Assembly (NCBI GenBank): GCA_018335675.1
Contig: JAGXRQ010000050.1
Location: 34,174 to 98,173 of the forward strand
Length of the DNA stretch: 64,000 bases
Direction of reading: 5' to 3'
Origin: Bacteroidota bacterium
GTDB taxonomy: Bacteria; Bacteroidota; Bacteroidia; Bacteroidales; UBA7960
The notes beneath the pieces were generated by a model. The model searched no databases and was not told where the DNA came from. It worked only from the letters and a program-made list of their open reading frames with translations. The number at the start of each line of letters is the position of its first letter. Position 1 is the first letter of the stretch. The position numbers and the translations under genes are program-made. Below are positions 1 through 64,000 of the stretch, piece by piece.

Positions 1-1090
1 TCACAAGGTTAATACTTACCGTTTCGGTAAAACTAAAACTTTGATCTTTTTTATTGCTTCCATTATTAATGTTTATATGCGATTCAGCTTCTTTAATGTC
101 ATCATAAATCGAAGAAACAGCAATGTGATTAAAGCGGATTAATGAAAAATTTGTAAGAATTTGTTTTGCAGCAGGTAGTATTTTAACGGCAGCAGCAGCA
201 AATAGTGCAATAACCGGCAACATTGAATTTAGTGATCTTCCTTGCAATGTGGCAATAATAGATATAAGAAACACACTAACAATTGCAAATGTTTCAAGAA
301 AGGGCTTAGGTAAAAAACCGGTAAAATGCCTGTAAGTTTGAGCCTTTGCAGTTTTTTTTGCACTGAATAAATATTTCTCAGTGAAGAAATCAAGCTTTTG
401 ATAAATCTTAAGCTCTTTTAATCCTCCCAAAACCTGCATTACTATTTTATTTCGATTTTTTCTTTCTACAAGCTCCTTTCTCCCAAAAACCCTCAGTTTT
501 TTTGAACTAAGAAAGATAAATAGAAACGCGGCACACCCGAAAACGATAACTGTAATTAGTGAAATAAAAGGTTCTACTAAAAACAGCAACAGAAAAGCCG
601 AGATTATTAAAAGAGAATCCATCGCAATTCCTAAAAAAGGAATCAAAACATTGTTGATTATTATTTGAATTTCATTATTTACATTCCTTAATAATTCTGC
701 TGAATTCTTGTTTATGTGAAAATTCCAATCAGCGTTGATGTAGGTTTTAAATAATTTGTGTCCAAGAGAAACCTGTTGATTAAAGGAAATTTTGTTTTTC
801 AGATAATTAACGTATGACACAAAAATGTTTTTTATCAAAAAGAGTACTATCAAAGAAAAGGATGCTATTATGAAAAAATTACTCTGATTTCCCGAAAAAG
901 AATCATTAATAAATGGGAAAAGCTCAAAGAAATTGTCTGGTTCAGAGATGAGGTAAACAAAAGCAGGAATAGATCCAATTCCCATAATTTCAAATAAGGC
1001 ACCCAAAATCATTAAAACCAAAAGGAAGTAGAATTTGATTCTTTCCCTTTTAGAAAGTAATTTAAAGAGTTTTTTCAACGAGGTTATCAT
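1..1090 (-). CDS. ABC exporter, fused permease/ATPase type; only the N-terminal transmembrane domain is in the window (3' end runs off the edge)
   Basis: Absent from the ORF track because it is open at the window edge. The reverse-strand ATG at 1090 gives MITSLKKLFKLLSKRERIKFYFLLVLMILGALFEIMG... Repeated hydrophobic segments follow in the type-1 ABC exporter (MsbA-like) layout. Confidence 0.7.
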   Translation of the reverse strand, partial: MITSLKKLFKLLSKRERIKFYFLLVLMILGALFEIMGIGSIPAFVYLISEPDNFFELFPFINDSFSGNQSNFFIIASFSLIVLFLIKNIFVSYVNYLKNKISFNQQVSLGHKLFKTYINADWNFHINKNSAELLRNVNNEIQIIINNVLIPFLGIAMDSLLIISAFLLLFLVEPFISLITVIVFGCAAFLFIFLSSKKLRVFGRKELVERKNRNKIVMQVLGGLKELKIYQKLDFFTEKYLFSAKKTAKAQTYRHFTGFLPKPFLETFAIVSVFLISIIATLQGRSLNSMLPVIALFAAAAVKILPAAKQILTNFSLIRFNHIAVSSIYDDIKEAESHININNGSNKKDQSFSFTETVSINLV

Positions 1091-1150
1091 CGATAATTTT
1101 TTAGATGATGCAATATCATTCTCACAAAGATAATACTTTCTATATCCCCT

Positions 1151-1205
1151 CTGTCACTCTTCTGTCACCCTTCTGTCACCATTTCCTGTCACCCCTACCT
1201 GTCAC
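1151..1205. repeat. Five direct copies of CTGTCAC spaced 11, 11, 13 and 13 bp apart
   Basis: Read directly: copies at 1151, 1162, 1173, 1186 and 1199. They lie in the divergent intergenic region between the ABC exporter and rplM. Confidence 0.85.
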
Positions 1206-1270
1206 CACCAAACAAAAAGTCTTCTCAAAAAATAAAAAACACACACATGTTTTTCAAAAGAAAAATATAC

Positions 1271-1278
1271 TATCTTTG
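1271..1278 (+). promoter_or_regulatory. Bacteroidota-type -7 box TATCTTTG (TAnnTTTG), candidate distal promoter of rplM
   Basis: Matches the TAnnTTTG consensus and is followed by CACCCTGAAATT. A near copy lies 108 bp downstream. Confidence 0.4.
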
Positions 1279-1328
1279 CACCCTGAAATTTAGCCCGTTA
1301 AATTATCCAAATATAGCCAACACGAAAA

Positions 1329-1352
1329 TTATTAACAATTAATTGTTAATAA
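1329..1352. promoter_or_regulatory. Perfect 24-bp palindrome TTATTAACAATT|AATTGTTAATAA
   Basis: The two 12-nt arms are exact reverse complements and sit between the two promoter-like boxes upstream of rplM. Confidence 0.5.
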
Positions 1353-1378
1353 AATTTGCAAGGTTCATAAAATTATTT

Positions 1379-1386
1379 TAGTTTTG
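1379..1386 (+). promoter_or_regulatory. Bacteroidota-type -7 box TAGTTTTG, candidate proximal promoter of rplM
   Basis: Matches TAnnTTTG, is followed by CACCCCCTAAAATT, and lies 59 nt upstream of the rplM ATG. Confidence 0.45.
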
Positions 1387-1444
1387 CACCCCCTAAAATT
1401 GGGGATGTTTATTTTTTAGATAGTTAGATACAGCAAATCATTAA

Positions 1445-1903
1445 ATGATGGACACATTAAGTTATAAAACAATTTCTGCAAATAAAGAGAGCGTTAACAA
1501 GGAATGGGTATTGGTTGATGCGGATGGCCAAGTTTTGGGAAGATTAGCATCAAAAGTAGCAAAGCTTCTTCGCGGCAAATATAAAACGAACTTTACACCT
1601 CACGTTGATTGTGGTGATAATGTTGTTATTATTAATGCCGGAAAGATACTTATTACCGGAGGCAAAATGGATCAGAAAGAGTATGTAAGACATACAGAAT
1701 ATCCAGGTGGACAGCGCTTTACAAAAGTGAGCGACCTTATGAAAAACAAGCCTGAGGCAGTTATTATTAAGGCTGTTAAAGGAATGCTACCCAAAAACAG
1801 ATTAGGTGATGCTATTTTGAAGAACCTATATGTTTATCCGGAAGCAGATCATAAGCAAGAAGCTCAGAAACCAAAGACAATTAATCTTAATTCAATAATG
1901 TAA
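1445..1903 (+). CDS. rplM: 50S ribosomal protein L13
   Basis: The translation aligns by eye with E. coli L13 (WVLVDA.GQVLGRLAS..A..LRGK...FTPHVD.GD.V...NA; AVKGMLPKN.LG). Confidence 0.95.
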   Translation: MMDTLSYKTISANKESVNKEWVLVDADGQVLGRLASKVAKLLRGKYKTNFTPHVDCGDNVVIINAGKILITGGKMDQKEYVRHTEYPGGQRFTKVSDLMKNKPEAVIIKAVKGMLPKNRLGDAILKNLYVYPEADHKQEAQKPKTINLNSIM

Positions 1904-1905
1904 TC

Positions 1906-2292
1906 ATGGAAGTAATAAACGCTATAGGTAGAAGAAAAACTGCTGTTGCCAGAGTATATGTTAAGCCCGGCAATGGAAATATTACCGTAAATAAAAAAGA
2001 TTACAAAGAATATTTTCCTGCTGGCCCGATACATTATATTGTAAATCAGGCTTTTCAGATAACAAACACTGAAAACAAGTATGATGTTCTGGTTAATCTT
2101 AATGGAGGAGGAATTAAAGGACAAGCAGAAGCTCTAAGATTAGCAATTTCTAAAGTTCTTATTCAGATTAATCCTGAATTCAGACCACCATTAAAAGAAA
2201 AAGGATTGTTGCGCCGCGACCCACGTATGGTTGAGCGTAAAAAACCTGGCCAAAGAAAGGCAAGAAAGAAATTTCAATTCAGCAAACGTTAA
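1906..2292 (+). CDS. rpsI: 30S ribosomal protein S9
   Basis: GRRKTAVARVYVKPGNG..., GGGIKGQAEALRLAISKVL and the C-terminal KKFQFSKR. Immediately follows rplM as in the conserved operon. Confidence 0.95.
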   Translation: MEVINAIGRRKTAVARVYVKPGNGNITVNKKDYKEYFPAGPIHYIVNQAFQITNTENKYDVLVNLNGGGIKGQAEALRLAISKVLIQINPEFRPPLKEKGLLRRDPRMVERKKPGQRKARKKFQFSKR

Positions 2293-2314
2293 CATTTTTG
2301 GAAATATAAAGAAC

Positions 2315-3247
2315 ATGGCTAGAACCAATTATAACGAATTATTAGACGCAGGTGTACATTTTGGTCATCTTAAAAGAAAATGGAATCCGTTTATGGCTCC
2401 TTACATTTTTATGGAACGCAACGGAATTCATATTATAGACCTTAATAAAACTATTGCAAAAATAGACGACGCAGCAGCTGCTCTTAAGCAAATTGCAAAG
2501 TCAGGCAAGAAAATCCTTTTTGTTGCTACAAAAAAGCAGGCAAAAGAAGTTGTGGCCGATCTGGTTAAACAAGTCAATATGCCATTTGTTACAGAAAGAT
2601 GGCCTGGCGGTATGCTTACAAATTTTGCTACTATCCGCAAAGCGGTTAAAAAAATGTCTACTATAGACAAAATGGCGACCGACGGTACTTTCGAAAAAAT
2701 GTCAAAAAAAGAAAGACTACAAGTATCCAGAGAAAGAGCTAAACTAGAAAGACAACTTGGAAGTATTGCCGATCTTACAAGATTACCGGCAGCTATTTTT
2801 ATAGTTGATATTTGCAAAGAACACATCGCAGTTGCAGAAGCTCACAAACTAAATATTCCAACTTTTGCAATTGTTGATACAAATGCGAATCCAAATGAAG
2901 TTGACTTCCCAATACCAGCAAACGACGATGCTGCAAAATCAATCGGCATTATTGTAAAAACAATGGTAGACGCTATCCAAGAAGGTATTACTGAACGTAA
3001 ATTGGAAAAAGACAAGCAAACAGAGGAAGAAGAAGAAAGAGAAAAGGAAAGAGAACTTAAAAAAGCTGAAGCTGCTAGGTTGCTAGAAGAAAAAGGTATC
3101 GACGAGGAAGAACTTGAAACAGATGTTGCAGGCGGAAAACAAATCAAGAAAATTAAACTTGATGGTGAAGAAGATGAAATGAAAAAGGCAGCAAAAAAAC
3201 CAAAAGGCCCTATCTCGAAAAAGCCTGGAGATCCAAAGAAAAAGTAA
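2315..3247 (+). CDS. rpsB: 30S ribosomal protein S2 with a long charged C-terminal tail
   Basis: The internal ATG at 2315 gives MARTNYNELLDAGVHFGHLKRKWNP... (canonical S2 N-terminus). The tracked start at 2231 overlaps rpsI. The last ~70 aa are E/K-rich. Confidence 0.93.
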   Translation: MARTNYNELLDAGVHFGHLKRKWNPFMAPYIFMERNGIHIIDLNKTIAKIDDAAAALKQIAKSGKKILFVATKKQAKEVVADLVKQVNMPFVTERWPGGMLTNFATIRKAVKKMSTIDKMATDGTFEKMSKKERLQVSRERAKLERQLGSIADLTRLPAAIFIVDICKEHIAVAEAHKLNIPTFAIVDTNANPNEVDFPIPANDDAAKSIGIIVKTMVDAIQEGITERKLEKDKQTEEEEEREKERELKKAEAARLLEEKGIDEEELETDVAGGKQIKKIKLDGEEDEMKKAAKKPKGPISKKPGDPKKK

Positions 3248-3277
3248 TTAATGTATAAAATTTAACTCATTATAATT

Positions 3278-4111
3278 ATGGCAAATATAACCGCAGCAGA
3301 AGTTAATGAACTACGCAAGCAAACCGGCGCAGGAATGATGGATTGCAAGAAAGCTCTTGTTGAGGCCGATGGTGATTTCCAATTGGCTATAGAGAATCTT
3401 CGCAAAAAAGGACAAAAACTTGCAGCAAGCCGTGCCGATAGAGACGCAAGCGAAGGTATTGTTCTTACTTGTACTAGTGCACAAAACGATAAAGCATTTA
3501 TGATTATGCTTAACTGTGAAACTGACTTTGTTGCTAAGAACCAAGAAATGATTGATTTTGCAAGTTCTCTTCTTGACATCGCTGTTCAAAACAACTGCAA
3601 AAGTGCAGAAGAAGTTTTAAATCAAACAGTTAATGGAAGAAAAGTTTCTGATCTTATTACCGATATGATTGGAAAAACTGGTGAGAAACTAGACCTTGCA
3701 AAAGCCGACATGGTAGAAGGTAAAATTGCATTTGCATACACTCATCCTGGAAACAGAGTTGGTTCAATTGCTGCTTTGACAGTGAAAGATGTTAAAGATA
3801 TCGAAAATATAGGTAAAGATGTTGTTATGCAGATTGCTGCTATGGCACCTATTGCTATCGACAAAGATGACGTTTGTCAAACTGTTATCAACAAAGAGAT
3901 AGAAATTGGTAAAGATCAAGCAAGAGAAGAAGGAAAACCTGAAGAAATGCTTGAAAAAATTGCCTTAGGAAAACTAAATAAATTCTATAAAGAGAATACT
4001 CTGCTAAATCAGGAATTTATTAAGGACAACAAAAAAACTGTAGGCCAGATGCTAACAGAAGCACACAAAGACCTTACAGTTGTTGCTTTTAAAAGGTACA
4101 CTTTGTCATAA
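3278..4111 (+). CDS. tsf: Elongation factor Ts
   Basis: MANITAAEVNELRKQTGAGMMDCKKALVEADGD... is the typical EF-Ts UBA-like N-terminus, and the gene follows rpsB. Confidence 0.95.
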   Translation: MANITAAEVNELRKQTGAGMMDCKKALVEADGDFQLAIENLRKKGQKLAASRADRDASEGIVLTCTSAQNDKAFMIMLNCETDFVAKNQEMIDFASSLLDIAVQNNCKSAEEVLNQTVNGRKVSDLITDMIGKTGEKLDLAKADMVEGKIAFAYTHPGNRVGSIAALTVKDVKDIENIGKDVVMQIAAMAPIAIDKDDVCQTVINKEIEIGKDQAREEGKPEEMLEKIALGKLNKFYKENTLLNQEFIKDNKKTVGQMLTEAHKDLTVVAFKRYTLS

Positions 4112-4130
4112 TAGACAATGTAATTAAAGG

Positions 4131-4157
4131 AAAGAGGCTTATTAGCCTCTTTTTTTT
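4131..4157 (+). terminator. Rho-independent terminator after tsf
   Basis: GAGGCT-TATT-AGCCTC stem-loop followed by a run of nine T. Confidence 0.75.
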
Positions 4158-4210
4158 TGCCTTTTAGATGGTTTTTTAAATTTATGATATATTTATTTGA
4201 TGAAATTCAT

Positions 4211-4218
4211 TAAACTTG
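4211..4218 (+). promoter_or_regulatory. -7-like box TAAACTTG followed by CAGACAA, upstream of pyrH
   Basis: One mismatch to TAnnTTTG. The same extended word TAAAyTTGCAGACAA recurs upstream of frr. Confidence 0.35.
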
Positions 4219-4239
4219 CAGACAATTAAATACATCATT

Positions 4240-4950
4240 ATGCAATATAAAAGAGTATTATTAAAACTAAGCGGAGAATCGCTTGCAGGCAACTCTTCCT
4301 ACGGAATTGAACAGTCAGCCCTCGAATTATACGCTGATGAAATTGTCCAAATAGCCAATGAAGGAATTCAAACAGCTATTGTGCTTGGAGGGGGAAATAT
4401 CTTTAGAGGTATTCAAGGAATGGACAAAGGAGTTGACAGGGTTCAGGGTGATTATATGGGAATGCTTGCAACTGTTATTAATTCGGTGGCAATGCAGTCA
4501 ACACTAAAAAGAAGAGGAGTTGAATCTACCGTTTTATCAGGCCTGCCTATCGACCCCGTTTGCGAAAAAATGTCTGCCTCTAAAGCAATTAAATTACTTC
4601 AGGAAGGTCATGTTGTTATTATTGCCGGAGGAACAGGAAACCCCTTCTTTACAACCGATACTGCTGCTGCACTAAGAGCTGTTGAAATAAACGCTGATGT
4701 AATTCTGAAAGGAACTAGAGTTGATGGTGTATATGATAAAGACCCTGAAAAACATCAAGATGCAGTTAAATATGATGAGCTTACTTTTGAGGAAGCCTAT
4801 AAAAAGAACTTGAAAATAATGGATCTTACAGCTTTTACTCTATGTAAGGAAAATAATATTCCTGTTATTGTGTTTAACATAAATACTAAGGGAAATCTTA
4901 CTTCTATTTTATTGAAAGATAAGAACACAGGTACTCTTGTAAAAAATTGA
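4240..4950 (+). CDS. pyrH: UMP kinase
   Basis: The ATG at 4240 gives MQYKRVLLKLSGESLAG...; also GGGNIFRG and GTGNPFFTTDTAAALRA. Confidence 0.93.
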   Translation: MQYKRVLLKLSGESLAGNSSYGIEQSALELYADEIVQIANEGIQTAIVLGGGNIFRGIQGMDKGVDRVQGDYMGMLATVINSVAMQSTLKRRGVESTVLSGLPIDPVCEKMSASKAIKLLQEGHVVIIAGGTGNPFFTTDTAAALRAVEINADVILKGTRVDGVYDKDPEKHQDAVKYDELTFEEAYKKNLKIMDLTAFTLCKENNIPVIVFNINTKGNLTSILLKDKNTGTLVKN

Positions 4951-5008
4951 CCAGCTAATATGGTAGGATTTTAATAATGATAACAAATTCTTAATTTAAA
5001 ATATTGTT

Positions 5009-5016
5009 ATAAATTT
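5009..5016 (+). promoter_or_regulatory. -7 box TAAATTTG followed by CAGACAA, upstream of frr
   Basis: Exact TAnnTTTG match 37 nt upstream of the frr ATG. Confidence 0.4.
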
Positions 5017-5052
5017 GCAGACAAACATTTGTATAATACAAATTCTTGGGCT

Positions 5053-5616
5053 ATGAATGAAGATTTAGATTTTTTGTTTGAAGAAGCAAAGGAGAAAATG
5101 GAAAACACCATCGGCCACTTGGATCGCGAACTTGTTAAAATCAGAGCAGGTAAAGCAAATCCTCAAATGCTTGATAGTGTTAAAGTTGACTATTACGGAA
5201 CAATGACTAAGTTGTCGCAAGTTGCAAACATTAATACTCCAGACCCTAAAAGTATTGTTGTTCAACCCTGGGAAAAAAACATGCTTGCTCCGATTGAAAA
5301 AGCTATTATGGCAGCTAATCTAGGCTTTAATCCTCAAAACGACGGGACAATTATCAGAATTGTTGTTCCTGTGCTTACTGAAGAGAGAAGAAGAGATTTA
5401 GTAAAGAAAGTAAAAGGCGAAGGTGAAACATCCAAAGTTGGCATCAGGAATATTAGACGAGATGTATTGGATAGCTCTAAAAAGCTTGAAAAAGAAGGTG
5501 TTCCGGAAGACCTTGTGAGAAGATTTGAAACCCAAATACAAGATCTTACAAATAAATACATCGCCAAAATAGACTCTTTACTGGAAGTAAAAGAAAAAGA
5601 CATTATGACAGTGTAA
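5053..5616 (+). CDS. frr: Ribosome recycling factor
   Basis: The ATG at 5053 gives MNEDLDFLFEEAKEKMENTIGHL...; also IRAGKANPQMLD.V.VDYYG and LTEERRRDLVKKVK. Confidence 0.93.
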   Translation: MNEDLDFLFEEAKEKMENTIGHLDRELVKIRAGKANPQMLDSVKVDYYGTMTKLSQVANINTPDPKSIVVQPWEKNMLAPIEKAIMAANLGFNPQNDGTIIRIVVPVLTEERRRDLVKKVKGEGETSKVGIRNIRRDVLDSSKKLEKEGVPEDLVRRFETQIQDLTNKYIAKIDSLLEVKEKDIMTV

Positions 5617-5623
5617 TAAATTG

Positions 5624-6601
5624 CTAAATAAAGCAATTATTACAGATTTCCGGGTGATTACCCGCCAATATATTTTTTCTGATTAATAGCAACTCTTTCG
5701 AATACCAGAAAGAGTTGCTTTTTATTTCACTAGATATTATATGCAAGGGAATTTTGTCGTTACAACAAACAATAGCATTATTATCAGAGGTGAAAATCGC
5801 ATGGCTCCAAAGCCGGAAACAACTGTTTTTTCTTTTCTTTGAAGCTGCATATCTGTTATATTTCTTGTTTTGAGGCAGATACGCGTCTTTTTCATCATAC
5901 ACCTGCATACTTTTAAATTCCAATTTATCTACTCCTAAAGAGTATGCAAATTTTTTAGCATGTTTTAAGTCTGCCTCATTTTTTTTATTTACCATATATT
6001 GCATTACAATATATGGGGTTTTATTTTTTGCTCCCAAACGCAATTTTAATAATTTCTGAACTCCGCATTTAACCAATTCCAGGCTTCCTCCTTGTCTGTA
6101 AAAAGAATATGTGTTTTGATCCGTACCATCAATGGAAATAATGATTTTATCAAGACCTGAGTTAATTATTTTTTTTGCAATGTCTTTGGTTAATAGCAAT
6201 CCATTTGTTGAAAGATATGTATAATAATTAAGCCTTTTGGCTGTTTTTATTAGGTCAAATACATCTTTATTCAACAAAGGCTCGCCTTGATGGTAAAAGC
6301 TTGCATAAAAAGAATTTCCGGAAAACTGATTAAGTGTAGAATTGACAAATTCATTTGAGATAAAAGGCTGATTTCTAATTGTTTCATTTCTGCCAACAAT
6401 GCACTGGGGGCAAGTTAAATTGCAAATTGATGAAACCTCAAAAGTTATGGAAAATGGATCAGCCAACACAATGGGCTTTTTTATAATTCTTGAATAATAA
6501 TATCCTAAAATAATTTTCAAATAATTATATGACCTTCTGAAAGACAATGCTTTAAAAAGCCTTAGACTATTGTTGAAAACATTTTTATATGATATTATCA
6601 T
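5624..6601 (-). CDS. Radical SAM enzyme with a Cys-rich SPASM/twitch-like C-terminus, function unknown
   Basis: CNLTCPQC (CxxxCxxC) at about aa 60 and a GEPLL motif. The C-terminal cysteines are C..(22)..CC..(38)..C..C. The start lies 1 nt downstream of the riboflavin-kinase ORF stop. Confidence 0.75.
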   Translation of the reverse strand: MIISYKNVFNNSLRLFKALSFRRSYNYLKIILGYYYSRIIKKPIVLADPFSITFEVSSICNLTCPQCIVGRNETIRNQPFISNEFVNSTLNQFSGNSFYASFYHQGEPLLNKDVFDLIKTAKRLNYYTYLSTNGLLLTKDIAKKIINSGLDKIIISIDGTDQNTYSFYRQGGSLELVKCGVQKLLKLRLGAKNKTPYIVMQYMVNKKNEADLKHAKKFAYSLGVDKLEFKSMQVYDEKDAYLPQNKKYNRYAASKKRKNSCFRLWSHAIFTSDNNAIVCCNDKIPLHIISSEIKSNSFWYSKELLLIRKNILAGNHPEICNNCFI

Positions 6602-6602
6602 T

Positions 6603-7100
6603 CTATTTGTAGTAGAAACAATGATTATCTTTAGGATTCAATCGCAATTTTATATTTTTGAGGATGATTGATGCTGATTCTCTGTCTTTAATCAATTGAC
6701 TTTTTAAGTTATCAAGGTTAGAAAATTTAATCTCATCTCTTATTTTTTCAATGAAATGAAGACTTATTTCTTTTCCATAAAGATCTTGATTTACACCAAA
6801 GAGATGAGCTTCAATCGTTATGTCTTTAAGCCCTAAAGTTGGCCTAACACCAATGTTTACCATTGCTTCATACCAATTCTCCGAAAACTTACCCATAGCA
6901 GCATATACTCCATTTGCTGGAATTATAGTATCGTTATTTACTTCGATATTTGCAGTTGGAAAGCCTAATTCTCTGCCTATTTTATTGCCTCGAACAACAA
7001 CTCCTTGAAAGCTGTAATAATAGCCAAGACCTTCAGCCAAGCATTTCACATTGCCAAGCTTAAGCAACGAAATTATATTATCATCAGGCTTTTTAATCAT
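6603..7100 (-). CDS. Riboflavin kinase domain protein: RibF C-terminal half only, no FAD-synthetase domain
   Basis: GVVVRGNKIGRELGFPTANIE, NGVYA, VNIGVRPT, IEAHLF and LYGKEI..HFIEKIRDE.KF match the RibF kinase domain. The ORF is 165 aa, and the upstream DNA (7101-7324) is intergenic before atpD. Confidence 0.75.
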   Translation of the reverse strand: MIKKPDDNIISLLKLGNVKCLAEGLGYYYSFQGVVVRGNKIGRELGFPTANIEVNNDTIIPANGVYAAMGKFSENWYEAMVNIGVRPTLGLKDITIEAHLFGVNQDLYGKEISLHFIEKIRDEIKFSNLDNLKSQLIKDRESASIILKNIKLRLNPKDNHCFYYK

Positions 7101-7225
7101 TTAATTTATGTTAGAAATATTTATAAACAAAAGTAAGCAAAAATTGTCCAAAACAATTTAGCTAATTCATTTGAAAACAAGAGGTTTTGATTTTTTTTAG
7201 TGAACGCAACTAAAATTTTAATTAA

Positions 7226-8836
<1,611 letters not shown>

Positions 8837-8845
8837 TATAGAGCT

Positions 8846-9091
8846 ATGTCAATGCATCTTGAAGTAATATCACCCGAAAAATGCCTTTACAAAGGGGATG
8901 TTGTACTTGTCCAATTACCTGGAAAAATGGGCTCGTTTGAAATTTTGAATAATCACGCACCCATTATAGCTCTATTAGACAGTGGAACTATGAAAATTAT
9001 TGACTCTGAAAGAAATAAAGTTACTCTGAAAATTGGAAGCGGAGTTGTTGAGGTTTTTGATAACAACATTTTGGTGCTCTCAGATTCATAA
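8846..9091 (+). CDS. atpC: F0F1 ATP synthase subunit epsilon (short form)
   Basis: LEVISPEK.LYKGDV..V.LPG..G.FEIL.NHAP, located directly after atpD. Confidence 0.85.
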   Translation: MSMHLEVISPEKCLYKGDVVLVQLPGKMGSFEILNNHAPIIALLDSGTMKIIDSERNKVTLKIGSGVVEVFDNNILVLSDS

Positions 9092-9112
9092 CAGACAAAT
9101 ATTTTTAATATT

Positions 9113-9138
9113 GAGGCCTTTTTAGGCCTCTTTTTTTT
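9113..9138 (+). terminator. Rho-independent terminator after atpC
   Basis: GAGGCCT-TTTT-AGGCCTC stem-loop followed by eight T. Confidence 0.75.
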
Positions 9139-9254
9139 ACTAACGCTTTGTATAACAACATACTTGCACTATTTAGTATAAAGAACGCAAACTTTCGTAT
9201 AAAAATATTAATCATATTTGTTATCTTTACAGGTGCTTTTGAAAATTAATACAG

Positions 9255-10997
9255 ATGGAAAAAAGATGGGTGGTAAAAAGTGTCAGCGATAGTAATATAG
9301 TTGGTAAGCTTACCCAGTCCTTAAACATCGACCCTATATTGGCCTGTTTACTTGAGCAAAGAGGAATTAATTCCTTTAGTGAAGCAAAAGATTTTTTCAG
9401 GCCTTCCTTAGACAGCTTACATGATCCTTTTCTAATTAAGGACATGGATAAAGCAATAAAAAGAATAGAAGAAGCTATCGCCAATGGCGAAAGAATTCTT
9501 ATATACGGGGACTATGATGTTGACGGGACTACAGCGGTAGCATTGGTTTATTCTTTCCTTAAAGAATTTCACGATAATCTTGAATTTTATATTCCGGATA
9601 GGGAAAAAGAAGGTTATGGCATTTCAAATGTTAGCATAGACTATGCTAAAGCAAGTAAAGTGTCTTTGATAATTTCACTCGACTGTGGAATTAAAGCCCA
9701 TAAACAGATTTCTTACGCCAAAGAGAAAGGCATAGACTTCATTGTTTGTGATCATCACAGACCCGGCATCTCTTTGCCTGATGCAGTTGCTATTGTAGAC
9801 CCAAAGCAACCCGAATGTAAGTATCCCTACGATGAACTTTCAGGATGCGGGCTTGGTTTTAAACTTGCACAGGCGTTTTATCATAAAAGAAATCTTCCTT
9901 TTGAACCTCTGGAAAAGCTTTTAGATCTTGTTGTAGTTAGTATAGCTGCCGATGTAGTTCCTATAACAGGCGAAAACAGAATTCTTGCATATTATGGCTT
10001 AAAAAGGCTCAACTTAAATCCCAGGCCGGGCTTTGAGTCTATTCTTTTTTACAGTAATGTTCTAAGAAAAAGCCAAACTGACGAGCAAACTGTTTTTGCA
10101 AAAGAAATAAATGTTACAGACCTTGTGTTTCTTATCGGGCCTCGAATTAATGCCGCAGGTAGAATCCATGAAGCTAAAAAAGCTGTAGAATTGCTGATTT
10201 GTGATGAAATGAAACAGACTCATGAGTTAAGCCATTCTATAAACGATAACAACCTTGAAAGAAGACATCTTGACAGCCAGATAACGCAAGAAGCCCTCAA
10301 GATGATAACTATGGACAGCAAGTTAAGGGCAAGCAAAAGTACCGTGCTTTATCATCCTGATTGGCACAAAGGAGTTATTGGCATTGTGGCTTCAAGGCTT
10401 ATGGAAACATATTACCGCCCAACAGTTATTCTTACAGAATCAAATGGCGTGATTACAGGCTCTGCAAGATCTGTAAAAGATTTCGATATCTATGATGCAA
10501 TTGATGCTTGTAGCGAATATTTAGATCATTTTGGAGGACATAAGTATGCGGCTGGCTTAAGTTTACAGCCCGGTAACTTTGATAAATTTCACCAAAAGTT
10601 TAAGGAATATGTCGATAATACTATAACTGAAGATATGCTTATCCCTGAAATAGAAATAGATGCAGAAGTTTCTATTACCCAGCTAAATGATAAGTTTTTT
10701 AGAGTGTTGAAGCAGTTTGAACCTTTTGGCCCCGGAAATACTAGTCCTGTGTTTTTAGCTACTAATCTTTATACAAAAGGAACTCCCAAAATTGTGGGAG
10801 AGAAACACCTTAAATTCAGCGTTATACAGCAGGGAAGCAGCAGAGAATTTGCAGTTATAGCATTTCAACAAGCCAAACATTATCAAATGGTTGCTTCAGG
10901 TAAACCATACGATATGGTTTTTTCTCTTGAAGAAAATAATTGGAATGGACAAACGTCTTTACAACTTAATGTTAAAGATTTGCGTTTTTCTATGTAA
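9255..10997 (+). CDS. recJ: Single-stranded-DNA-specific exonuclease RecJ
   Basis: GDYDVDGTTAVAL, the DHH motif (VCDHHRP), and GGH..AAG in the DHHA1 region. Confidence 0.92.
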   Translation: MEKRWVVKSVSDSNIVGKLTQSLNIDPILACLLEQRGINSFSEAKDFFRPSLDSLHDPFLIKDMDKAIKRIEEAIANGERILIYGDYDVDGTTAVALVYSFLKEFHDNLEFYIPDREKEGYGISNVSIDYAKASKVSLIISLDCGIKAHKQISYAKEKGIDFIVCDHHRPGISLPDAVAIVDPKQPECKYPYDELSGCGLGFKLAQAFYHKRNLPFEPLEKLLDLVVVSIAADVVPITGENRILAYYGLKRLNLNPRPGFESILFYSNVLRKSQTDEQTVFAKEINVTDLVFLIGPRINAAGRIHEAKKAVELLICDEMKQTHELSHSINDNNLERRHLDSQITQEALKMITMDSKLRASKSTVLYHPDWHKGVIGIVASRLMETYYRPTVILTESNGVITGSARSVKDFDIYDAIDACSEYLDHFGGHKYAAGLSLQPGNFDKFHQKFKEYVDNTITEDMLIPEIEIDAEVSITQLNDKFFRVLKQFEPFGPGNTSPVFLATNLYTKGTPKIVGEKHLKFSVIQQGSSREFAVIAFQQAKHYQMVASGKPYDMVFSLEENNWNGQTSLQLNVKDLRFSM

Positions 10998-11044
10998 TTG
11001 AATAATAAAGCATTATAAACATCCCCAAAAAGCAATATTATCTG

Positions 11045-12040
11045 ATGGAAACAGTATTAAGTGGAATTAGGTCGACAGGAAATCTCCACCTTGGAAACTA
11101 TTTTGGTGCTATCCGTAACTTCATAAGGATGCAACATGAACATAATTGTTATTTTTTTATAGCAGATTATCACTCGCTTACAACTCATCCAACACCTGAA
11201 AATTTGCACAACAATGTTAAGCAGGTGCTTGTTGAATATCTTGCAGCAGGGCTTGATCCTGAAATTGCAACCCTTTATGTTCAAAGTGATGTGCCGGAAG
11301 TGGCTGAATTGTATTTGCTGCTAAACATGAACGCATATATGGGAGAGCTTGAACGTTGCACAACGTTTAAAGATAAAGCCCGAAGCCAGCCAAACAATAT
11401 TAATGCAGGGCTTCTTACGTATCCTGTTTTAATGGCTGCAGATATTATTATTCATAAGGCAACCAAAGTGCCGGTAGGAAAAGATCAAGAGCAGCATCTG
11501 GAAATGGCTAGAACATTTGCTAATAGATTTAACCGACTTTATAATGTTAATTATTTTATTGAGCCGGTAGCCTACAATTTTGGTGATGATTTAATAAAAA
11601 TTCCAGGACTCGACGGTAGTACAAAAATGGGGAAATCTGAAAGTGAAGGGAATGCAGTGTTTCTAGCCGATGAACCCGAGGTTATAAGGAAAAAGGTGAT
11701 GAGAGCAGTTTCTGATGCTGGACCCCAAACGCCTAATCAACCCAAAGCCCAATCCATTGAGAATCTGTTCAATATAATGAAAGTTGTATCAACAAAAGAT
11801 ACTATTAAGCACTTTGAAGATGCTTATAACAATTGCACAATTAGATATGGTGATATGAAAAAGCAACTTGCCGAAGATATAATTGCTTTTACAACGCCCT
11901 TAAGGGAGAAAATATTGGAGTTCGCCTCTGACAACGAATATTTGAAAAAAGTAGCAAAAATGGGTGCAGAAAAAGCCAGAGAAAGCGCTTCAAAAACTGT
12001 TAGGGAGGTTAGAGAAATTATAGGTTTTAAACCTTTTTAA
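11045..12040 (+). CDS. trpS: Tryptophan--tRNA ligase
   Basis: SGIRSTGNLHLGNYFGA (HIGH-type), GKDQEQHLE, and KMGKSES (KMSKS-type). Confidence 0.95.
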   Translation: METVLSGIRSTGNLHLGNYFGAIRNFIRMQHEHNCYFFIADYHSLTTHPTPENLHNNVKQVLVEYLAAGLDPEIATLYVQSDVPEVAELYLLLNMNAYMGELERCTTFKDKARSQPNNINAGLLTYPVLMAADIIIHKATKVPVGKDQEQHLEMARTFANRFNRLYNVNYFIEPVAYNFGDDLIKIPGLDGSTKMGKSESEGNAVFLADEPEVIRKKVMRAVSDAGPQTPNQPKAQSIENLFNIMKVVSTKDTIKHFEDAYNNCTIRYGDMKKQLAEDIIAFTTPLREKILEFASDNEYLKKVAKMGAEKARESASKTVREVREIIGFKPF

Positions 12041-12074
12041 TCGACTCATTTATTAAACATTAAAACAAAGAACT

Positions 12075-12410
12075 ATGAAACCATTGAAAAATATTACAGG
12101 ATTTTCTTCATGGTTAATGAGAATTGCCCTGATATTAGTGATGTTTGTGTTTTTTATCCCATTGTTTATGGATTTTAAACTTAACACTCTTGACTTTTAC
12201 ATTGCTTCGGCTTTTATTGTTTTTAGTGTTCTTCTTTTTGCTGGAGGCTTCTTTAGCACGCCTCTTACTGTAGTTTCCGCACTCATTTTATTCGGATTAT
12301 CTGTTTTTAAAACAGTTATTGTTTTTAATGGAAAGCTTAATGGTGAATTTGCAACATGGCTATTAATAGCAACTGTATGTTCATATTTTATTACACACGG
12401 AAACAAATAA
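12075..12410 (+). CDS. Small integral membrane protein, function unknown
   Basis: 111 aa with about four hydrophobic helices. Fills the trpS-hflX gap on the same strand. No family recognised. Confidence 0.5.
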   Translation: MKPLKNITGFSSWLMRIALILVMFVFFIPLFMDFKLNTLDFYIASAFIVFSVLLFAGGFFSTPLTVVSALILFGLSVFKTVIVFNGKLNGEFATWLLIATVCSYFITHGNK

Positions 12411-12423
12411 TCTGAAAATATTA

Positions 12424-13617
12424 ATGCCAGAACTTATAGACACTTCCATAAAACAAGAAAAAGCCGTATTAGTAGGAATTATTAGCGGCAGAGACGATGA
12501 GACTTTAATCTCAGAGTATCTGGATGAGCTTGCCTTCCTTGTTGATACTGCCGGTGGTCTCTGCATGAAAAGGTTTACTCAAAAGCTTGATAAACCGGAA
12601 CCTTCAACTTATATTGGGAAAGGCAAGTTAGAGGAAATCAGAGATTATGTTAGTGATAATAAAATAGACCTTGTTGTGTTTGACGATGATCTTTCATTAT
12701 CTCAACTCAGAAACATTGAAAAATCTCTTAAATGTCGTGTAATAGATAGAAGTAATCTAATTCTCGATATTTTTGCTCTAAGAGCAAGAACTGCACATGC
12801 CAGAGTGCAGGTTGAACTTGCTCAATATCAGTACTTATTGCCTCGATTGGCAGGGATGTGGACTCACCTTGAAAGACAAAAAGGGGGTATAGGGCTCAAG
12901 GGTCCGGGTGAAAAAGAAATTGAAACTGATAGAAGGATAGTGAGAGATAAAATAGCCCTTCTAAAAAAGAAATTATCTCAAATAGATAAACAGAAAGCTA
13001 CACAAAGATCAAATAGAGGAAGCCTTGTTAGGGTTGCTCTTGTCGGCTATACCAATGTTGGTAAATCTACAATAATGAATCTTTTAAGTAAATCTGATGT
13101 TTTTGCTGAAGATAAGCTTTTTGCAACTCTTGATACAACCGTTAGAAAAGTTGTTGTTGGAAACTTGCCTTTTTTACTGTCTGATACTGTTGGGTTTATT
13201 AGAAAGTTGCCTCATCATCTTATTGAATCTTTTAAATCAACCCTTGATGAAGTTAGAGAAGCAGACATACTAGTGCATGTTGCAGATATATCTCATCCCG
13301 GCTTTGAAGATCAAATAAAGGTTGTTAATCAAACTCTTACTGAAATTATTGGTGAAGAAAAGCAAACCATTATGGTTTTTAATAAAATTGACAAATATTC
13401 TTTTATTAAAAAGGATGAAGACGATTTAACACCTGTCGATAAATCTAACTATAGTCTTGAAGATATGAAGAGAACATGGATGGGTAGAGTTAATTCTCCA
13501 TGTATTTTTATCTCAGCAAAAAAGAAAGAAAACATTGAGAGTTTCAGAAAAATGTTGTACGATAAAATTGTTGAAATTCATAAAATCAGGTATCCTTACG
13601 ACAACTTTTTATATTAA
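12424..13617 (+). CDS. hflX: GTPase HflX
   Basis: HflX N-domain (LDELA.L..TAG), LAQ.QY.LPRL, and G1 motif GYTNVGKST followed by DTVGF. Confidence 0.92.
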   Translation: MPELIDTSIKQEKAVLVGIISGRDDETLISEYLDELAFLVDTAGGLCMKRFTQKLDKPEPSTYIGKGKLEEIRDYVSDNKIDLVVFDDDLSLSQLRNIEKSLKCRVIDRSNLILDIFALRARTAHARVQVELAQYQYLLPRLAGMWTHLERQKGGIGLKGPGEKEIETDRRIVRDKIALLKKKLSQIDKQKATQRSNRGSLVRVALVGYTNVGKSTIMNLLSKSDVFAEDKLFATLDTTVRKVVVGNLPFLLSDTVGFIRKLPHHLIESFKSTLDEVREADILVHVADISHPGFEDQIKVVNQTLTEIIGEEKQTIMVFNKIDKYSFIKKDEDDLTPVDKSNYSLEDMKRTWMGRVNSPCIFISAKKKENIESFRKMLYDKIVEIHKIRYPYDNFLY

Positions 13618-13620
13618 CAA

Positions 13621-14523
13621 ATGCAGACACTTATTTTCCATATCGCTTTTGGATTTTTGTATTTGCTGTCTTTATTGCCTTTTTGGCTATTATACACCTT
13701 GTCATCTTTCATAAGATTTGTTTTATTTGGAATTTTTAAATACAGAAGAAATGTTATAGTTTCAAACCTTAACCTAGCATTTCCTGACAAAACCGAATTA
13801 GAAAAGACCAAAATTAGAAAATCGTTTGAACAGCATTTTTGTGATGTTTTTATAGAATCTCTTAAGCTGTTGAGTATTTCAGAAAGAAACATTAAAAGAA
13901 GGATGATTTTTGATGAAGAATCGGCAGAATTGATAGAAAAGTATTTCAATAGTGGAAAGATGGTTTTGGTTGTTTTAGGTCATTATGGCAATTGGGAATA
14001 TATGGGGCCCGGATTTAAATTATGGAGAAGTAAGCCTCTTTTAAGCTCATATAGACCATTAAGCGGAAGAGTTGCTGATATGATACTTAAAAAATCACGA
14101 GATAGGTTTAAAACCATTATGGTGCCAATGAAATCACTTACCCGCGAATTACTCAGAAGAAAAGAGGATGTTTGTGGTGTTTTATTACTGGCAGACCAAA
14201 GTCCGGCAATTAATAGCCAGCATTACTGGATTAAATTCTTTAATCATGATACTCCTGTTTTTCAAGGAGCCGAAATAATAGCACGAAAATTGAACACACC
14301 TGTAGTTTTTCTGAATATTAGCAAAGAAAAACGAGGATTCTATAAAGCCTATTTGAGCCTAATAACAGATAATCCTTCAGACTTAAAAGAAGGAGAAATA
14401 ACCTTTAGGCACACAAAAATGCTGGAAAATGACATTATGAGAGAACCGGCATATTGGCTATGGTCACACAGAAGATGGAAACATAATGACAAAAGGGGTG
14501 ATAGTCCGTTGTTATTTTTTTGA
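13621..14523 (+). CDS. Lipid A late acyltransferase family protein (LpxL/HtrB-like)
   Basis: ~300 aa with an N-terminal membrane anchor and the GHYGNWE catalytic-region motif typical of lauroyl/myristoyl acyltransferases. Confidence 0.75.
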   Translation: MQTLIFHIAFGFLYLLSLLPFWLLYTLSSFIRFVLFGIFKYRRNVIVSNLNLAFPDKTELEKTKIRKSFEQHFCDVFIESLKLLSISERNIKRRMIFDEESAELIEKYFNSGKMVLVVLGHYGNWEYMGPGFKLWRSKPLLSSYRPLSGRVADMILKKSRDRFKTIMVPMKSLTRELLRRKEDVCGVLLLADQSPAINSQHYWIKFFNHDTPVFQGAEIIARKLNTPVVFLNISKEKRGFYKAYLSLITDNPSDLKEGEITFRHTKMLENDIMREPAYWLWSHRRWKHNDKRGDSPLLFF

Positions 14524-15624
14524 AAAACTAAAACGTTCTCCTAAAGCAAATTCAACTATTTTGCCGTTTTCGTCTCTCTCTTTCTGAACAGTTAATGGAT
14601 TGCCTGTAATATTACTAATTCTGGCCAAACCTGCGCCTGCAAAATCCCAAAAAGACATTTTGTTTCTATTTAGTCCGGCAGATACATCAATATTAGTTGC
14701 ACTTTGAATAGTATTTACAGCAAATTGAGAAAGAGATCTTGAAGAAGTGTCTTCGGAGTAGGCCATTGAGTTGTTGTCACCCTCACTTATAATTCGATTA
14801 TTATCATAAGAAGTGCCGAATATTGATGAGGAAGATGCTGCCAAGTTAGTTTGCTGTTTTTGATAGCTTAGAGAGATGTCTTTTTCAACACTAATGTTTG
14901 ACGCTAACAAGGGTTTAGGACTTACCAAAATCTCTGGATTTTCAGAAGTAAGAGGAGTTGTAGTATTGTTTTTTATTGAACTTTTTTCCTCCATAAGTGA
15001 AGGTTTTACATTGTCAGTTTCGGCTATCTGCGATTCTTTAACTTCTTCTTGTAAGTTTTTTGGTGTTTCAATAATATGGCTTTCTTCAATTGCTAATTCA
15101 ATATCTGATTTTTGCTTAGGAAGCATAAAGAATAGCCCAACCATTATAAAAATAACGGCAGCAGCCGAAGCATAAGACCAAAGTTGTTTTGTAATAATAA
15201 TAGGTGATGTAACAAAACGTTTTAGAATTTGTGGTTTTTCGAATATTATGTCGTTGTCAGGTAGTAGGACTGTTTTTTTATAAAGCTCAAAATCTTTGTT
15301 TTTTTCGGGATTTTTTCCCAAAAACTTTTTTAGAGCGTCCTCTTCTTCAACGGAAAGATCTTTTTCAATGTCGGCAATACAAAACCAATCAAAGTTATTT
15401 TCGTTGATTGGGAGACTAGTATCAGGAACTTTAAGAGCAGCTTTGTTGTTAAAAGAAAGGTTGTCGGCATCTTTTAATTCAACTATTTCAAATCTATCAA
15501 ATTCTTCTTGCAGGTCAGCATTTTCTTTTAAAAACGACAAAAGAGATTCAACCTGCTCTTTCGGCAAGTTGCCCTCAAAATAGTCGAGGAAAAAGATTTC
15601 GTAATTTGACCTGTTAATTTTCAT
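14512..15624 (-). CDS. Single-pass membrane protein, putative anti-sigma factor partner of the upstream ECF sigma
   Basis: Starts 4 nt after the sigma gene stop. Has an acidic cytoplasmic N-domain, one TM helix (AAAVIFIMVGLFFML) and a Ser/Asn-rich C-terminal part. No zinc anti-sigma motif seen. Confidence 0.5.
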   Translation of the reverse strand: MKINRSNYEIFFLDYFEGNLPKEQVESLLSFLKENADLQEEFDRFEIVELKDADNLSFNNKAALKVPDTSLPINENNFDWFCIADIEKDLSVEEEDALKKFLGKNPEKNKDFELYKKTVLLPDNDIIFEKPQILKRFVTSPIIITKQLWSYASAAAVIFIMVGLFFMLPKQKSDIELAIEESHIIETPKNLQEEVKESQIAETDNVKPSLMEEKSSIKNNTTTPLTSENPEILVSPKPLLASNISVEKDISLSYQKQQTNLAASSSSIFGTSYDNNRIISEGDNNSMAYSEDTSSRSLSQFAVNTIQSATNIDVSAGLNRNKMSFWDFAGAGLARISNITGNPLTVQKERDENGKIVEFALGERFSFSKK

Positions 15625-15628
15625 TTCT

Positions 15629-16114
15629 TTATATTACTTTATCAAGGCTTCCTATATAGTTTTTTAAAAAATTTCTTGCTCTGTATATATAAACTTTAAC
15701 TTGCGACTCATTCAATCCTGTTATTTCTCCTATTTCCTGATAAGAATACCCTTCATAATCTCTCAACAATATTACATTTCTTTGAATCTCAGGCAAATTT
15801 GCAACAGCTTCGTCAAGAATCTCTTTTAACCCGGAGTATTCGCTTGTGTGCGAATGTATATTAAAAGCTGCCTCCGTTAATTCAGTCTGCCGGCTGTACT
15901 TCCTTATGTCGTCTATCATGGTGTGGTATGCTGTTGTAAATAAATAAGATTTTGCTTTTTCAAAACTTATATCAGCATGCTTAATCCACATTTTTTCAAA
16001 ACTATCCTGTACAACATCTCTAGCTCTGTCTTCATCAGATATATTTTTCCGAATGAAGCGAAAAACGCCATCAGCATAAGTATCCACACATTGATTAAAC
16101 TCAGAAGCTGTCAT
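15629..16114 (-). CDS. RNA polymerase sigma-70 factor, ECF subfamily
   Basis: 161 aa. Region 2 (ARDVVQDSFEKMW) and region 4 HTH (YSYQEIGEITGLNESQVKVYIYRARNFLK). Confidence 0.85.
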   Translation of the reverse strand: MTASEFNQCVDTYADGVFRFIRKNISDEDRARDVVQDSFEKMWIKHADISFEKAKSYLFTTAYHTMIDDIRKYSRQTELTEAAFNIHSHTSEYSGLKEILDEAVANLPEIQRNVILLRDYEGYSYQEIGEITGLNESQVKVYIYRARNFLKNYIGSLDKVI

Positions 16115-16222
16115 TTCATGTTGTTTTTGCCCGCTTTCTGTGTATGAGACGGTTTAAGTATCCGTAAAGTTACAGAAGTTACAAAAAAAAATCAAGTATT
16201 TTATTCTTTGCCCTATTTCACT

Positions 16223-16230
16223 TACTTTTG
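16223..16230 (+). promoter_or_regulatory. -7 box TACTTTTG upstream of tRNA-Arg
   Basis: Exact TAnnTTTG match ending 6 nt before the tRNA 5' end. Confidence 0.45.
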
Positions 16231-16236
16231 CAATAT

Positions 16237-16310
16237 GGCTCCGTAGTTCAATTGGATAGAATAGCAGATTCCGGTTCTGTCGGTTGGGGGTTCGAGTCCC
16301 TTCGGAGTCA
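16237..16310 (+). tRNA. tRNA-Arg (anticodon CCG)
   Basis: Folded by hand into a 74-nt cloverleaf: acceptor GGCTCCG/CGGAGTC, D arm GTTC..GAAT, anticodon stem GCAGA/TCTGT with loop TTCCGGT, T loop TTCGAGT, discriminator A. No encoded CCA. Confidence 0.9.
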
Positions 16311-16311
16311 C

Positions 16312-16344
16312 AAAAAAAAAGAGGCTTTAAAGCCTCTTTTTTTT
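16312..16344. terminator. Bidirectional rho-independent terminator
   Basis: A9-GAGGCT-TTAA-AGCCTC-T8 lies between the tRNA (+) and the convergent lipoprotein gene (-). Confidence 0.75.
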
Positions 16345-17374
16345 ATTTAACAAACTCCAGACTATATATTATTGACTGAAGTTGTCTCATGAAGTTTCTT
16401 TTGCCTTTATTTGGGTAATAAACGAAAGCATCGAGATAAAGTAAAAACTTACCGTTGTCTTCTGCAATTGTATATCCAATAAATGGCCCCCCCATATGAT
16501 CGCCCTGAGTTCTCCATAAACCACTTGTTTCCACAGCATATTTGCCATTGAAATTTATTTCTTTGGAGATTGGTGGGATATTTACATCATCTTTTCGGGT
16601 GCTATTATATGTTGTCATAAAAGAGCCTTCTAATTGACCAGGAATATGAAGCTTAGTTAGAGAATCTCTTCTTGTCCAAATAGTGTTGGGATTAAAGTCG
16701 AAATCAGCATCTCTGTAAGGAAGTATGCTAACCAAAATGCTCATTTCAAGGTCTTCTATTGTTCCAGTACGTCTAATCCACATAAAATTCTCGGTTTTTT
16801 TGGCAATATAAAAACCTTGAGGAATAACCATTTTAATGCCAAAATCCTTCTCCAAAGCCATCATAACCTCCATGTTTTGCATTAGCTTGTTGGCGTTTAT
16901 ATTTCTTTCATATTCTGCCTTCAAATAATAATCAATAAATGTCTGAGCGTTTGCAATAATTGTTCTGTTAAAAGTTTCGACAGCGGGAGCAATTACTTTT
17001 ATTACAATTTGAGGATGTGACCAAACATTTTTACCTATTTCAATTTTAGCTTTTTCTTCATTAGGATTAATTTCAGCAATAAATATATGCCTATGGCTTT
17101 CAAATATTTTTGTAAAAGCTTTTTCTTCGATTTGAATGATATTAAATAATGGTTCAGCTTGAGGAAACATAGGTATATTGGCTGCAAATACAGACTTAAA
17201 GCCTTCTCCGGCTTCACCTTTCCAATTATTGCTGTCCATAATCAATAATAGTTCACCTGCTTTGCCTGATGCTGAGGGCTGCTTTGGGCTTTCTCCGGTT
17301 TTACAAGAAGCCAGAAACGCAAATAGAATTAATATTGCAATTTTCTTCATATTAAATGGGTTTTTAGAATTCAT
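16343..17374 (-). CDS. Uncharacterised lipoprotein (possibly the DUF4837 family; family assignment from memory only)
   Basis: Signal peptide plus lipobox (LFAFLASC). 343 aa with no catalytic motif recognised. Confidence 0.55.
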   Translation of the reverse strand: MNSKNPFNMKKIAILILFAFLASCKTGESPKQPSASGKAGELLLIMDSNNWKGEAGEGFKSVFAANIPMFPQAEPLFNIIQIEEKAFTKIFESHRHIFIAEINPNEEKAKIEIGKNVWSHPQIVIKVIAPAVETFNRTIIANAQTFIDYYLKAEYERNINANKLMQNMEVMMALEKDFGIKMVIPQGFYIAKKTENFMWIRRTGTIEDLEMSILVSILPYRDADFDFNPNTIWTRRDSLTKLHIPGQLEGSFMTTYNSTRKDDVNIPPISKEINFNGKYAVETSGLWRTQGDHMGGPFIGYTIAEDNGKFLLYLDAFVYYPNKGKRNFMRQLQSIIYSLEFVK

Positions 17375-17376
17375 AA

Positions 17377-19080
17377 CTAGGGAAGGAGAATTTTCAAAGT
17401 TTGCCCTTCCAATAATTCTTCAGTGTCTTCAATATCATTTAATTCGATAATATCTTCAACTGTAATGTTTTCATAACGGCTAGCTATATCTAACAAAGTG
17501 TCTCCTTGTTTAACGATATAAAGGAAATAATTATTTTCTTCATCAAGCATTTCGTCAGAATCTTCTTCTTCAATAATATCATCAAAAACAATTTCAACAT
17601 CTGAATCTTGTATTTCAGCATTCTTAACCTTTGATGTAGAAGCAACTGCTGCTCGTCTAACAATAAGATTTTGACCTGGGTGTATCATATTTCCTGTAAG
17701 ATTGTTCCAATCTTTAAGATCACTAATGCTTACTTTGTACTTGCTTGCTACTATACCAAGGCTTTCTCCACTTTTAACAATGTGAACATTGTTGTCTGTA
17801 TTTATATTTGGTAGAGAAAGAGGATTTGGGGCTTTTACTATAAGTTTCTGTCCTGTTCTGATTGTGGTGCCCTTGAGGTTGTTTAATTGTTGAATTTCTC
17901 TTACCGATGTTCCGTATTTTCTTGCTATTGAGCCTAATACCTCACCACTTCTTACAACATGAATAGTTGTTTCAGAAGATTTTGCAACCATTTCTTCATG
18001 GCGCAATTGCTCTGTAGATTTATGATTATATATTTTTTCTTCGTTCGTTAGAAAAACGCCGGTATAATCTTTTGGGATTCTTAAAATATATGCTTCTTTG
18101 TTGTTTTGTGGAATTAACCCTTTTCTAAAAGCCGGGTTAAGATACCTTAGATGGTCGTAGGGAACACCAACTATTTCGCTAACTGCTTTAAAACTAAGCA
18201 TATGCTTAACATGAATTGTGTCAATATCGTGGTAGGAATAAGGTGCAGGAATAGGATAAAGATTGTGCTCGTCTGAAAACTCCATTACATAAGCAACAGC
18301 AATAAAGGCAGGCACGTAATTTCTAGTTTCCCTTGGAAGATATGAGCTTATAGCCCAAAAATCTTTAACTCCTCCGGCTCTTCTAATGGCGCGGTTAACA
18401 TTTCCCGGACCTGCATTATAAGCGGCTAAAGCTAAAAACCAATCTCCATAAATATTATAAAGGTCTCTAAAATGTCTGCAAGCAGCAACTGTGGCTTTTT
18501 GAACATCTGCTCTATCGTCGACAAGGCTGTTCACCTGTAATCCATACATGCGACCGGTTCCTAGCATAAACTGCCATATTCCTGTAGCGCCGGCGCGAGA
18601 TCTTGCCACTGGATTCAAAGCCGACTCTATAACGGCAATATATTTTAATTCTAATGGAAGATCATATTTGTCGAGTTGTTCTTCAAAATAAGGGAAATGC
18701 AATTCAGATAAGCCTAAAACTCTCTCAGTAAGTTCTCTTCTGTTTTTTGCATAGAGATTTATAAAAGATTTTACCCTGTAATTATATGTGAATTTCATTG
18801 GGGTTCTTTGGTTTATTTCCTCTATTCTGGCTTTATAAATACTGTCGCTATACTCTGGGATGAAGTCTTTAGGAAATTGCGTGGAAGCTATTCTGTTATT
18901 TTTATAATCAGGAAAATTTTTTGCTCTTAAAAGAGCAGCAAGGCTATCTAGAGATCTTACAGCAGGATTTTCGGGCTCAATTATTATTTCTGTAGAATCT
19001 TGTGTCTCTTGCGATACAGAAACGTTTGTGCAAAATGTTGATATTAAAAATAGTATGATAAATATGAAATATTTTGACAT
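17377..19080 (-). CDS. Lytic murein transglycosylase (MltD-like) with three C-terminal LysM repeats
   Basis: SLT motif AVIESALNP.A.S.AGA.G.WQFM plus AAYNAGPGNV. Three LysM units (H.V..GE.LG.IA.KY..S...). Signal peptide present. Confidence 0.88.
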   Translation of the reverse strand: MSKYFIFIILFLISTFCTNVSVSQETQDSTEIIIEPENPAVRSLDSLAALLRAKNFPDYKNNRIASTQFPKDFIPEYSDSIYKARIEEINQRTPMKFTYNYRVKSFINLYAKNRRELTERVLGLSELHFPYFEEQLDKYDLPLELKYIAVIESALNPVARSRAGATGIWQFMLGTGRMYGLQVNSLVDDRADVQKATVAACRHFRDLYNIYGDWFLALAAYNAGPGNVNRAIRRAGGVKDFWAISSYLPRETRNYVPAFIAVAYVMEFSDEHNLYPIPAPYSYHDIDTIHVKHMLSFKAVSEIVGVPYDHLRYLNPAFRKGLIPQNNKEAYILRIPKDYTGVFLTNEEKIYNHKSTEQLRHEEMVAKSSETTIHVVRSGEVLGSIARKYGTSVREIQQLNNLKGTTIRTGQKLIVKAPNPLSLPNINTDNNVHIVKSGESLGIVASKYKVSISDLKDWNNLTGNMIHPGQNLIVRRAAVASTSKVKNAEIQDSDVEIVFDDIIEEEDSDEMLDEENNYFLYIVKQGDTLLDIASRYENITVEDIIELNDIEDTEELLEGQTLKILLP

Positions 19081-19154
19081 AGTTAAATTATATTATTTAG
19101 TGAATGAAAATAGCGAAAGGATTAATTAATGAAATTACAAAGACAGAAAATCAG

Positions 19155-19349
19155 TTAGTCTTTGCTTTGTTCTTTTTTGTTGTCTTTGTCTTCGTCTTCT
19201 TTTTGGGCATCTTTAAATTCTTTTACGCCCTTGCCAAGTCCTCGCATTAGTTCGGGTATTTTTTTCCCACCAAATAAAAGAAGAATTATAACAGCTATAA
19301 TAACTATTTCCCAAGGTCCCGGTGCCCACAATAATATTGATGCAATCAT
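19155..19349 (-). CDS. tatA: Twin-arginine translocase subunit TatA/E
   Basis: 64 aa with one TM helix followed by [21 protein letters not shown]. Confidence 0.88.
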
Positions 19350-19431
19350 GATAGTATGTTTTATGTTTGTTTTCTGAAATATATAAATTAATACGTTTTT
19401 TTAATGAAAAAGTTATTGAGATTCTATGAAA

Positions 19432-20652
19432 TTATCTTTGTTTCACAATCCATTCTGCAGGGTTTAATTTATTGGTGCCATGCCAAATTTGAAGGTTAAG
19501 TTCAGTCTTTTTTTCTTGATCGGTTGTGAAAACAATTCCAAGATCTTCCTTAGTAGTAACCTTTTGGCCATTTTTCACAAACACCTCCGACAAATTTGAA
19601 TATACGCTCAGATACTCGCCATGTCTGAGGATTACTGCATAATTCGACCCGGGCACATAAATAACGCGGGAAACAGTTCCTTCAAAAACAGATCTGGCTT
19701 TTGCACCTGCAACTGTAGCTATATCTATCCCATTATTCTGGATTTTAATTCTTGGAAGTACAGGATGAGCCCTTTCCCCAAAACCGGCAGTAATAACACC
19801 TCTTTCAACAGGCCAGGGAAGCTTCCCTTTGTTTCCGGCAAAATTTCTAGATAAGGCTTTTTCTTCTGGAGTTAGCGTGTATTCTTTTGTTACAGGTCTT
19901 CCCTCAGCCTTTGCTCTTTCTTCGGCTTTTTTCCTTTCCTCCTCAATAATTCTAGAGATAGCATTATCCAAGGCCTGAATAGCTTTCTGATGATTGGTAA
20001 GTTGTTTTTTTAAATCATTTTCTTGTTTTTTCAAACGTTCAATTGTCTGGTTTTGTTGTGATTTAGCTTTTGACAAAAGTTCAATTTCTATTCTTTCTTC
20101 AGCAAGCAATCGTTGTTGAACTGCTTTTTGAGCTTCCATTTCAGCAACTTTCTGATTTAACTCATTACTTGTTTCAACAATCTTTTCAGCTTGAATTTGC
20201 CTGTGTCTTGCATATTGTTGCAGGTACTTTAATCGTAAATATGCCTGATTAAAATCACGAGAGGAGAAAATAAACATAAGCCTTTGATACGAGCTTTGAT
20301 TTCTGTAAGCATAATATATCATTCTTGCATAAGAAGATTTGAGTTCGTCAAGTTCCTTTGAAAGCTGTTCTATGTTTTGGTTGTAATTTGCAATTCTTCG
20401 GTTTAATAACTGTATGTCGTTGTTAATTACCTTAATCAAATTCTCCCTTTTTTGTATTTGATTGTTTAGAATTACCAATTCATTTAGGCTTGCAGAAGCA
20501 GAAGTTCTTGTTTGTTTAAGAAGCTCATTAGTAAGTTTAATATTATTTTCAAGTTCTCTCCTTTCTTTTTCAAGAGCATCGCGAGATTGACCAAAAGACA
20601 TCAATCCGAAGCAGATTAAAACCAGAAAAATGCTAAAAGTCAATTTTTTCAT
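19432..20652 (-). CDS. Coiled-coil M23 family metallopeptidase (EnvC-like murein hydrolase activator)
   Basis: Signal peptide, ~250 aa of heptad-rich coiled coil, and a C-terminal M23 domain (GIDIA...A.SVFEG.V......G....VI.RHG.Y..VY.NL). Confidence 0.85.
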   Translation of the reverse strand: MKKLTFSIFLVLICFGLMSFGQSRDALEKERRELENNIKLTNELLKQTRTSASASLNELVILNNQIQKRENLIKVINNDIQLLNRRIANYNQNIEQLSKELDELKSSYARMIYYAYRNQSSYQRLMFIFSSRDFNQAYLRLKYLQQYARHRQIQAEKIVETSNELNQKVAEMEAQKAVQQRLLAEERIEIELLSKAKSQQNQTIERLKKQENDLKKQLTNHQKAIQALDNAISRIIEEERKKAEERAKAEGRPVTKEYTLTPEEKALSRNFAGNKGKLPWPVERGVITAGFGERAHPVLPRIKIQNNGIDIATVAGAKARSVFEGTVSRVIYVPGSNYAVILRHGEYLSVYSNLSEVFVKNGQKVTTKEDLGIVFTTDQEKKTELNLQIWHGTNKLNPAEWIVKQR

Positions 20653-21445
20653 ATCTGGGGGGAATTCGAAAACTCATGTTTTGCGGCAAATTTATACCCA
20701 TTTTGCTAAATCTCAAAAATAATTCTGCATGTGTTGACCTATCGGTGAATACCATTTCCAATGCAGCAGGGAAGAGCTGATTTTCAATTTTTTCCCATTC
20801 AGAATAATTTGCAGTGATGAATTTTCCGGAATTATCTGAAATCACATTTTTTCTAATCTTATAATTCGTAGTTTCAATAAAAATATTTTGAATAAGATAT
20901 ACTGAAGAATTACCAATTTTTCTACGGTGCTGGTTGCTTAATTTAATTAAGTCTCGTTCATTACTCAAAATAAAATAAGATGTTTCAAAATGAGGAAAGT
21001 CGTTTCCTGTAAGAAGAGATTGTAACATGAAAAAGTCGAGGTTTGCACCCAGTTTCTGATTTATAAACCTGTTATCTCCAACATAATAACTGCTTTCCAT
21101 TCTGTTTACAAATTTAACCGAATCAGGAGTAATTAACATCCTAACTACCTCAATACCCAAGGCAGGAGTAACAGAAATATAAATAGCTGAATCTTTTCTG
21201 ATTCTGATAGAACCTCCTATGCTGTGTGTACGCCCCTCCCAAATTGCATTACCTGAAAATCTGGTTGCAAACCATTCAAAATCCGCCGAATTATGTTTAA
21301 GTTCAGCAAAGTAATCTTCTGGTGTTTCAAACACTTTTTCTTCTTCTTTGTGAAACAACTTCTTTGTTTTACAGCTCCAAAATGAAACCACAAATGAAAA
21401 AGTTATTAGTAGTAAGAAGATTTTTCTAAAAAATGGACTATTCAT
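20633..21445 (-). CDS. Lipoprotein, probably DUF4292 / LolB-like fold
   Basis: Lipobox (FWSC), 270 aa, and the position between the TPR protein and the M23 peptidase that I recall as conserved in Bacteroidota. Family assignment unverified. Confidence 0.55.
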   Translation of the reverse strand: MNSPFFRKIFLLLITFSFVVSFWSCKTKKLFHKEEEKVFETPEDYFAELKHNSADFEWFATRFSGNAIWEGRTHSIGGSIRIRKDSAIYISVTPALGIEVVRMLITPDSVKFVNRMESSYYVGDNRFINQKLGANLDFFMLQSLLTGNDFPHFETSYFILSNERDLIKLSNQHRRKIGNSSVYLIQNIFIETTNYKIRKNVISDNSGKFITANYSEWEKIENQLFPAALEMVFTDRSTHAELFLRFSKMGINLPQNMSFRIPPRYEKIDF

Positions 21446-23177
21446 ATAATGTTTTATCGATGATTTTTTGATTAAGAAATTTACTTCCTTCTCCTGCTGA
21501 AGCTGCTTTTTCCCAATAATAGAAAGCTTTTTCTTTGTCTCCTAATTTATAGAGAACATCTCCATAGTGTTCTATAACAACTGGACGATCTTCTTCAGAG
21601 CTATTCAGAGCCTTTTCCAGCCAAACTTTTGCATTCTCATAATTACCGGACTGATAAAGAATCCATCCGTATGTGTCTTGAAAAGCCGACTGTCCTGGCT
21701 TTATCTCATTTGCAAGCTTAGACATTTCTTCGGCAACTTCTAAATTCTCTTTTCTAACAGAAAGTGAATATGCGTAATTGTTTAAAGCATATGCATTTTG
21801 CGGATTTCTTTGAAGAGCGTTGATATATGCATTATCAGCATCTTCATGTTTTTCAATTTTTCCATACGAGTCTGCCATCAGAGTATAAAAATCTGAGCTA
21901 ATTTCATTGTCGTGAATTACCAATGGCAAAGCTTGTTTCATAGCGCTGGTAGTAATTTCATATTCTTTCAGAGAATAAGCCGCTATTGCCTGATAATAAA
22001 ACAGTGTGGCATATTCAAAGTAATATTCAAGAGCAGAAGTTGAGTTTTTTAACATTGATTCATAGTCCCTTAACTCAGAGTCAATGTATAGTAACTGCTC
22101 CCAAACAGGGAAATTGTCAGGATTTATTTCCAGAGCTTTGTGATAATATTTTCTGGCTTTTTCGAATTTTTTATCTCTGAAAAGAAAATCCCCAAATATG
22201 TAATAAGGCACAGCACTATCGGGATTACTTTCAATGAAGGTTTCACACAATTCATATGCATATACCTTATACAAGCTGTCGTTTGAAGAGAATTGGAAAA
22301 AGGAGAACATTATTCTTTCCTTGTTTTCAACATCTAAAGCTGAACTTTTAAAGGCTTTTTTAACGTATGAGAATGCTTTTTCCTTTTCATTTTTTTGCTG
22401 GTAAAAATCGGCAATTAGTAGCAGTGGATAGGGATTAAACGGATCAAGAGCGAGCATTTGTTCGTATATTTCAAATGCTTTGTTTTTCATATTAGCATTT
22501 GAATAAAGTGTTGCCAGATAATCAAGATACTGTATTTCATCTGAATAAATAGCCACAAGCTTTTTTACATCCTCAATAGCTTTTTCTATCCTTCCGATTT
22601 TGAGGTAAAGGTCTTGTCGCTCGATTGCAATATCTTCAGAAAATCCCAGAATTTTTTCCATCTGGTTATAAACCTCAATTGCCTCTTTGTGTCTGTTCAG
22701 GAATTTAAGGGTTTCTGCATGCCCAATGTATAAGTTTGGTTTTGTGGGGTTTTCAGCTATAAGTTTTTTTTCAATCTCGATAGTCTTATTATACTGATTA
22801 TTAAGGGCATATATGTCAGCTAAAAGTATATTGTAATATATATTTGCTGGGTCGAGCTGTTGTGCTTTTTTTGCAAAAACTAAAGCATCTTTATATAATC
22901 CTTCAACAGCGTGAATAGTTGCAAGTTCGTAATATGCCGCACAGTTTGTTGGGTCTTTTTCTACAGCGTCAGCATATAGTAATACTGCGCTGCTTATATT
23001 TCCCTTGATTTTTTGTCTTGTTCCTTCGATCAGAAGAGCCGAACTTTCCATTCGGTTAACCTCTGAGACAGTTACTTTCTTACTTTGTTCTGATTTGGAT
23101 ATTGTTTTGCACGAAGTAAAAGCTATTATAAACCCATTTAGCAGTAAAAACAAATAACCCCATTGCTTGATTTTCAT
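21438..23177 (-). CDS. Tetratricopeptide-repeat lipoprotein
   Basis: The internal ATG at 23177 gives MKIKQWGYLFLLLNGFIIAFTSC (lipobox) and removes the overlap with dut. Many 34-aa TPR units (A..YY......G.Y..A......A...P.N). Confidence 0.75.
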   Translation of the reverse strand: MKIKQWGYLFLLLNGFIIAFTSCKTISKSEQSKKVTVSEVNRMESSALLIEGTRQKIKGNISSAVLLYADAVEKDPTNCAAYYELATIHAVEGLYKDALVFAKKAQQLDPANIYYNILLADIYALNNQYNKTIEIEKKLIAENPTKPNLYIGHAETLKFLNRHKEAIEVYNQMEKILGFSEDIAIERQDLYLKIGRIEKAIEDVKKLVAIYSDEIQYLDYLATLYSNANMKNKAFEIYEQMLALDPFNPYPLLLIADFYQQKNEKEKAFSYVKKAFKSSALDVENKERIMFSFFQFSSNDSLYKVYAYELCETFIESNPDSAVPYYIFGDFLFRDKKFEKARKYYHKALEINPDNFPVWEQLLYIDSELRDYESMLKNSTSALEYYFEYATLFYYQAIAAYSLKEYEITTSAMKQALPLVIHDNEISSDFYTLMADSYGKIEKHEDADNAYINALQRNPQNAYALNNYAYSLSVRKENLEVAEEMSKLANEIKPGQSAFQDTYGWILYQSGNYENAKVWLEKALNSSEEDRPVVIEHYGDVLYKLGDKEKAFYYWEKAASAGEGSKFLNQKIIDKTLYE

Positions 23178-23199
23178 TATTTTACACTTTTTATTAAGT

Positions 23200-23643
23200 C
23201 TATTTTGTTCCCGTGTGTCCGAATCCTCCCGCTCCTCGCTTGGTTTCGGAAAGATTATCAACTAAAACAAATTCAGCCCTTTTATGTTCTGCAATTATCA
23301 TTTGCGCAATTCTGTCGCCGTTGTTTATTGTAAAGTCCCTATCAGATAAGTTTATTAGAATTACCATAACTTCTCCTCTGTAATCTGCATCAATTGTTCC
23401 GGGTGTGTTTAAAACAGTAATTCCCGATTTAATTGCGAGCCCGCTTCTAGGCCTTACTTGTGCTTCATATCCAATTGGCAACTCAATGTACAGTCCAGTT
23501 GGTACTAAAGAACGTCCAAGAGGTTTAATTATTATTGGTTCATTTAAGAATGCTCTTAAGTCCATTCCTGCAGAAAATAATGTTTCGTATTCAGGTAAAG
23601 GGTTGGTTGATTTGTTAACGATTTTTATACTTATATTTCCCAT
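23200..23643 (-). CDS. dut: dUTP diphosphatase
   Basis: [31 protein letters not shown], and C-terminal [10 protein letters not shown]. Confidence 0.95.
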
Positions 23644-23722
23644 AAAAAGCTTTTTTAATGGACAAAGATAAGTAAAAGCGTACTATTTGAAAGTAGTTTT
23701 TAAGAGAACTCTAAGAAAGAAA

Positions 23723-24973
23723 TTATTCAAATATTGAGTCAGGAGATAATATTCTGTTGATACTGTCAAGAATCAATGCCTCTCTACGTAGCTGTTGCTC
23801 TAATAGCCATGCTTCTTTTTCGTTTTTAAAAAGGAGGGATTGTATAGAATCAACAAGATCAGCGATGTCGGTATTGTTATTGCTGAGAATTATCAAAGTT
23901 GCATTTCTGTCCGTAAATCTTTTAAAACTAGTTCTGAAACCTTTCCATCTGCCAGGGTGGTGAACAGCTTTAATTCCAAACACATCTTGAAGCCTCCATC
24001 CGTAGCCATATTCCACAATGCTGTCATTAACAAGTCGCTGAAATTCAAAAGCTTCTTTTGCAACTTCTTCCGGAATAATTGAGTTTTCATAAAACGCCCT
24101 GTCCCATTTTAATAGATCAGGAATGTTAGAATAAACCCCCTTATCTCCAAATACTGCATCAAGGTTGTCTTCGGGAATAATGCGCCAGCTATTTCTTGTT
24201 TTTCTGAACCCTTTTGCTCTGTCGATATTTTCTTTTGGCTTGCGAATATCATAAACGAATGTATTTGATAATCCTAGTGGAATAAAAACTCTTTTTTCAA
24301 GAAATTGTGCATAACTCATTTTGCTAACTCTTTCAATTATTAGTCCGAGAAAAACATAACCAGAATTAGAATATTCAAACTTCTCTCCAGGGGTAAAGTT
24401 TAATGGTCTCTTTTGTTCAATAAAAAGATTTAATACATCTTCGTTGTTTGGATATTGTGATTTTTTCCAGAATTTTTCAATTAAGAACATATAATTCTGC
24501 AGTCCGGAAGTATGAGTAAGAAGCTGTTTAATTGTAATATTCGGATAAGGAAATTCCTGGATATGCTTAACGACTTTGTCGTTTATATTTAATAAAGAAT
24601 CTTCTTGAAGTAGCAGAATAGCTGTCGAAGTATACGTTTTTGAGATGCTAGCAAGCTGAAAAACAGTTTCTTTTGTTGATGGAATAGCATTTTTCAAATC
24701 TGCAAAACCAAAACATCTATCGTACAGAACATCTCCATTAAATGATATGTAAATATTTCCATTGAATTCAATTTGTAAAAGGAACTCGGTTACTTTATTA
24801 TAGAAATATTCATAATCTTCATTTGTCCATAGAGGTTCTTTGTATTCTTCATAATTGATGGAAATCATTTCTTTAGCAGGATTTTTATCTTGCAATAAAA
24901 ATGCACTGCTCACAATTAAAAACAATATCAAAAAAATAAATAATTTGCTGGTGTTGTGTGGTTTATTGAACAT
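23723..24973 (-). CDS. Serine hydrolase, beta-lactamase/PBP4* family
   Basis: SxxK motif (ASISKTYT) and YSNSGY (class C-like YxN). The ATG at 24973 gives an N-terminal signal or anchor. Confidence 0.8.
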   Translation of the reverse strand: MFNKPHNTSKLFIFLILFLIVSSAFLLQDKNPAKEMISINYEEYKEPLWTNEDYEYFYNKVTEFLLQIEFNGNIYISFNGDVLYDRCFGFADLKNAIPSTKETVFQLASISKTYTSTAILLLQEDSLLNINDKVVKHIQEFPYPNITIKQLLTHTSGLQNYMFLIEKFWKKSQYPNNEDVLNLFIEQKRPLNFTPGEKFEYSNSGYVFLGLIIERVSKMSYAQFLEKRVFIPLGLSNTFVYDIRKPKENIDRAKGFRKTRNSWRIIPEDNLDAVFGDKGVYSNIPDLLKWDRAFYENSIIPEEVAKEAFEFQRLVNDSIVEYGYGWRLQDVFGIKAVHHPGRWKGFRTSFKRFTDRNATLIILSNNNTDIADLVDSIQSLLFKNEKEAWLLEQQLRREALILDSINRILSPDSIFE

Positions 24974-25156
24974 ATAAAAGATTAGATAGTTGTAACAAAT
25001 AAAATACAAAATTAATAGTTTATTAGTTATTCATTATTAACGAATGAAAATTGAATGCTGGTTTATGCTTGTTTTCATTAATTTATAATGTATAAAAGTG
25101 TAACTTTATAGGCTCCAACAGAGTTTAACAGATATATAAATGTATAAGATATTTTT

Positions 25157-25927
25157 ATGAAGAAAAACAGCTTGATTATTTTTTTGATAATTATTCTTGC
25201 CGCAATATCCTCGTGCGTTCCACATAGAAAGATGGTTTACCTTCAGGATAAAGGAACAGGAGGAGATACCTTAACATTTTCAAAGCCTGAGTATAAAATA
25301 AAAGCGGGCGATATCCTTCATATAAGAGTTTTAACCTTAGATGAGGAATCCTTTATGACGTTCAACAATATTGAAGGCAGAGGAGGCGGTGCTTATTCTT
25401 CAAGAGAAAACCAGATTAGTGTTTATTTGCATGGATATACAGTTAATGATGCTGGAGAAGTAACTCTTCCGATAATTGGAGTTATGAAAGTTACAGGGTT
25501 AACAACAGATGAGGCAATGGATTTAATAAGCAAGCAAATAAGTGAATATCTAATCGGGGCTACAGTAATTGTGAAAATTGCTAACTTTTCTGTAACTATT
25601 TTAGGAGAGGTTAGGCGGCCGGGCAATTATTATGTTTATGATAATAGGTTTACGATTATGGATATAATTGGGCAGGCCGGCGACTTAACAGAGTTTGGTA
25701 ACAGAAAGGTTAATGTAGTCAGGCAAACTGAAGAGGGAGCTATATTTGCGGAGTTGGACATTACAGACAGAAAATCAGTAAGTTCCGAATTCTATTATTT
25801 GCAACCTAATGATTTGGTATATGTTCAGCCCTATGTTGTTAAAAGGCTTGGATTCAGAGAGTTTCCCTTTAGTGTTTTGTTCTCTGCAGTTACAACACTG
25901 ATATTATTATTGAATTTTGTAAATTAA
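25157..25927 (+). CDS. wza: Polysaccharide export outer-membrane lipoprotein (Wza family)
   Basis: Lipobox (AAISSC), Poly_export motif (YKIKAGDILHIRV) and SLBB motif (V.ILGEVRRPG.Y). Confidence 0.88.
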   Translation: MKKNSLIIFLIIILAAISSCVPHRKMVYLQDKGTGGDTLTFSKPEYKIKAGDILHIRVLTLDEESFMTFNNIEGRGGGAYSSRENQISVYLHGYTVNDAGEVTLPIIGVMKVTGLTTDEAMDLISKQISEYLIGATVIVKIANFSVTILGEVRRPGNYYVYDNRFTIMDIIGQAGDLTEFGNRKVNVVRQTEEGAIFAELDITDRKSVSSEFYYLQPNDLVYVQPYVVKRLGFREFPFSVLFSAVTTLILLLNFVN

Positions 25928-25942
25928 GATAATCAAGAAAAG

Positions 25943-28384
25943 ATGAGTCAGGATCCATTTCGCGAAGAAACAATCGATTTTAAAAGGCTTGTGCTAAAGT
26001 ATATTAGGTTTTGGTATTGGTTTGTGATATCAGTGTCTGTAGCATTGGCAATCGGGTATTTTGTAAACAAATTTGCGGAAATTGTTTATAAAGTAAAAGC
26101 TACAGTCTTAATAAAAGATGACAGAAGAGGTGGGTTTAGGGGTAGCCAAGCTTCATCATTTATGAGAGAAATGGATATTTTTAATCCGAGAACAAATATC
26201 TTTAATGAAATAGCGGTTATAAAATCAATTTCATTAGTTGATTCTGCAATTAGAAAGCTTGATTTGGATGTGTCATATTATAATATAGGAAGATTAGTAG
26301 GAGAAATTAGAACTACAGAGATTTATGTAAATAGTCCATTCAGAGTTATTTATGATATAGATAAACAGACATTAAAGAATAAGAGTTTTAATGTTAAAAT
26401 TATTTCGGAAAACGAGTTTGAACTCGAACTATCAGAAACTAGCAAAAAATTTCTTCAAAATGGGAAAAAAACGATAAAAGCAGAGTTTGACAAGCCTGTT
26501 GTTTTAGATGACACATACATAATTGTTGAGAAAAAGGAAACATTTAGTAAAGAAAATCATGTTGGAAGAGAGTTTATTTTTACAATAGAAGATTTAAATA
26601 GCCTTGCGGTAAAATATTTTCCTAAATTAAAGGCGGAACCACTTAGTCAGGATGTTTCAATTGTGGAAATTTCATTCGAAGCAACCAACGCTTTAAGAGC
26701 AATAGACTTTTTGAATTCGCTCATTAATGTTTATTTAGAACAAGGGTTAAATGAAAAAAACCTAACGGCAGAAAATACTATCAAGTTTATTGATCAGCAA
26801 ATAGATATAACTGTTGATTCATTATACATTGCGGAAAAAAAGTTGCAGGAGTTTAGAAAAGAAAAAAGGTTAATGGATATAGGCCAACAAGCAACACAAC
26901 TATTTAATGAGCTACAAAAGCTGGACAATCTAAAAGCATTGGAATCTGTGAGACAAGAGTATTATAACTATTTGTTGCAGTATATTGCTGACAATATGGA
27001 TTTCAGAGAAGTTTTTAGCCCTTCAGCAATAGGGATTGAAGACCCTGTTCTAAATAATCAAATTATTAGGCTTGGAGAATTGTATGCAGAAAAATCTAAA
27101 TTATTATTAAGCACAACATATAGAAGTCCCAACATCAAAATTATTGATTCAGAAATTTTATTGGCAAAGAAAACACTTGAAGAAAATGTCAAAAATCAAA
27201 AAAACTCATCTATTATATATCTAAACGATTTAAATCGTCGAATAGAAACCGTTGAAAACAAAATTACTGAACTGCCAGGGACAGAAAGAGAATTAATTGG
27301 AATTCAAAGACGATTTAATTTAAATGATGCCACTTATAATTATCTGCTTGAAAAAAGGGTTGAAGCAGGAATCGCTCTTGCATCAAATATTTCAGATAAT
27401 AGAATTATTGACGACGCCAGATCTATTGGTTTAGTTTCTCCAAAGAAAAGCAGGAACTATACAATAGCCTTAATTATTGGCTTATTTATTCCTCTATCCA
27501 TATTGATGATTAAAGATTTTTTTAACACCAAGATTCAGGATAAAAAGGACATTACCAATATTGTTAAATTTCCTATACTTGGCATTATTCCTCACAATAA
27601 AAAAACTGGGAAAAGCTCTCGAATTAATTTAATAGTTTTCCAGGACCCCAAGTCGGCGGTTGCAGAAGCATTTAGAGCAATGAGAACTAACTTGCAATAT
27701 TTTGCTGCTGAAGCTCAAAACAAAATAATTTCAATTACAAGCACCAAGTCAGAAGAGGGAAAAACTTTTTCTGCAATTAATCTCGCCTCAGTTATTGCCA
27801 TAAGTGGTAAAAAAGTAGTATTGCTTGGGGCTGATATGAGAAAACCTAGAATACATGATGAATTTGATATTGAAAAAGATCCCGGATTGTCAAACTTCCT
27901 AATTGGCAAAGCCACAATTGATGAAGTAATCCAAAAGGTTGAGCATAATGAATTCCTAAATATAATTACATCTGGGAATACCCCCCCAAACCCATCTGAG
28001 CTTATCGAATCGCCCAGAATGCAGGAGCTATTGACTGAGCTTAAGAAAAGGTATGATTATATTGTAATAGATACTCCGCCTGTAGGCATCGTACCTGACG
28101 CAATTCATATTCTGAAAAAGTCTGACATTGTTGTGTATGTTGTTAGACAGCGATTTACTGAAAGGTCATCTCTAGAGTTTATTAATGAGTTTACATCAAA
28201 GATTGAACTTAATAATATCTGCTTGGAGATTAATGATGTAAAGCTTTCAAAAACTGGCTATGGTTACGGTTATGGTTACGGCTATGGCTATGGTTATAGC
28301 TATGGTTATGGCTACACTGATGAACAAAAAGCCACAAGAGTTTCCTTTCTTAATGAAATTGGAAAAGCATTCAAAAAAACCTAA
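25943..28384 (+). CDS. wzc: Polysaccharide co-polymerase / tyrosine autokinase (Wzc family)
   Basis: Wzz-type N-terminal TM, long periplasmic coiled region, second TM, Walker A (SEEGKTFSAINLA), Walker B (YIVIDTPPVG) and a C-terminal tyrosine cluster. Confidence 0.88.
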   Translation: MSQDPFREETIDFKRLVLKYIRFWYWFVISVSVALAIGYFVNKFAEIVYKVKATVLIKDDRRGGFRGSQASSFMREMDIFNPRTNIFNEIAVIKSISLVDSAIRKLDLDVSYYNIGRLVGEIRTTEIYVNSPFRVIYDIDKQTLKNKSFNVKIISENEFELELSETSKKFLQNGKKTIKAEFDKPVVLDDTYIIVEKKETFSKENHVGREFIFTIEDLNSLAVKYFPKLKAEPLSQDVSIVEISFEATNALRAIDFLNSLINVYLEQGLNEKNLTAENTIKFIDQQIDITVDSLYIAEKKLQEFRKEKRLMDIGQQATQLFNELQKLDNLKALESVRQEYYNYLLQYIADNMDFREVFSPSAIGIEDPVLNNQIIRLGELYAEKSKLLLSTTYRSPNIKIIDSEILLAKKTLEENVKNQKNSSIIYLNDLNRRIETVENKITELPGTERELIGIQRRFNLNDATYNYLLEKRVEAGIALASNISDNRIIDDARSIGLVSPKKSRNYTIALIIGLFIPLSILMIKDFFNTKIQDKKDITNIVKFPILGIIPHNKKTGKSSRINLIVFQDPKSAVAEAFRAMRTNLQYFAAEAQNKIISITSTKSEEGKTFSAINLASVIAISGKKVVLLGADMRKPRIHDEFDIEKDPGLSNFLIGKATIDEVIQKVEHNEFLNIITSGNTPPNPSELIESPRMQELLTELKKRYDYIVIDTPPVGIVPDAIHILKKSDIVVYVVRQRFTERSSLEFINEFTSKIELNNICLEINDVKLSKTGYGYGYGYGYGYGYSYGYGYTDEQKATRVSFLNEIGKAFKKT
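28256..28315 (+). repeat. (Gly-Tyr)x10 coding repeat forming the Wzc tyrosine cluster
   Basis: GYGYGYGYGYGYGYSYGYGY is encoded with alternating synonymous codons (GGC/GGT, TAT/TAC). Confidence 0.9.
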
Positions 28385-28434
28385 AACTATCTATCCCTAT
28401 TTTTTTATTATTTATGGTATTCCGTTATAAGGAG

Positions 28435-28495
28435 CCGCCAAAGATATTAACACATTTAAGTAAATATTGTTAATATCAATATAATGTTTTGGCGG
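28435..28495. promoter_or_regulatory. Nested inverted repeat in the wzc / giant-gene intergenic region
   Basis: Outer arms CCGCCAAA (28435-28442) and TTTGGCGG (28488-28495). Inner perfect 10-nt arms GATATTAACA (28443-28452) and TGTTAATATC (28468-28477). No downstream T-run on the + strand. Confidence 0.5.
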
Positions 28496-28693
28496 ATTAA
28501 AAAAAGATATTAATTTTGGAACTTAGGAGAAGAATTTTTTTAAGCATTTACTTATTTACATGAGTTGAGTTTGCAACAAAAGCACCCTGTTTTTCGTATA
28601 AACAAACATTATTGAAAGATAAGCGTTTGTTTTGCTGACAAGTTGCAATCTCAAACATTTGAGATAACTGAAAATAATATTAAAACAACACAT

Positions 28694-31600
28694 ATGAACA
28701 CTAAAGCCTTATTGTTAAAAAGCATTTTTATTTGCGTTTTTTTAACAATGTTTTTAAATTCTGCAAAAGCACAAAGTCCTGCCGGAATCGGAACATCGGC
28801 AGAAAATGTGCTATGGCTTAGGTCAGATCAGGGCACATCTACAACCACCAACAATAACCCGGTAAGTGGATGGACTGATGCCAGCGGAAATTCTAATGAT
28901 GCAGCGCAGTCAAATGCAGTAAATCAGCCATTGTATATTTCTTCTGGAATAAATGGCTTGCCAACCCTTAGATTTGACGGAGTGAACGATTTTTTGACCG
29001 TTCCTGACAATGACAATCTTGACAATACAGCCGGAGTGTCTGTTTTTGTGGTTGCACAGCCAGATAATCAGGATGCTACACCAAGAGGAATAGTCTCCAA
29101 AAGGGTAAGCGCTGGGAATCAAGAAGCGTATTATTTATTTACTCACACTAACCGTTATTTGTATTTTAATGCTTCAACGAGCAGAATTAACGGAACAGAT
29201 GCTGTAACCGATCAATCACAATTGTTTTCTGCAGTTTATAATGGGAATATTCCAAATCCAAGGTCCAGAGTTTTTATTAACGGAAGTCAGAGTGGAAGTG
29301 GCAATGGCCCTGCAAGCATAGGAAATATGGCTTCTGATTTGCATATAGGGATATTGAATCCTGCATACGGAAGTGGATTTAGAGGCGATATTTCAGAAGT
29401 AATTGTTTATAGAACAGCACTTAATGCTGCAGAAAGATCAATTGTTGAAGCATATTTAGGCAATAGATATAGTCTTTCTTTAGGAAATACTGCTTTTTCT
29501 TCAACAACACATAATTATGGCTTTATTGGTATAGGTCATTCTCAAGGAGAAAAATACATTCAAACTCAAAGCATAGGAAGTGGTTTGTACCTTGAAGAAA
29601 TTAATAACTCTCTCGATGAAACGAATGAATTTGTTTTTGCCGGACATGACAATACCGCCCATGGCACAAACGAACTCGACCTTCCAACGATACCGGATGT
29701 AAATCTTGACCAAAGATGGAATAGGGTTTATTATATTGAAAGAATTCAGGGAGATGTTGTTGATGCAGGCGAAACTGATGTAAGAATTGGTTTTGATTGC
29801 AACGAAGCCGGAATACCAGCAGATGCCTCAAGGCTTTACGTTTTACTTTACAGAGCAGGCACATCAGGAGAATTTTCACATGTTTCTCAAGGTTATGCTA
29901 GTGTAGCAGATAATAAAGTTTATTTTAATGTCGCAAACGCAAACTTTTCTTCCGGTTATTACACTATTGCAAGATCAGATTTAGAAGTGTTAGTGTTTTA
30001 TAGTTTTAATGACGGAAATTGGGATGATCTTAGCAGATGGAGCTTAAATCCTAGTATTTATATTGCTCCTCCAAATCTTCCTGGACCTGCCGATAGAGTT
30101 GTTATTCAAGAAAACAAAACAATAACTGTTAATATAAACAATATTGAAGCAAGTGTTTTGGAGGTAAATCATGGAATAATCGATTTCCAAAATACAACAG
30201 GCCATGTTTTTTCCACAATTACAGGATTGCCTAGTGGATTAATACGAATCTCTTCTGATAATTTTCCTCTTGGAAATATAAGCGGATTTGCAGATGCTTC
30301 TTCCGGTGGAACAGTAGAATATTATGGGGCAGGGTTTTCTTTGGAAGCAACCCGCACATTCAGAAATCTTGTAATTAATTTAAATAACGCGGCTAGTCAA
30401 GTCGTTTTGCTTTCAAATTATACCATAAATGGCAACCTTACAATAAGCAGAGGAGAGTTGCATTTTGGTAATGGCTCTTCTACAATTTCAAGAAATTTGA
30501 CTGTTTATGAAAATGTTACTATTAATGCAAATGGGAAAATAAGAACAGGAACCGCAAATGCTAGACATCAGTTTAGTGTTTATGGCGATTTTACCAATTA
30601 TGGCAATCTTCAATTTACAAACAGAGTTGCTGTAAATTTCGGAGCCGAAGCAACAAATGGCATTGTGGATGTTAATTTCAGAAGTGCCGTTAGAGATCAG
30701 AATATGATTTTAGAAGGTCCGGCAAGGTTTTATAGAATTGCAATTGAAAAGGGACTTACAAATACTTATGAACTATATATGGAAGCTGCACAAGCTTCAT
30801 ATTTTGAACTTTTTGGATATGCCGGACAAGGACATCCTGATAATGCGCAGCTATCTGTAAATAATAATGCATTTGGTTTAGCATATGGAACAGTAAGAGT
30901 AGGACCAAATATTACTATTGCAAGATTGAATCAGGGAGGAAATTATAACGTTTCTGAAAATGCTATTTTATGGGTTGATGGCGGTAGTGTTACAAAGCCT
31001 AGTGGGACAGGAGAAGCGGTTGTTGTTTATGGTAAAATAAAAATTTCAAATGGTACATTTACTTCAAACGCTCCTAGCGGAATAACATCCAGGTTGAATG
31101 GAATTTTTGAATCAACAGGCGGAACTACTGTAATTACTCAGTTTAGAACATCAGTATATGGCTCACATCATATTGGCGGGTACATACAAACAGGCGGACA
31201 TGTTACAATAGATGGGCATAACGCTAATAACAATTATTATAGCTTCTCATTGTCATACGAAGGAAATGCCTTCATCCTTACAGGTGGAACAATGACGGTT
31301 TTAGGAACAAACACCAAAGGGGCAATGTTTATTAACTCCGACCCTGTTAATCACAATGTTAGTGTTTTTACGGGAGCCTTGTTAAATCTTGTTGCAAACA
31401 GTACTAGAATTTTTAAAATTACTTCTAGAGCTCCGTTTCCCAATGTTATTATGAGTAGGGATGGCGCAGGAGCAAGAGAGTTTGTTCTGGAATGTGGTTC
31501 GGTTGGCACTACTCCGGCAAATATGTCGGAATTGAATGCTCAACCATTGGTTGCCAAAGGCTCACTAACGATTCAAGATAATATAATTTTTAACCCTAAG

Positions 31601-34600
31601 GGCAACGACGTTACTATTGGTGCCGGATATTCAATTGGCTCAGGAGCCAGCTATATAGCAGCAAGCAATAATACCATTTTTTCAGGAGCAATAAGTAATT
31701 TCTCAATTGCAATACATGCATCTGCAACCACAAAGTATTTTCATAATTTAGTTTATAATAATCCTAGCAGAATAGGAACATTAACAGTTTCAGATATTGT
31801 CATTGGCAATAATCTTAGTGTTTTGGCAGGAACTTTCAGCACAGGAAATCAGGTTGTTACAGTAAGAGGAAATATTACAAATTCAGCTACAATAGAAAAT
31901 GGAGCTAGCGGCAAAATACTAATTACACATAGAGGCCGTGTGCATACTGTTAATTTGACCAACGGAGGAAGTTATACCTCTGTTCCAACAGTTAGTTTTG
32001 TAGGAGGCGGCGGAGTTGAGGCTTCAGCCGTTGCCGTTTTCGATGGCACACCAAATGCAGGCAACCCTTTGCCTATTAGTAAAATTGTTATTACTAACAC
32101 AGGCAGAGGTTATACTTCTGTGCCTACAGTTAGTATAACAGGAGGCGGTGGAGCAACTGCTACAGCCGTAATTTTAACTACACATGAAATTGGAGGAAAT
32201 GGAAATGGAGTGTTTGGAAATTTGGAGATTGATGAACCAACGACTACTGCTCAGGCTGGCAATATGTATACTTTCTTAACAAGCAATCAAACAGTAGACA
32301 ATCAGCTAATTATTACTAGTGGGGTTTTCGACCTAAGAAACAATAAACTACGTTTGAATGGCGGTCTAAGCAGTGAAATTTGGACAGATTATGGAAACAC
32401 TAGGATGATAAGAACGACAGGAAATCATTCTGATGGTGGATTTGAACGGTATATTGCAGCAAATCAATTATTTTTATTCCCAGTTGGAACAAGAGCCTTG
32501 CCTTCTTATACAGGCAATTTGAATAGGTACACTCCATTAAGGGCGACCATATCAAATCTTAACCCATCCGACAATGGTTTTCTTCAAGTTAATCCCGTTG
32601 GATATGAATTACCAACATTAAATCCCGGCAACTCAAATGAAAGAGCATTAGCTTATTATTGGAGACTAAGGCAGAAAGGGTTTAGCTCTATACCCAATGT
32701 AAACAATGTATTTACATATGATTTAAGGGATGTTAGGACACCTCCAAACATTAATTCCTATGTGGTAGGTAAAATTGTTGAATTAATTAGATATGGTGGG
32801 ACTGGTGGTAATTCTATTGGATCAGTCGCTGCAGATAATACAAATGCGTATAATAGAAACTTCATTTTTAATCAGCACATTCTCGAAACGGGTGAATTTA
32901 CGGGTGGACATTCCACTCGTTTTTCTGGCACAGTAAAAGTATTCTTTTCCCGCCTTAGAGGCACATCTGCAGCACAAAGATTATGGACAGAGACAGCTTC
33001 TTGGACTACCTTAGCTCAAGTTGCAACAAGATTTGGCCTAACCCCTCAGCAAGTGATAGATCAGCCTAATTTATGGCATCTTAGTGATAATCCGGTTTCA
33101 AGCGCCGGAACACCGGTTGCGGGAGATATTGCGGTTATTGGTTGGGTTCCGTGGAATGATCCGGTTGTGGAATACAGAGGCGATCCTCATAATATTAGAA
33201 GCAACAGCGGAACAATAAGTTGCTCTGAACTTATATTTAATCCAATGAAAACTGCATCTGGAGATCCAGCGCCAAGACAATATTGGGATACTTATTTTTT
33301 CAGACCAACTTTAACTTTGACTGGAGGTACAACATTAGTTACTCCTATTGTTTCTGGAGAAGGAACTATTAGAAACCGAGATCAGGATACAGATTTTTCC
33401 TTGATTGATTTGGGCGATTTTGTTGCACAAGACTCTTCCTATGTGCTTTATGAGGTTTTTAGTGCGGTCACAACTCTGAATAATATTCCTGAAGTTTTAC
33501 CTAATCTTTTAATTGCACCAGATGGATGGGGCGGATTTGATAAGACCGCTGTTATTCCTAAAGATATTTTGGTTAAAAAAAATCTTGAAATTCATGGTGC
33601 TGCCAGACTAAGGTTAAATAATGGAGTCGGCGGAAACATCCATGTTTTGGGAGACTTAAGACTACAAAGAGCTTATCGCTACGATCTTGGCATTTATTAC
33701 ACAAATACTAGATTGGAGTTCCAAAATAATGGAATAGCCAGAACTTTGACAATAGAAGGAGATTTTTACACCGAAGGAACATCAGGAATTTATGTTTTAA
33801 ATCCGGGAACAACTCCATTAGAGCATACTTTAAATTTATATGGTAGTTATATTCAAAACGCAACTAATAGTGTTTTAGGGGTTGCACAACCAATCTTGAG
33901 ATTATGGACAGCATCAAATCAGGACAGAGTGAATCTGCTTCTTCTTGGAGAGTCTAGTATGACTTTTTCAGGCAGTAATGTTACTACCCCAATGAGCTTT
34001 TACAATATGTATGTAAACAAAGGAGCTTCAAATATTACTACTGCTTTAAGTGATATTCATTTCACTCTCAACGGACTTACTGATGGAGCTACTTCGGAAA
34101 AAGCTCTTCAACTCCAAAACGGAACCTTAATACTCAATCATCCTGATATTGATATAAATCTTTCAACAGGGGGAGGGGACTTTCAAATACCATCGACATC
34201 TGGACTTGTTGTTAGAAACGGCATTGTAAATGTAAATGGTGCAAATACAGGTATACTTTTAGATGGGCTTTTAGAAATTGAAACCGGAGGAACAGTTGAT
34301 CTTGACGGTGGTATAGGTGTGAATAACTATATTGAGTATTCATCTTCAGGTGCTGCCAGTATTGAAATTACAGGTGGTGAATTAATTGTAGGGTCTCAGA
34401 TTAGAAGAGGAACATCAAACCCTTCTGGCGTTTTAAGGTATACTCAATCTGGTGGAAATGTGATAGTTGGAAAGAATTCGGCTCCTCAAACCAACAGGGG
34501 AGTGTTTGAAGTTTTAAATACAGGCAGCCGCTTTGTATATACAGGAGGAAGCATAACAATTGTAAGACCACAAACAGGAGCAAGTCCTGAAGCTACAGTA

Positions 34601-37600
34601 TTAATTGAGCCTAACGTAGGCTTTGCAGGAAATGCTACTTTGCAATTAGGGAATGATGATACTCCTGCTTCAAGTGTTTTAACTATTAAATCAACAATAG
34701 AGCTTGGCAACTTAGTTGTTACAGGTGTAAATAACCCTACAGCAAGACTAAAAGACAGGTCATTAATCCTAAACAGAGACTTAAGCATTGACTCAGGATG
34801 TGCATTTGATGGAACAGGCTCATTTAATCTTACTGTAAAACGTCATATTTACAATAATGGTAGCCCTAACCTAAATGTGGATTCGTTGTTTCTCTACGGC
34901 ACCAATACATATCCATCGTCTGCTATGCAGGAAATACATGGTAGTGTAAACGTGAAAAACCTTATAGTTTCACCCCAAACATCTGTTACACTGCAGCCGG
35001 CTACAAATCTAAGTATTAGTGAAAATCTTTATATAAGAAGTGGACAGCTGGTTGATGGCGGAAATAATATTAACGTATCGAGAAATGTTTATAACGATGC
35101 CGCTCATGTGTCAAGCAATCCGTCTGCAGGTGGAATTATTTTTTCAGGTACTTTAACGCAGAGATTATTTGGATTAGGTCAATTTGGAAGAGTTGAGGTA
35201 AACAACTCCAACAATGTTATTGCAGAAAATAATATTACACTTCAAAACAACTTAACACTTAGAAATGGTATTTTCCAAATTCAATATCATAAACTAACCT
35301 TGGGCCTTAATGCAAACGTGATTAACGAAGGAGGTCCTTTTAGTGAAACAAAAATTGTTGCCGTTGATGGCAGCAGCTTTTTGAGAGGTATAGAAAAGTA
35401 TATTCCTGCAGTTGCGGGTGGTGGTCCAGCAGCTCCTTATGATATTAATGATGCTGCCTATACTTATAAGGTTACGGTACCTATTGGCTCAGACAATGGT
35501 TCAATCAGAAAGTATACTCCTGTTGAAATTGCTGTTGGAAACAGCAATAGTGTAGGTTCAATTACAATATTCCCTGTTAGTAACAGGCACATCACGATTG
35601 ATCCAGCACCAGGCAGAGTGCTGCAATACTATTGGAATGTCGAAAGTAGGGATTTATCCTCATTTACCGGCCTTTTACGAATGCATTATTTGCAGGGAGA
35701 TGTAAGAGACAATGCCACAGATGAGGCAAGCTATTTAGCTGCACGTTTATATAATGATGAATGGTCTAAGTTTTCTGAACCTGAACCTGGCCCCGGGTTC
35801 TTCCAAATTGTTGATGAGATAAACAATCATGTAGGATTTACTTTTACTAATGTACCAAATATAATTGGTGAATATACTGCCGGAATAGGACCGGATATTC
35901 CTGGCAATGTTCCGGTGTTTATTTCCACAGGTAATGGTAATTGGATAAATCCGGCAACATGGATTAGGGATGGTGGCGGAGTTGTTCCCGACAACGGACC
36001 GGCAGGACACATAGTTAGAATTTTAACTGGACATACAGTAATTATCGCAGATAATTTCAGGCAAGCTTACAGAACTGAAATTCATGGCACCGGTAGACTC
36101 AACGTTGGCTCTACAGTTAATCATATTCTTGGAATTGTAAGCGGAACCGGCACCCTGGAACTTACTACTAATTCTGTTCCCGCAGGTAACTATGATGCAT
36201 TTATCGCTTCTGATGGTGGAACTTTTGAATTTGGGGGAGTTGGCTATGGTTTGCCTACCAGATTTAGCCAATATAATAATTTAATACTCAAAGGTAGTGG
36301 CACAAAAAGTTTCCCTGCAGAAGTGGTTACTATTTTGGGTAATTTAAGCATTTTAGAAACAACAACATTAAGTGCCTCAAGAAATATAAATTTGAGAGGG
36401 AACTTGACAAAAGATGATACCGCAAATCTTGTTTCTTCAAATATTATTAAGTTTGAAGGAAATACAACACAGCAAATTAATGGAAACTTTTCCGGTGCTT
36501 TCTGGATTCATTTAGCAAATTCTACTGGAAGTAACATTAATCTTAATGGTAATATGACTACATCAGGGTTAATTTGGCTTGAGAATGGCGTTATGAGAGT
36601 GGGTAATGGCTTTGTGCTTCAATCTGACAACACTAACGGGTTTTTCTCTTCATCAGATGCGAATTTTGACAGAAGCTGGATAGAGGGTACTTTCAGACGT
36701 AGACTTTCATCAGGAACATCACCAAACTATCGAAATCAGGCTTTTGCAATTGGCAGAAACGGAAAGGTTAGACATGTGAGATTGTCTAATGTTTCTGTAG
36801 CTAATCAATACTGGACAGCTGAGTATTTCGACTCTAATCCGCTAGATGATGGGATGGACCCTGAGTCTATCAATGGAGACCCTATCCCGTTAGAGAAAGT
36901 CAGCAATATAGAGTTTTGGAGAGTTGTGGGTCCTGATGGTGCAAGCGCTAGAGTTCAGCTTAATTGGGGCTATGAAAGTGGGTTGCCTGACGGAGATCTT
37001 GATTTAATTCGCAATAGCACAGTTGTGGGAGAGTGGAATGGTTCTGCTTGGACTAATAAAGGCAATAATGGAAGTGTTTCTGCCTCAGGAAATGGAACAT
37101 GGACATCAGGTACTGTAAATGCCGGCACTATTTCATCTTTTTCAACTAAGTATTTTACAATAGCAACTACAGATGAAAACAACCCTCTCCCTGTTGAATT
37201 CCTATCTATCGATGCTTATCTGCAAAACGAATATGTTGTTGTAGAATGGGTTACTGCCACTGAGAGAAATAATGATTTCTTTACTGTGGAAAGAAGCAGG
37301 GATGCTGTGAATTTTGAAGTAATATCAGTTGTTCAAAGTAAGGCTGAATTTGGAAATAGCAACCAAGTTCTTTCTTATTCAGTAATTGACAGTTCTCCAT
37401 TAATAGGACTTACTTATTATAGAATAAAACAAACAGATTTCGATGGCACGGTTGATTATAGCAATCTGATAGGTGTGTTTTATCAAACCAAATCAGACGT
37501 TACAATAAACTTATATCCAAACCCAAACAGGGGCTATGAGTTTAATATGGTGATGGACGGACTTATAAGCTTTGAAAATGTCGTTATTACTATAACAAAT

Positions 37601-37759
37601 CTTTATGGTAAAACTGTACAAACTGATTTTGTAAATGCCGATGATCAAGGCAGACTTATTAGAAAAGTTTCTCCGGTAAGAAAACTTGAACCTGGTGTTT
37701 ATATTATAACGGTATCAGCTAATTCGGGTCGATTTAATACTAGGATGGTTGTTAATTAA
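28694..37759 (+). CDS. Giant (~3,020 aa) secreted surface protein: signal peptide, LamG-like domain, long degenerate beta-helix-like repeats, T9SS C-terminal sorting domain
   Basis: The ATG at 28694 gives MNTKALLLKSIFICVFLTMFLNSAKAQ. LamG_3-like block (GWTDASGNSND...LRFDGVNDFL...GDISEVIVYRTALNAAERSIVEAYLGNRYSL). The C-terminus is a typical T9SS CTD (LYPNPN...ITITNLYGKTV...LEPGVYIITVSANSGRFNTRMVVN). Confidence 0.85.
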   Translation: MNTKALLLKSIFICVFLTMFLNSAKAQSPAGIGTSAENVLWLRSDQGTSTTTNNNPVSGWTDASGNSNDAAQSNAVNQPLYISSGINGLPTLRFDGVNDFLTVPDNDNLDNTAGVSVFVVAQPDNQDATPRGIVSKRVSAGNQEAYYLFTHTNRYLYFNASTSRINGTDAVTDQSQLFSAVYNGNIPNPRSRVFINGSQSGSGNGPASIGNMASDLHIGILNPAYGSGFRGDISEVIVYRTALNAAERSIVEAYLGNRYSLSLGNTAFSSTTHNYGFIGIGHSQGEKYIQTQSIGSGLYLEEINNSLDETNEFVFAGHDNTAHGTNELDLPTIPDVNLDQRWNRVYYIERIQGDVVDAGETDVRIGFDCNEAGIPADASRLYVLLYRAGTSGEFSHVSQGYASVADNKVYFNVANANFSSGYYTIARSDLEVLVFYSFNDGNWDDLSRWSLNPSIYIAPPNLPGPADRVVIQENKTITVNINNIEASVLEVNHGIIDFQNTTGHVFSTITGLPSGLIRISSDNFPLGNISGFADASSGGTVEYYGAGFSLEATRTFRNLVINLNNAASQVVLLSNYTINGNLTISRGELHFGNGSSTISRNLTVYENVTINANGKIRTGTANARHQFSVYGDFTNYGNLQFTNRVAVNFGAEATNGIVDVNFRSAVRDQNMILEGPARFYRIAIEKGLTNTYELYMEAAQASYFELFGYAGQGHPDNAQLSVNNNAFGLAYGTVRVGPNITIARLNQGGNYNVSENAILWVDGGSVTKPSGTGEAVVVYGKIKISNGTFTSNAPSGITSRLNGIFESTGGTTVITQFRTSVYGSHHIGGYIQTGGHVTIDGHNANNNYYSFSLSYEGNAFILTGGTMTVLGTNTKGAMFINSDPVNHNVSVFTGALLNLVANSTRIFKITSRAPFPNVIMSRDGAGAREFVLECGSVGTTPANMSELNAQPLVAKGSLTIQDNIIFNPKGNDVTIGAGYSIGSGASYIAASNNTIFSGAISNFSIAIHASATTKYFHNLVYNNPSRIGTLTVSDIVIGNNLSVLAGTFSTGNQVVTVRGNITNSATIENGASGKILITHRGRVHTVNLTNGGSYTSVPTVSFVGGGGVEASAVAVFDGTPNAGNPLPISKIVITNTGRGYTSVPTVSITGGGGATATAVILTTHEIGGNGNGVFGNLEIDEPTTTAQAGNMYTFLTSNQTVDNQLIITSGVFDLRNNKLRLNGGLSSEIWTDYGNTRMIRTTGNHSDGGFERYIAANQLFLFPVGTRALPSYTGNLNRYTPLRATISNLNPSDNGFLQVNPVGYELPTLNPGNSNERALAYYWRLRQKGFSSIPNVNNVFTYDLRDVRTPPNINSYVVGKIVELIRYGGTGGNSIGSVAADNTNAYNRNFIFNQHILETGEFTGGHSTRFSGTVKVFFSRLRGTSAAQRLWTETASWTTLAQVATRFGLTPQQVIDQPNLWHLSDNPVSSAGTPVAGDIAVIGWVPWNDPVVEYRGDPHNIRSNSGTISCSELIFNPMKTASGDPAPRQYWDTYFFRPTLTLTGGTTLVTPIVSGEGTIRNRDQDTDFSLIDLGDFVAQDSSYVLYEVFSAVTTLNNIPEVLPNLLIAPDGWGGFDKTAVIPKDILVKKNLEIHGAARLRLNNGVGGNIHVLGDLRLQRAYRYDLGIYYTNTRLEFQNNGIARTLTIEGDFYTEGTSGIYVLNPGTTPLEHTLNLYGSYIQNATNSVLGVAQPILRLWTASNQDRVNLLLLGESSMTFSGSNVTTPMSFYNMYVNKGASNITTALSDIHFTLNGLTDGATSEKALQLQNGTLILNHPDIDINLSTGGGDFQIPSTSGLVVRNGIVNVNGANTGILLDGLLEIETGGTVDLDGGIGVNNYIEYSSSGAASIEITGGELIVGSQIRRGTSNPSGVLRYTQSGGNVIVGKNSAPQTNRGVFEVLNTGSRFVYTGGSITIVRPQTGASPEATVLIEPNVGFAGNATLQLGNDDTPASSVLTIKSTIELGNLVVTGVNNPTARLKDRSLILNRDLSIDSGCAFDGTGSFNLTVKRHIYNNGSPNLNVDSLFLYGTNTYPSSAMQEIHGSVNVKNLIVSPQTSVTLQPATNLSISENLYIRSGQLVDGGNNINVSRNVYNDAAHVSSNPSAGGIIFSGTLTQRLFGLGQFGRVEVNNSNNVIAENNITLQNNLTLRNGIFQIQYHKLTLGLNANVINEGGPFSETKIVAVDGSSFLRGIEKYIPAVAGGGPAAPYDINDAAYTYKVTVPIGSDNGSIRKYTPVEIAVGNSNSVGSITIFPVSNRHITIDPAPGRVLQYYWNVESRDLSSFTGLLRMHYLQGDVRDNATDEASYLAARLYNDEWSKFSEPEPGPGFFQIVDEINNHVGFTFTNVPNIIGEYTAGIGPDIPGNVPVFISTGNGNWINPATWIRDGGGVVPDNGPAGHIVRILTGHTVIIADNFRQAYRTEIHGTGRLNVGSTVNHILGIVSGTGTLELTTNSVPAGNYDAFIASDGGTFEFGGVGYGLPTRFSQYNNLILKGSGTKSFPAEVVTILGNLSILETTTLSASRNINLRGNLTKDDTANLVSSNIIKFEGNTTQQINGNFSGAFWIHLANSTGSNINLNGNMTTSGLIWLENGVMRVGNGFVLQSDNTNGFFSSSDANFDRSWIEGTFRRRLSSGTSPNYRNQAFAIGRNGKVRHVRLSNVSVANQYWTAEYFDSNPLDDGMDPESINGDPIPLEKVSNIEFWRVVGPDGASARVQLNWGYESGLPDGDLDLIRNSTVVGEWNGSAWTNKGNNGSVSASGNGTWTSGTVNAGTISSFSTKYFTIATTDENNPLPVEFLSIDAYLQNEYVVVEWVTATERNNDFFTVERSRDAVNFEVISVVQSKAEFGNSNQVLSYSVIDSSPLIGLTYYRIKQTDFDGTVDYSNLIGVFYQTKSDVTINLYPNPNRGYEFNMVMDGLISFENVVITITNLYGKTVQTDFVNADDQGRLIRKVSPVRKLEPGVYIITVSANSGRFNTRMVVN

Positions 37760-37849
37760 GTCGAAAGTCAGAAGTCGAAAGTCGACAGTTCTATGTAAAT
37801 TGCTAACTATCGACTGCTGACTATCGACTGCCGACTTTCGACTATTGAC
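37760..37849. repeat. Inverted pair of heptamer tandem arrays (GTCGAAA-type x4 and GACTNNC-type x6), probable bidirectional terminator hairpin
   Basis: 7-nt periodicity read directly. 37773-37784 (AGTCGAAAGTCG) is the exact reverse complement of 37832-37843. Lies between convergent genes. Confidence 0.7.
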
Positions 37850-38393
37850 TTAAATTAAACTTCTCTGGATGTCTTGCGCCTTTTCCTTTGTAGAATTCTT
37901 GTATAGATTTCATTATTACTTCGTAATCATCCGAGGGATTTAAAACTGGTCCAAAGCCTCCGGTTTTTAGCTTGTAATCAAGGTAGCCGCATACTATTGG
38001 CACATTAGCTTCTTTTGCAATATGATAAAAACCTTTTTTCCAGTTAGTAACAAGCTTGCGCGTACCTTCAGGAGTAACTACTAAATATAGCTCCTTGCTG
38101 TTTTCAAAAGCTTTGTGAACGCTTTTAATAGCACTTCTACTGTTAGATCGGTCAACAGGAATACCTCCCAAAGATTTTAGAATAGGCCCGAATGGAAAAG
38201 CAAAGGATTCTTTTTTTATCATAAATTTTCCTTTGAACTTATACGCCGTAAAAGCCAGCCAACCATAAACGAAATCATAATAGCTAGTATGTGGAGCCAT
38301 TATTACAACAGCTTTTTTGATGTCAGCAGGCATGTTAGAGTCTATTTTCCAGCCCTTTTGCTTCAAAATAAAATTGGCTATTCTACTTTTCAT
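37842..38393 (-). CDS. 1-acyl-sn-glycerol-3-phosphate acyltransferase family protein (PlsC-like)
   Basis: HX4D motif (APHTSYYDF) and the PEGTR motif. The ATG at 38393 avoids overlap with rlmN; the tracked start at 38417 is also possible. Confidence 0.8.
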   Translation of the reverse strand: MKSRIANFILKQKGWKIDSNMPADIKKAVVIMAPHTSYYDFVYGWLAFTAYKFKGKFMIKKESFAFPFGPILKSLGGIPVDRSNSRSAIKSVHKAFENSKELYLVVTPEGTRKLVTNWKKGFYHIAKEANVPIVCGYLDYKLKTGGFGPVLNPSDDYEVIMKSIQEFYKGKGARHPEKFNLSQ

Positions 38394-39453
38394 TGTTTTT
38401 ATCTTTTTTTCGTTCAATTCTACACGCTAATTGTCCGCACGCGGCATCAATATCTGCGCCTTTGCTTTGTCTAATGTTTACAATTAAATTTTTATTTTCC
38501 AGGTATCTTACAAAACTCGAAAGATCTTGTTTGCTGCCTGGTTTAAAAGGTATTCCATTCACAGGGTTATATTCAATAATATTTATTTTGCAAGGACTAA
38601 TTTTGCAAAACTCTGCTAGCAAAGCTGCATCATCTAGAGTATCATTAAAGCCTTTCAAAAACAAATACTCGTAGGTAATTCTTGAGCCTGTTTGTTCATG
38701 AAAATATTGTATTACTTTTTTAAGCTCAAACAAATCATTCTTTGTGTTTGTTGGCATAATTCTGCTTCTTTTCTCATTATCTGCTGTATGAAGAGAAATT
38801 GCCAAATTATACTTTACGTTATCATCAGCCATTTGTTTTATGCCACTTATTATTCCTGCAGTTGAAAGTGTAATTCTTGAAGGCGACATCCCCATTCCGT
38901 TTGAAGTGGTCATAAAATTTATAGCCTTGCTTACTTCATCATAATTTAAAAGAGGCTCGCCCATTCCCATTAAAACAACATTACTGATGCTGTCGTCAAA
39001 TTGCTCTAAAGCTATTTTTTCAATTTCTGCCAATTGGTCATAAATTTCATATGCCATAAGATTTCTCTTAAATCCCATAGTGGCAGTTGCACAGAATTTG
39101 CAGCCCAACGCACAGCCTACTTGTGATGAAATACAAGCTGTTAATCTGTCGCCTGAAGGTATAATTACCCCTTCAATCAGTGAATTATCAAATAAGCGAA
39201 ATGCTATTTTTATTGTGTTATCCTTGCTTTGTTGCTTTGACGTGATTTTAGGATATCCAATAAAAAACTCCTTACTTAATTTTTCTCTTAATTCAGATGA
39301 AAGATTTGTCATATCATCAAAACTGTGTGCATGTTTTTTCCAAAGCCACTCGTGTAACTGTTTAGCTCTGAAAGGCTTTTCCCCACACTTTTTTATAATT
39401 GCAATATATTCTTGCGGGTCAAGAGTTTTAATATCTATTTTGTCATCTTTCAT
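38383..39453 (-). CDS. rlmN: 23S rRNA/tRNA (adenine-C2)-methyltransferase, radical SAM
   Basis: FRAKQLHEWLW, SSQVGCALGCKFCATA, MGMGEPL and ACGQL. Confidence 0.93.
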   Translation of the reverse strand: MKDDKIDIKTLDPQEYIAIIKKCGEKPFRAKQLHEWLWKKHAHSFDDMTNLSSELREKLSKEFFIGYPKITSKQQSKDNTIKIAFRLFDNSLIEGVIIPSGDRLTACISSQVGCALGCKFCATATMGFKRNLMAYEIYDQLAEIEKIALEQFDDSISNVVLMGMGEPLLNYDEVSKAINFMTTSNGMGMSPSRITLSTAGIISGIKQMADDNVKYNLAISLHTADNEKRSRIMPTNTKNDLFELKKVIQYFHEQTGSRITYEYLFLKGFNDTLDDAALLAEFCKISPCKINIIEYNPVNGIPFKPGSKQDLSSFVRYLENKNLIVNIRQSKGADIDAACGQLACRIERKKDKNNEK

Positions 39454-39544
39454 GCTGGCAAAGATACTAAGTTTATTGTTTGAAATTTTTAGTGTAATTT
39501 TATACGGCTTTCAAATTCTGTTTCTTTTAATATTCAATGCTTTA

Positions 39545-40165
39545 ATGAAAAATCAATTTTTGATTTGGTTATCAGAAGTCTTTTATAAAAAATCATTAAC
39601 CTGGAAAGTAAAAACTACTGAAAAAGAAGTTTTTATAACCTTTGATGATGGTCCGACTGAATCATATACTGAAAAAATTCTTGAAATTCTTGATTGCTAT
39701 AATGTTAGAGCAACATTTTTTTGCTTAGCTAAAAATGTGGAAAAATTCCCCGAGTTATTTGAAAGGATAAAACATTCCGGACATTCCATTGGAAATCATG
39801 GATATGAGCACTTGAATGGATGGAAAATATCAAGAGAAAAATTTCTTGAAAATGTTTTTAAAGCTGATAAAATCATTAGTTCAAAAATATTCAGACCACC
39901 TTATGGAGGTATTACCCCATGTCAAGCAAAGGGAATTTCAAAGCATTTTAAAGTGATTATGTGGAGAACAATGTCAAGAGATTATTCTAGGAGAATGACT
40001 GCGGAAAAGTGTTTAAAAAGGCTTAAAAGGAATATAACCCCTGGCGACATAATTGTTTTTCATGATTCCGAATCGGCATCTGAAACTACTATAAAAGTAT
40101 TGCCTGAATTTTTAAAGTATATAAATGAAAAAGGGTATAAAACATCTGTGATAAATGAGGTGTGA
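39545..40165 (+). CDS. Polysaccharide deacetylase (NodB / CE4 family)
   Basis: FITFDDGP, ATFF and SIGNHGYEH. The start is placed at ATG 39545 because the tracked ORF upstream of 39453 is antisense to rlmN. ATG 39452 is an alternative that would add a TM helix. Confidence 0.8.
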   Translation: MKNQFLIWLSEVFYKKSLTWKVKTTEKEVFITFDDGPTESYTEKILEILDCYNVRATFFCLAKNVEKFPELFERIKHSGHSIGNHGYEHLNGWKISREKFLENVFKADKIISSKIFRPPYGGITPCQAKGISKHFKVIMWRTMSRDYSRRMTAEKCLKRLKRNITPGDIIVFHDSESASETTIKVLPEFLKYINEKGYKTSVINEV

Positions 40166-40220
40166 TTTACCTTGGCGGTATTTTTATTACATTTGTAGAG
40201 TTATAATATTAACAACCACG

Positions 40221-42065
40221 ATGATAAATACTTTATACTTTAAGAAAATAAGATTGCTTTTTGCAGCAGTAGTTGCATTATTGTTTGCTTTTTCTTGTGC
40301 AAATGTAGTTGCCCCCACAGGAGGCCCTAAAGATATTACCCCGCCTACTGTTTTAAGAAGTAATCCGGCCAATTATTCAACAAATTTTACCGGGAAAACA
40401 ATAAGATTTTATTTTGACGAGTATGTCGAATTGAAAAACATAAATCAGAAATTGCTTATTTCGCCACCATTGAAAACACAACCTGAATTCAGACTCAGAG
40501 GCAAATCTATTGTGATGGAAATAAACCCAGACGAACTTAAACCCAACACTACTTATAATATTTTTTTTGATGACGCGGTTGCCGATTTGAATGAAGGTAA
40601 TGCAATCCAAAACTTTAGGTTTGTGTTTTCTACGGGCGATTTTCTTGATTCACTGTCTGTTAGGGGAAATGTTTTTGAAGCTTTCTCTCTTATGCCAGTG
40701 AAAAACACATTCGTTATGCTTTTTGATTCGATTTACGATTCGGTTCCGTATTTGGAAAAACCCGTTTATGTTTCTAAAACGAATGATAAGGGTGATTTTG
40801 AAATTAGTTTTGTTAAGTCCGGGGAGTATAAGATGTTTGCGCTGGAGGATATTAATTCTAGCTACACATTTGACCTTCCTACTGAAAGAATCGCATTTTT
40901 TGATAGTCTGATTTCTCCAACTTTTTTAGGACACCCACATAAACCTATTAAAGAAGAAGATGCAACAATAGAGAACATTGACTCTGTTTTGATCGAAACA
41001 TCGTCACAAAGAAGATCGCTAAGACAAGAAGCTGATACCGTTGAGGTTGATGACATAATAATGGCTGATGAGGTCGATGTTGTGGAAGATTCTGTTGTTA
41101 AACCTGAATTGCAATTTTATAAATTAGCTCTCTTTTTGGAAGAAGATACTGTTCAAAAAATCAGCAGTGTTTCCATGACGCAGAAGAATTTGATGATGAT
41201 TGTTTTTAGGGTAGCTGCTGAAAATCCATCATTCATAGATATTAGGCAGGCCATTGACCATAAAGAATATTTTCAGGAACTGAGCAAATCAAAGGATAGT
41301 CTTTTTGTATGGTTTAATGATTTTGAACGCGACAGTCTTTTCATAGAAATATCAGACAGAAATGTTATCGTTGATACTGTAAGTCTTTCTACAGAATTTA
41401 GAGAGCGGGTTCAAAGAGGAAGAGCTCCAAGAGAAGAAGTTAAGAAGATTGCCTTTAAGAATAACATTGCTTCGGGCGGCATTCTTGCATATTTTGATAA
41501 CCTTGAGATTTACACTAATAATCCTATAAAAGAAATAGATAATAGCAAGGTGTTATTATTTAAAAATGACACAATTCAAATTGAGGCAAGCCTTGAAGTG
41601 TTTGGTAGTGCACAAAGAAAGTTAAGGTTGAATACTGTTTTAGAACAGGAAAGTATTTATAAATTGCTAATCGTTGATAGTTGCATCACTGATATTTATG
41701 GGTTTTCTCACGACACATTAAAGCTGAATTTTAAAACAGATGGCGAAGAAATATACGGAAAAATTATACTTAATCTAACAATTCCGGACAAAGAAAAACA
41801 ATATGTTCTTCAGTTGATAGATGATAAGAAGGAATTAATAAAAGAAGAAATAATAACAACCTCGGGCTTATATGTGTATCCAAATCTTAAGGCAGGTAAA
41901 TACGGATTTAAGTTGATTGAAGACAAAAACAGAGATTGTAGATGGACTTCAGGGCGCTATTTAAAGGGTATTCAACCTGAAGTTGTTATGTTTTATAATG
42001 AACAAATTCAACTGCGACAAAACTGGGAAATGGAAGTAACCTGGAACCTCGATAAAGATTTATAG
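40221..42065 (+). CDS. Lipoprotein with N-terminal bacterial Ig-like (SbsA/Big_5-type) domain
   Basis: The ATG at 40221 gives a lipobox (LLFAFSCAN). APTGGPKDITPPTV..SNPAN.STNF is the usual start of this Ig-like family. The rest is uncharacterised. Confidence 0.65.
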   Translation: MINTLYFKKIRLLFAAVVALLFAFSCANVVAPTGGPKDITPPTVLRSNPANYSTNFTGKTIRFYFDEYVELKNINQKLLISPPLKTQPEFRLRGKSIVMEINPDELKPNTTYNIFFDDAVADLNEGNAIQNFRFVFSTGDFLDSLSVRGNVFEAFSLMPVKNTFVMLFDSIYDSVPYLEKPVYVSKTNDKGDFEISFVKSGEYKMFALEDINSSYTFDLPTERIAFFDSLISPTFLGHPHKPIKEEDATIENIDSVLIETSSQRRSLRQEADTVEVDDIIMADEVDVVEDSVVKPELQFYKLALFLEEDTVQKISSVSMTQKNLMMIVFRVAAENPSFIDIRQAIDHKEYFQELSKSKDSLFVWFNDFERDSLFIEISDRNVIVDTVSLSTEFRERVQRGRAPREEVKKIAFKNNIASGGILAYFDNLEIYTNNPIKEIDNSKVLLFKNDTIQIEASLEVFGSAQRKLRLNTVLEQESIYKLLIVDSCITDIYGFSHDTLKLNFKTDGEEIYGKIILNLTIPDKEKQYVLQLIDDKKELIKEEIITTSGLYVYPNLKAGKYGFKLIEDKNRDCRWTSGRYLKGIQPEVVMFYNEQIQLRQNWEMEVTWNLDKDL

Positions 42066-42067
42066 TA

Positions 42068-43702
42068 ATGGCAGATTTTAAAAATATTTCGGGGAACATA
42101 GTAGATGTTGTTAGCAAGAAGATTTTCAAGGGGGAAATCACAGTAAAGAATGGTAAGATAGAGTCTGTTAAGGAATCTGACACCTCTTCTGAAAATTTTA
42201 TAATTCCAGGCTTTATCGACTCGCATTTGCATGTTGAAAGTTCTATGCTTATTCCTTCTGAATTTGCCAGAATTGCTGTAACTCATGGTACAATCGGCGC
42301 AGTATCAGACCCTCATGAAATTGCAAATGTGTTGGGAGTGGATGGTGTCTATTTTATGATTAAAAACGGGAAAAAGGTTCCTTTTAAATTTTACTTCGGC
42401 GCTCCATCTTGTGTTCCGGCTACTTCTTTCGAGTCATCCGGTGCCAATATCTCCTCAAATGAGATTAAAGTATTGTTGGCTGATAATGACGTACACTATC
42501 TGGCAGAAATGATGAATTTCCCGGGCGTTGTTTATGATGATGTTGAAGTTTGGGAAAAATTGAAAGCTGCTAAAAATGCCAATAAAGTTGTAGATGGGCA
42601 TGCCCCTGGTCTGAAAGGAGCAAATTTGGAGAAGTATGTTAAAGCTGGTGTCTCAACAGATCATGAATGCTTTACAATTGAAGAAGGTCTTGAAAAAATA
42701 GAACTGGGAATGAAAATTCTTATCAGAGAAGGTAGCGCTGCAAAGAACTTCGATGACCTAATTGATTTAATTAAAGATTATCCTCAGCATATTATGCTTT
42801 GTTCAGACGACAAACATCCTGATGATTTGATAAAAGGACATATTAACTTATTGGTTAAGAGGGCACTAGATATAGGATATGATGTTTTTGATGTACTTAG
42901 ATCGGTAACTTTAAATCCAAAACAACATTATAACCTTGACAATGGGCTGCTTCAAGTCGGAGATAACGCTGATTTTGTGATAGTAGATAATTTGCAGAGT
43001 CTCAACATTCTCGAAACATTTATAAATGGCATTAGGGTTGCTGAAAATGGAAAAACGCTAATTAAAAATGTTGAAGAAAAACCAATCAATAAATTTGAGT
43101 GCAATAAATTGTCTGCCAGCGATTTAAAAGTGCCGGCAGAATCTAACAAGATTAAAGTAATCGAGGTAATTGACGGACAGTTGATTACAAAAAGAACATC
43201 AGAAATAGTACAACCAAAAAAGGGATTTGTTGATGCTGATATTTCTAAAGACATTCTGAAAATTGTTGTATTAAACAGATACTCACGTTCCTTACCCAGC
43301 ATTGCATTTATTAGAGGATTCGGATTGAAAAAAGGTGCTATTGCATCTACTATTGCTCACGACAGCCACAATATTATAGCTGTGGGTACTAACGATGAGG
43401 ATTTGGCAAATGCTATAAATTTGCTTATTGATGCCAGAGGTGGAATATCTTTCGCATGCAATGAAGAAAATGATGTTTTGCCTCTTCCTTTTGCCGGATT
43501 AATGTCGGGTGAAGATGTTTATGTTGTTGCCAACAAGTATGAAACTATTGATAGAAAAGCTAAAGGACTTGGCTCAACACTTATATCTCCTTTTATGACA
43601 TTATCATTTATGGCATTGCTTGTTATACCTGAGATAAAAATAAGCGACAAAGGCCTTTTTGATGGTGAAAAATTTGAATTTATATCTTTGTTCGATAAAT
43701 GA
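42068..43702 (+). CDS. ade: Adenine deaminase
   Basis: PGFIDSHLHVESSML, GT.......HEIANV and DGHAPGL, with a length of about 540 aa. Confidence 0.9.
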   Translation: MADFKNISGNIVDVVSKKIFKGEITVKNGKIESVKESDTSSENFIIPGFIDSHLHVESSMLIPSEFARIAVTHGTIGAVSDPHEIANVLGVDGVYFMIKNGKKVPFKFYFGAPSCVPATSFESSGANISSNEIKVLLADNDVHYLAEMMNFPGVVYDDVEVWEKLKAAKNANKVVDGHAPGLKGANLEKYVKAGVSTDHECFTIEEGLEKIELGMKILIREGSAAKNFDDLIDLIKDYPQHIMLCSDDKHPDDLIKGHINLLVKRALDIGYDVFDVLRSVTLNPKQHYNLDNGLLQVGDNADFVIVDNLQSLNILETFINGIRVAENGKTLIKNVEEKPINKFECNKLSASDLKVPAESNKIKVIEVIDGQLITKRTSEIVQPKKGFVDADISKDILKIVVLNRYSRSLPSIAFIRGFGLKKGAIASTIAHDSHNIIAVGTNDEDLANAINLLIDARGGISFACNEENDVLPLPFAGLMSGEDVYVVANKYETIDRKAKGLGSTLISPFMTLSFMALLVIPEIKISDKGLFDGEKFEFISLFDK

Positions 43703-44802
43703 TGAATGATAAAGAAAATATAAACGACAAAAACTCTGCTCTTAAAGTTAATAAGGGTATTGAGCAGCCTCCATCAATAAATGAGAAGGCCGCTAATGCT
43801 TTTAAAAGAAAAAAACCAGTTAGGTTGTCTCTCGAAGAGTATCTACAGGGAATTCTTTCCGGCAATATTACAATTTTAAGCAAGGCTATAACACTGATAG
43901 AGAGCTCGCTACAGTCTGACAATGAACTTGCTCAAAAGATTATTGAAGGTTGTATGCCCCACTCGGGTAAATCAATTCGAATAGGCATTACCGGAGTGCC
44001 CGGAGCCGGAAAAAGCACCTTTATTGAAGCTTTTGGAAAATTTCTAACCGGACAACAAAAGAAAATAGCTGTATTAGCCGTTGACCCAAGCAGTTCCATT
44101 TCAAAAGGAAGTTTGCTAGGGGATAAAACCCGAATGGAAACATTGGCAGTAGATCCGCTGGCATTTGTAAGGCCATCTCCAGCTGCAGGTTCTCTTGGGG
44201 GTGTGGCAAAGAAGACCAGAGAAATAATTATACTTTGCGAAGCAGCAGGCTTTGAAATAATTCTTATTGAAACGGTAGGGGTTGGACAATCTGAAATAGC
44301 GGTTCATTCTATGGTAGATTTTTTCCTTCTTTTGATGATTGCCGGAGCCGGTGATGAGCTTCAGGGAATTAAGAGAGGTATTATCGAAATGTGCGATGCT
44401 ATGATTATCAATAAAGCGGATGGGGATAATATTTTGAGAGCACACGGAGCAAAAGTTCAATATGAAAATGCTTTGCATCTATTTCCTCAAAAACCGGGTG
44501 GATGGCTACCTAGAGTGCTAGCAGTTTCTTCTATAAATAGAACCGGTATTGATAAGGTTTGGGACATGATTTTATCATACATAGAAATGATGACCGAGAA
44601 CGGGTTTTTCAGACAAAAAAGAGATGAACAGAAAACACAAAGATTCTATGATGCTGTAAATCAAGCTCTTTTCGATAGTTTTTATAATAGCGAAGAAGTG
44701 AAAAAGCAATTACCGGAAATTGAAAAACTGCTTCAAAATAAGGTTTTAAATTCCTACCAAGCAGCTGAAGCATTGTTGAGGGTGTATTTTAAAAAAGGAT
44801 GA
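43699..44802 (+). CDS. meaB: G3E-family GTPase MeaB/ArgK (methylmalonyl-CoA mutase-associated type)
   Basis: ITLIES, GITGVPGAGKSTFIEA, ETVGVGQSE and INKADG. The start ATG overlaps the ade stop (ATGA). Confidence 0.88.
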   Translation: MMNDKENINDKNSALKVNKGIEQPPSINEKAANAFKRKKPVRLSLEEYLQGILSGNITILSKAITLIESSLQSDNELAQKIIEGCMPHSGKSIRIGITGVPGAGKSTFIEAFGKFLTGQQKKIAVLAVDPSSSISKGSLLGDKTRMETLAVDPLAFVRPSPAAGSLGGVAKKTREIIILCEAAGFEIILIETVGVGQSEIAVHSMVDFFLLLMIAGAGDELQGIKRGIIEMCDAMIINKADGDNILRAHGAKVQYENALHLFPQKPGGWLPRVLAVSSINRTGIDKVWDMILSYIEMMTENGFFRQKRDEQKTQRFYDAVNQALFDSFYNSEEVKKQLPEIEKLLQNKVLNSYQAAEALLRVYFKKG

Positions 44803-44863
44803 TAAGTGAGATTATTGATTTATAAGATTTATAAGATTGAAGATTGTAAGCTCTTATTGTAGC

Positions 44864-44902
44864 TTTCCTGTCACCTCTACCTGTCACCCTCCATACCTGT
44901 AA
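44864..44902. repeat. Second CTGTCAC repeat locus (2 full copies plus 1 degenerate)
   Basis: 44864-44888 (TTTCCTGTCACCTCTACCTGTCACC) matches 1182-1206 at 24 of 25 positions in the same orientation. Overlaps the last codons of the DUF1287 gene. Confidence 0.8.
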
Positions 44903-45489
44903 TGCCCAATAATTTTAAAATCGAAAAGGCAATCTTCCAGCACCTGTCCGGCGCCAATGTTATGAATTATAAGATATCTTTTGCCATCGTTGGATCTTAT
45001 GTTTGAAACAATGCCAATGTGAGTTTGTCCGCCTGAGAGATTCCAGCATACAATATTTCCGGGAAGATAAATATCAGGATTATTAGAAATTTCGAGCACT
45101 TCTCCGTGTCTTTCGAAAAATTTCATTTGATTAGGAACTCTTCTGTGGTCGATGTTTCTGTCGGTTTTGGTTAAGCCCCAAATGTTGGGATATTTTTCAA
45201 AATGTGTCTTCATGTCCTCATGTATTTCTTTTTGAAGGTCGATTCCCAATTTTCGGTATGCTCTAATTACAACATCTGTACAAACGCCAATATTTGCGGG
45301 GACATCTCCATTTGGGTATGTTATTGAGAAGTAGTTTGGGTTATATTTAACATTTTGTTTGGTAAGTGTTAATGCCGAATCCGCAAGGCTTTTGAAGAAA
45401 ACGGATTGGGAATTTAATCCTAATGGTAGTAATGAGAATATTAATATGCCTATAAGAAAAGGGCTAAATATGTAGTATCTTGGCATCAT
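44884..45489 (-). CDS. DUF1287 domain protein
   Basis: Signal peptide. GVCTDVVIRAYRK.GIDLQ, HRRV and GDIV.W......HIGIVS are typical of DUF1287. Confidence 0.8.
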   Translation of the reverse strand: MMPRYYIFSPFLIGILIFSLLPLGLNSQSVFFKSLADSALTLTKQNVKYNPNYFSITYPNGDVPANIGVCTDVVIRAYRKLGIDLQKEIHEDMKTHFEKYPNIWGLTKTDRNIDHRRVPNQMKFFERHGEVLEISNNPDIYLPGNIVCWNLSGGQTHIGIVSNIRSNDGKRYLIIHNIGAGQVLEDCLFDFKIIGHYRYGG

Positions 45490-47027
45490 TACTTAATTTT
45501 ATATGGCTTTAATTCTTCAAAGAAAATATCGTCATTTGGCACTTCAAATTCCAATCCTGTAATTTTCATGTTGTTGTCTGAGAGAAACTTAACTGTACCA
45601 AAATCAAACCAGGCATGTTTTTCATCCCAAATTATTTCCCAAACATCATAATGCCAGTGCTTTAGTGTTGCAGACAATCTTGGAGAATGTTCAAATTCAA
45701 TTATTAACTGATTATTTACAATTTGTACTTTGATAATTCCATAAATATCGGAATAGTAATTTCCGGAATATGATTTTAAATCAAGTGATGGATTGGTTCC
45801 TAATATTCTGTTCTTCTTAATGTTTTCAATTCTGTTATCGTTTTTATTCCGGTTTTCATAACGTTTTAAATAAAAATCTGACCAATCTTTGTTTTGAGTG
45901 TTTAAAAAGCGATCGAAGGTATAATAGGTTACGGCCATAATCGGACTTTTTTGTCCATTTGTAAGTACAACAACTCCTAGTTTTTTATCTGGGATGAGAG
46001 TAACTGCACTTATCATTCCGTCGTAACCGCCTGTGTGACCAACCATAAAGTTTCCGAAATAATCTCCAACCGACCAACCTAATCCGTATCCACTGAAGTG
46101 TCTTCCAAGATCATTAGGCTTTGTATGATCAACTGTGAAGCTAATGTGCGGAGTCCACATGTTGTTAATAGTTGAAGGCCTTAGTATTGTATCATTGTTG
46201 TTTATTCCATTATTCATTATAAAAATCATCCATTTGGCTACATCTTCAACGCTGGAAATAATTCCACCCATAGCAGCAATTTCAGACCAATCTTCCCATC
46301 CTGTAACGAAGTTTTTTTCATCAATTCTTCCGTGTGGAGTAGCAAAGTTGCCCTTCTTGTCCAGATCTTTAGTGGTTGTGATAGATCGGTTCATACCTAA
46401 TGGGTCGAAGAACCTTTCTTTAATATTTTCACTCCAACTTTTTCCTGTAACGATTTTTATGATTTCACCGGCTACAATATACATATGGTTAGAATAACCG
46501 TATCCTGCTCTGAAGCTGTTTTCCTGTGGCAAATTAGCCGCAAGTTTATATAATTCTGATGATTTAAAGTTTGATTTGTACCAAATTACATCACCGCTAA
46601 AAGTGCCCAATCCAACCCTATGGCAAAGCAGGTCTCTAATAGTAACTTCATTACTTATCCAGGGGTCATTAAATAATGAAAAGTCCGGAATGTATTTTTT
46701 TACCTTGTCATTCCAATCTAACTTTCCTTCCTGAACAAGAATTCCAATCATTGCAGCTGTAAAAGCCTTTGAGTTTGATGCAATTGCATAAAGAGTATTT
46801 TTGTCTGGTTTTTTATTACCGCCCAATTCCATTACACCATAATTACCGGTAAAAACAAGTTTGCCGTCTTTAACAATACCAATACTCATTCCCGGCAAAT
46901 CCCATTCATTAATCATTTTAGAAAAATACTCATCTAATTGTTTATAATTTATCGAAGATTTTCCTTGAGGGAAAAGCGATAAGCTTAAAGAAAAAGCGAG
47001 GAGAATAGATAATGTTAATTTTCTCAT
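45489..47027 (-). CDS. Serine hydrolase, beta-lactamase family with C-terminal lipocalin-like (DUF3471-type) domain
   Basis: SxxK (ASNSKAFT), YSN, and HTGG (KTG-like). The C-terminal ~110 aa (YSGNYYSDIYG...) resemble the usual extension of this family. Confidence 0.8.
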   Translation of the reverse strand: MRKLTLSILLAFSLSLSLFPQGKSSINYKQLDEYFSKMINEWDLPGMSIGIVKDGKLVFTGNYGVMELGGNKKPDKNTLYAIASNSKAFTAAMIGILVQEGKLDWNDKVKKYIPDFSLFNDPWISNEVTIRDLLCHRVGLGTFSGDVIWYKSNFKSSELYKLAANLPQENSFRAGYGYSNHMYIVAGEIIKIVTGKSWSENIKERFFDPLGMNRSITTTKDLDKKGNFATPHGRIDEKNFVTGWEDWSEIAAMGGIISSVEDVAKWMIFIMNNGINNNDTILRPSTINNMWTPHISFTVDHTKPNDLGRHFSGYGLGWSVGDYFGNFMVGHTGGYDGMISAVTLIPDKKLGVVVLTNGQKSPIMAVTYYTFDRFLNTQNKDWSDFYLKRYENRNKNDNRIENIKKNRILGTNPSLDLKSYSGNYYSDIYGIIKVQIVNNQLIIEFEHSPRLSATLKHWHYDVWEIIWDEKHAWFDFGTVKFLSDNNMKITGLEFEVPNDDIFFEELKPYKIK

Positions 47028-47059
47028 AGTCAGTTAATTATAAGGTATAAAAAGGGTTA

Positions 47060-48370
47060 TTAATCAAGGATTTTTCCAGAAATTTGCAACAGGCTGATTT
47101 CCGCCATTTTAGCCTGATACTGTATTGACAACATACGTTCTTCTGCCTCGAGAAGGTTTTTTTGAACCTCCCTAAGTTCAAACCCCGATAAAGCTCCAAG
47201 CCTGTATCTTTCAAAAGCTATATCCAGGTTTTCTCTTGCAACTTCAAGGTTTTGGGTTTCAAGTTCAAGAAGCCTCAGGTTATTTGTGTATGCATTATAA
47301 ATAGTAATTAGGTCGCCTATTACTTCTTGCTTTGTTAAGTCAAGATTAAGAGTTTTAGTGTCAGTTTCTATTCTTGCGTTTGATATTTGCCTTTGAGTAT
47401 TTCTACCATCGTAAATATTGAATCCGAGAGTAACTGAGAAATTCATTCCCCATGTTTGTTGATTAACAATCTGTCCACTTTGAAAAGTATTGTAAGTATG
47501 GCCGTATCCTGAAATAAGATTGAGATATGGATATCTTTTAGATTTTACCATGTCAATGTCAAACTCAGAAATACTTAGGTTCTTTTTGGCGGCAAGAATG
47601 GAAACGTTATTCTGTTCTACTTCCTTGAGGAGTTCGTCATAAATCAAAAAGGAATTAACAACAATATTTGTATCTGAAGGGGTTATATGATTTGTTAAAT
47701 CAGGTTCGGCAATTACTTCAGCTAATCTAACACGAGAAGCTCTCAATACTTCGTATTGGCGTTCAAGTCTGGAGCTGTCGGCGTTCAAATTTACCTGAGC
47801 CTGCAGCAGAGTTACTTTAGAGCCAGAGCCCAGTAAAAAATGCTCTTGCTCAATTCTAACACGTTCTCTTGATAAATCAACGGCATATTGAAGATTTGAA
47901 AACAGCCTGGTTTGTTGAATATAGAAATAATATTCTGATGCAAGATTTGCTACCATGTTTTCAACAGCTATTCTTGTATTTAATTCTGCAAAATCTTTTA
48001 TTTCGCCTAGCTGCTTATATCTGTTTTGTGCTCTGAATCCTTCAAAAAGCATCCAATTGGCTTGAAGGCCGGTGAATGATGTTGTGTTATAAATATTTCT
48101 AAGTTTTCTGTCAGCCTCATCAATAAATATTTGATCTGTATTATTATAAGTCCCAGAATAGGAAGAATTTAGCCCTATTCGGGGCAGCAAACCGGCATTT
48201 CCACGACTAAAATTATTTTCTGCAATTTTTTCATAATTACTCATTATTCTTATAGAATAATTTCTTTCCAGGGCTATTTCAATAAACTCCTTCAAGCTTA
48301 ATTTTTGCTGTGAAAACAAACTTGCGGAGGAAAATAGTAATAGTAAAAAAGTAAAAAGTTTAGTTTTCAT
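47060..48370 (-). CDS. TolC-family outer membrane efflux protein
   Basis: The ATG at 48370 gives a signal peptide. Two OEP repeats are present. It is the last gene of the RND operon and overlaps the acrB-like stop by 11 nt. Confidence 0.8.
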   Translation of the reverse strand: MKTKLFTFLLLLFSSASLFSQQKLSLKEFIEIALERNYSIRIMSNYEKIAENNFSRGNAGLLPRIGLNSSYSGTYNNTDQIFIDEADRKLRNIYNTTSFTGLQANWMLFEGFRAQNRYKQLGEIKDFAELNTRIAVENMVANLASEYYFYIQQTRLFSNLQYAVDLSRERVRIEQEHFLLGSGSKVTLLQAQVNLNADSSRLERQYEVLRASRVRLAEVIAEPDLTNHITPSDTNIVVNSFLIYDELLKEVEQNNVSILAAKKNLSISEFDIDMVKSKRYPYLNLISGYGHTYNTFQSGQIVNQQTWGMNFSVTLGFNIYDGRNTQRQISNARIETDTKTLNLDLTKQEVIGDLITIYNAYTNNLRLLELETQNLEVARENLDIAFERYRLGALSGFELREVQKNLLEAEERMLSIQYQAKMAEISLLQISGKILD

Positions 48371-51300
48371 CTTCAATATTCTTTTTAGAGCTGGAAACAT
48401 AAGAGTAAATAGCCGGTACTATATAAAGAGTTAGAAACGTAGAGATAATAAGACCTCCAATTACAGCGACCCCCATTGCAATACGACTTTGAGAGCCTTC
48501 GCCAAAGCCTAGAGTTAAAGGTAGCACTCCTAATATTGTTGACAAACTCGTCATAAGTATTGGGCGAAAACGTGCAGCAGCAGCATCTTTAATTGCTTCC
48601 AATTTTGATAGTCCTTGTTGCTTGCGTTGATTTGCAAATTCAACAATTAAGATTCCATTTTTTGAAACAAGCCCAATTAGCATGATAATACCAATTTGGC
48701 TGAAAATATTCATGGTTATACCAAAATACCACATAAACAACAAGGCGCCAGTTAATGCCAGAGGCACTGTCATCATTACGATTAGAGGGTCTCTAAAACT
48801 TTCAAACTGGGCAGACAAAACAAGGAAAATCAACACCAACGCCAAAATAAAAGTAAACATTAGGCTGGATGAGCTTTCCTGAAAATCTCTTGAGTCGCCG
48901 GCAAGAGCAGTTCTAAAAGTATCATCAAGAACTTCGTCTGTAATTCTGTACAGTTCATTAATTCCATCGCCAATAGTGTATCCGGGAGCCAATCCTGACG
49001 AAACAGTTGCAGAAACAAATCTGTTATATCTAAACAGTTGAGGTGGAGCAGTTTGTTCTTGTAGTGTGACTAAATTATCAAGCTGAATCATGGCACCTGC
49101 ATTGTTTCTAACATATAATGACTTCAAATCCAGGGGTTTATTACGGTTCTCTCTGGCCAACTCTCCTAGAATCTGGTATTGTTTGCCGTGCATAAAGAAA
49201 TAGCCGAATCTTTGACCTGACAAAGCTAGTTGCAGTGTTTGTCCTATGTTTTGAGTAGAAACTCCCATAAGGTTTGCTTTATCACGGTTAATGGAAACCT
49301 GAATTTCCGGCTTAGTAAATCTTAAGTTTACATTTGCCATACTTAGAATCTGACTATTATCAACTTGTTCCATAAATGCGGGCAAAACTTCTCTGAGCTT
49401 ATCAATAGATTGGGCTTGAAGTACAAACTGAACAGGCTGTCCGGCTCTTCTTCCACCAAATGTAGATTGCTGCATAGCAAATGCTCTTGCTCTGGTCATT
49501 TTGCTAAGTTGCCCTGATAGTTGATCTGTTATTTCTTGCTGTGTACGCTTTCGTTCAGATGGATGCACAAGTAATATTCTAACATTTGTCCATCCTCCAA
49601 AGGTCATATAGTTTACACCTTCAATTTCAGGAACAGTTTCCATTACCATTTCTGCAACTTCGGTAATATAATCTCTTGTAAATTCAAACGTTACACCTTC
49701 AGGCATTTGAGTGTTAATTGTAATTGAGGACCTATCTTCCAGGGGAGCCATTTCAGTCGGTATGTTGCTATATATCAACACTATAAGCCCGACAGATGCG
49801 AGTAAAATAGGGTATGCTAGCCATTTTCTAGTCATAAAAGAATCAAGTGATTTTTTATATGAATTATTCATAGACTGAAAAAAGCCTTCTGTTTTTTGAT
49901 AAAATGCGCCCCGCTGTTTTCTTTGCTTTAGAATTTTCGTGGAAAGCATAGGCGTAAATGTAAGAGCGACAAAAGAAGAAATTGTAACTGCTCCTGCAAT
50001 CACAATACTAAATTCTCTAAAAAGCCTTCCAGTCATTCCCTCAAGGAAAACAATAGGTATAAAAACAGCAATCAGTGTTATGGTTGTAGCAATTATCGCA
50101 AAGAAAATTTCTTTAGATCCCTGCAGTCCAGCCTGCATTGGAGTCATTCCTTTTTCAATCTTAACATAAATATTCTCCATCATAACGATAGCATCATCAA
50201 CTACAAGTCCAATAGCAAGAACAATAGCTAGAAGCGTAAGAGTATTTATTGTAAAACCTGCCAAATACATTATAAAGAAAGAACCGACCAAGGAAACCGG
50301 AATAACAAGAATAGGAATTAATGTGGTTCTCCAATCTCTTAAAAACAGGAAAATAATAACCATTACCAAAAGGAAAGCAATAAAGATAGTATTCCTAACT
50401 TCTACGATAGAAGAGCGAATATATTTAGTATTATCAAATCCAACTTGAAAAAATACATCATCAGGTAGATCTCGTTTAATAAGCTCTAGCCTTTCATAAA
50501 TCTGATCGGCAATGTCAATATGGTTAGATCCGGGTTGAGGTATAATTGCAACTCCAACCATCGGCACCCTATTACGCATCATCATACTTCTAAGGTTTTC
50601 AGAAGCAAGTTCTGCTCTACCTATATCAATAAACCGGATTACCTGATCGCCTTCTTGTTTGATTATGAGGTTATTAAACTCATCAGGAGTTGTAAGCAAG
50701 CCCAGTGTTCTGATGGTAAGTTCTGTAGTTGAGCCTTCAATACTACCTGAAGGAAGTTCAACATTTTCTCTTGCGATTGCATTTCTGACATCCAGAGGAG
50801 TAAGGTTATATCCGGCTAATTTTGCAGGATCCATCCAAAGCCTCATGCTCCATCGTCTTTGTCCCCATATTCCTACAGAGCTTACTCCATCAATTGTTTG
50901 AAGTCTTTCCTGGAAAGAAAGTTCTGCAATTTCTGACAATTCCATCAGCGATCTTTTGTCGCTTTGCAGATTTATAAGCATAATTGGACTAGCGTCGGCA
51001 TCTGCTTTAGCAACAACCGGAGGGTCAACATCATTTGGCAGCAGCCTCAATGCTTGTGCTACTTTGTCTCTGACATCATTGGCCGCAGTTTCCATATCAA
51101 CGCTGAGCTCAAACTCCACAGTAATATTGCTGCCACCTTGTCGGCTGACAGATGTAATTGTACGAATTCCGGGAACGGCGTTTATAGCCTGCTCCAAAGG
51201 TTCTGTTATTTGTGCATCAATTACATCGGAATTGGCGCCTGGATAATTAGTTCTTACAGAAATAATAGGAGGGTCAACACTGGGAAACTCTCTCACACCA

Positions 51301-51395
51301 AGAAACGTCATTCCTATCAATCCAAACAAAAGGATAATGATAGTAAAAACTGTTGCAAGTACAGGGCGTTGTATGCTTATTGACGATAAACTCAT
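48360..51395 (-). CDS. RND efflux pump inner-membrane permease (AcrB/HAE1-type)
   Basis: 1011 aa. MSLSSISIQRPVLATVFTIIILLFG..., 12-TM architecture, and conserved VVDDAIVMMENI and LVSKNGILIVEFAN motifs. Confidence 0.92.
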   Translation of the reverse strand: MSLSSISIQRPVLATVFTIIILLFGLIGMTFLGVREFPSVDPPIISVRTNYPGANSDVIDAQITEPLEQAINAVPGIRTITSVSRQGGSNITVEFELSVDMETAANDVRDKVAQALRLLPNDVDPPVVAKADADASPIMLINLQSDKRSLMELSEIAELSFQERLQTIDGVSSVGIWGQRRWSMRLWMDPAKLAGYNLTPLDVRNAIARENVELPSGSIEGSTTELTIRTLGLLTTPDEFNNLIIKQEGDQVIRFIDIGRAELASENLRSMMMRNRVPMVGVAIIPQPGSNHIDIADQIYERLELIKRDLPDDVFFQVGFDNTKYIRSSIVEVRNTIFIAFLLVMVIIFLFLRDWRTTLIPILVIPVSLVGSFFIMYLAGFTINTLTLLAIVLAIGLVVDDAIVMMENIYVKIEKGMTPMQAGLQGSKEIFFAIIATTITLIAVFIPIVFLEGMTGRLFREFSIVIAGAVTISSFVALTFTPMLSTKILKQRKQRGAFYQKTEGFFQSMNNSYKKSLDSFMTRKWLAYPILLASVGLIVLIYSNIPTEMAPLEDRSSITINTQMPEGVTFEFTRDYITEVAEMVMETVPEIEGVNYMTFGGWTNVRILLVHPSERKRTQQEITDQLSGQLSKMTRARAFAMQQSTFGGRRAGQPVQFVLQAQSIDKLREVLPAFMEQVDNSQILSMANVNLRFTKPEIQVSINRDKANLMGVSTQNIGQTLQLALSGQRFGYFFMHGKQYQILGELARENRNKPLDLKSLYVRNNAGAMIQLDNLVTLQEQTAPPQLFRYNRFVSATVSSGLAPGYTIGDGINELYRITDEVLDDTFRTALAGDSRDFQESSSSLMFTFILALVLIFLVLSAQFESFRDPLIVMMTVPLALTGALLFMWYFGITMNIFSQIGIIMLIGLVSKNGILIVEFANQRKQQGLSKLEAIKDAAAARFRPILMTSLSTILGVLPLTLGFGEGSQSRIAMGVAVIGGLIISTFLTLYIVPAIYSYVSSSKKNIEDEN

Positions 51396-51407
51396 GGGGA
51401 TAAAAAT

Positions 51408-52484
51408 TTACTTAATATTATCTATATTAACCGATATTCCTCGACGCAATTGCAGAATGCCGGTAGTAATAAGAGTGTCGCCAGGTTCAAGTCCATTCGT
51501 GATCTGAATCATATCTTCAGTTCTTAAACCTGTTTTGACTAATACAGATTCTGCCTTGCCTGAGCGATAAACGAATACTCTATCTCCCTCCATTTCAGGA
51601 ATTAAAGATTCAGTTGGTATAGCAATAGCATTGTTTACAGATGAAAGCTCAAGTTGTATAGAAACAAATCGTCCGGGTTTTATTCTTTCATTTGGGTCGA
51701 AATAGCGGGCTCTTACAACAACATTTCTTGTTCTGATATCAACTTTTGGTTCAACGGCATAAACCTTTGCAAATAAACTGTCTTGTATGCCGTCGAGGGT
51801 AAATTTGATGGGGAATCCGGGTTGAATTTCTCCTGAATATCTTTCTGGAATGGCAAACTCAATTTTCAGCGGATTGTTTTTAATAAGTTGTGCAATTTGG
51901 GTATTCATATTTACAAAAGCACCTTCGCTCACATGCCTAAGACCTATAATACCGTCGAAAGGACCTCTTAACTCAGTTTCTGCAATTCTGGCTTCAACAA
52001 GCATAATATCAGCTCCAATTGTTTGAAGTTCAGTAACTACCTGATCATAACTTTCCTGACTAATAGCATCTCTTGATAGCAGTGTGCGCTGACGAAATTC
52101 TCTTTCTTCGGTAAGTTTTTTTTGAGCTTTCAGCTTTTGTAATTGAGCCTGAAGGTGAGCATCATTTATTTTGGCTAATAGTTGTCCTTTGGAAACTTTT
52201 GACCCTTCATCAAACTTTAGCTCGACAATTTTACCGGAAGTCTCAAAAGAAAGATCTACCTGTTCGTCGGGCATAATTGTGCCTGAGCTGTTGATTACTT
52301 CAACAAGACGTTGTGTCTTAATTACTAAAGCATCTACGTGAAGAGCTCTTGGACCAGAGGCAGGAAGAGCTCCTTTATCTTCATTTGAACTCCCGAAATA
52401 GGACAATAATTTTGGTAGAAAAATAACACCTGCAATTGCTATTAGAATTAGCGTAATGTAAATTGGTCTGTATTTCTTTTTCAT
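51408..52484 (-). CDS. RND efflux periplasmic adaptor (membrane fusion protein)
   Basis: N-terminal anchor, lipoyl/hairpin/beta-barrel layout, and GQLLA.I....L.A. coiled hairpin. Confidence 0.88.
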   Translation of the reverse strand: MKKKYRPIYITLILIAIAGVIFLPKLLSYFGSSNEDKGALPASGPRALHVDALVIKTQRLVEVINSSGTIMPDEQVDLSFETSGKIVELKFDEGSKVSKGQLLAKINDAHLQAQLQKLKAQKKLTEEREFRQRTLLSRDAISQESYDQVVTELQTIGADIMLVEARIAETELRGPFDGIIGLRHVSEGAFVNMNTQIAQLIKNNPLKIEFAIPERYSGEIQPGFPIKFTLDGIQDSLFAKVYAVEPKVDIRTRNVVVRARYFDPNERIKPGRFVSIQLELSSVNNAIAIPTESLIPEMEGDRVFVYRSGKAESVLVKTGLRTEDMIQITNGLEPGDTLITTGILQLRRGISVNIDNIK

Positions 52485-52692
52485 GTTGATTTTTAATTAC
52501 TTATGTAAAACACACTAAAGTGTCTATTGTTTAATGACAAACGTTATACAAATTGTGAGATTATTAAATGCAGTAAATATATTGTTAAATACTCGATATT
52601 CAAAAGTAAACATAAGGTTTTGTGGCTGTTGTTAATTTATACTAAAAGGTGATATAAAGGATGTTATAAAAACGTCTAATCTAAATTCATTA

Positions 52693-52700
52693 TACCTTTG
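52693..52700 (+). promoter_or_regulatory. -7 box TACCTTTG upstream of the cNMP-aspartase gene
   Basis: Exact TAnnTTTG match 48 nt upstream of the ATG. Confidence 0.4.
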
Positions 52701-52747
52701 CAACAAAACCATTGTAATACTGTTATAAAGGCAAAAGATTAAATGAT

Positions 52748-54607
52748 ATGCAAAACAACGATAAGATTGAATTTCTGAAAAAGATTGAGCTTTTTCTTGG
52801 ATTAACAGATGATGAATTTGTTTCACTGACATCGTGCATTAAGCAGAAAAAGTTTAAGCCTAACGAGTTGTTATTCAAGGAAAATACTCCAAGGGAAAGT
52901 ATTTTTATTATTTATGACGGTGCAGTTGAATTGTTTAAAAGCAATACTCACGGGAGTGAAATGAAACTAACTCATTTTAATAAAGGCGATTTTTTGGGAG
53001 AAGGCGCCTGGACTGATGATTCGCCTCATTCTACTTCTGCCAGAGCTCTGATGCATACAAATGTTTTTACCATTGATAATGAGGTTTTTGAAAAGAATAC
53101 CTCAGCAGCTCTTAAGATTTTTTCAAACATTGCAAGGGTTATCTCGAGGCGTATGCGCTATGCAAACAATCGAATGATAAACCCTTCTGCGCAATACGAA
53201 TCGGGTAGGACCAGGGCAGAGCACGACCTTTTGGGAGATAGAGATGTTCCGTATGAGTATTATTATGGGATTCAAACACTTAGAGCACTTGAGAACTTCA
53301 ACATCAGTGGAGTATATCTAAATTTTTACCCAACTATAATAGATGCATTGGCAGTTGTTAAAGAAGCTGCAGCTCAGGCTAATTTTGAACTCGGATTGTT
53401 GGATGAAAAACTGAAGGATGCTATTGTTGAGGCTTGCCGTGAAATTCAGAAAGGGAAATATCATAATCATTTTGTTGTTGATATGATACAAGGTGGAGCA
53501 GGAACTTCCACCAACATGAATGCTAATGAAGTGATTGCGAATATAGCTTTAGGATTGTTGGGTTTTGAAAAAGGTCAGTATGATTATTGTCATCCAAACA
53601 ATCATGTAAATCTCTCACAATCAACCAACGACGCATATCCAACAGCGGTAAAAATTGCTCTGATAAATTCAAATGAAAAGCTGATTGTTGTTTTGCAGAC
53701 CCTTGTTGATTCTTTCAGGTCTAAGGCAAAGGAATTTGCCCAAGTGATAAAGATGGGACGCACCCAACTTCAGGATGCGGTTCCTATGACTTTGGGGCAA
53801 GCCTTTGAAGCATACGCAGTTACATTGTCGGAAGAAGTAGAAAGGCTTGAGCAAAATGCTAAGCTGTTTCTTGAAGTAAATATGGGTGCAACAGCTATTG
53901 GTACAGGGATTAATTCCGAGCCGGAATATGCCGAAAAAGTTATGAAACACCTTAAGAGAATTTCAGGGCTTAATGTGGTGCTTGCATCTAACCTTGTGGA
54001 AGCCACTCAAGATACAGGAGCTTTTGTAATGTATTCGTCGGCGGTGAAAAGACTAGCAGTTAAGTTGTCGAAAATTTGCAATGATTTAAGGTTGTTGTCA
54101 TCCGGACCAAGAACTGGAATAAATGAAATTAATCTTCCACCTATGCAACCAGGCTCATCAATTATGCCCGGCAAGGTAAATCCTGTTATTCCGGAAGTAG
54201 TTAATCAGATTGCATTTAAAGTTATAGGAAACGACCTTACTGTAACTTTAGCCGCCGAGGCCGGACAGTTAGAGCTGAATGTGTTTGAGCCAATTATTGT
54301 TCAGAGCCTTTTCGAATCAATAGAAATGCTTAAGAATGGGATGAACACTCTAAAATATAAGTGTATTGACGGAATTACCGCAAACGAGCAACACTGTCGT
54401 GAAATGGTTTACAACAGCATAGGTTTGGTAACTGCCTTGAATCCGTTTATAGGTTACGAAAACTCATCTAAGATAGCAAAAGAAGCTTTGAAGTCAGGTA
54501 AAAGTGTTTATGAGCTGGTATTAAAGCATAAGCTTCTCACAAAAGAACAACTCGACAAAATACTTGCTCCGGAAAATATGCTTAAGCCGGGTAAACTGTC
54601 GTTATAG
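52748..54607 (+). CDS. aspA: Aspartate ammonia-lyase with an N-terminal cyclic-nucleotide-binding-like (CAP effector) domain fused in frame
   Basis: aa 1-~130 form a CAP_ED pattern (F..L.DDEF..L...I....F..NELLFKE......IFIIYDGAVELF......GSE..L......GDFLGEGA). aa ~150-619 are aspartase (EHDLLG.R.VP...YYGIQT.RA.ENF.ISG, GGAGTSTNMNANEV, SQSTNDAYPTA, GSSIMPGKVNP). Confidence 0.85.
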   Translation: MQNNDKIEFLKKIELFLGLTDDEFVSLTSCIKQKKFKPNELLFKENTPRESIFIIYDGAVELFKSNTHGSEMKLTHFNKGDFLGEGAWTDDSPHSTSARALMHTNVFTIDNEVFEKNTSAALKIFSNIARVISRRMRYANNRMINPSAQYESGRTRAEHDLLGDRDVPYEYYYGIQTLRALENFNISGVYLNFYPTIIDALAVVKEAAAQANFELGLLDEKLKDAIVEACREIQKGKYHNHFVVDMIQGGAGTSTNMNANEVIANIALGLLGFEKGQYDYCHPNNHVNLSQSTNDAYPTAVKIALINSNEKLIVVLQTLVDSFRSKAKEFAQVIKMGRTQLQDAVPMTLGQAFEAYAVTLSEEVERLEQNAKLFLEVNMGATAIGTGINSEPEYAEKVMKHLKRISGLNVVLASNLVEATQDTGAFVMYSSAVKRLAVKLSKICNDLRLLSSGPRTGINEINLPPMQPGSSIMPGKVNPVIPEVVNQIAFKVIGNDLTVTLAAEAGQLELNVFEPIIVQSLFESIEMLKNGMNTLKYKCIDGITANEQHCREMVYNSIGLVTALNPFIGYENSSKIAKEALKSGKSVYELVLKHKLLTKEQLDKILAPENMLKPGKLSL

Positions 54608-54654
54608 TTAATTATTATAATTAAAGTTCGGCTGTTACTTTTACTGTAAAATGT

Positions 54655-55056
54655 TTATTTGTTTTTTAGAATATCTCTTATCTCAGTAAGCAACTCTTCT
54701 TCTTTTGTTGGTGCTGGAGGTGCTTTTGGAGCTTCAACTTGTTTCTTTTTAGCTGCATTCATAGCTTTTACAATCATAAAAATTGCGAATGCAATAATAA
54801 CAAAGTCGAATACTACTTGTATAAAAGCACCATAATTTAAAGTTATAGCAGCCTTTTCGGCTGTTGCTGCTTTTATAACAATTGATAAATCAGTAAAATT
54901 TACACCACCTACCAACAAACCAATAGGAGGCATAATGACATCATTTACGATAGATGAAACTATTTTTCCAAAAGCTGCACCGATAATTATACCGATAGCC
55001 ATGTCCATAACATTGCCCCTCATGGCAAATGCCTTAAATTCGCTTAAAATTTTCAT
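54655..55056 (-). CDS. mscL: Large-conductance mechanosensitive channel
   Basis: [30 protein letters not shown]. Confidence 0.93.
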
Positions 55057-55107
55057 GTTTTATTGTTTTAAAGAATATTAATTAATCATGATGCTTAATG
55101 ATCCTCA

Positions 55108-55794
55108 TTACTTTTTATTGAATTCTATAAGAGTTCTGCCTGAATTTTTAATCAATTCTATAGCCCATTTTGTAATTACAACAGAACTTATGATGCCACT
55201 TAAACTGTCTAAATAAAAGAGATTGTAATACATGCCGGCGGTAAGAGCAATTATTGCAGTGAAGCTGGTTAATCCGTCGGCAAGAACATGTAGGTATGCT
55301 GAGCGAATATTATGATCGCTGTGTTCATATTTGTGGTGAAGTATAAAGGCGCTTAATACATTGACAATCAGCCCTATAACTGCAACAATAATTGCTTCTC
55401 CAAATTTTATAGAGACTGGTGAAATCAATCTTTCGACAGATTGAATTGCCATAAAAACTGCAACTACCAATAGAAAAATGGCGCTCGCAAACCCTGAAAG
55501 GGATAAAAGTTTTTCCTTACTGAATGAGTATTTCTTTGAGTTTGCGTATTTTCTGGCAAAGACATATGCAATCCACGACAGTCCTAAGGCTAAGACATGT
55601 GATGCCATGTGCCAACCATCGGCAAGCAATGCCATTGAATTTGTCCAATACCCGAAAAAAATCTCTGCAACCATCGTTACAGCAGTAATAATAACTACAA
55701 TAAGGGTTTTTGTTTCGAAAGTATGACTGTGGTCGGTGCTGCCTTTTTGCGAATTGAGACCTTGGCTATGTTTGGTATTATGATGTATAGTCAT
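55108..55794 (-). CDS. Cation diffusion facilitator family transporter, short form ending just after TM6
   Basis: His-rich N-terminus, TM2 LLADGWHMASH and TM5 HVLADGLTS metal-site motifs, and a His-rich loop HHKYEHSDH. Only 228 aa. Confidence 0.8.
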   Translation of the reverse strand: MTIHHNTKHSQGLNSQKGSTDHSHTFETKTLIVVIITAVTMVAEIFFGYWTNSMALLADGWHMASHVLALGLSWIAYVFARKYANSKKYSFSKEKLLSLSGFASAIFLLVVAVFMAIQSVERLISPVSIKFGEAIIVAVIGLIVNVLSAFILHHKYEHSDHNIRSAYLHVLADGLTSFTAIIALTAGMYYNLFYLDSLSGIISSVVITKWAIELIKNSGRTLIEFNKK

Positions 55795-55822
55795 TTTATG
55801 TATAATGAAATAATCTTTATAA

Positions 55823-56458
55823 TTATGCTGAAAAAACTATTAAGCTGCCTTCAATTTTGAGTTCAGAAAACCCAAATTGATTTTTTATATAATCAAACGT
55901 TTCTTTTTGGTAAAAAAACACATGAGTATTGTCGTTTTTATAATGCCAGTTTCTGAAATCAATGTCATTCGAGAAAAGAGTTGTTTTAAGATAGAGTTTT
56001 CCGCCGTTTTTCATAAGGCTATTAAGTAGTTTAAACTCTTTATTAGGGTTGTAAAAATGTTCGATTACTTCACAACAAACAATGTAGTTGTATTTCTGCT
56101 TCAATAGAGATTCATTATTATGAAAAAACGGGTCGTACTGTGCAATTTGATAGCCTTCGTCAGTAAGCAGCTTTGAGATAACAGGTCCGGGTCCTGCCCC
56201 AAAATCCAGTCCTTTGTCGCAAGATTTGAAGTCCTTTAATATTTCATTTACAATGGGTTTTACAAAATCCTGATATCGAACATCATTCACATCGTTGTTG
56301 TGTTCGTTATACCTAAAAAACTCATTCTCAAAAGAAAGGTGATTTTGTTTGTTCAAAAACACTCCCTTACACTCCGGGCAATGCAAGTATTGTCTGTTTT
56401 GATACTCTGCTATTGGCTGAGAAGATGAATTGCAAAGAGGGCAGGAGTTTGTATCCAT
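55823..56458 (-). CDS. Class I SAM-dependent methyltransferase with N-terminal Cys4 zinc ribbon
   Basis: CPLC...(17)...CPEC, then motif I LDFGAGPG. The ATG at 56458 shares one base with the upstream TAA stop (TAATG). The tracked start at 56470 is a TTG. Confidence 0.75.
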   Translation of the reverse strand: MDTNSCPLCNSSSQPIAEYQNRQYLHCPECKGVFLNKQNHLSFENEFFRYNEHNNDVNDVRYQDFVKPIVNEILKDFKSCDKGLDFGAGPGPVISKLLTDEGYQIAQYDPFFHNNESLLKQKYNYIVCCEVIEHFYNPNKEFKLLNSLMKNGGKLYLKTTLFSNDIDFRNWHYKNDNTHVFFYQKETFDYIKNQFGFSELKIEGSLIVFSA

Positions 56459-56781
56459 TATTTTGCACAATTAACGCAATGTAAACTTTCGGGTCTGAAT
56501 AGAATCCTTTCAATAGGTATTTGAGTTTTACAACTTAAACATCTTCCAAAGTCTGAAGTTCCATGCATAGAAAGCACTCTTTGAAGGTTTTTGAGCTTTT
56601 TCTCTGCCTGCCTTAAAGATGCTTCATTTACACTTTTATTGTTGATAGCATCCATGCGGGATATGCGCCCAATAGCTGCATCTGGGGCAATGGGCTGAGT
56701 TAACTCTTTGTATTCCTCAATTAGAAACTCTGTTCTAGAAATAGCATCTTGAATTTTTTTTAAAACTTCGTCTTTTTCCAT
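56458..56781 (-). CDS. DksA/TraR-family C4 zinc-finger protein
   Basis: 107 aa. Coiled-coil N-half and C-terminal CLSC...(20)...CVNC. Confidence 0.75.
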   Translation of the reverse strand: MEKDEVLKKIQDAISRTEFLIEEYKELTQPIAPDAAIGRISRMDAINNKSVNEASLRQAEKKLKNLQRVLSMHGTSDFGRCLSCKTQIPIERILFRPESLHCVNCAK

Positions 56782-56878
56782 GGGGCTAAATTACAGTTTT
56801 TTCTATAAAACGATAATTAGAGGGTTGACCTTTGTTGTTAAACTGCTTCTTAGGGGAATTAATAAAATGAAAATGATA

Positions 56879-57250
56879 TCACTTTTTAAAAATGAAGTAA
56901 ACGGCAAGAATTAAAAAGCAGAATCCTATGAGATGATTTAGCCTGAATGTTTCATTTTTAAAAAACACAATTGTAAATACTGTAAACACAGTAAGTGTAA
57001 TAACTTCCTGAATTACTTTAAGTTGCCACAAGTTGAATGGGCCGCCATTTTCAATATATCCAATTTTGTTTGCAGGCACTTGAAAGCAGTACTCGAAAAA
57101 AGCAACACCCCAGCTGATAAGGATAATAGTAAATAAGCCCAAGGTGGTAAAACCTTTCATATCCTTAAATTTAAGGTGTCCGTACCATGCCAAAGTCATA
57201 AAAACATTTGATAAAACCAGAAAGGAGATAGTAGTAAGTGCTTTTATCAT
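56879..57250 (-). CDS. DMT-superfamily small membrane protein (DUF486)
   Basis: The ATG at 57250 gives MIKALTTISFLVLSNVFMTLAWYGHLKF, the hallmark N-terminus of DUF486. About 4 TM helices. Confidence 0.75.
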   Translation of the reverse strand: MIKALTTISFLVLSNVFMTLAWYGHLKFKDMKGFTTLGLFTIILISWGVAFFEYCFQVPANKIGYIENGGPFNLWQLKVIQEVITLTVFTVFTIVFFKNETFRLNHLIGFCFLILAVYFIFKK

Positions 57251-57387
57251 ATTGTGTAGCTGTTTAGTTGACAGGATGTTACATTTAGAAAAACCTAACC
57301 CATTAGGTGCTTTTTCTAGATGTAAAATTATTTCAAAAAAACACATGTTTTGCAAGTATGCAAAAATTTTGAAAATGCCGGAAAACT

Positions 57388-58989
57388 TTATTGTTTGTTT
57401 TTCAGAACTCTATCTGCTGCAAGTTTGCCGGTGAGGATAGACATAGGGACGCCTCCGGGACTATAAACCCATTGCCCTGCCTGGAATATTGAAGGGAATG
57501 GTGTAAAAACAGAGCGATCAGCAATCTGAATTTTATTTACTACCGGCATATCTTCAACAAATTCCCATCCTATTATACCTCCTTCCGAACTGCCAACTCT
57601 GCTTTCAATGTTTAATGGTGAAAACGAAAATTTTCCAATAATTTTATCTTTCATCATTGGGTAAACCGAACTTGAGATTACATCTATAATTCGGGTTTCA
57701 AGTTCAGTAATAAACTCATTTAGCCATCCTTCATCTTTTATTCTTTTAAACAAGTCATATTCAGCAAGCAAACTTATAATTACACCGGTTTTCCCTTGGG
57801 GCGCCATGCCTTTATCTTTTAGCCCGGGAATTGAAATTTCAAAAGTGTTTAGGCTTACAAATTTATCCAGCCATAGCATAATCTCTTCCTTTTTCAAGTT
57901 GTCAAAATTGTCCAACAGGCTTTTTAGCACATCACGGTGAGTTTCTCCCAGACCTTTAGGCGATGGTGTATAAAAGAAATGACCATGAGCAATTTTTGCG
58001 AAACTTTCCAGAGGTTCATCAACTTCAAGAAACAAAGTAAAAACAGAATCCCCACCTCTGTTCTTTAAAATTTTTGTTTTTGTATTCTCAATTTTTGTTT
58101 TTACAGTAGGTGAAAGATTATCAATTTCAGCTGATTTATATAATGTTTTCAAATCAGCAGCCCAAATCAAGTTTTTATATTTATAGCTGTTGTTTTTATC
58201 ATCTATAACAATGTTGTTTTGGGGAAATATTTTTGTGATGATTGTCTCAGTTTTAATTTCTCCTCCAAACTCCAGAAGCTTTTCATGAAGAGATTCGGAT
58301 AGCGTGCCTACTCCACCTTTGGGATAGAAATAATCAAGATAAAGTGAGAAATAGCTTAAAGCAAAAAAAGCAGGAGTGTTCTTGAAGAAATGCTGAGTTA
58401 TTATATCCCTTAATGAGCTATCTTTAATAATGGTTTTTAGATAATCCTCAACAGGAGTGTTCATTCGATTTATTTTCCTAACGGTAAAAATAAATTTTGG
58501 AAACCAAGGCAGAATCTTTTTGAAAATAAAAGGCAGGTCTTTATTAAGGTTTTTAAAAACAGGATTCTCAATTCCATAAAGCACATCCATGTGCTTCATT
58601 ATCCTTTTAATAATTCTTATCACCTCATCAATTTCTTTTTCGCTACGGGGATAGAATTTTTTAAGAAGATCCCTGTATTCCAACAAACTGCTAAGATCTT
58701 TAATGTTAAGAATCTCATTTTCAATCCCAACAGAAACCGGGCTTTTTACAACTTCAAGTTTTATGTTTAAATCTTTAAGCATTGTAAAAATAATACCTGC
58801 ATCTAGCAGCGCTCTAACGCCTGCGTCGAAATGGAAGCCATTATGTGAAAAAGTGTTTACCAGCCCTCCAAATTCTTTGTTTTTTTCAATTAGTAAAACT
58901 TTTTGTTTTTTTCTAGCCAAATAAGTTGCAGACGTTAAGCCTGCTATGCCGCCACCTACAACTACTGCATCGTAATACTTCTCACTCAT
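57388..58989 (-). CDS. NAD(P)/FAD-dependent oxidoreductase, phytoene-desaturase/RetSat-like family
   Basis: N-terminal dinucleotide fold YDAVVVGGGIAGLTSATYLARKKQKVLLIEKNKEFGG. 533 aa with a C-terminal ...GG.PM....G..AA motif. Confidence 0.8.
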   Translation of the reverse strand: MSEKYYDAVVVGGGIAGLTSATYLARKKQKVLLIEKNKEFGGLVNTFSHNGFHFDAGVRALLDAGIIFTMLKDLNIKLEVVKSPVSVGIENEILNIKDLSSLLEYRDLLKKFYPRSEKEIDEVIRIIKRIMKHMDVLYGIENPVFKNLNKDLPFIFKKILPWFPKFIFTVRKINRMNTPVEDYLKTIIKDSSLRDIITQHFFKNTPAFFALSYFSLYLDYFYPKGGVGTLSESLHEKLLEFGGEIKTETIITKIFPQNNIVIDDKNNSYKYKNLIWAADLKTLYKSAEIDNLSPTVKTKIENTKTKILKNRGGDSVFTLFLEVDEPLESFAKIAHGHFFYTPSPKGLGETHRDVLKSLLDNFDNLKKEEIMLWLDKFVSLNTFEISIPGLKDKGMAPQGKTGVIISLLAEYDLFKRIKDEGWLNEFITELETRIIDVISSSVYPMMKDKIIGKFSFSPLNIESRVGSSEGGIIGWEFVEDMPVVNKIQIADRSVFTPFPSIFQAGQWVYSPGGVPMSILTGKLAADRVLKNKQ

Positions 58990-59017
58990 ATTTACTTCAA
59001 TTATTAAAGTTAATACT

Positions 59018-59986
59018 TTATGTTTTTAAATTTAGCTCATTCAAGGCTGTCATAATCAGTGTTTTATCCCACAGTTCAAATGCAACCTCTTTATCTAAAG
59101 CAGGAGGTGCGGGCACTTCTTCCTTTGTTAAGTTAAAGAACTTACCGCTAATGCCTTCTAAATCTTTTGAAACCCCCAAGTAATAAAGCGCCTCTGCCGA
59201 TATTTCAGGTGATTTTAAGGTTTTGTCGAAGATATTTTTTTTAAACCAGCGATACACTCTGCCGTTTTCTTGTCCGGTATCAGTTTTTACAGCTCCCGGG
59301 TGCATTGTGTTTATTGTAACTCCGGAATTTTCAAATTTTTCTTTAAATACAATCATTGATAGAAGTTGGGCTGTTTTGGCAGAGCCATAGCTTTTCAATC
59401 CTGAAAATCTGCGCTTTTCCCAATTTAGATCATCAAGTTTTAATCCCCAGGCAGCAAACCTGTGTCCTTCAGAACCTACTAAAATTATTCTTGCATTTTC
59501 CTGAGCTTTAAGCTTTTTCATTAAGATGTAGTTCATAATGAAAGAAGACAGATAATGAACCGCAAAAACCTTTTCAAAGCCATCCGGGGTTAATTCTCGC
59601 TTCGTAAGATATACTCCCGCATTATGAATTATAACATCTATTGGTTGCTCAAGAGCCGACAGTTCGTTTGAAACTCTAAAAATGTCATTTAAACTACTTA
59701 AGTCGGCAATTAAATAATCGCATTTAACATCAAATTCACTTTCGATTTCAATTTTAAGTTTTTCTGATTTCTCCGGATTTCGATTAACACAAAGCAGATT
59801 AGCTCCATGTGCTGCGTATTTTCGGGCAGTAATATATCCAATTCCGGATGTAGCGCCTGTTATAACAACTAATTTATTCCGAAAATTGTCATTGCAAATA
59901 TTAGGTGCTCGCATATTATTTCTAATCATAGCAAATATGTTAGACCACTTATATTCGTGTATATATTTTGATGTTTTTTTTGCCAT
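59018..59986 (-). CDS. Short-chain dehydrogenase/reductase (retinol-dehydrogenase-like subgroup)
   Basis: VVITGATSGIG, NAG, and Y..SK (YGSAKTA). Confidence 0.85.
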   Translation of the reverse strand: MAKKTSKYIHEYKWSNIFAMIRNNMRAPNICNDNFRNKLVVITGATSGIGYITARKYAAHGANLLCVNRNPEKSEKLKIEIESEFDVKCDYLIADLSSLNDIFRVSNELSALEQPIDVIIHNAGVYLTKRELTPDGFEKVFAVHYLSSFIMNYILMKKLKAQENARIILVGSEGHRFAAWGLKLDDLNWEKRRFSGLKSYGSAKTAQLLSMIVFKEKFENSGVTINTMHPGAVKTDTGQENGRVYRWFKKNIFDKTLKSPEISAEALYYLGVSKDLEGISGKFFNLTKEEVPAPPALDKEVAFELWDKTLIMTALNELNLKT

Positions 59987-59995
59987 AATGTTTTA

Positions 59996-60469
59996 TTAAC
60001 CGAATTTTCTAATCAAAAATCTGCGATACATTTTCCCAAATCGTGGGATATTATTAAAAATATCTCCCCACAAATCGTAGTAATCTCTTTGCTCCTTAAT
60101 TAAGCCATCTTCACTTAACACTAATTTTGTAGCACCATACATTGGAGTATCAGGGTATTTTTTAAACATCATTGTCATCACCCAATCAAACATTATAACG
60201 TTATCATTTTGGGCAATGGATAAGATTTCCATTTTAAGCTGTTTTGTGCGTTTTGTAAGTCTGTTGCACATGGCAATAAAATCGTCAATTCCCTCAATAC
60301 GCTGAATAGTATCCTGAAAAACAATATCCTTGTGATAGTATTTAAAAATGTGCGACCAATCGGGTTTGCCCTCACGATTATAGGTTTGCGTCCATAAAAC
60401 CTTTATTGTGTCAATGTTTAAAGTTTGCATTTCTTGTTCAACCATAGGTTGCTGATCCTGATTATCCAT
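59996..60469 (-). CDS. NTF2-like / SnoaL-like small protein
   Basis: ~150 aa with the pattern of a cone-shaped alpha+beta fold family (...H.DIVF.D......G...F.......). Start uncertain (ATG at 60469, 60445 or 60430). Assignment by resemblance only. Confidence 0.55.
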   Translation of the reverse strand: MDNQDQQPMVEQEMQTLNIDTIKVLWTQTYNREGKPDWSHIFKYYHKDIVFQDTIQRIEGIDDFIAMCNRLTKRTKQLKMEILSIAQNDNVIMFDWVMTMMFKKYPDTPMYGATKLVLSEDGLIKEQRDYYDLWGDIFNNIPRFGKMYRRFLIRKFG

Positions 60470-60888
60470 TCTGCTTTATAATATTTGGGTTTACATTTTA
60501 TTGTTGTTGACTCCTTTAACTCAAAAATCGTTTTTTCAAAAGAAGGAGGACCAAACGTCATGCTTGGGTTGTTGGAAAAGCCGAACCCTTCTGTTGGAAT
60601 ACCAAACCAATTAACATCCAGTGTTTCATTCATGTTCTCGTCGTGAATAAACTTAAAAGAATATTTGCCCGGCTTTAAGTTTTCAACAACAAAAACACAT
60701 TTATTACCTGAAATGTTTTTGGTTAAACCAATTAAACTTACTTCGCGCTCATTGCTAAGCTCTAAGTGGATTTGGCCTTTATTATTGCGGATATTGTTTA
60801 TTTCAACTGTTAAGGTAAGTTGCGCCAAAGAGAGCATTGGCATTAAAAAACAAAATAAAAAATCAACTGTGCTTTTTTCATAAATCAA
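60418..60888 (-). CDS. DUF2141 domain protein (secreted)
   Basis: Signal peptide, then LTVEINNIRNNKGQIHLEL...PGKYSFKFIHDENMN..LD.NWFGIPTEGFGFSNN......GPPSFE...F, the DUF2141 signature. Confidence 0.75.
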   Translation of the reverse strand: MIYEKSTVDFLFCFLMPMLSLAQLTLTVEINNIRNNKGQIHLELSNEREVSLIGLTKNISGNKCVFVVENLKPGKYSFKFIHDENMNETLDVNWFGIPTEGFGFSNNPSMTFGPPSFEKTIFELKESTTIKCKPKYYKAEWIIRISNLWLNKKCKL

Positions 60889-61116
60889 TTGAATGAGACT
60901 AGTATAAAAATGCGGTTTGATATGAATTTCAAATATACTTCATTCAAATATAATACAATTTGAAATACAGTTATCTTCAAATAAAATGATTGAATAGTTT
61001 TCGAGCTTAAATCTGACCATAAGCAAGCTTTTACGATGAATTACAATTTCTGATTTTTCTAAAACAAATTATAAGTTTATCTTAGATAGTCTTAGGAATA
61101 ATTAAGCGTTGATTAA

Positions 61117-62892
61117 TTACCGTATAATCATCAACTTAGCCACATAGCTATATTGGTTTATTTCTAGTTTGCAGAAATATATTCCCGGGTATATATGGCT
61201 TGAATCAATAACAAAGCTATATTTTCCGGCAGGCTTATTTTGGTTGTGTAAAACTTCTATAACTCTTCCTTTGGAATCCAATATTTCCAGCTTTAAAACA
61301 CCATCAGATTTTGTGATTATTTCTATGGTTGTATTAAAAATTGCAGGATTTGGGAAAATAGAAAATTCAGCTATCGAGCTATTTATAACTCCAATGGAGT
61401 TTGCATATGATTTGGATGCATATTCTGTATTGCCATAGCAACCTAGATTAATTCTGCCTCCATTAGGAGCAGGCTCTTTGTCGAAAGGCGAATCCGGATG
61501 GCCGCTGTCAATTCCCGGACTATATACTTCATCATACATCCAGGCTTGGTAATGAGGATCCCATCTACCTGATTTGGATTTGAGATGAAAGTTGTTGTTT
61601 TCGGCATCTGCAAAAAGTGGATCTGCTTTAAAGCTGTTGGTAATTGTGAAATTGCCATCTCCCATGTTGCCTGATTTATAAATTGAAAAATCAATAGATA
61701 AAGAAGAATCTTCACTTACATAAAAGTCGTTATCATTATCATCAGAAGAATTATCCCAAAAAATAGAATTTTTTACAATAACCTCAGAGCCGCCTTCAAC
61801 AAAAATTGCATGTCCATAGCTGTATTCAGCACCAATGTTTTCTGCAATTGTACAGTTTTCAATAATTGTTTTAGCATTTCCATTTGCTCTTAATCCATCA
61901 ACATAAAGAGCGCCATTTCTAAAACTTCCTGTGCATATATTTTTGTAAATCAATTCATTAAACATCCTAACATTTGCACCTTCATCAATAAATACTCCCG
62001 CACCTCCTGATGGAGCGAAATTTCCCGCGTAAATATTTCCTCTTAATTCTATAAAAATCGAATTTGAATATCCGTCAAAAATTCCACCGTCAATTATTAA
62101 GCCGCCACCCCAGCCCCAGCCTTCAAGTATGGCATTGCCAATAAATGAATTATTTTTAATTAATCCCTTTCTTCCGGCAATATAAGCACCAGCCCCATGG
62201 TCAGAATAGATTTCGTTATTTTCAATGTGATTATTTTCTATAATAAACAGATAATCAGTAGAGTGCTGACCAAGAAATAGTCCGCCACCCTTTCCGCAAC
62301 TATTATTTCTTATAATATTATTGGAGATTTCAGCAGCAAATCGGGCGTTAATACCACCGCCATAATCATTTGAACCGGTTAATCCTCCATTATTTTGTAT
62401 TATGTTATTTGCAATTTTAATAAAGCCAAAGCCACCATTTCCCCAATCTTCAGTGTGAATCCCGCGCTGACCTCCTTGAATTGTAAATCCATCTATTTCA
62501 AAATGTCTGTTATTGCCACTTCCTGCGCTAAATTCAATGTTAATCACCGGCAACGAATTATTCCCATTTATTATGGTCACAAATTCTTGACTATCACGAT
62601 TGCCGAAATTCGCCGTCTGATAACCTCCCCATAGAATAATTCCTTTATTGTCTGGAAACTCTATGTTTTCATTGTAAGTTCCCTGTGCTACCTTAACAGT
62701 ATCAAGATTTTGAGCTAGATTTAGGCCAGCCTGAATTGTTTTAAAAGGATTTTGTTGGCTGCCATCAGGTGATGCGCCTGTATTTGAGGCATCTACATAA
62801 ACAATTTGTGCAGAAGCCGAAATATGGATTAAAAATAAAACTGTAAGAAAAGCTTTTTGTCTGATTCTTTTTACAACGACTGATGGTTTCAT
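61117..62892 (-). CDS. Right-handed parallel beta-helix (PbH1) repeat protein with T9SS C-terminal sorting domain
   Basis: The ATG at 62892 gives a signal peptide. Repeated NN.I.NN...GGG units. The C-terminal FPNPA...LEILD..GRVI......KPAGKYSF....S.IYPGIYFCKLE... is a T9SS CTD. Confidence 0.8.
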   Translation of the reverse strand: MKPSVVVKRIRQKAFLTVLFLIHISASAQIVYVDASNTGASPDGSQQNPFKTIQAGLNLAQNLDTVKVAQGTYNENIEFPDNKGIILWGGYQTANFGNRDSQEFVTIINGNNSLPVINIEFSAGSGNNRHFEIDGFTIQGGQRGIHTEDWGNGGFGFIKIANNIIQNNGGLTGSNDYGGGINARFAAEISNNIIRNNSCGKGGGLFLGQHSTDYLFIIENNHIENNEIYSDHGAGAYIAGRKGLIKNNSFIGNAILEGWGWGGGLIIDGGIFDGYSNSIFIELRGNIYAGNFAPSGGAGVFIDEGANVRMFNELIYKNICTGSFRNGALYVDGLRANGNAKTIIENCTIAENIGAEYSYGHAIFVEGGSEVIVKNSIFWDNSSDDNDNDFYVSEDSSLSIDFSIYKSGNMGDGNFTITNSFKADPLFADAENNNFHLKSKSGRWDPHYQAWMYDEVYSPGIDSGHPDSPFDKEPAPNGGRINLGCYGNTEYASKSYANSIGVINSSIAEFSIFPNPAIFNTTIEIITKSDGVLKLEILDSKGRVIEVLHNQNKPAGKYSFVIDSSHIYPGIYFCKLEINQYSYVAKLMIIR

Positions 62893-63027
62893 AGGATTGT
62901 ACAACTTGAGATTAAGGAAATATTATTTGCCATTAAAAACAATAACTATTGTGACAAAAATTGATTTTGCGCAGCAAATGTAATTTAATTTTTATTGCAG
63001 TTGCACAGAGTTAGTCGATTTTGTGCT

Positions 63028-64000
63028 CTATTTTTTAAAAATATGAAACTGATAGGGCGATAATTCTATGCTCCCACTCAAAGTATGATTGCTTAATGTA
63101 ATAGCATTAATCCAGGTTGTGCCCTCTAAAGCAGTCGGAATAGTGAAAGTTATGTTAGAGTTTCTCAGATTAGCCATTATTACAATTTCTTCATCATTGT
63201 AGGTTTTTTTTAAACAAGCAATATCATTGTGAGAGTAAATATTGTTCTGGCCGATTTTGGCTGCATTGGAGCTTTTATAAAACTGAAGTATTTTTTTATA
63301 TGACTCCAGCATTTCAGGGTTATTGTTCCAGTTTATGGTTGAATTGGAAAAGAAAGGAATATTATTGGCAGTGCCAACTTCCTGACTTCCATATATTAGA
63401 GGCACACCTCCGGTGAAAATTGTAACAACAGATGCTGCCAACGCACCGTCAACTCCATTGAATATGCTTATTGGCGTTGCATCCCAAGCTGATTCATCAT
63501 GATTGGTTGTAAATCTTACCCAATGTTTGCCGGACGGAGTATTATTATACTCATTATAATGAGCTGTAAAAATTCTGTTTACGGGATCTCCGTTAAAAAC
63601 ATTCTTTACAGCGCCATAAACTTGCCATCCAAAATTTAAATCAAAACCTGCATTAAAATGGTCGCTTCGAGTTCCTTCTGCAAAAAAGATTAATTTTCTG
63701 TTTGGAATATCGTTTAATGATTTTATTGCCGCTTGCCAGAAATCAAAGGGAACACCGACTGCATAATCACATCTGAAGCCATCAATATTTGCTTCATAAA
63801 CCCAATAAGTCATGGCATCAATCATGGCTGCTCTCATATTATGATTATCATAATTTAAGTCAGCAACATCAAGCCAATTTGTGCCCGGAGGATGAACAAT
63901 GTTTCCATTTCCATCCTGAGTGTACCAACTTTTGTTTTCAATCCATTCATGATCCCATGCAGTATGATTAGCAACCCAGTCCATAATAACAGCTATTCCC
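63028..64000 (-). CDS. GH13 alpha-amylase family glycoside hydrolase (N-terminus outside the window)
   Basis: The reading frame stays open to the window edge (GIAVIMDWVANH is GH13 region I). GFRCDYA (region II nucleophile), FFAEG (region III) and FTTNHDE (region IV). Confidence 0.85.
   Translation of the reverse strand, partial: GIAVIMDWVANHTAWDHEWIENKSWYTQDGNGNIVHPPGTNWLDVADLNYDNHNMRAAMIDAMTYWVYEANIDGFRCDYAVGVPFDFWQAAIKSLNDIPNRKLIFFAEGTRSDHFNAGFDLNFGWQVYGAVKNVFNGDPVNRIFTAHYNEYNNTPSGKHWVRFTTNHDESAWDATPISIFNGVDGALAASVVTIFTGGVPLIYGSQEVGTANNIPFFSNSTINWNNNPEMLESYKKILQFYKSSNAAKIGQNNIYSHNDIACLKKTYNDEEIVIMANLRNSNITFTIPTALEGTTWINAITLSNHTLSGSIELSPYQFHIFKK

Follow-up and report, generated by a model that had tools for sequence, protein, structure and literature searches.

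A gene of 3,021 codons lies directly behind a wza-wzc pair in the 64 kb stretch of DNA analysed here (the window), which comes from an uncultured Bacteroidales bacterium, and this raises the question of what so large a protein does and whether its function is tied to the polysaccharide exporter next to it. A preliminary description offered two readings: wza-wzc may be orphan genes that work for a distant locus, or they may be functionally linked to a giant adhesin-like protein. From its sequence and predicted structure, we consider that the protein is probably an independently transcribed, glycan-binding fibre anchored at the cell surface through the T9SS. The features of the locus are collected in Table 1.

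Table 1. Features of the wza-wzc-giant gene locus in window coordinates (aa, residues of the giant protein).
Feature	Position	Strand	Basis or detail
Beta-lactamase-fold protein, divergent, upstream neighbour of wza-wzc	23723-25009	-	
wza, 256-aa outer-membrane polysaccharide export lipoprotein	25157-25927	+	Poly_export and one SLBB; hydrophobic C-terminal segment
wzc, 813-aa PCP-2a tyrosine autokinase	25943-28384	+	Wzz, GNVR, AAA_31 (P-loop)
Predicted hairpin/palindrome in wzc-giant spacer	28435-28495	+	Core GATATTAACA-N15-TGTTAATATC (28443-28477), flanks CCGCCAAA/TTTGGCGG
Bacteroidetes-type promoter consensus match	28488-28518	+	-33 TTTG, 19-nt spacer, -7 TAATTTTG; ~175 nt 5' of giant ATG
Giant gene, 3,021 codons and stop	28694-37759	+	ORF translation
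Sec signal peptide, aa 1-26	28694-28771	+	Predicted cleavage AKA|Q; A-Q junction kept in family consensus
LamG/concanavalin A-like jelly-roll, aa ~30-261	28781-29476	+	PF13385, phrog_10356
S0 beta-sandwich, aa 262-432, between LamG and first solenoid	29477-29989	+	AF2 model 1
H1, first solenoid module, aa 433-1077	29990-31924	+	G8-like cap GNWDDLSRWSLNP...PGPADRVVIQ at start; hhalign, AF2, Foldseek
Module-1-only insert, aa 1078-1168	31925-32197	+	Tandem small domain ...GSYTSVPTVSFVGGGG / ...RGYTSVPTVSITGGGG
Linker and S1 beta-sandwich, aa 1169-1399	32198-32890	+	Motif FPVGT...RYTP...YYWRLR; hhalign S1~S2, AF2 strands
H2, second solenoid module, aa 1400-2158	32891-35167	+	hhalign; alignment A8; AF2 model 2
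Linker and S2 beta-sandwich, aa 2159-2399	35168-35890	+	Colinear with aa 1169-1342; S1~S2 hhalign
H3, third, shortened solenoid module, aa 2400-2660	35891-36673	+	Cap GNWINPATWIRDGGGVVPDNGPAGHIVRI; hhalign against H1, H2
S3 beta-sandwich, aa 2661-2832	36674-37189	+	S2~S3 hhalign; AF2 model 2
FN3-like pre-CTD beta-sandwich, aa 2833-2938	37190-37507	+	PLPVEFLS...WVTATERNNDFF...YYRIKQTDFDG; Foldseek
Type A T9SS C-terminal sorting domain, aa 2939-3021, and stop codon	37508-37759	+	TIGR04183, PF18962
PlsC-type acyltransferase, downstream neighbour of giant gene	37842-38417	-	

The two ends of the giant protein identify it as T9SS cargo. Its longest frame opens at TTG 28643; ATG 28694 was taken as the start on two grounds: alignments with homologues run from residue 1-5 onward, and in comparison with the closest relative the DNA becomes conserved at this ATG. 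The translation opens with a Sec-type signal peptide, MNTKALLLKSIFICVFLTMFLNSAKA|QSPAG, followed by a jelly-roll that matches Laminin_G_3 (PF13385) in Pfam at aa 95-247 (33.2 bits, cut-off 27.6) and phrog_10356 at aa 39-263 (E 8e-19). At the C-terminus the NCBIfam model TIGR04183 (cut-off 23) scores 28.1 bits with the entire protein and 35 bits when only the C-terminal 194 aa are searched, and Por_Secre_tail (PF18962) scores 25.9 bits, slightly below its Pfam cut-off of 27 (E 1.2e-5). The domain just before the sorting domain is conserved across 20 homologues; sequence searches of PDB and Pfam returned no significant match to it, and Foldseek matched it to tandem FN3 structures (E 1e-5), with strings of FN3 domains and PorU (6za2) among the fold matches of the C-terminal region. 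The open reading frame with its signal peptide, the jelly-roll, the sorting domain and the PVEFLS...YYRIKQTDFDG module preceding it had all been proposed in the preliminary description and are borne out. This arrangement resembles type A cargo such as the gingipains of P. gingivalis and RemA of F. johnsoniae, which share the Sec signal peptide, a sorting domain of ~80 aa (TIGR04183/PF18962), an Ig/FN3-like domain directly before it and expected surface attachment once secreted. It differs in having no protease or rhamnose-binding lectin domain and in that a previously undescribed triple solenoid makes up ~80% of the chain.

The central region had been read as a loosely degenerate run of 20-25-aa beta-helix-like repeats. 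Its beta-helix-like character stands, but it is built of three large duplicated modules, two full-length and one short, in each of which a G8-like cap leads into a beta-helix-like solenoid, followed by a beta-sandwich; the repeat peptide quoted earlier maps to ~aa 580-619. The duplication is clearest between H1 and H2 (hhalign probability 100%, E 4e-58, 578 columns) and extends to H3 (99.7%, E 8e-27 with H1; 98.7% with H2) and to the sandwiches (S1~S2 98.9%, E 1e-17; S2~S3 77%). Two AlphaFold models are all-beta and confident (pLDDT 86.6, pTM 0.71; pLDDT 87.1, pTM 0.58). Periodic short strands fill H1 (pLDDT mostly >90), the solenoid part of H2 is also modelled at pLDDT >90, S0 has strands at residues 26-188 of model 1 (pLDDT 80-93) and S3 is less certain (pLDDT 60-90), while the final ~60 residues of model 1, in the linker/S1 region, are of low confidence. 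The insert after H1 is without counterpart in module 2 on the colinear hhalign map; phrog_460 matches aa 1058-1153, and we tentatively assign to this insert the ~85-column BFVD matches to phage proteins (30-44% identity). Pfam, NCBIfam and PDB gave zero coverage of the central ~2,400 aa, and S0 has no match in Pfam or NCBIfam.

Against solved structures the solenoids matched best, though weakly, the beta-helix passengers of type Va autotransporter adhesins (Ag43, EspP, Hbp, pertactin) and phage tailspikes; all H1 matches are weak. The passengers and the giant solenoids are long all-beta stalks of short periodic strands, and the surface adhesin or self-association role of the passengers is likewise proposed here. 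There is no sequence homology between them, however, the fold similarity is slight (TM <= 0.24), and the giant protein uses the T9SS, lacks a C-terminal beta-barrel and has three solenoids with sandwich domains between them.

Many polysaccharide lyases and hydrolases are also built on the beta-helix fold, and at least one solenoid module could instead be a glycan-active domain (lyase, hydrolase or epimerase) with an environmental polysaccharide or the product of Wza-Wzc as its substrate, in the manner of exopolysaccharide-pathway beta-helix enzymes or phage tailspike depolymerases. The weak fold matches do include the tailspike depolymerases HK620 and LKA1 gp49 and the pectate lyase PelI. Each module opens with a G8-like cap (W-x(5-7)-W...P...D/H-x-V-x-I at the solenoid start), and G8 followed by a beta-helix is the arrangement of the hyaluronan-degrading CEMIP/TMEM2 proteins. 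Unlike CEMIP/TMEM2 and PKHD1, the giant protein of the window has no match to G8 (PF10162) and no GG domains; three of 12 family members do match, one of them (P0030) with 24.5 bits (cut-off 22.9) at the place equivalent to the H1 cap. Conservation within the family peaks in H2, at GILLDGLL...NNYIEYSSSG...VGSQIRR...RGVFEV, where the Q and R of SQIRR are invariant among the 33 sequences of alignment A8. Module 2 has a strongly conserved polar patch with an invariant Q-x-R, and invariant polar residues recur at equivalent sites of modules 1 and 2 (H625/H1711, K686/K1776, Q816-R818/Q1902-R1904). These could mark an active site instead of a binding face. Nevertheless, glycoside hydrolase and polysaccharide lyase families were unmatched in Pfam, NCBIfam and PDB sequence searches even at E <= 1-10, no conserved acidic pair was seen, the invariant positions are mostly Gly, Pro or hydrophobic and so suggest structural roles, adhesin passengers head the fold matches, and a module present three times in one chain fits a stalk better. 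We therefore regard an enzyme as quite improbable and prefer the surface fibre.

The surface-fibre reading is also supported by the family as a whole. Homologues form 455 clusters at E <= 1e-30, within Bacteroidota and ~3,000 aa long, and both length and architecture are maintained over 455-671 clusters. The central region might have proved to be a well-described adhesin family, but the family is without a characterised member. Tandem paralogues, typical of surface-protein families, occur in many genomes. Some homologues that lack the type A domain (P0008, P0010) adjoin genes for CHU_C, a type B sorting domain, and for PorP/SprF, which is the arrangement of type B T9SS cargo such as SprB. Together with the giant size and repetitive nature of this T9SS cargo, these close homologues raise the idea of a mobile gliding adhesin that, like SprB, the gliding machinery would carry over the cell surface. 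This we consider very improbable for the protein of the window: its sorting domain is type A, SprB-repeat and RemA-type lectin domains are absent from it, it has no PorP/SprF neighbour, and gld, spr and PorP genes were not found in the 64 kb.

If the giant protein is a surface fibre, is it a partner of Wza-Wzc? The wza product carries a lipobox-like ...LAAISSC and matches PF02563 (E 5e-16) and SLBB in Pfam; the wzc product scores 165.9 bits with TIGR01007 (cut-off 108) and, judging from its Walker A (TSTKSEEGKT) and Walker B (YIVIDTPP) motifs and (GY)n tyrosine tail GYGYGYGYGYGYGYSYGYGY, looks intact. As in the wza-wzb-wzc genes of E. coli K30 (Group 1/Wzy-dependent loci), an OPX lipoprotein adjoins a PCP-2a tyrosine autokinase whose tail is rich in Tyr, here across a 15 bp gap. 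Unlike in K30, the Wza of 256 aa is short, with a single SLBB domain, and genes for a wzb phosphatase, an initiating transferase, glycosyltransferases, Wzx and Wzy are all missing from at least 25 kb to each side; glycosyltransferase, Wzx (flippase) and Wzy (polymerase) genes were not seen in the whole 64 kb window or directly flanking it either. The exporter/kinase pair looks intact and is, as first described, an orphan.

While wza and wzc are nearly contiguous, wzc and the giant gene are always separated by a conserved spacer of 300-470 bp (309 nt in the window). Its predicted hairpin (RNA fold -19.4 kcal/mol, z = -4.75; none of 200 shuffles folds as well) contains inverted repeats I3 and I8 in a block kept in the closest relative (L011), and is a candidate boundary element or operator. 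The promoter match lies in a spacer block almost identical in that relative (~97% by our count), which carries the same motif at the equal relative position (8665-8695); TTTG-N19-TAATTTTG occurs nine times in the 64 kb against 4.5 expected, the spacer site being one of the nine. Although promoter and hairpin are consensus- and energy-based predictions only, the spacer length, the stability of the hairpin and the promoter consensus within a footprint common to L011 make the giant gene look like a transcription unit separate from wza-wzc. No U-tract terminator was found after wzc, so some read-through is possible.

The wza-wzc-giant order recurs in four of ~30 genome loci with enough upstream sequence and on one metagenome contig. 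Besides the closest relative, three other species (L002, L005, L014) and the contig (L058) have it, the Wzc of these being orthologous at 58-59% identity, so homologues next to wza-wzc do exist in related genomes. The triad is missing from equally close homologues (P0004/L003, 57% identity; P0008, 54%; P0010, 51%), from P0013, L006, L007, L010 and L013, and from all Cytophagales loci. The linked giant genes lie on two branches of the tree and are not monophyletic, an exclusive linked clade appearing in 12% of bootstraps. Upstream of wza are pyruvate kinase and MgtE in L002, L005 and L014, as against dUTPase and the beta-lactamase-fold protein in the window, and on a further contig with a Wzc orthologue (L059) a different gene, of 191 aa, follows wzc.

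These data bear on a partnership in which the exported polysaccharide is bound or organised by the fibre or surrounds it, the fibre serving for example as a lectin-tipped fibril holding a capsule or slime layer or driving cell-cell aggregation via the polymer. Retention of the triad in six loci, the window included, with upstream genes in three of them that differ from those in the window, the two branches, which fit an old arrangement retained twice, and the lectin-like LamG tip all agree with it. So does a precedent, to our knowledge the only one for a fibre/exporter link: mutations in wza and wzc reportedly abolish RemA-dependent aggregation. The remA gene is presumably not adjacent to wza-wzc, and RemA and the giant protein are not homologous, the sorting domain being their only common domain. 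As summarised in PMC8481357 (citing Shrivastava 2012), RemA, like the giant protein T9SS-secreted and with a lectin-type domain, is a mobile adhesin of F. johnsoniae whose overexpression makes cells aggregate through its binding to a galactose-containing EPS, a phenotype that needs the secreted polysaccharide. Set against such a partnership are the few linked loci, the equally close unlinked homologues, the spacer of at least 300 bp with its promoter match and hairpin, the other gene behind wzc in L059 and a polymer left undefined by the nearby genes. We judge the partnership rather unlikely. The orphan status first described is upheld, and the evidence speaks against an obligate link or an operon; since most homologues do not adjoin wza-wzc, linkage is not general.

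A model for the independently transcribed surface fibre draws on the signal peptide, LamG and above-cut-off type A domain, the all-beta models with adhesin-type matches and whole-module duplication, and the family-wide architecture, adhesin-style contexts and tandem paralogues. According to the model, the gene would have a promoter of its own within the 309-nt spacer and would not be transcribed as a member of a wza-wzc operon. The signal peptide would direct the protein into the periplasm by the Sec pathway and the sorting domain would take it through the T9SS translocon; by analogy with type A cargo, the sorting domain would then be removed and the new C-terminus joined to surface lipopolysaccharide. 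The C-terminal sandwich domains would sit beside the membrane, the three solenoid modules would form a long, most likely rigid stalk of tens of nanometres and the LamG jelly-roll would occupy the distal tip. The tip is the likeliest ligand-binding, in this case glycan-binding, element; a further candidate site, for binding or self-association, is the strongly conserved face of module 2.

Survival of the triad in two sub-lineages, despite differing genes upstream of wza, hints at some selective value, and a functional tie between the giant protein and the exported polysaccharide is possible. The adjacency nonetheless reflects inheritance within a small group of Bacteroidales and does not define the family, which is a large and uncharacterised one of predicted lectin-tipped beta-helix fibres.

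Translation from the ATG at 28694, within a plus-strand frame that is open over 28643-37759 in the six-frame ORF list, gives 3,021 residues and a stop codon, in agreement with the preliminary description. This ATG is the likely start because homologues align from residue 1-5 and because DNA conservation with the closest relative resumes at ATGAACAC. The N-terminus read from the translation, MNTKALLLKSIFICVFLTMFLNSAKA|QSPAG, has a positively charged N-region, a hydrophobic core and the junction AKA|Q, of which A|Q is kept in the family consensus, and is predicted to be a typical Sec signal peptide. The LamG and T9SS sorting domains proposed from the sequence likewise held up in profile searches: the Pfam model Laminin_G_3 scored above its cut-off and is also matched by 9 of 12 homologues, and the NCBIfam model TIGR04183 reached 28.1 bits with the whole protein and 35 bits with a C-terminal fragment, against a cut-off of 23. 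Pfam Por_Secre_tail fell slightly below its cut-off over the same C-terminal stretch, which forms a beta-sandwich in the AF2 model. The giant protein combines the sorting domain and Sec signal of a type A T9SS cargo with a LamG domain. There was no further Pfam or NCBIfam match over residues 248-2939, and matches to K1-lyase_Rider (E 0.047), TafC and CatB, all weak, were dismissed as noise. In the region of the LamG domain the match to the phage virion structural family phrog_10356 is far stronger than that to the LamG model of Pfam (E 7e-8).

The central region had been described as degenerate strand repeats of 20-25 residues. Simple tandem repeats of this length are ruled out as its make-up by profile comparison with hhalign, which revealed large, colinear module duplications instead. 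When a 12-sequence family alignment was cut into 120-aa tiles and every pair of tiles was compared, residues ~400-1390 proved to be colinear with ~1390-2380 over their full length, and ~2370-2830 to be a shortened third copy. Comparisons at the level of domains, for which 61-sequence profiles were used, related the solenoids (H1-H3) and the beta-sandwich domains (S1-S3) of the three modules to one another as listed in the table.

Features of the giant gene, its protein product and the surrounding window
Feature	Window position (strand)	Residues	Observation
wza	25157-25927 (+)	256 aa	Pfam: Poly_export, single SLBB
wzc	25943-28384 (+)	813 aa	Pfam: Wzz, GNVR, P-loop; TIGR01007 165.9 bits (cut-off 108)
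Tyrosine cluster of Wzc	28300-28384	C-terminus	(GY)n tract GYGYGYGYGYGYGYSYGYGY
Hairpin/palindrome	28435-28495		-19.4 kcal/mol, z = -4.75; 0/200 shuffles as stable
Palindrome block	28435-28522		candidate operator and/or transcription boundary
Promoter consensus match	28488-28518		TTTG-N19-TAATTTTG; one of 9 matches in 64 kb, 4.5 expected
Giant gene	28694-37759 (+)	1-3021	
phrog_10356 match	28808-29482	39-263	E 8e-19
Laminin_G_3 (PF13385)		95-247	33.2 bits (cut-off 27.6)
Solenoid H1		433-1077	with H2: probability 100%, E 4e-58, 578 columns; with H3: probability 99.7%, E 8e-27
Insert, module 1 only	31925-32197	1078-1168	~90 aa
Sandwich S1		1236-1400	with S2: probability 98.9%, E 1e-17
Solenoid H2		1400-2158	
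Sandwich S2		2236-2400	with S3: probability 77%, E 2e-5
Solenoid H3		2400-2660	
Sandwich S3		2660-2832	
FN3-like pre-CTD domain		2833-2938	
Sorting domain (CTD)		2939-3021	beta-sandwich in AF2 model
Por_Secre_tail (PF18962)		2940-3020	25.9 bits (cut-off 27)
RlmN gene	38383-39453 (-)		
Polysaccharide deacetylase ORF	39080-40165 (+)		GTG start
Second T9SS cargo gene	61117-62904 (-)		Disaggr_assoc, Por_Secre_tail

At the start of each solenoid stands a cap rich in Trp, such as GNWDDLSRWSLNP...PGPADRVVIQ or GNWINPATWIRDGGGVVPDNGPAGHIVRI. The G8 model (PF10162) did not match the giant protein itself; it is this cap that matches it in 3 of 12 homologues (best E 0.0023), with P0030 scoring 24.5 bits against a cut-off of 22.9. 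No Beta_helix/PbH1-type Pfam model was matched at E <= 1 by the giant protein or by the 12 homologues. The segment most conserved across the family lies in module 2 and reads F-x-IPST...GILLDGLL...NNYIEYSSSG...VGSQIRR...RGVFEV...TGG-x-LTIVR, and modules 1 and 2 share conserved His, Lys and Q-x-R at corresponding positions. The insert that is confined to module 1 carries a tandem ...YTSVPTVS-x-x-GGGG-x-x-A-x-A motif. A phage structural family, phrog_460, matches residues 1058-1153 around this insert, and BFVD gave matches over ~85 columns, at 30-44% identity, to tail-fibre-like/YHYH-domain proteins, which we assign to the insert as well. These matches suggest a small domain common to phage virion proteins and bacterial surface giants.

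AF2 models computed from the family alignment for residues 250-1400 (pLDDT 86.6, pTM 0.71) and 1900-3021 (pLDDT 87.1, pTM 0.58) are both all-beta, with short strands every 6-10 residues in the solenoid parts. In Foldseek searches of the PDB the first model matched the helices of autotransporter passengers (Ag43 7koh, EspP 3sze, Hbp 3ak5, pertactin 1dab), the tailspikes of HK620 and LKA1 gp49, and pectate lyase PelI, all weakly (E >= 7e-3, TM <= 0.24). The second model matched tandem FN3 strings (contactins, gp130; E ~1e-5) and PorU, which fits the predicted sandwiches of S3, the pre-CTD domain and the CTD. Profiles of the conserved module-2 core, the pre-CTD domain and the family as a whole found no significant match among PDB sequences. 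Homology to the GhpA grappling hook, an idea taken from PMC12998431, is unlikely, there being no significant PDB sequence or fold match.

With moderate confidence, and on the strength of the models and their structural analogues, we regard the giant protein as probably a fibrillar adhesin or glycan-binding fibre. From what is known of the T9SS (reviewed in PMC5445135), it would pass through this system, lose its sorting domain to PorU and become attached to surface lipopolysaccharide, with the C-terminus proximal and the LamG domain distal. The fold class and the adhesin-passenger analogues suggest that it would then stand out as a rigid stalk, tens of nanometres in length, with a lectin-like tip. 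That the protein is a glycan-active enzyme is a rival reading; no CAZyme signature was found, and we consider this distinctly unlikely.

The fibre proposed here has many relatives. A word-indexed search with the giant protein gave 128 matches, ~60 of them full-length (~2,400-3,700 aa), at 27-59% identity, all of which are unnamed or labelled "T9SS sorting domain protein". An exhaustive comparison of residues 1400-2400 with representatives yielded 455 clusters at E <= 1e-30, and 671 under the looser limit of E <= 1e-3; since most of the clusters are ~3,000 aa long with the match at ~1400-2400, the architecture is conserved in the family. Matches in genomes belong to Bacteroidota (Bacteroidales, Rikenellaceae, Tenuifilaceae, Cyclobacteriaceae, Fulvivirga, Marivirga, Ekhidna, Chitinophagales), and the few elsewhere are probably binning strays. 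The window has one copy, whereas in many genomes two or three paralogues of the giant gene are neighbours, arranged in tandem or divergently (L002, L012, L015, L019, L022, L023, L024, L028, L033, L034). A giant, beta-rich surface protein secreted by the T9SS is a well-known kind of object. Its family and triple-module architecture appear to be undescribed and to have no characterised member; a full-text literature search turned up nothing beyond generic remarks on T9SS cargo with LamG domains, such as those on Ekhidna (PMC12998431).

In some family members the type A domain is missing and Ig-like_POM152-type domains are found towards the C-terminus; their genes stand beside CHU_C and PorP/SprF genes, which is the arrangement of type B cargo. 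Close homologues without a type A domain (L050 19498-22614; L051/L052 6547-9866) are flanked by a conserved trio consisting of a ~300-aa protein without assigned identity, a CHU_C protein of 364 aa (type B sorting domain) and a member of the PorP/SprF family, which suggests that T9SS targeting in the family switches between the two types. That the giant protein of the window is a mobile adhesin like SprB is highly improbable, because it has neither SprB-repeat nor RemA-type lectin Pfam domains, its sorting domain is of type A and there is no PorP/SprF gene within the window.

Directly upstream, both the OPX protein Wza and the PCP-2a tyrosine kinase Wzc appear to be present and intact, Wzc with its Walker A and B motifs. 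Wza is short but has a hydrophobic segment, FPFSVLFSAVTTLILLLNFVN, at its C-terminal end; it may span the outer membrane by itself or rely on a beta-barrel partner in the manner of class 3 OPX proteins (PMC9603273, PMC12819527). In Wzc the tyrosines cluster in a tract of unusual regularity, which is also found in the orthologue on metagenome contig L059. Pfam annotation of every gene in the window and its immediate flanks revealed housekeeping functions only, such as ribosomal proteins, ATP synthase, RecJ, dUTPase, RlmN, adenine deaminase, MeaB and an RND pump, and no glycosyltransferase, initiating transferase, Wzx flippase, Wzy polymerase or Wzb. The locus is not a complete Wzy-dependent locus, and the pair was correctly called an orphan. 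A polysaccharide deacetylase and a Big_5 protein are encoded 1.8-4.3 kb downstream of the giant gene. The deacetylase ORF overlaps the RlmN gene by ~370 bp; in the source gene call it starts ~465 bp later and encodes 206 aa, and the overlap is gone. Immediately outside the left edge of the window, ~25 kb from wza-wzc, lie a sulfotransferase and an ABC transporter gene (L054 1-1758); apart from these, no genes of a glycan-modification type were seen close by. The second T9SS cargo gene of the window points indirectly to a T9SS-proficient host, and proteins with a CTD are also present in related loci.

The wza and wzc genes are 15 bp apart, and wzc is separated from the giant gene by 309 bp in the window and by roughly 300-470 bp in other loci where the three genes are adjacent. 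The core of the spacer hairpin is a perfect 10-nt inverted repeat, GATATTAACA-N15-TGTTAATATC, nested in CCGCCAAA/TTTGGCGG. The sequence AAAGATATTAA, with its half-site, occurs twice, at 28440 and 28503, the second copy lying over the -7 box. Hairpin and Bacteroidetes promoter match fall inside a block of ~85 bp that is ~97% identical, by our own count, to L011, the nearest relative; the remaining spacer has diverged, and the promoter motif of L011 stands at the same distance from the start codon. A sigma-70 promoter and intrinsic-terminator scan of 24900-29000 found no enrichment and no terminator, U-tract terminators included, and no Rfam family was matched in the spacer. The palindrome block has the appearance of an operator at which a dimeric regulator would bind, of a boundary of transcription, or of both. 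Because the conserved block holds both hairpin and promoter match, the giant gene is predicted to have a separate, probably regulated promoter, and these features, together with the length of the spacer, argue against co-transcription of all three genes.

How far the gene order wza-wzc-giant is conserved bears on whether the pair serves a distant locus or is functionally linked to the giant protein, the two options of the preliminary description. We compared 47 genome loci (one genome per species, flanks of up to 10 kb), searching them by tblastn with all neighbours of the giant gene in the window and by all-against-all ORF clustering. The pair lies directly upstream of the giant gene in only four: L011, whose neighbours are 75-96% identical to those of the window and which belongs to the same MAG as L004, a locus with the same downstream genes; and L002, L005 and L014 from three other species, where the giant protein is 51-59% and Wzc 58-59% identical. 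When metagenome contigs were in turn scanned with Wzc, two more loci emerged: L058, which has all three genes, and L059, where wzc is followed by a 191-aa ORF and the contig end. In the L002 group wza is preceded by genes for a T9SS S51 peptidase, pyruvate kinase and MgtE, in the window by those for a beta-lactamase-fold protein and dUTPase, and L002 has a second giant paralogue downstream; the triad has therefore persisted although its neighbours changed, upstream of wza at least and in L002 on both sides.

Against this, some 26 further loci with 3.5 kb or more of upstream sequence lack the triad, among them those of homologues at 51-57% identity. Equally close homologues have wholly different neighbours (P0004/L003, 57%; P0008, 54%; P0010, 51%; P0013, 42%; L006, L007, L010, L013), and the neighbours differ in every Cytophagales locus. 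Bootstrapped NJ analysis places the window protein with L003/L008, which are unlinked (78%), and L002/L005 with L006, likewise unlinked (77.5%). The linked genes are not monophyletic, an exclusive clade of them being recovered in 12% of replicates. The simplest reading is that the triad is an old arrangement of one Bacteroidales subgroup that was repeatedly lost, the alternative being paralogy beyond the resolution of these data. The triad is suggestive yet far from a conserved module, and the comparison gives the functional link weak support.

A true partnership of the giant protein with the Wza-Wzc polymer, for which RemA offers a precedent in that it aggregates cells via galactose-containing EPS (PMC8481357), is doubtful. 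We would give little credence to the further possibility that the triad is an ancestral three-gene module in which the fibre is surface receptor, organiser or processing enzyme of the polymer and the conserved H/K/Q-x-R solenoid faces are polysaccharide-binding or -cleaving grooves. If true, it would be an undescribed Bacteroidales protein-polysaccharide surface layer system coupling T9SS and OPX/PCP export; any functional linkage would join these two routes in building the cell surface, which at present is a hypothesis only.

For annotation, the practical gain is the domain map of the giant protein, and adjacency to wza-wzc should not serve to infer the function of its family. Of the surface structures that environmental Bacteroidota display, giant T9SS cargo proteins rank with the most abundant and the least understood. 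With hundreds of ~3,000-aa members of strictly conserved architecture, in which ~2,400 residues have no Pfam, NCBIfam or PDB coverage, the family of the probable fibre provides a defined, modellable target for the study of bacterial attachment to particles, polymers and other cells.
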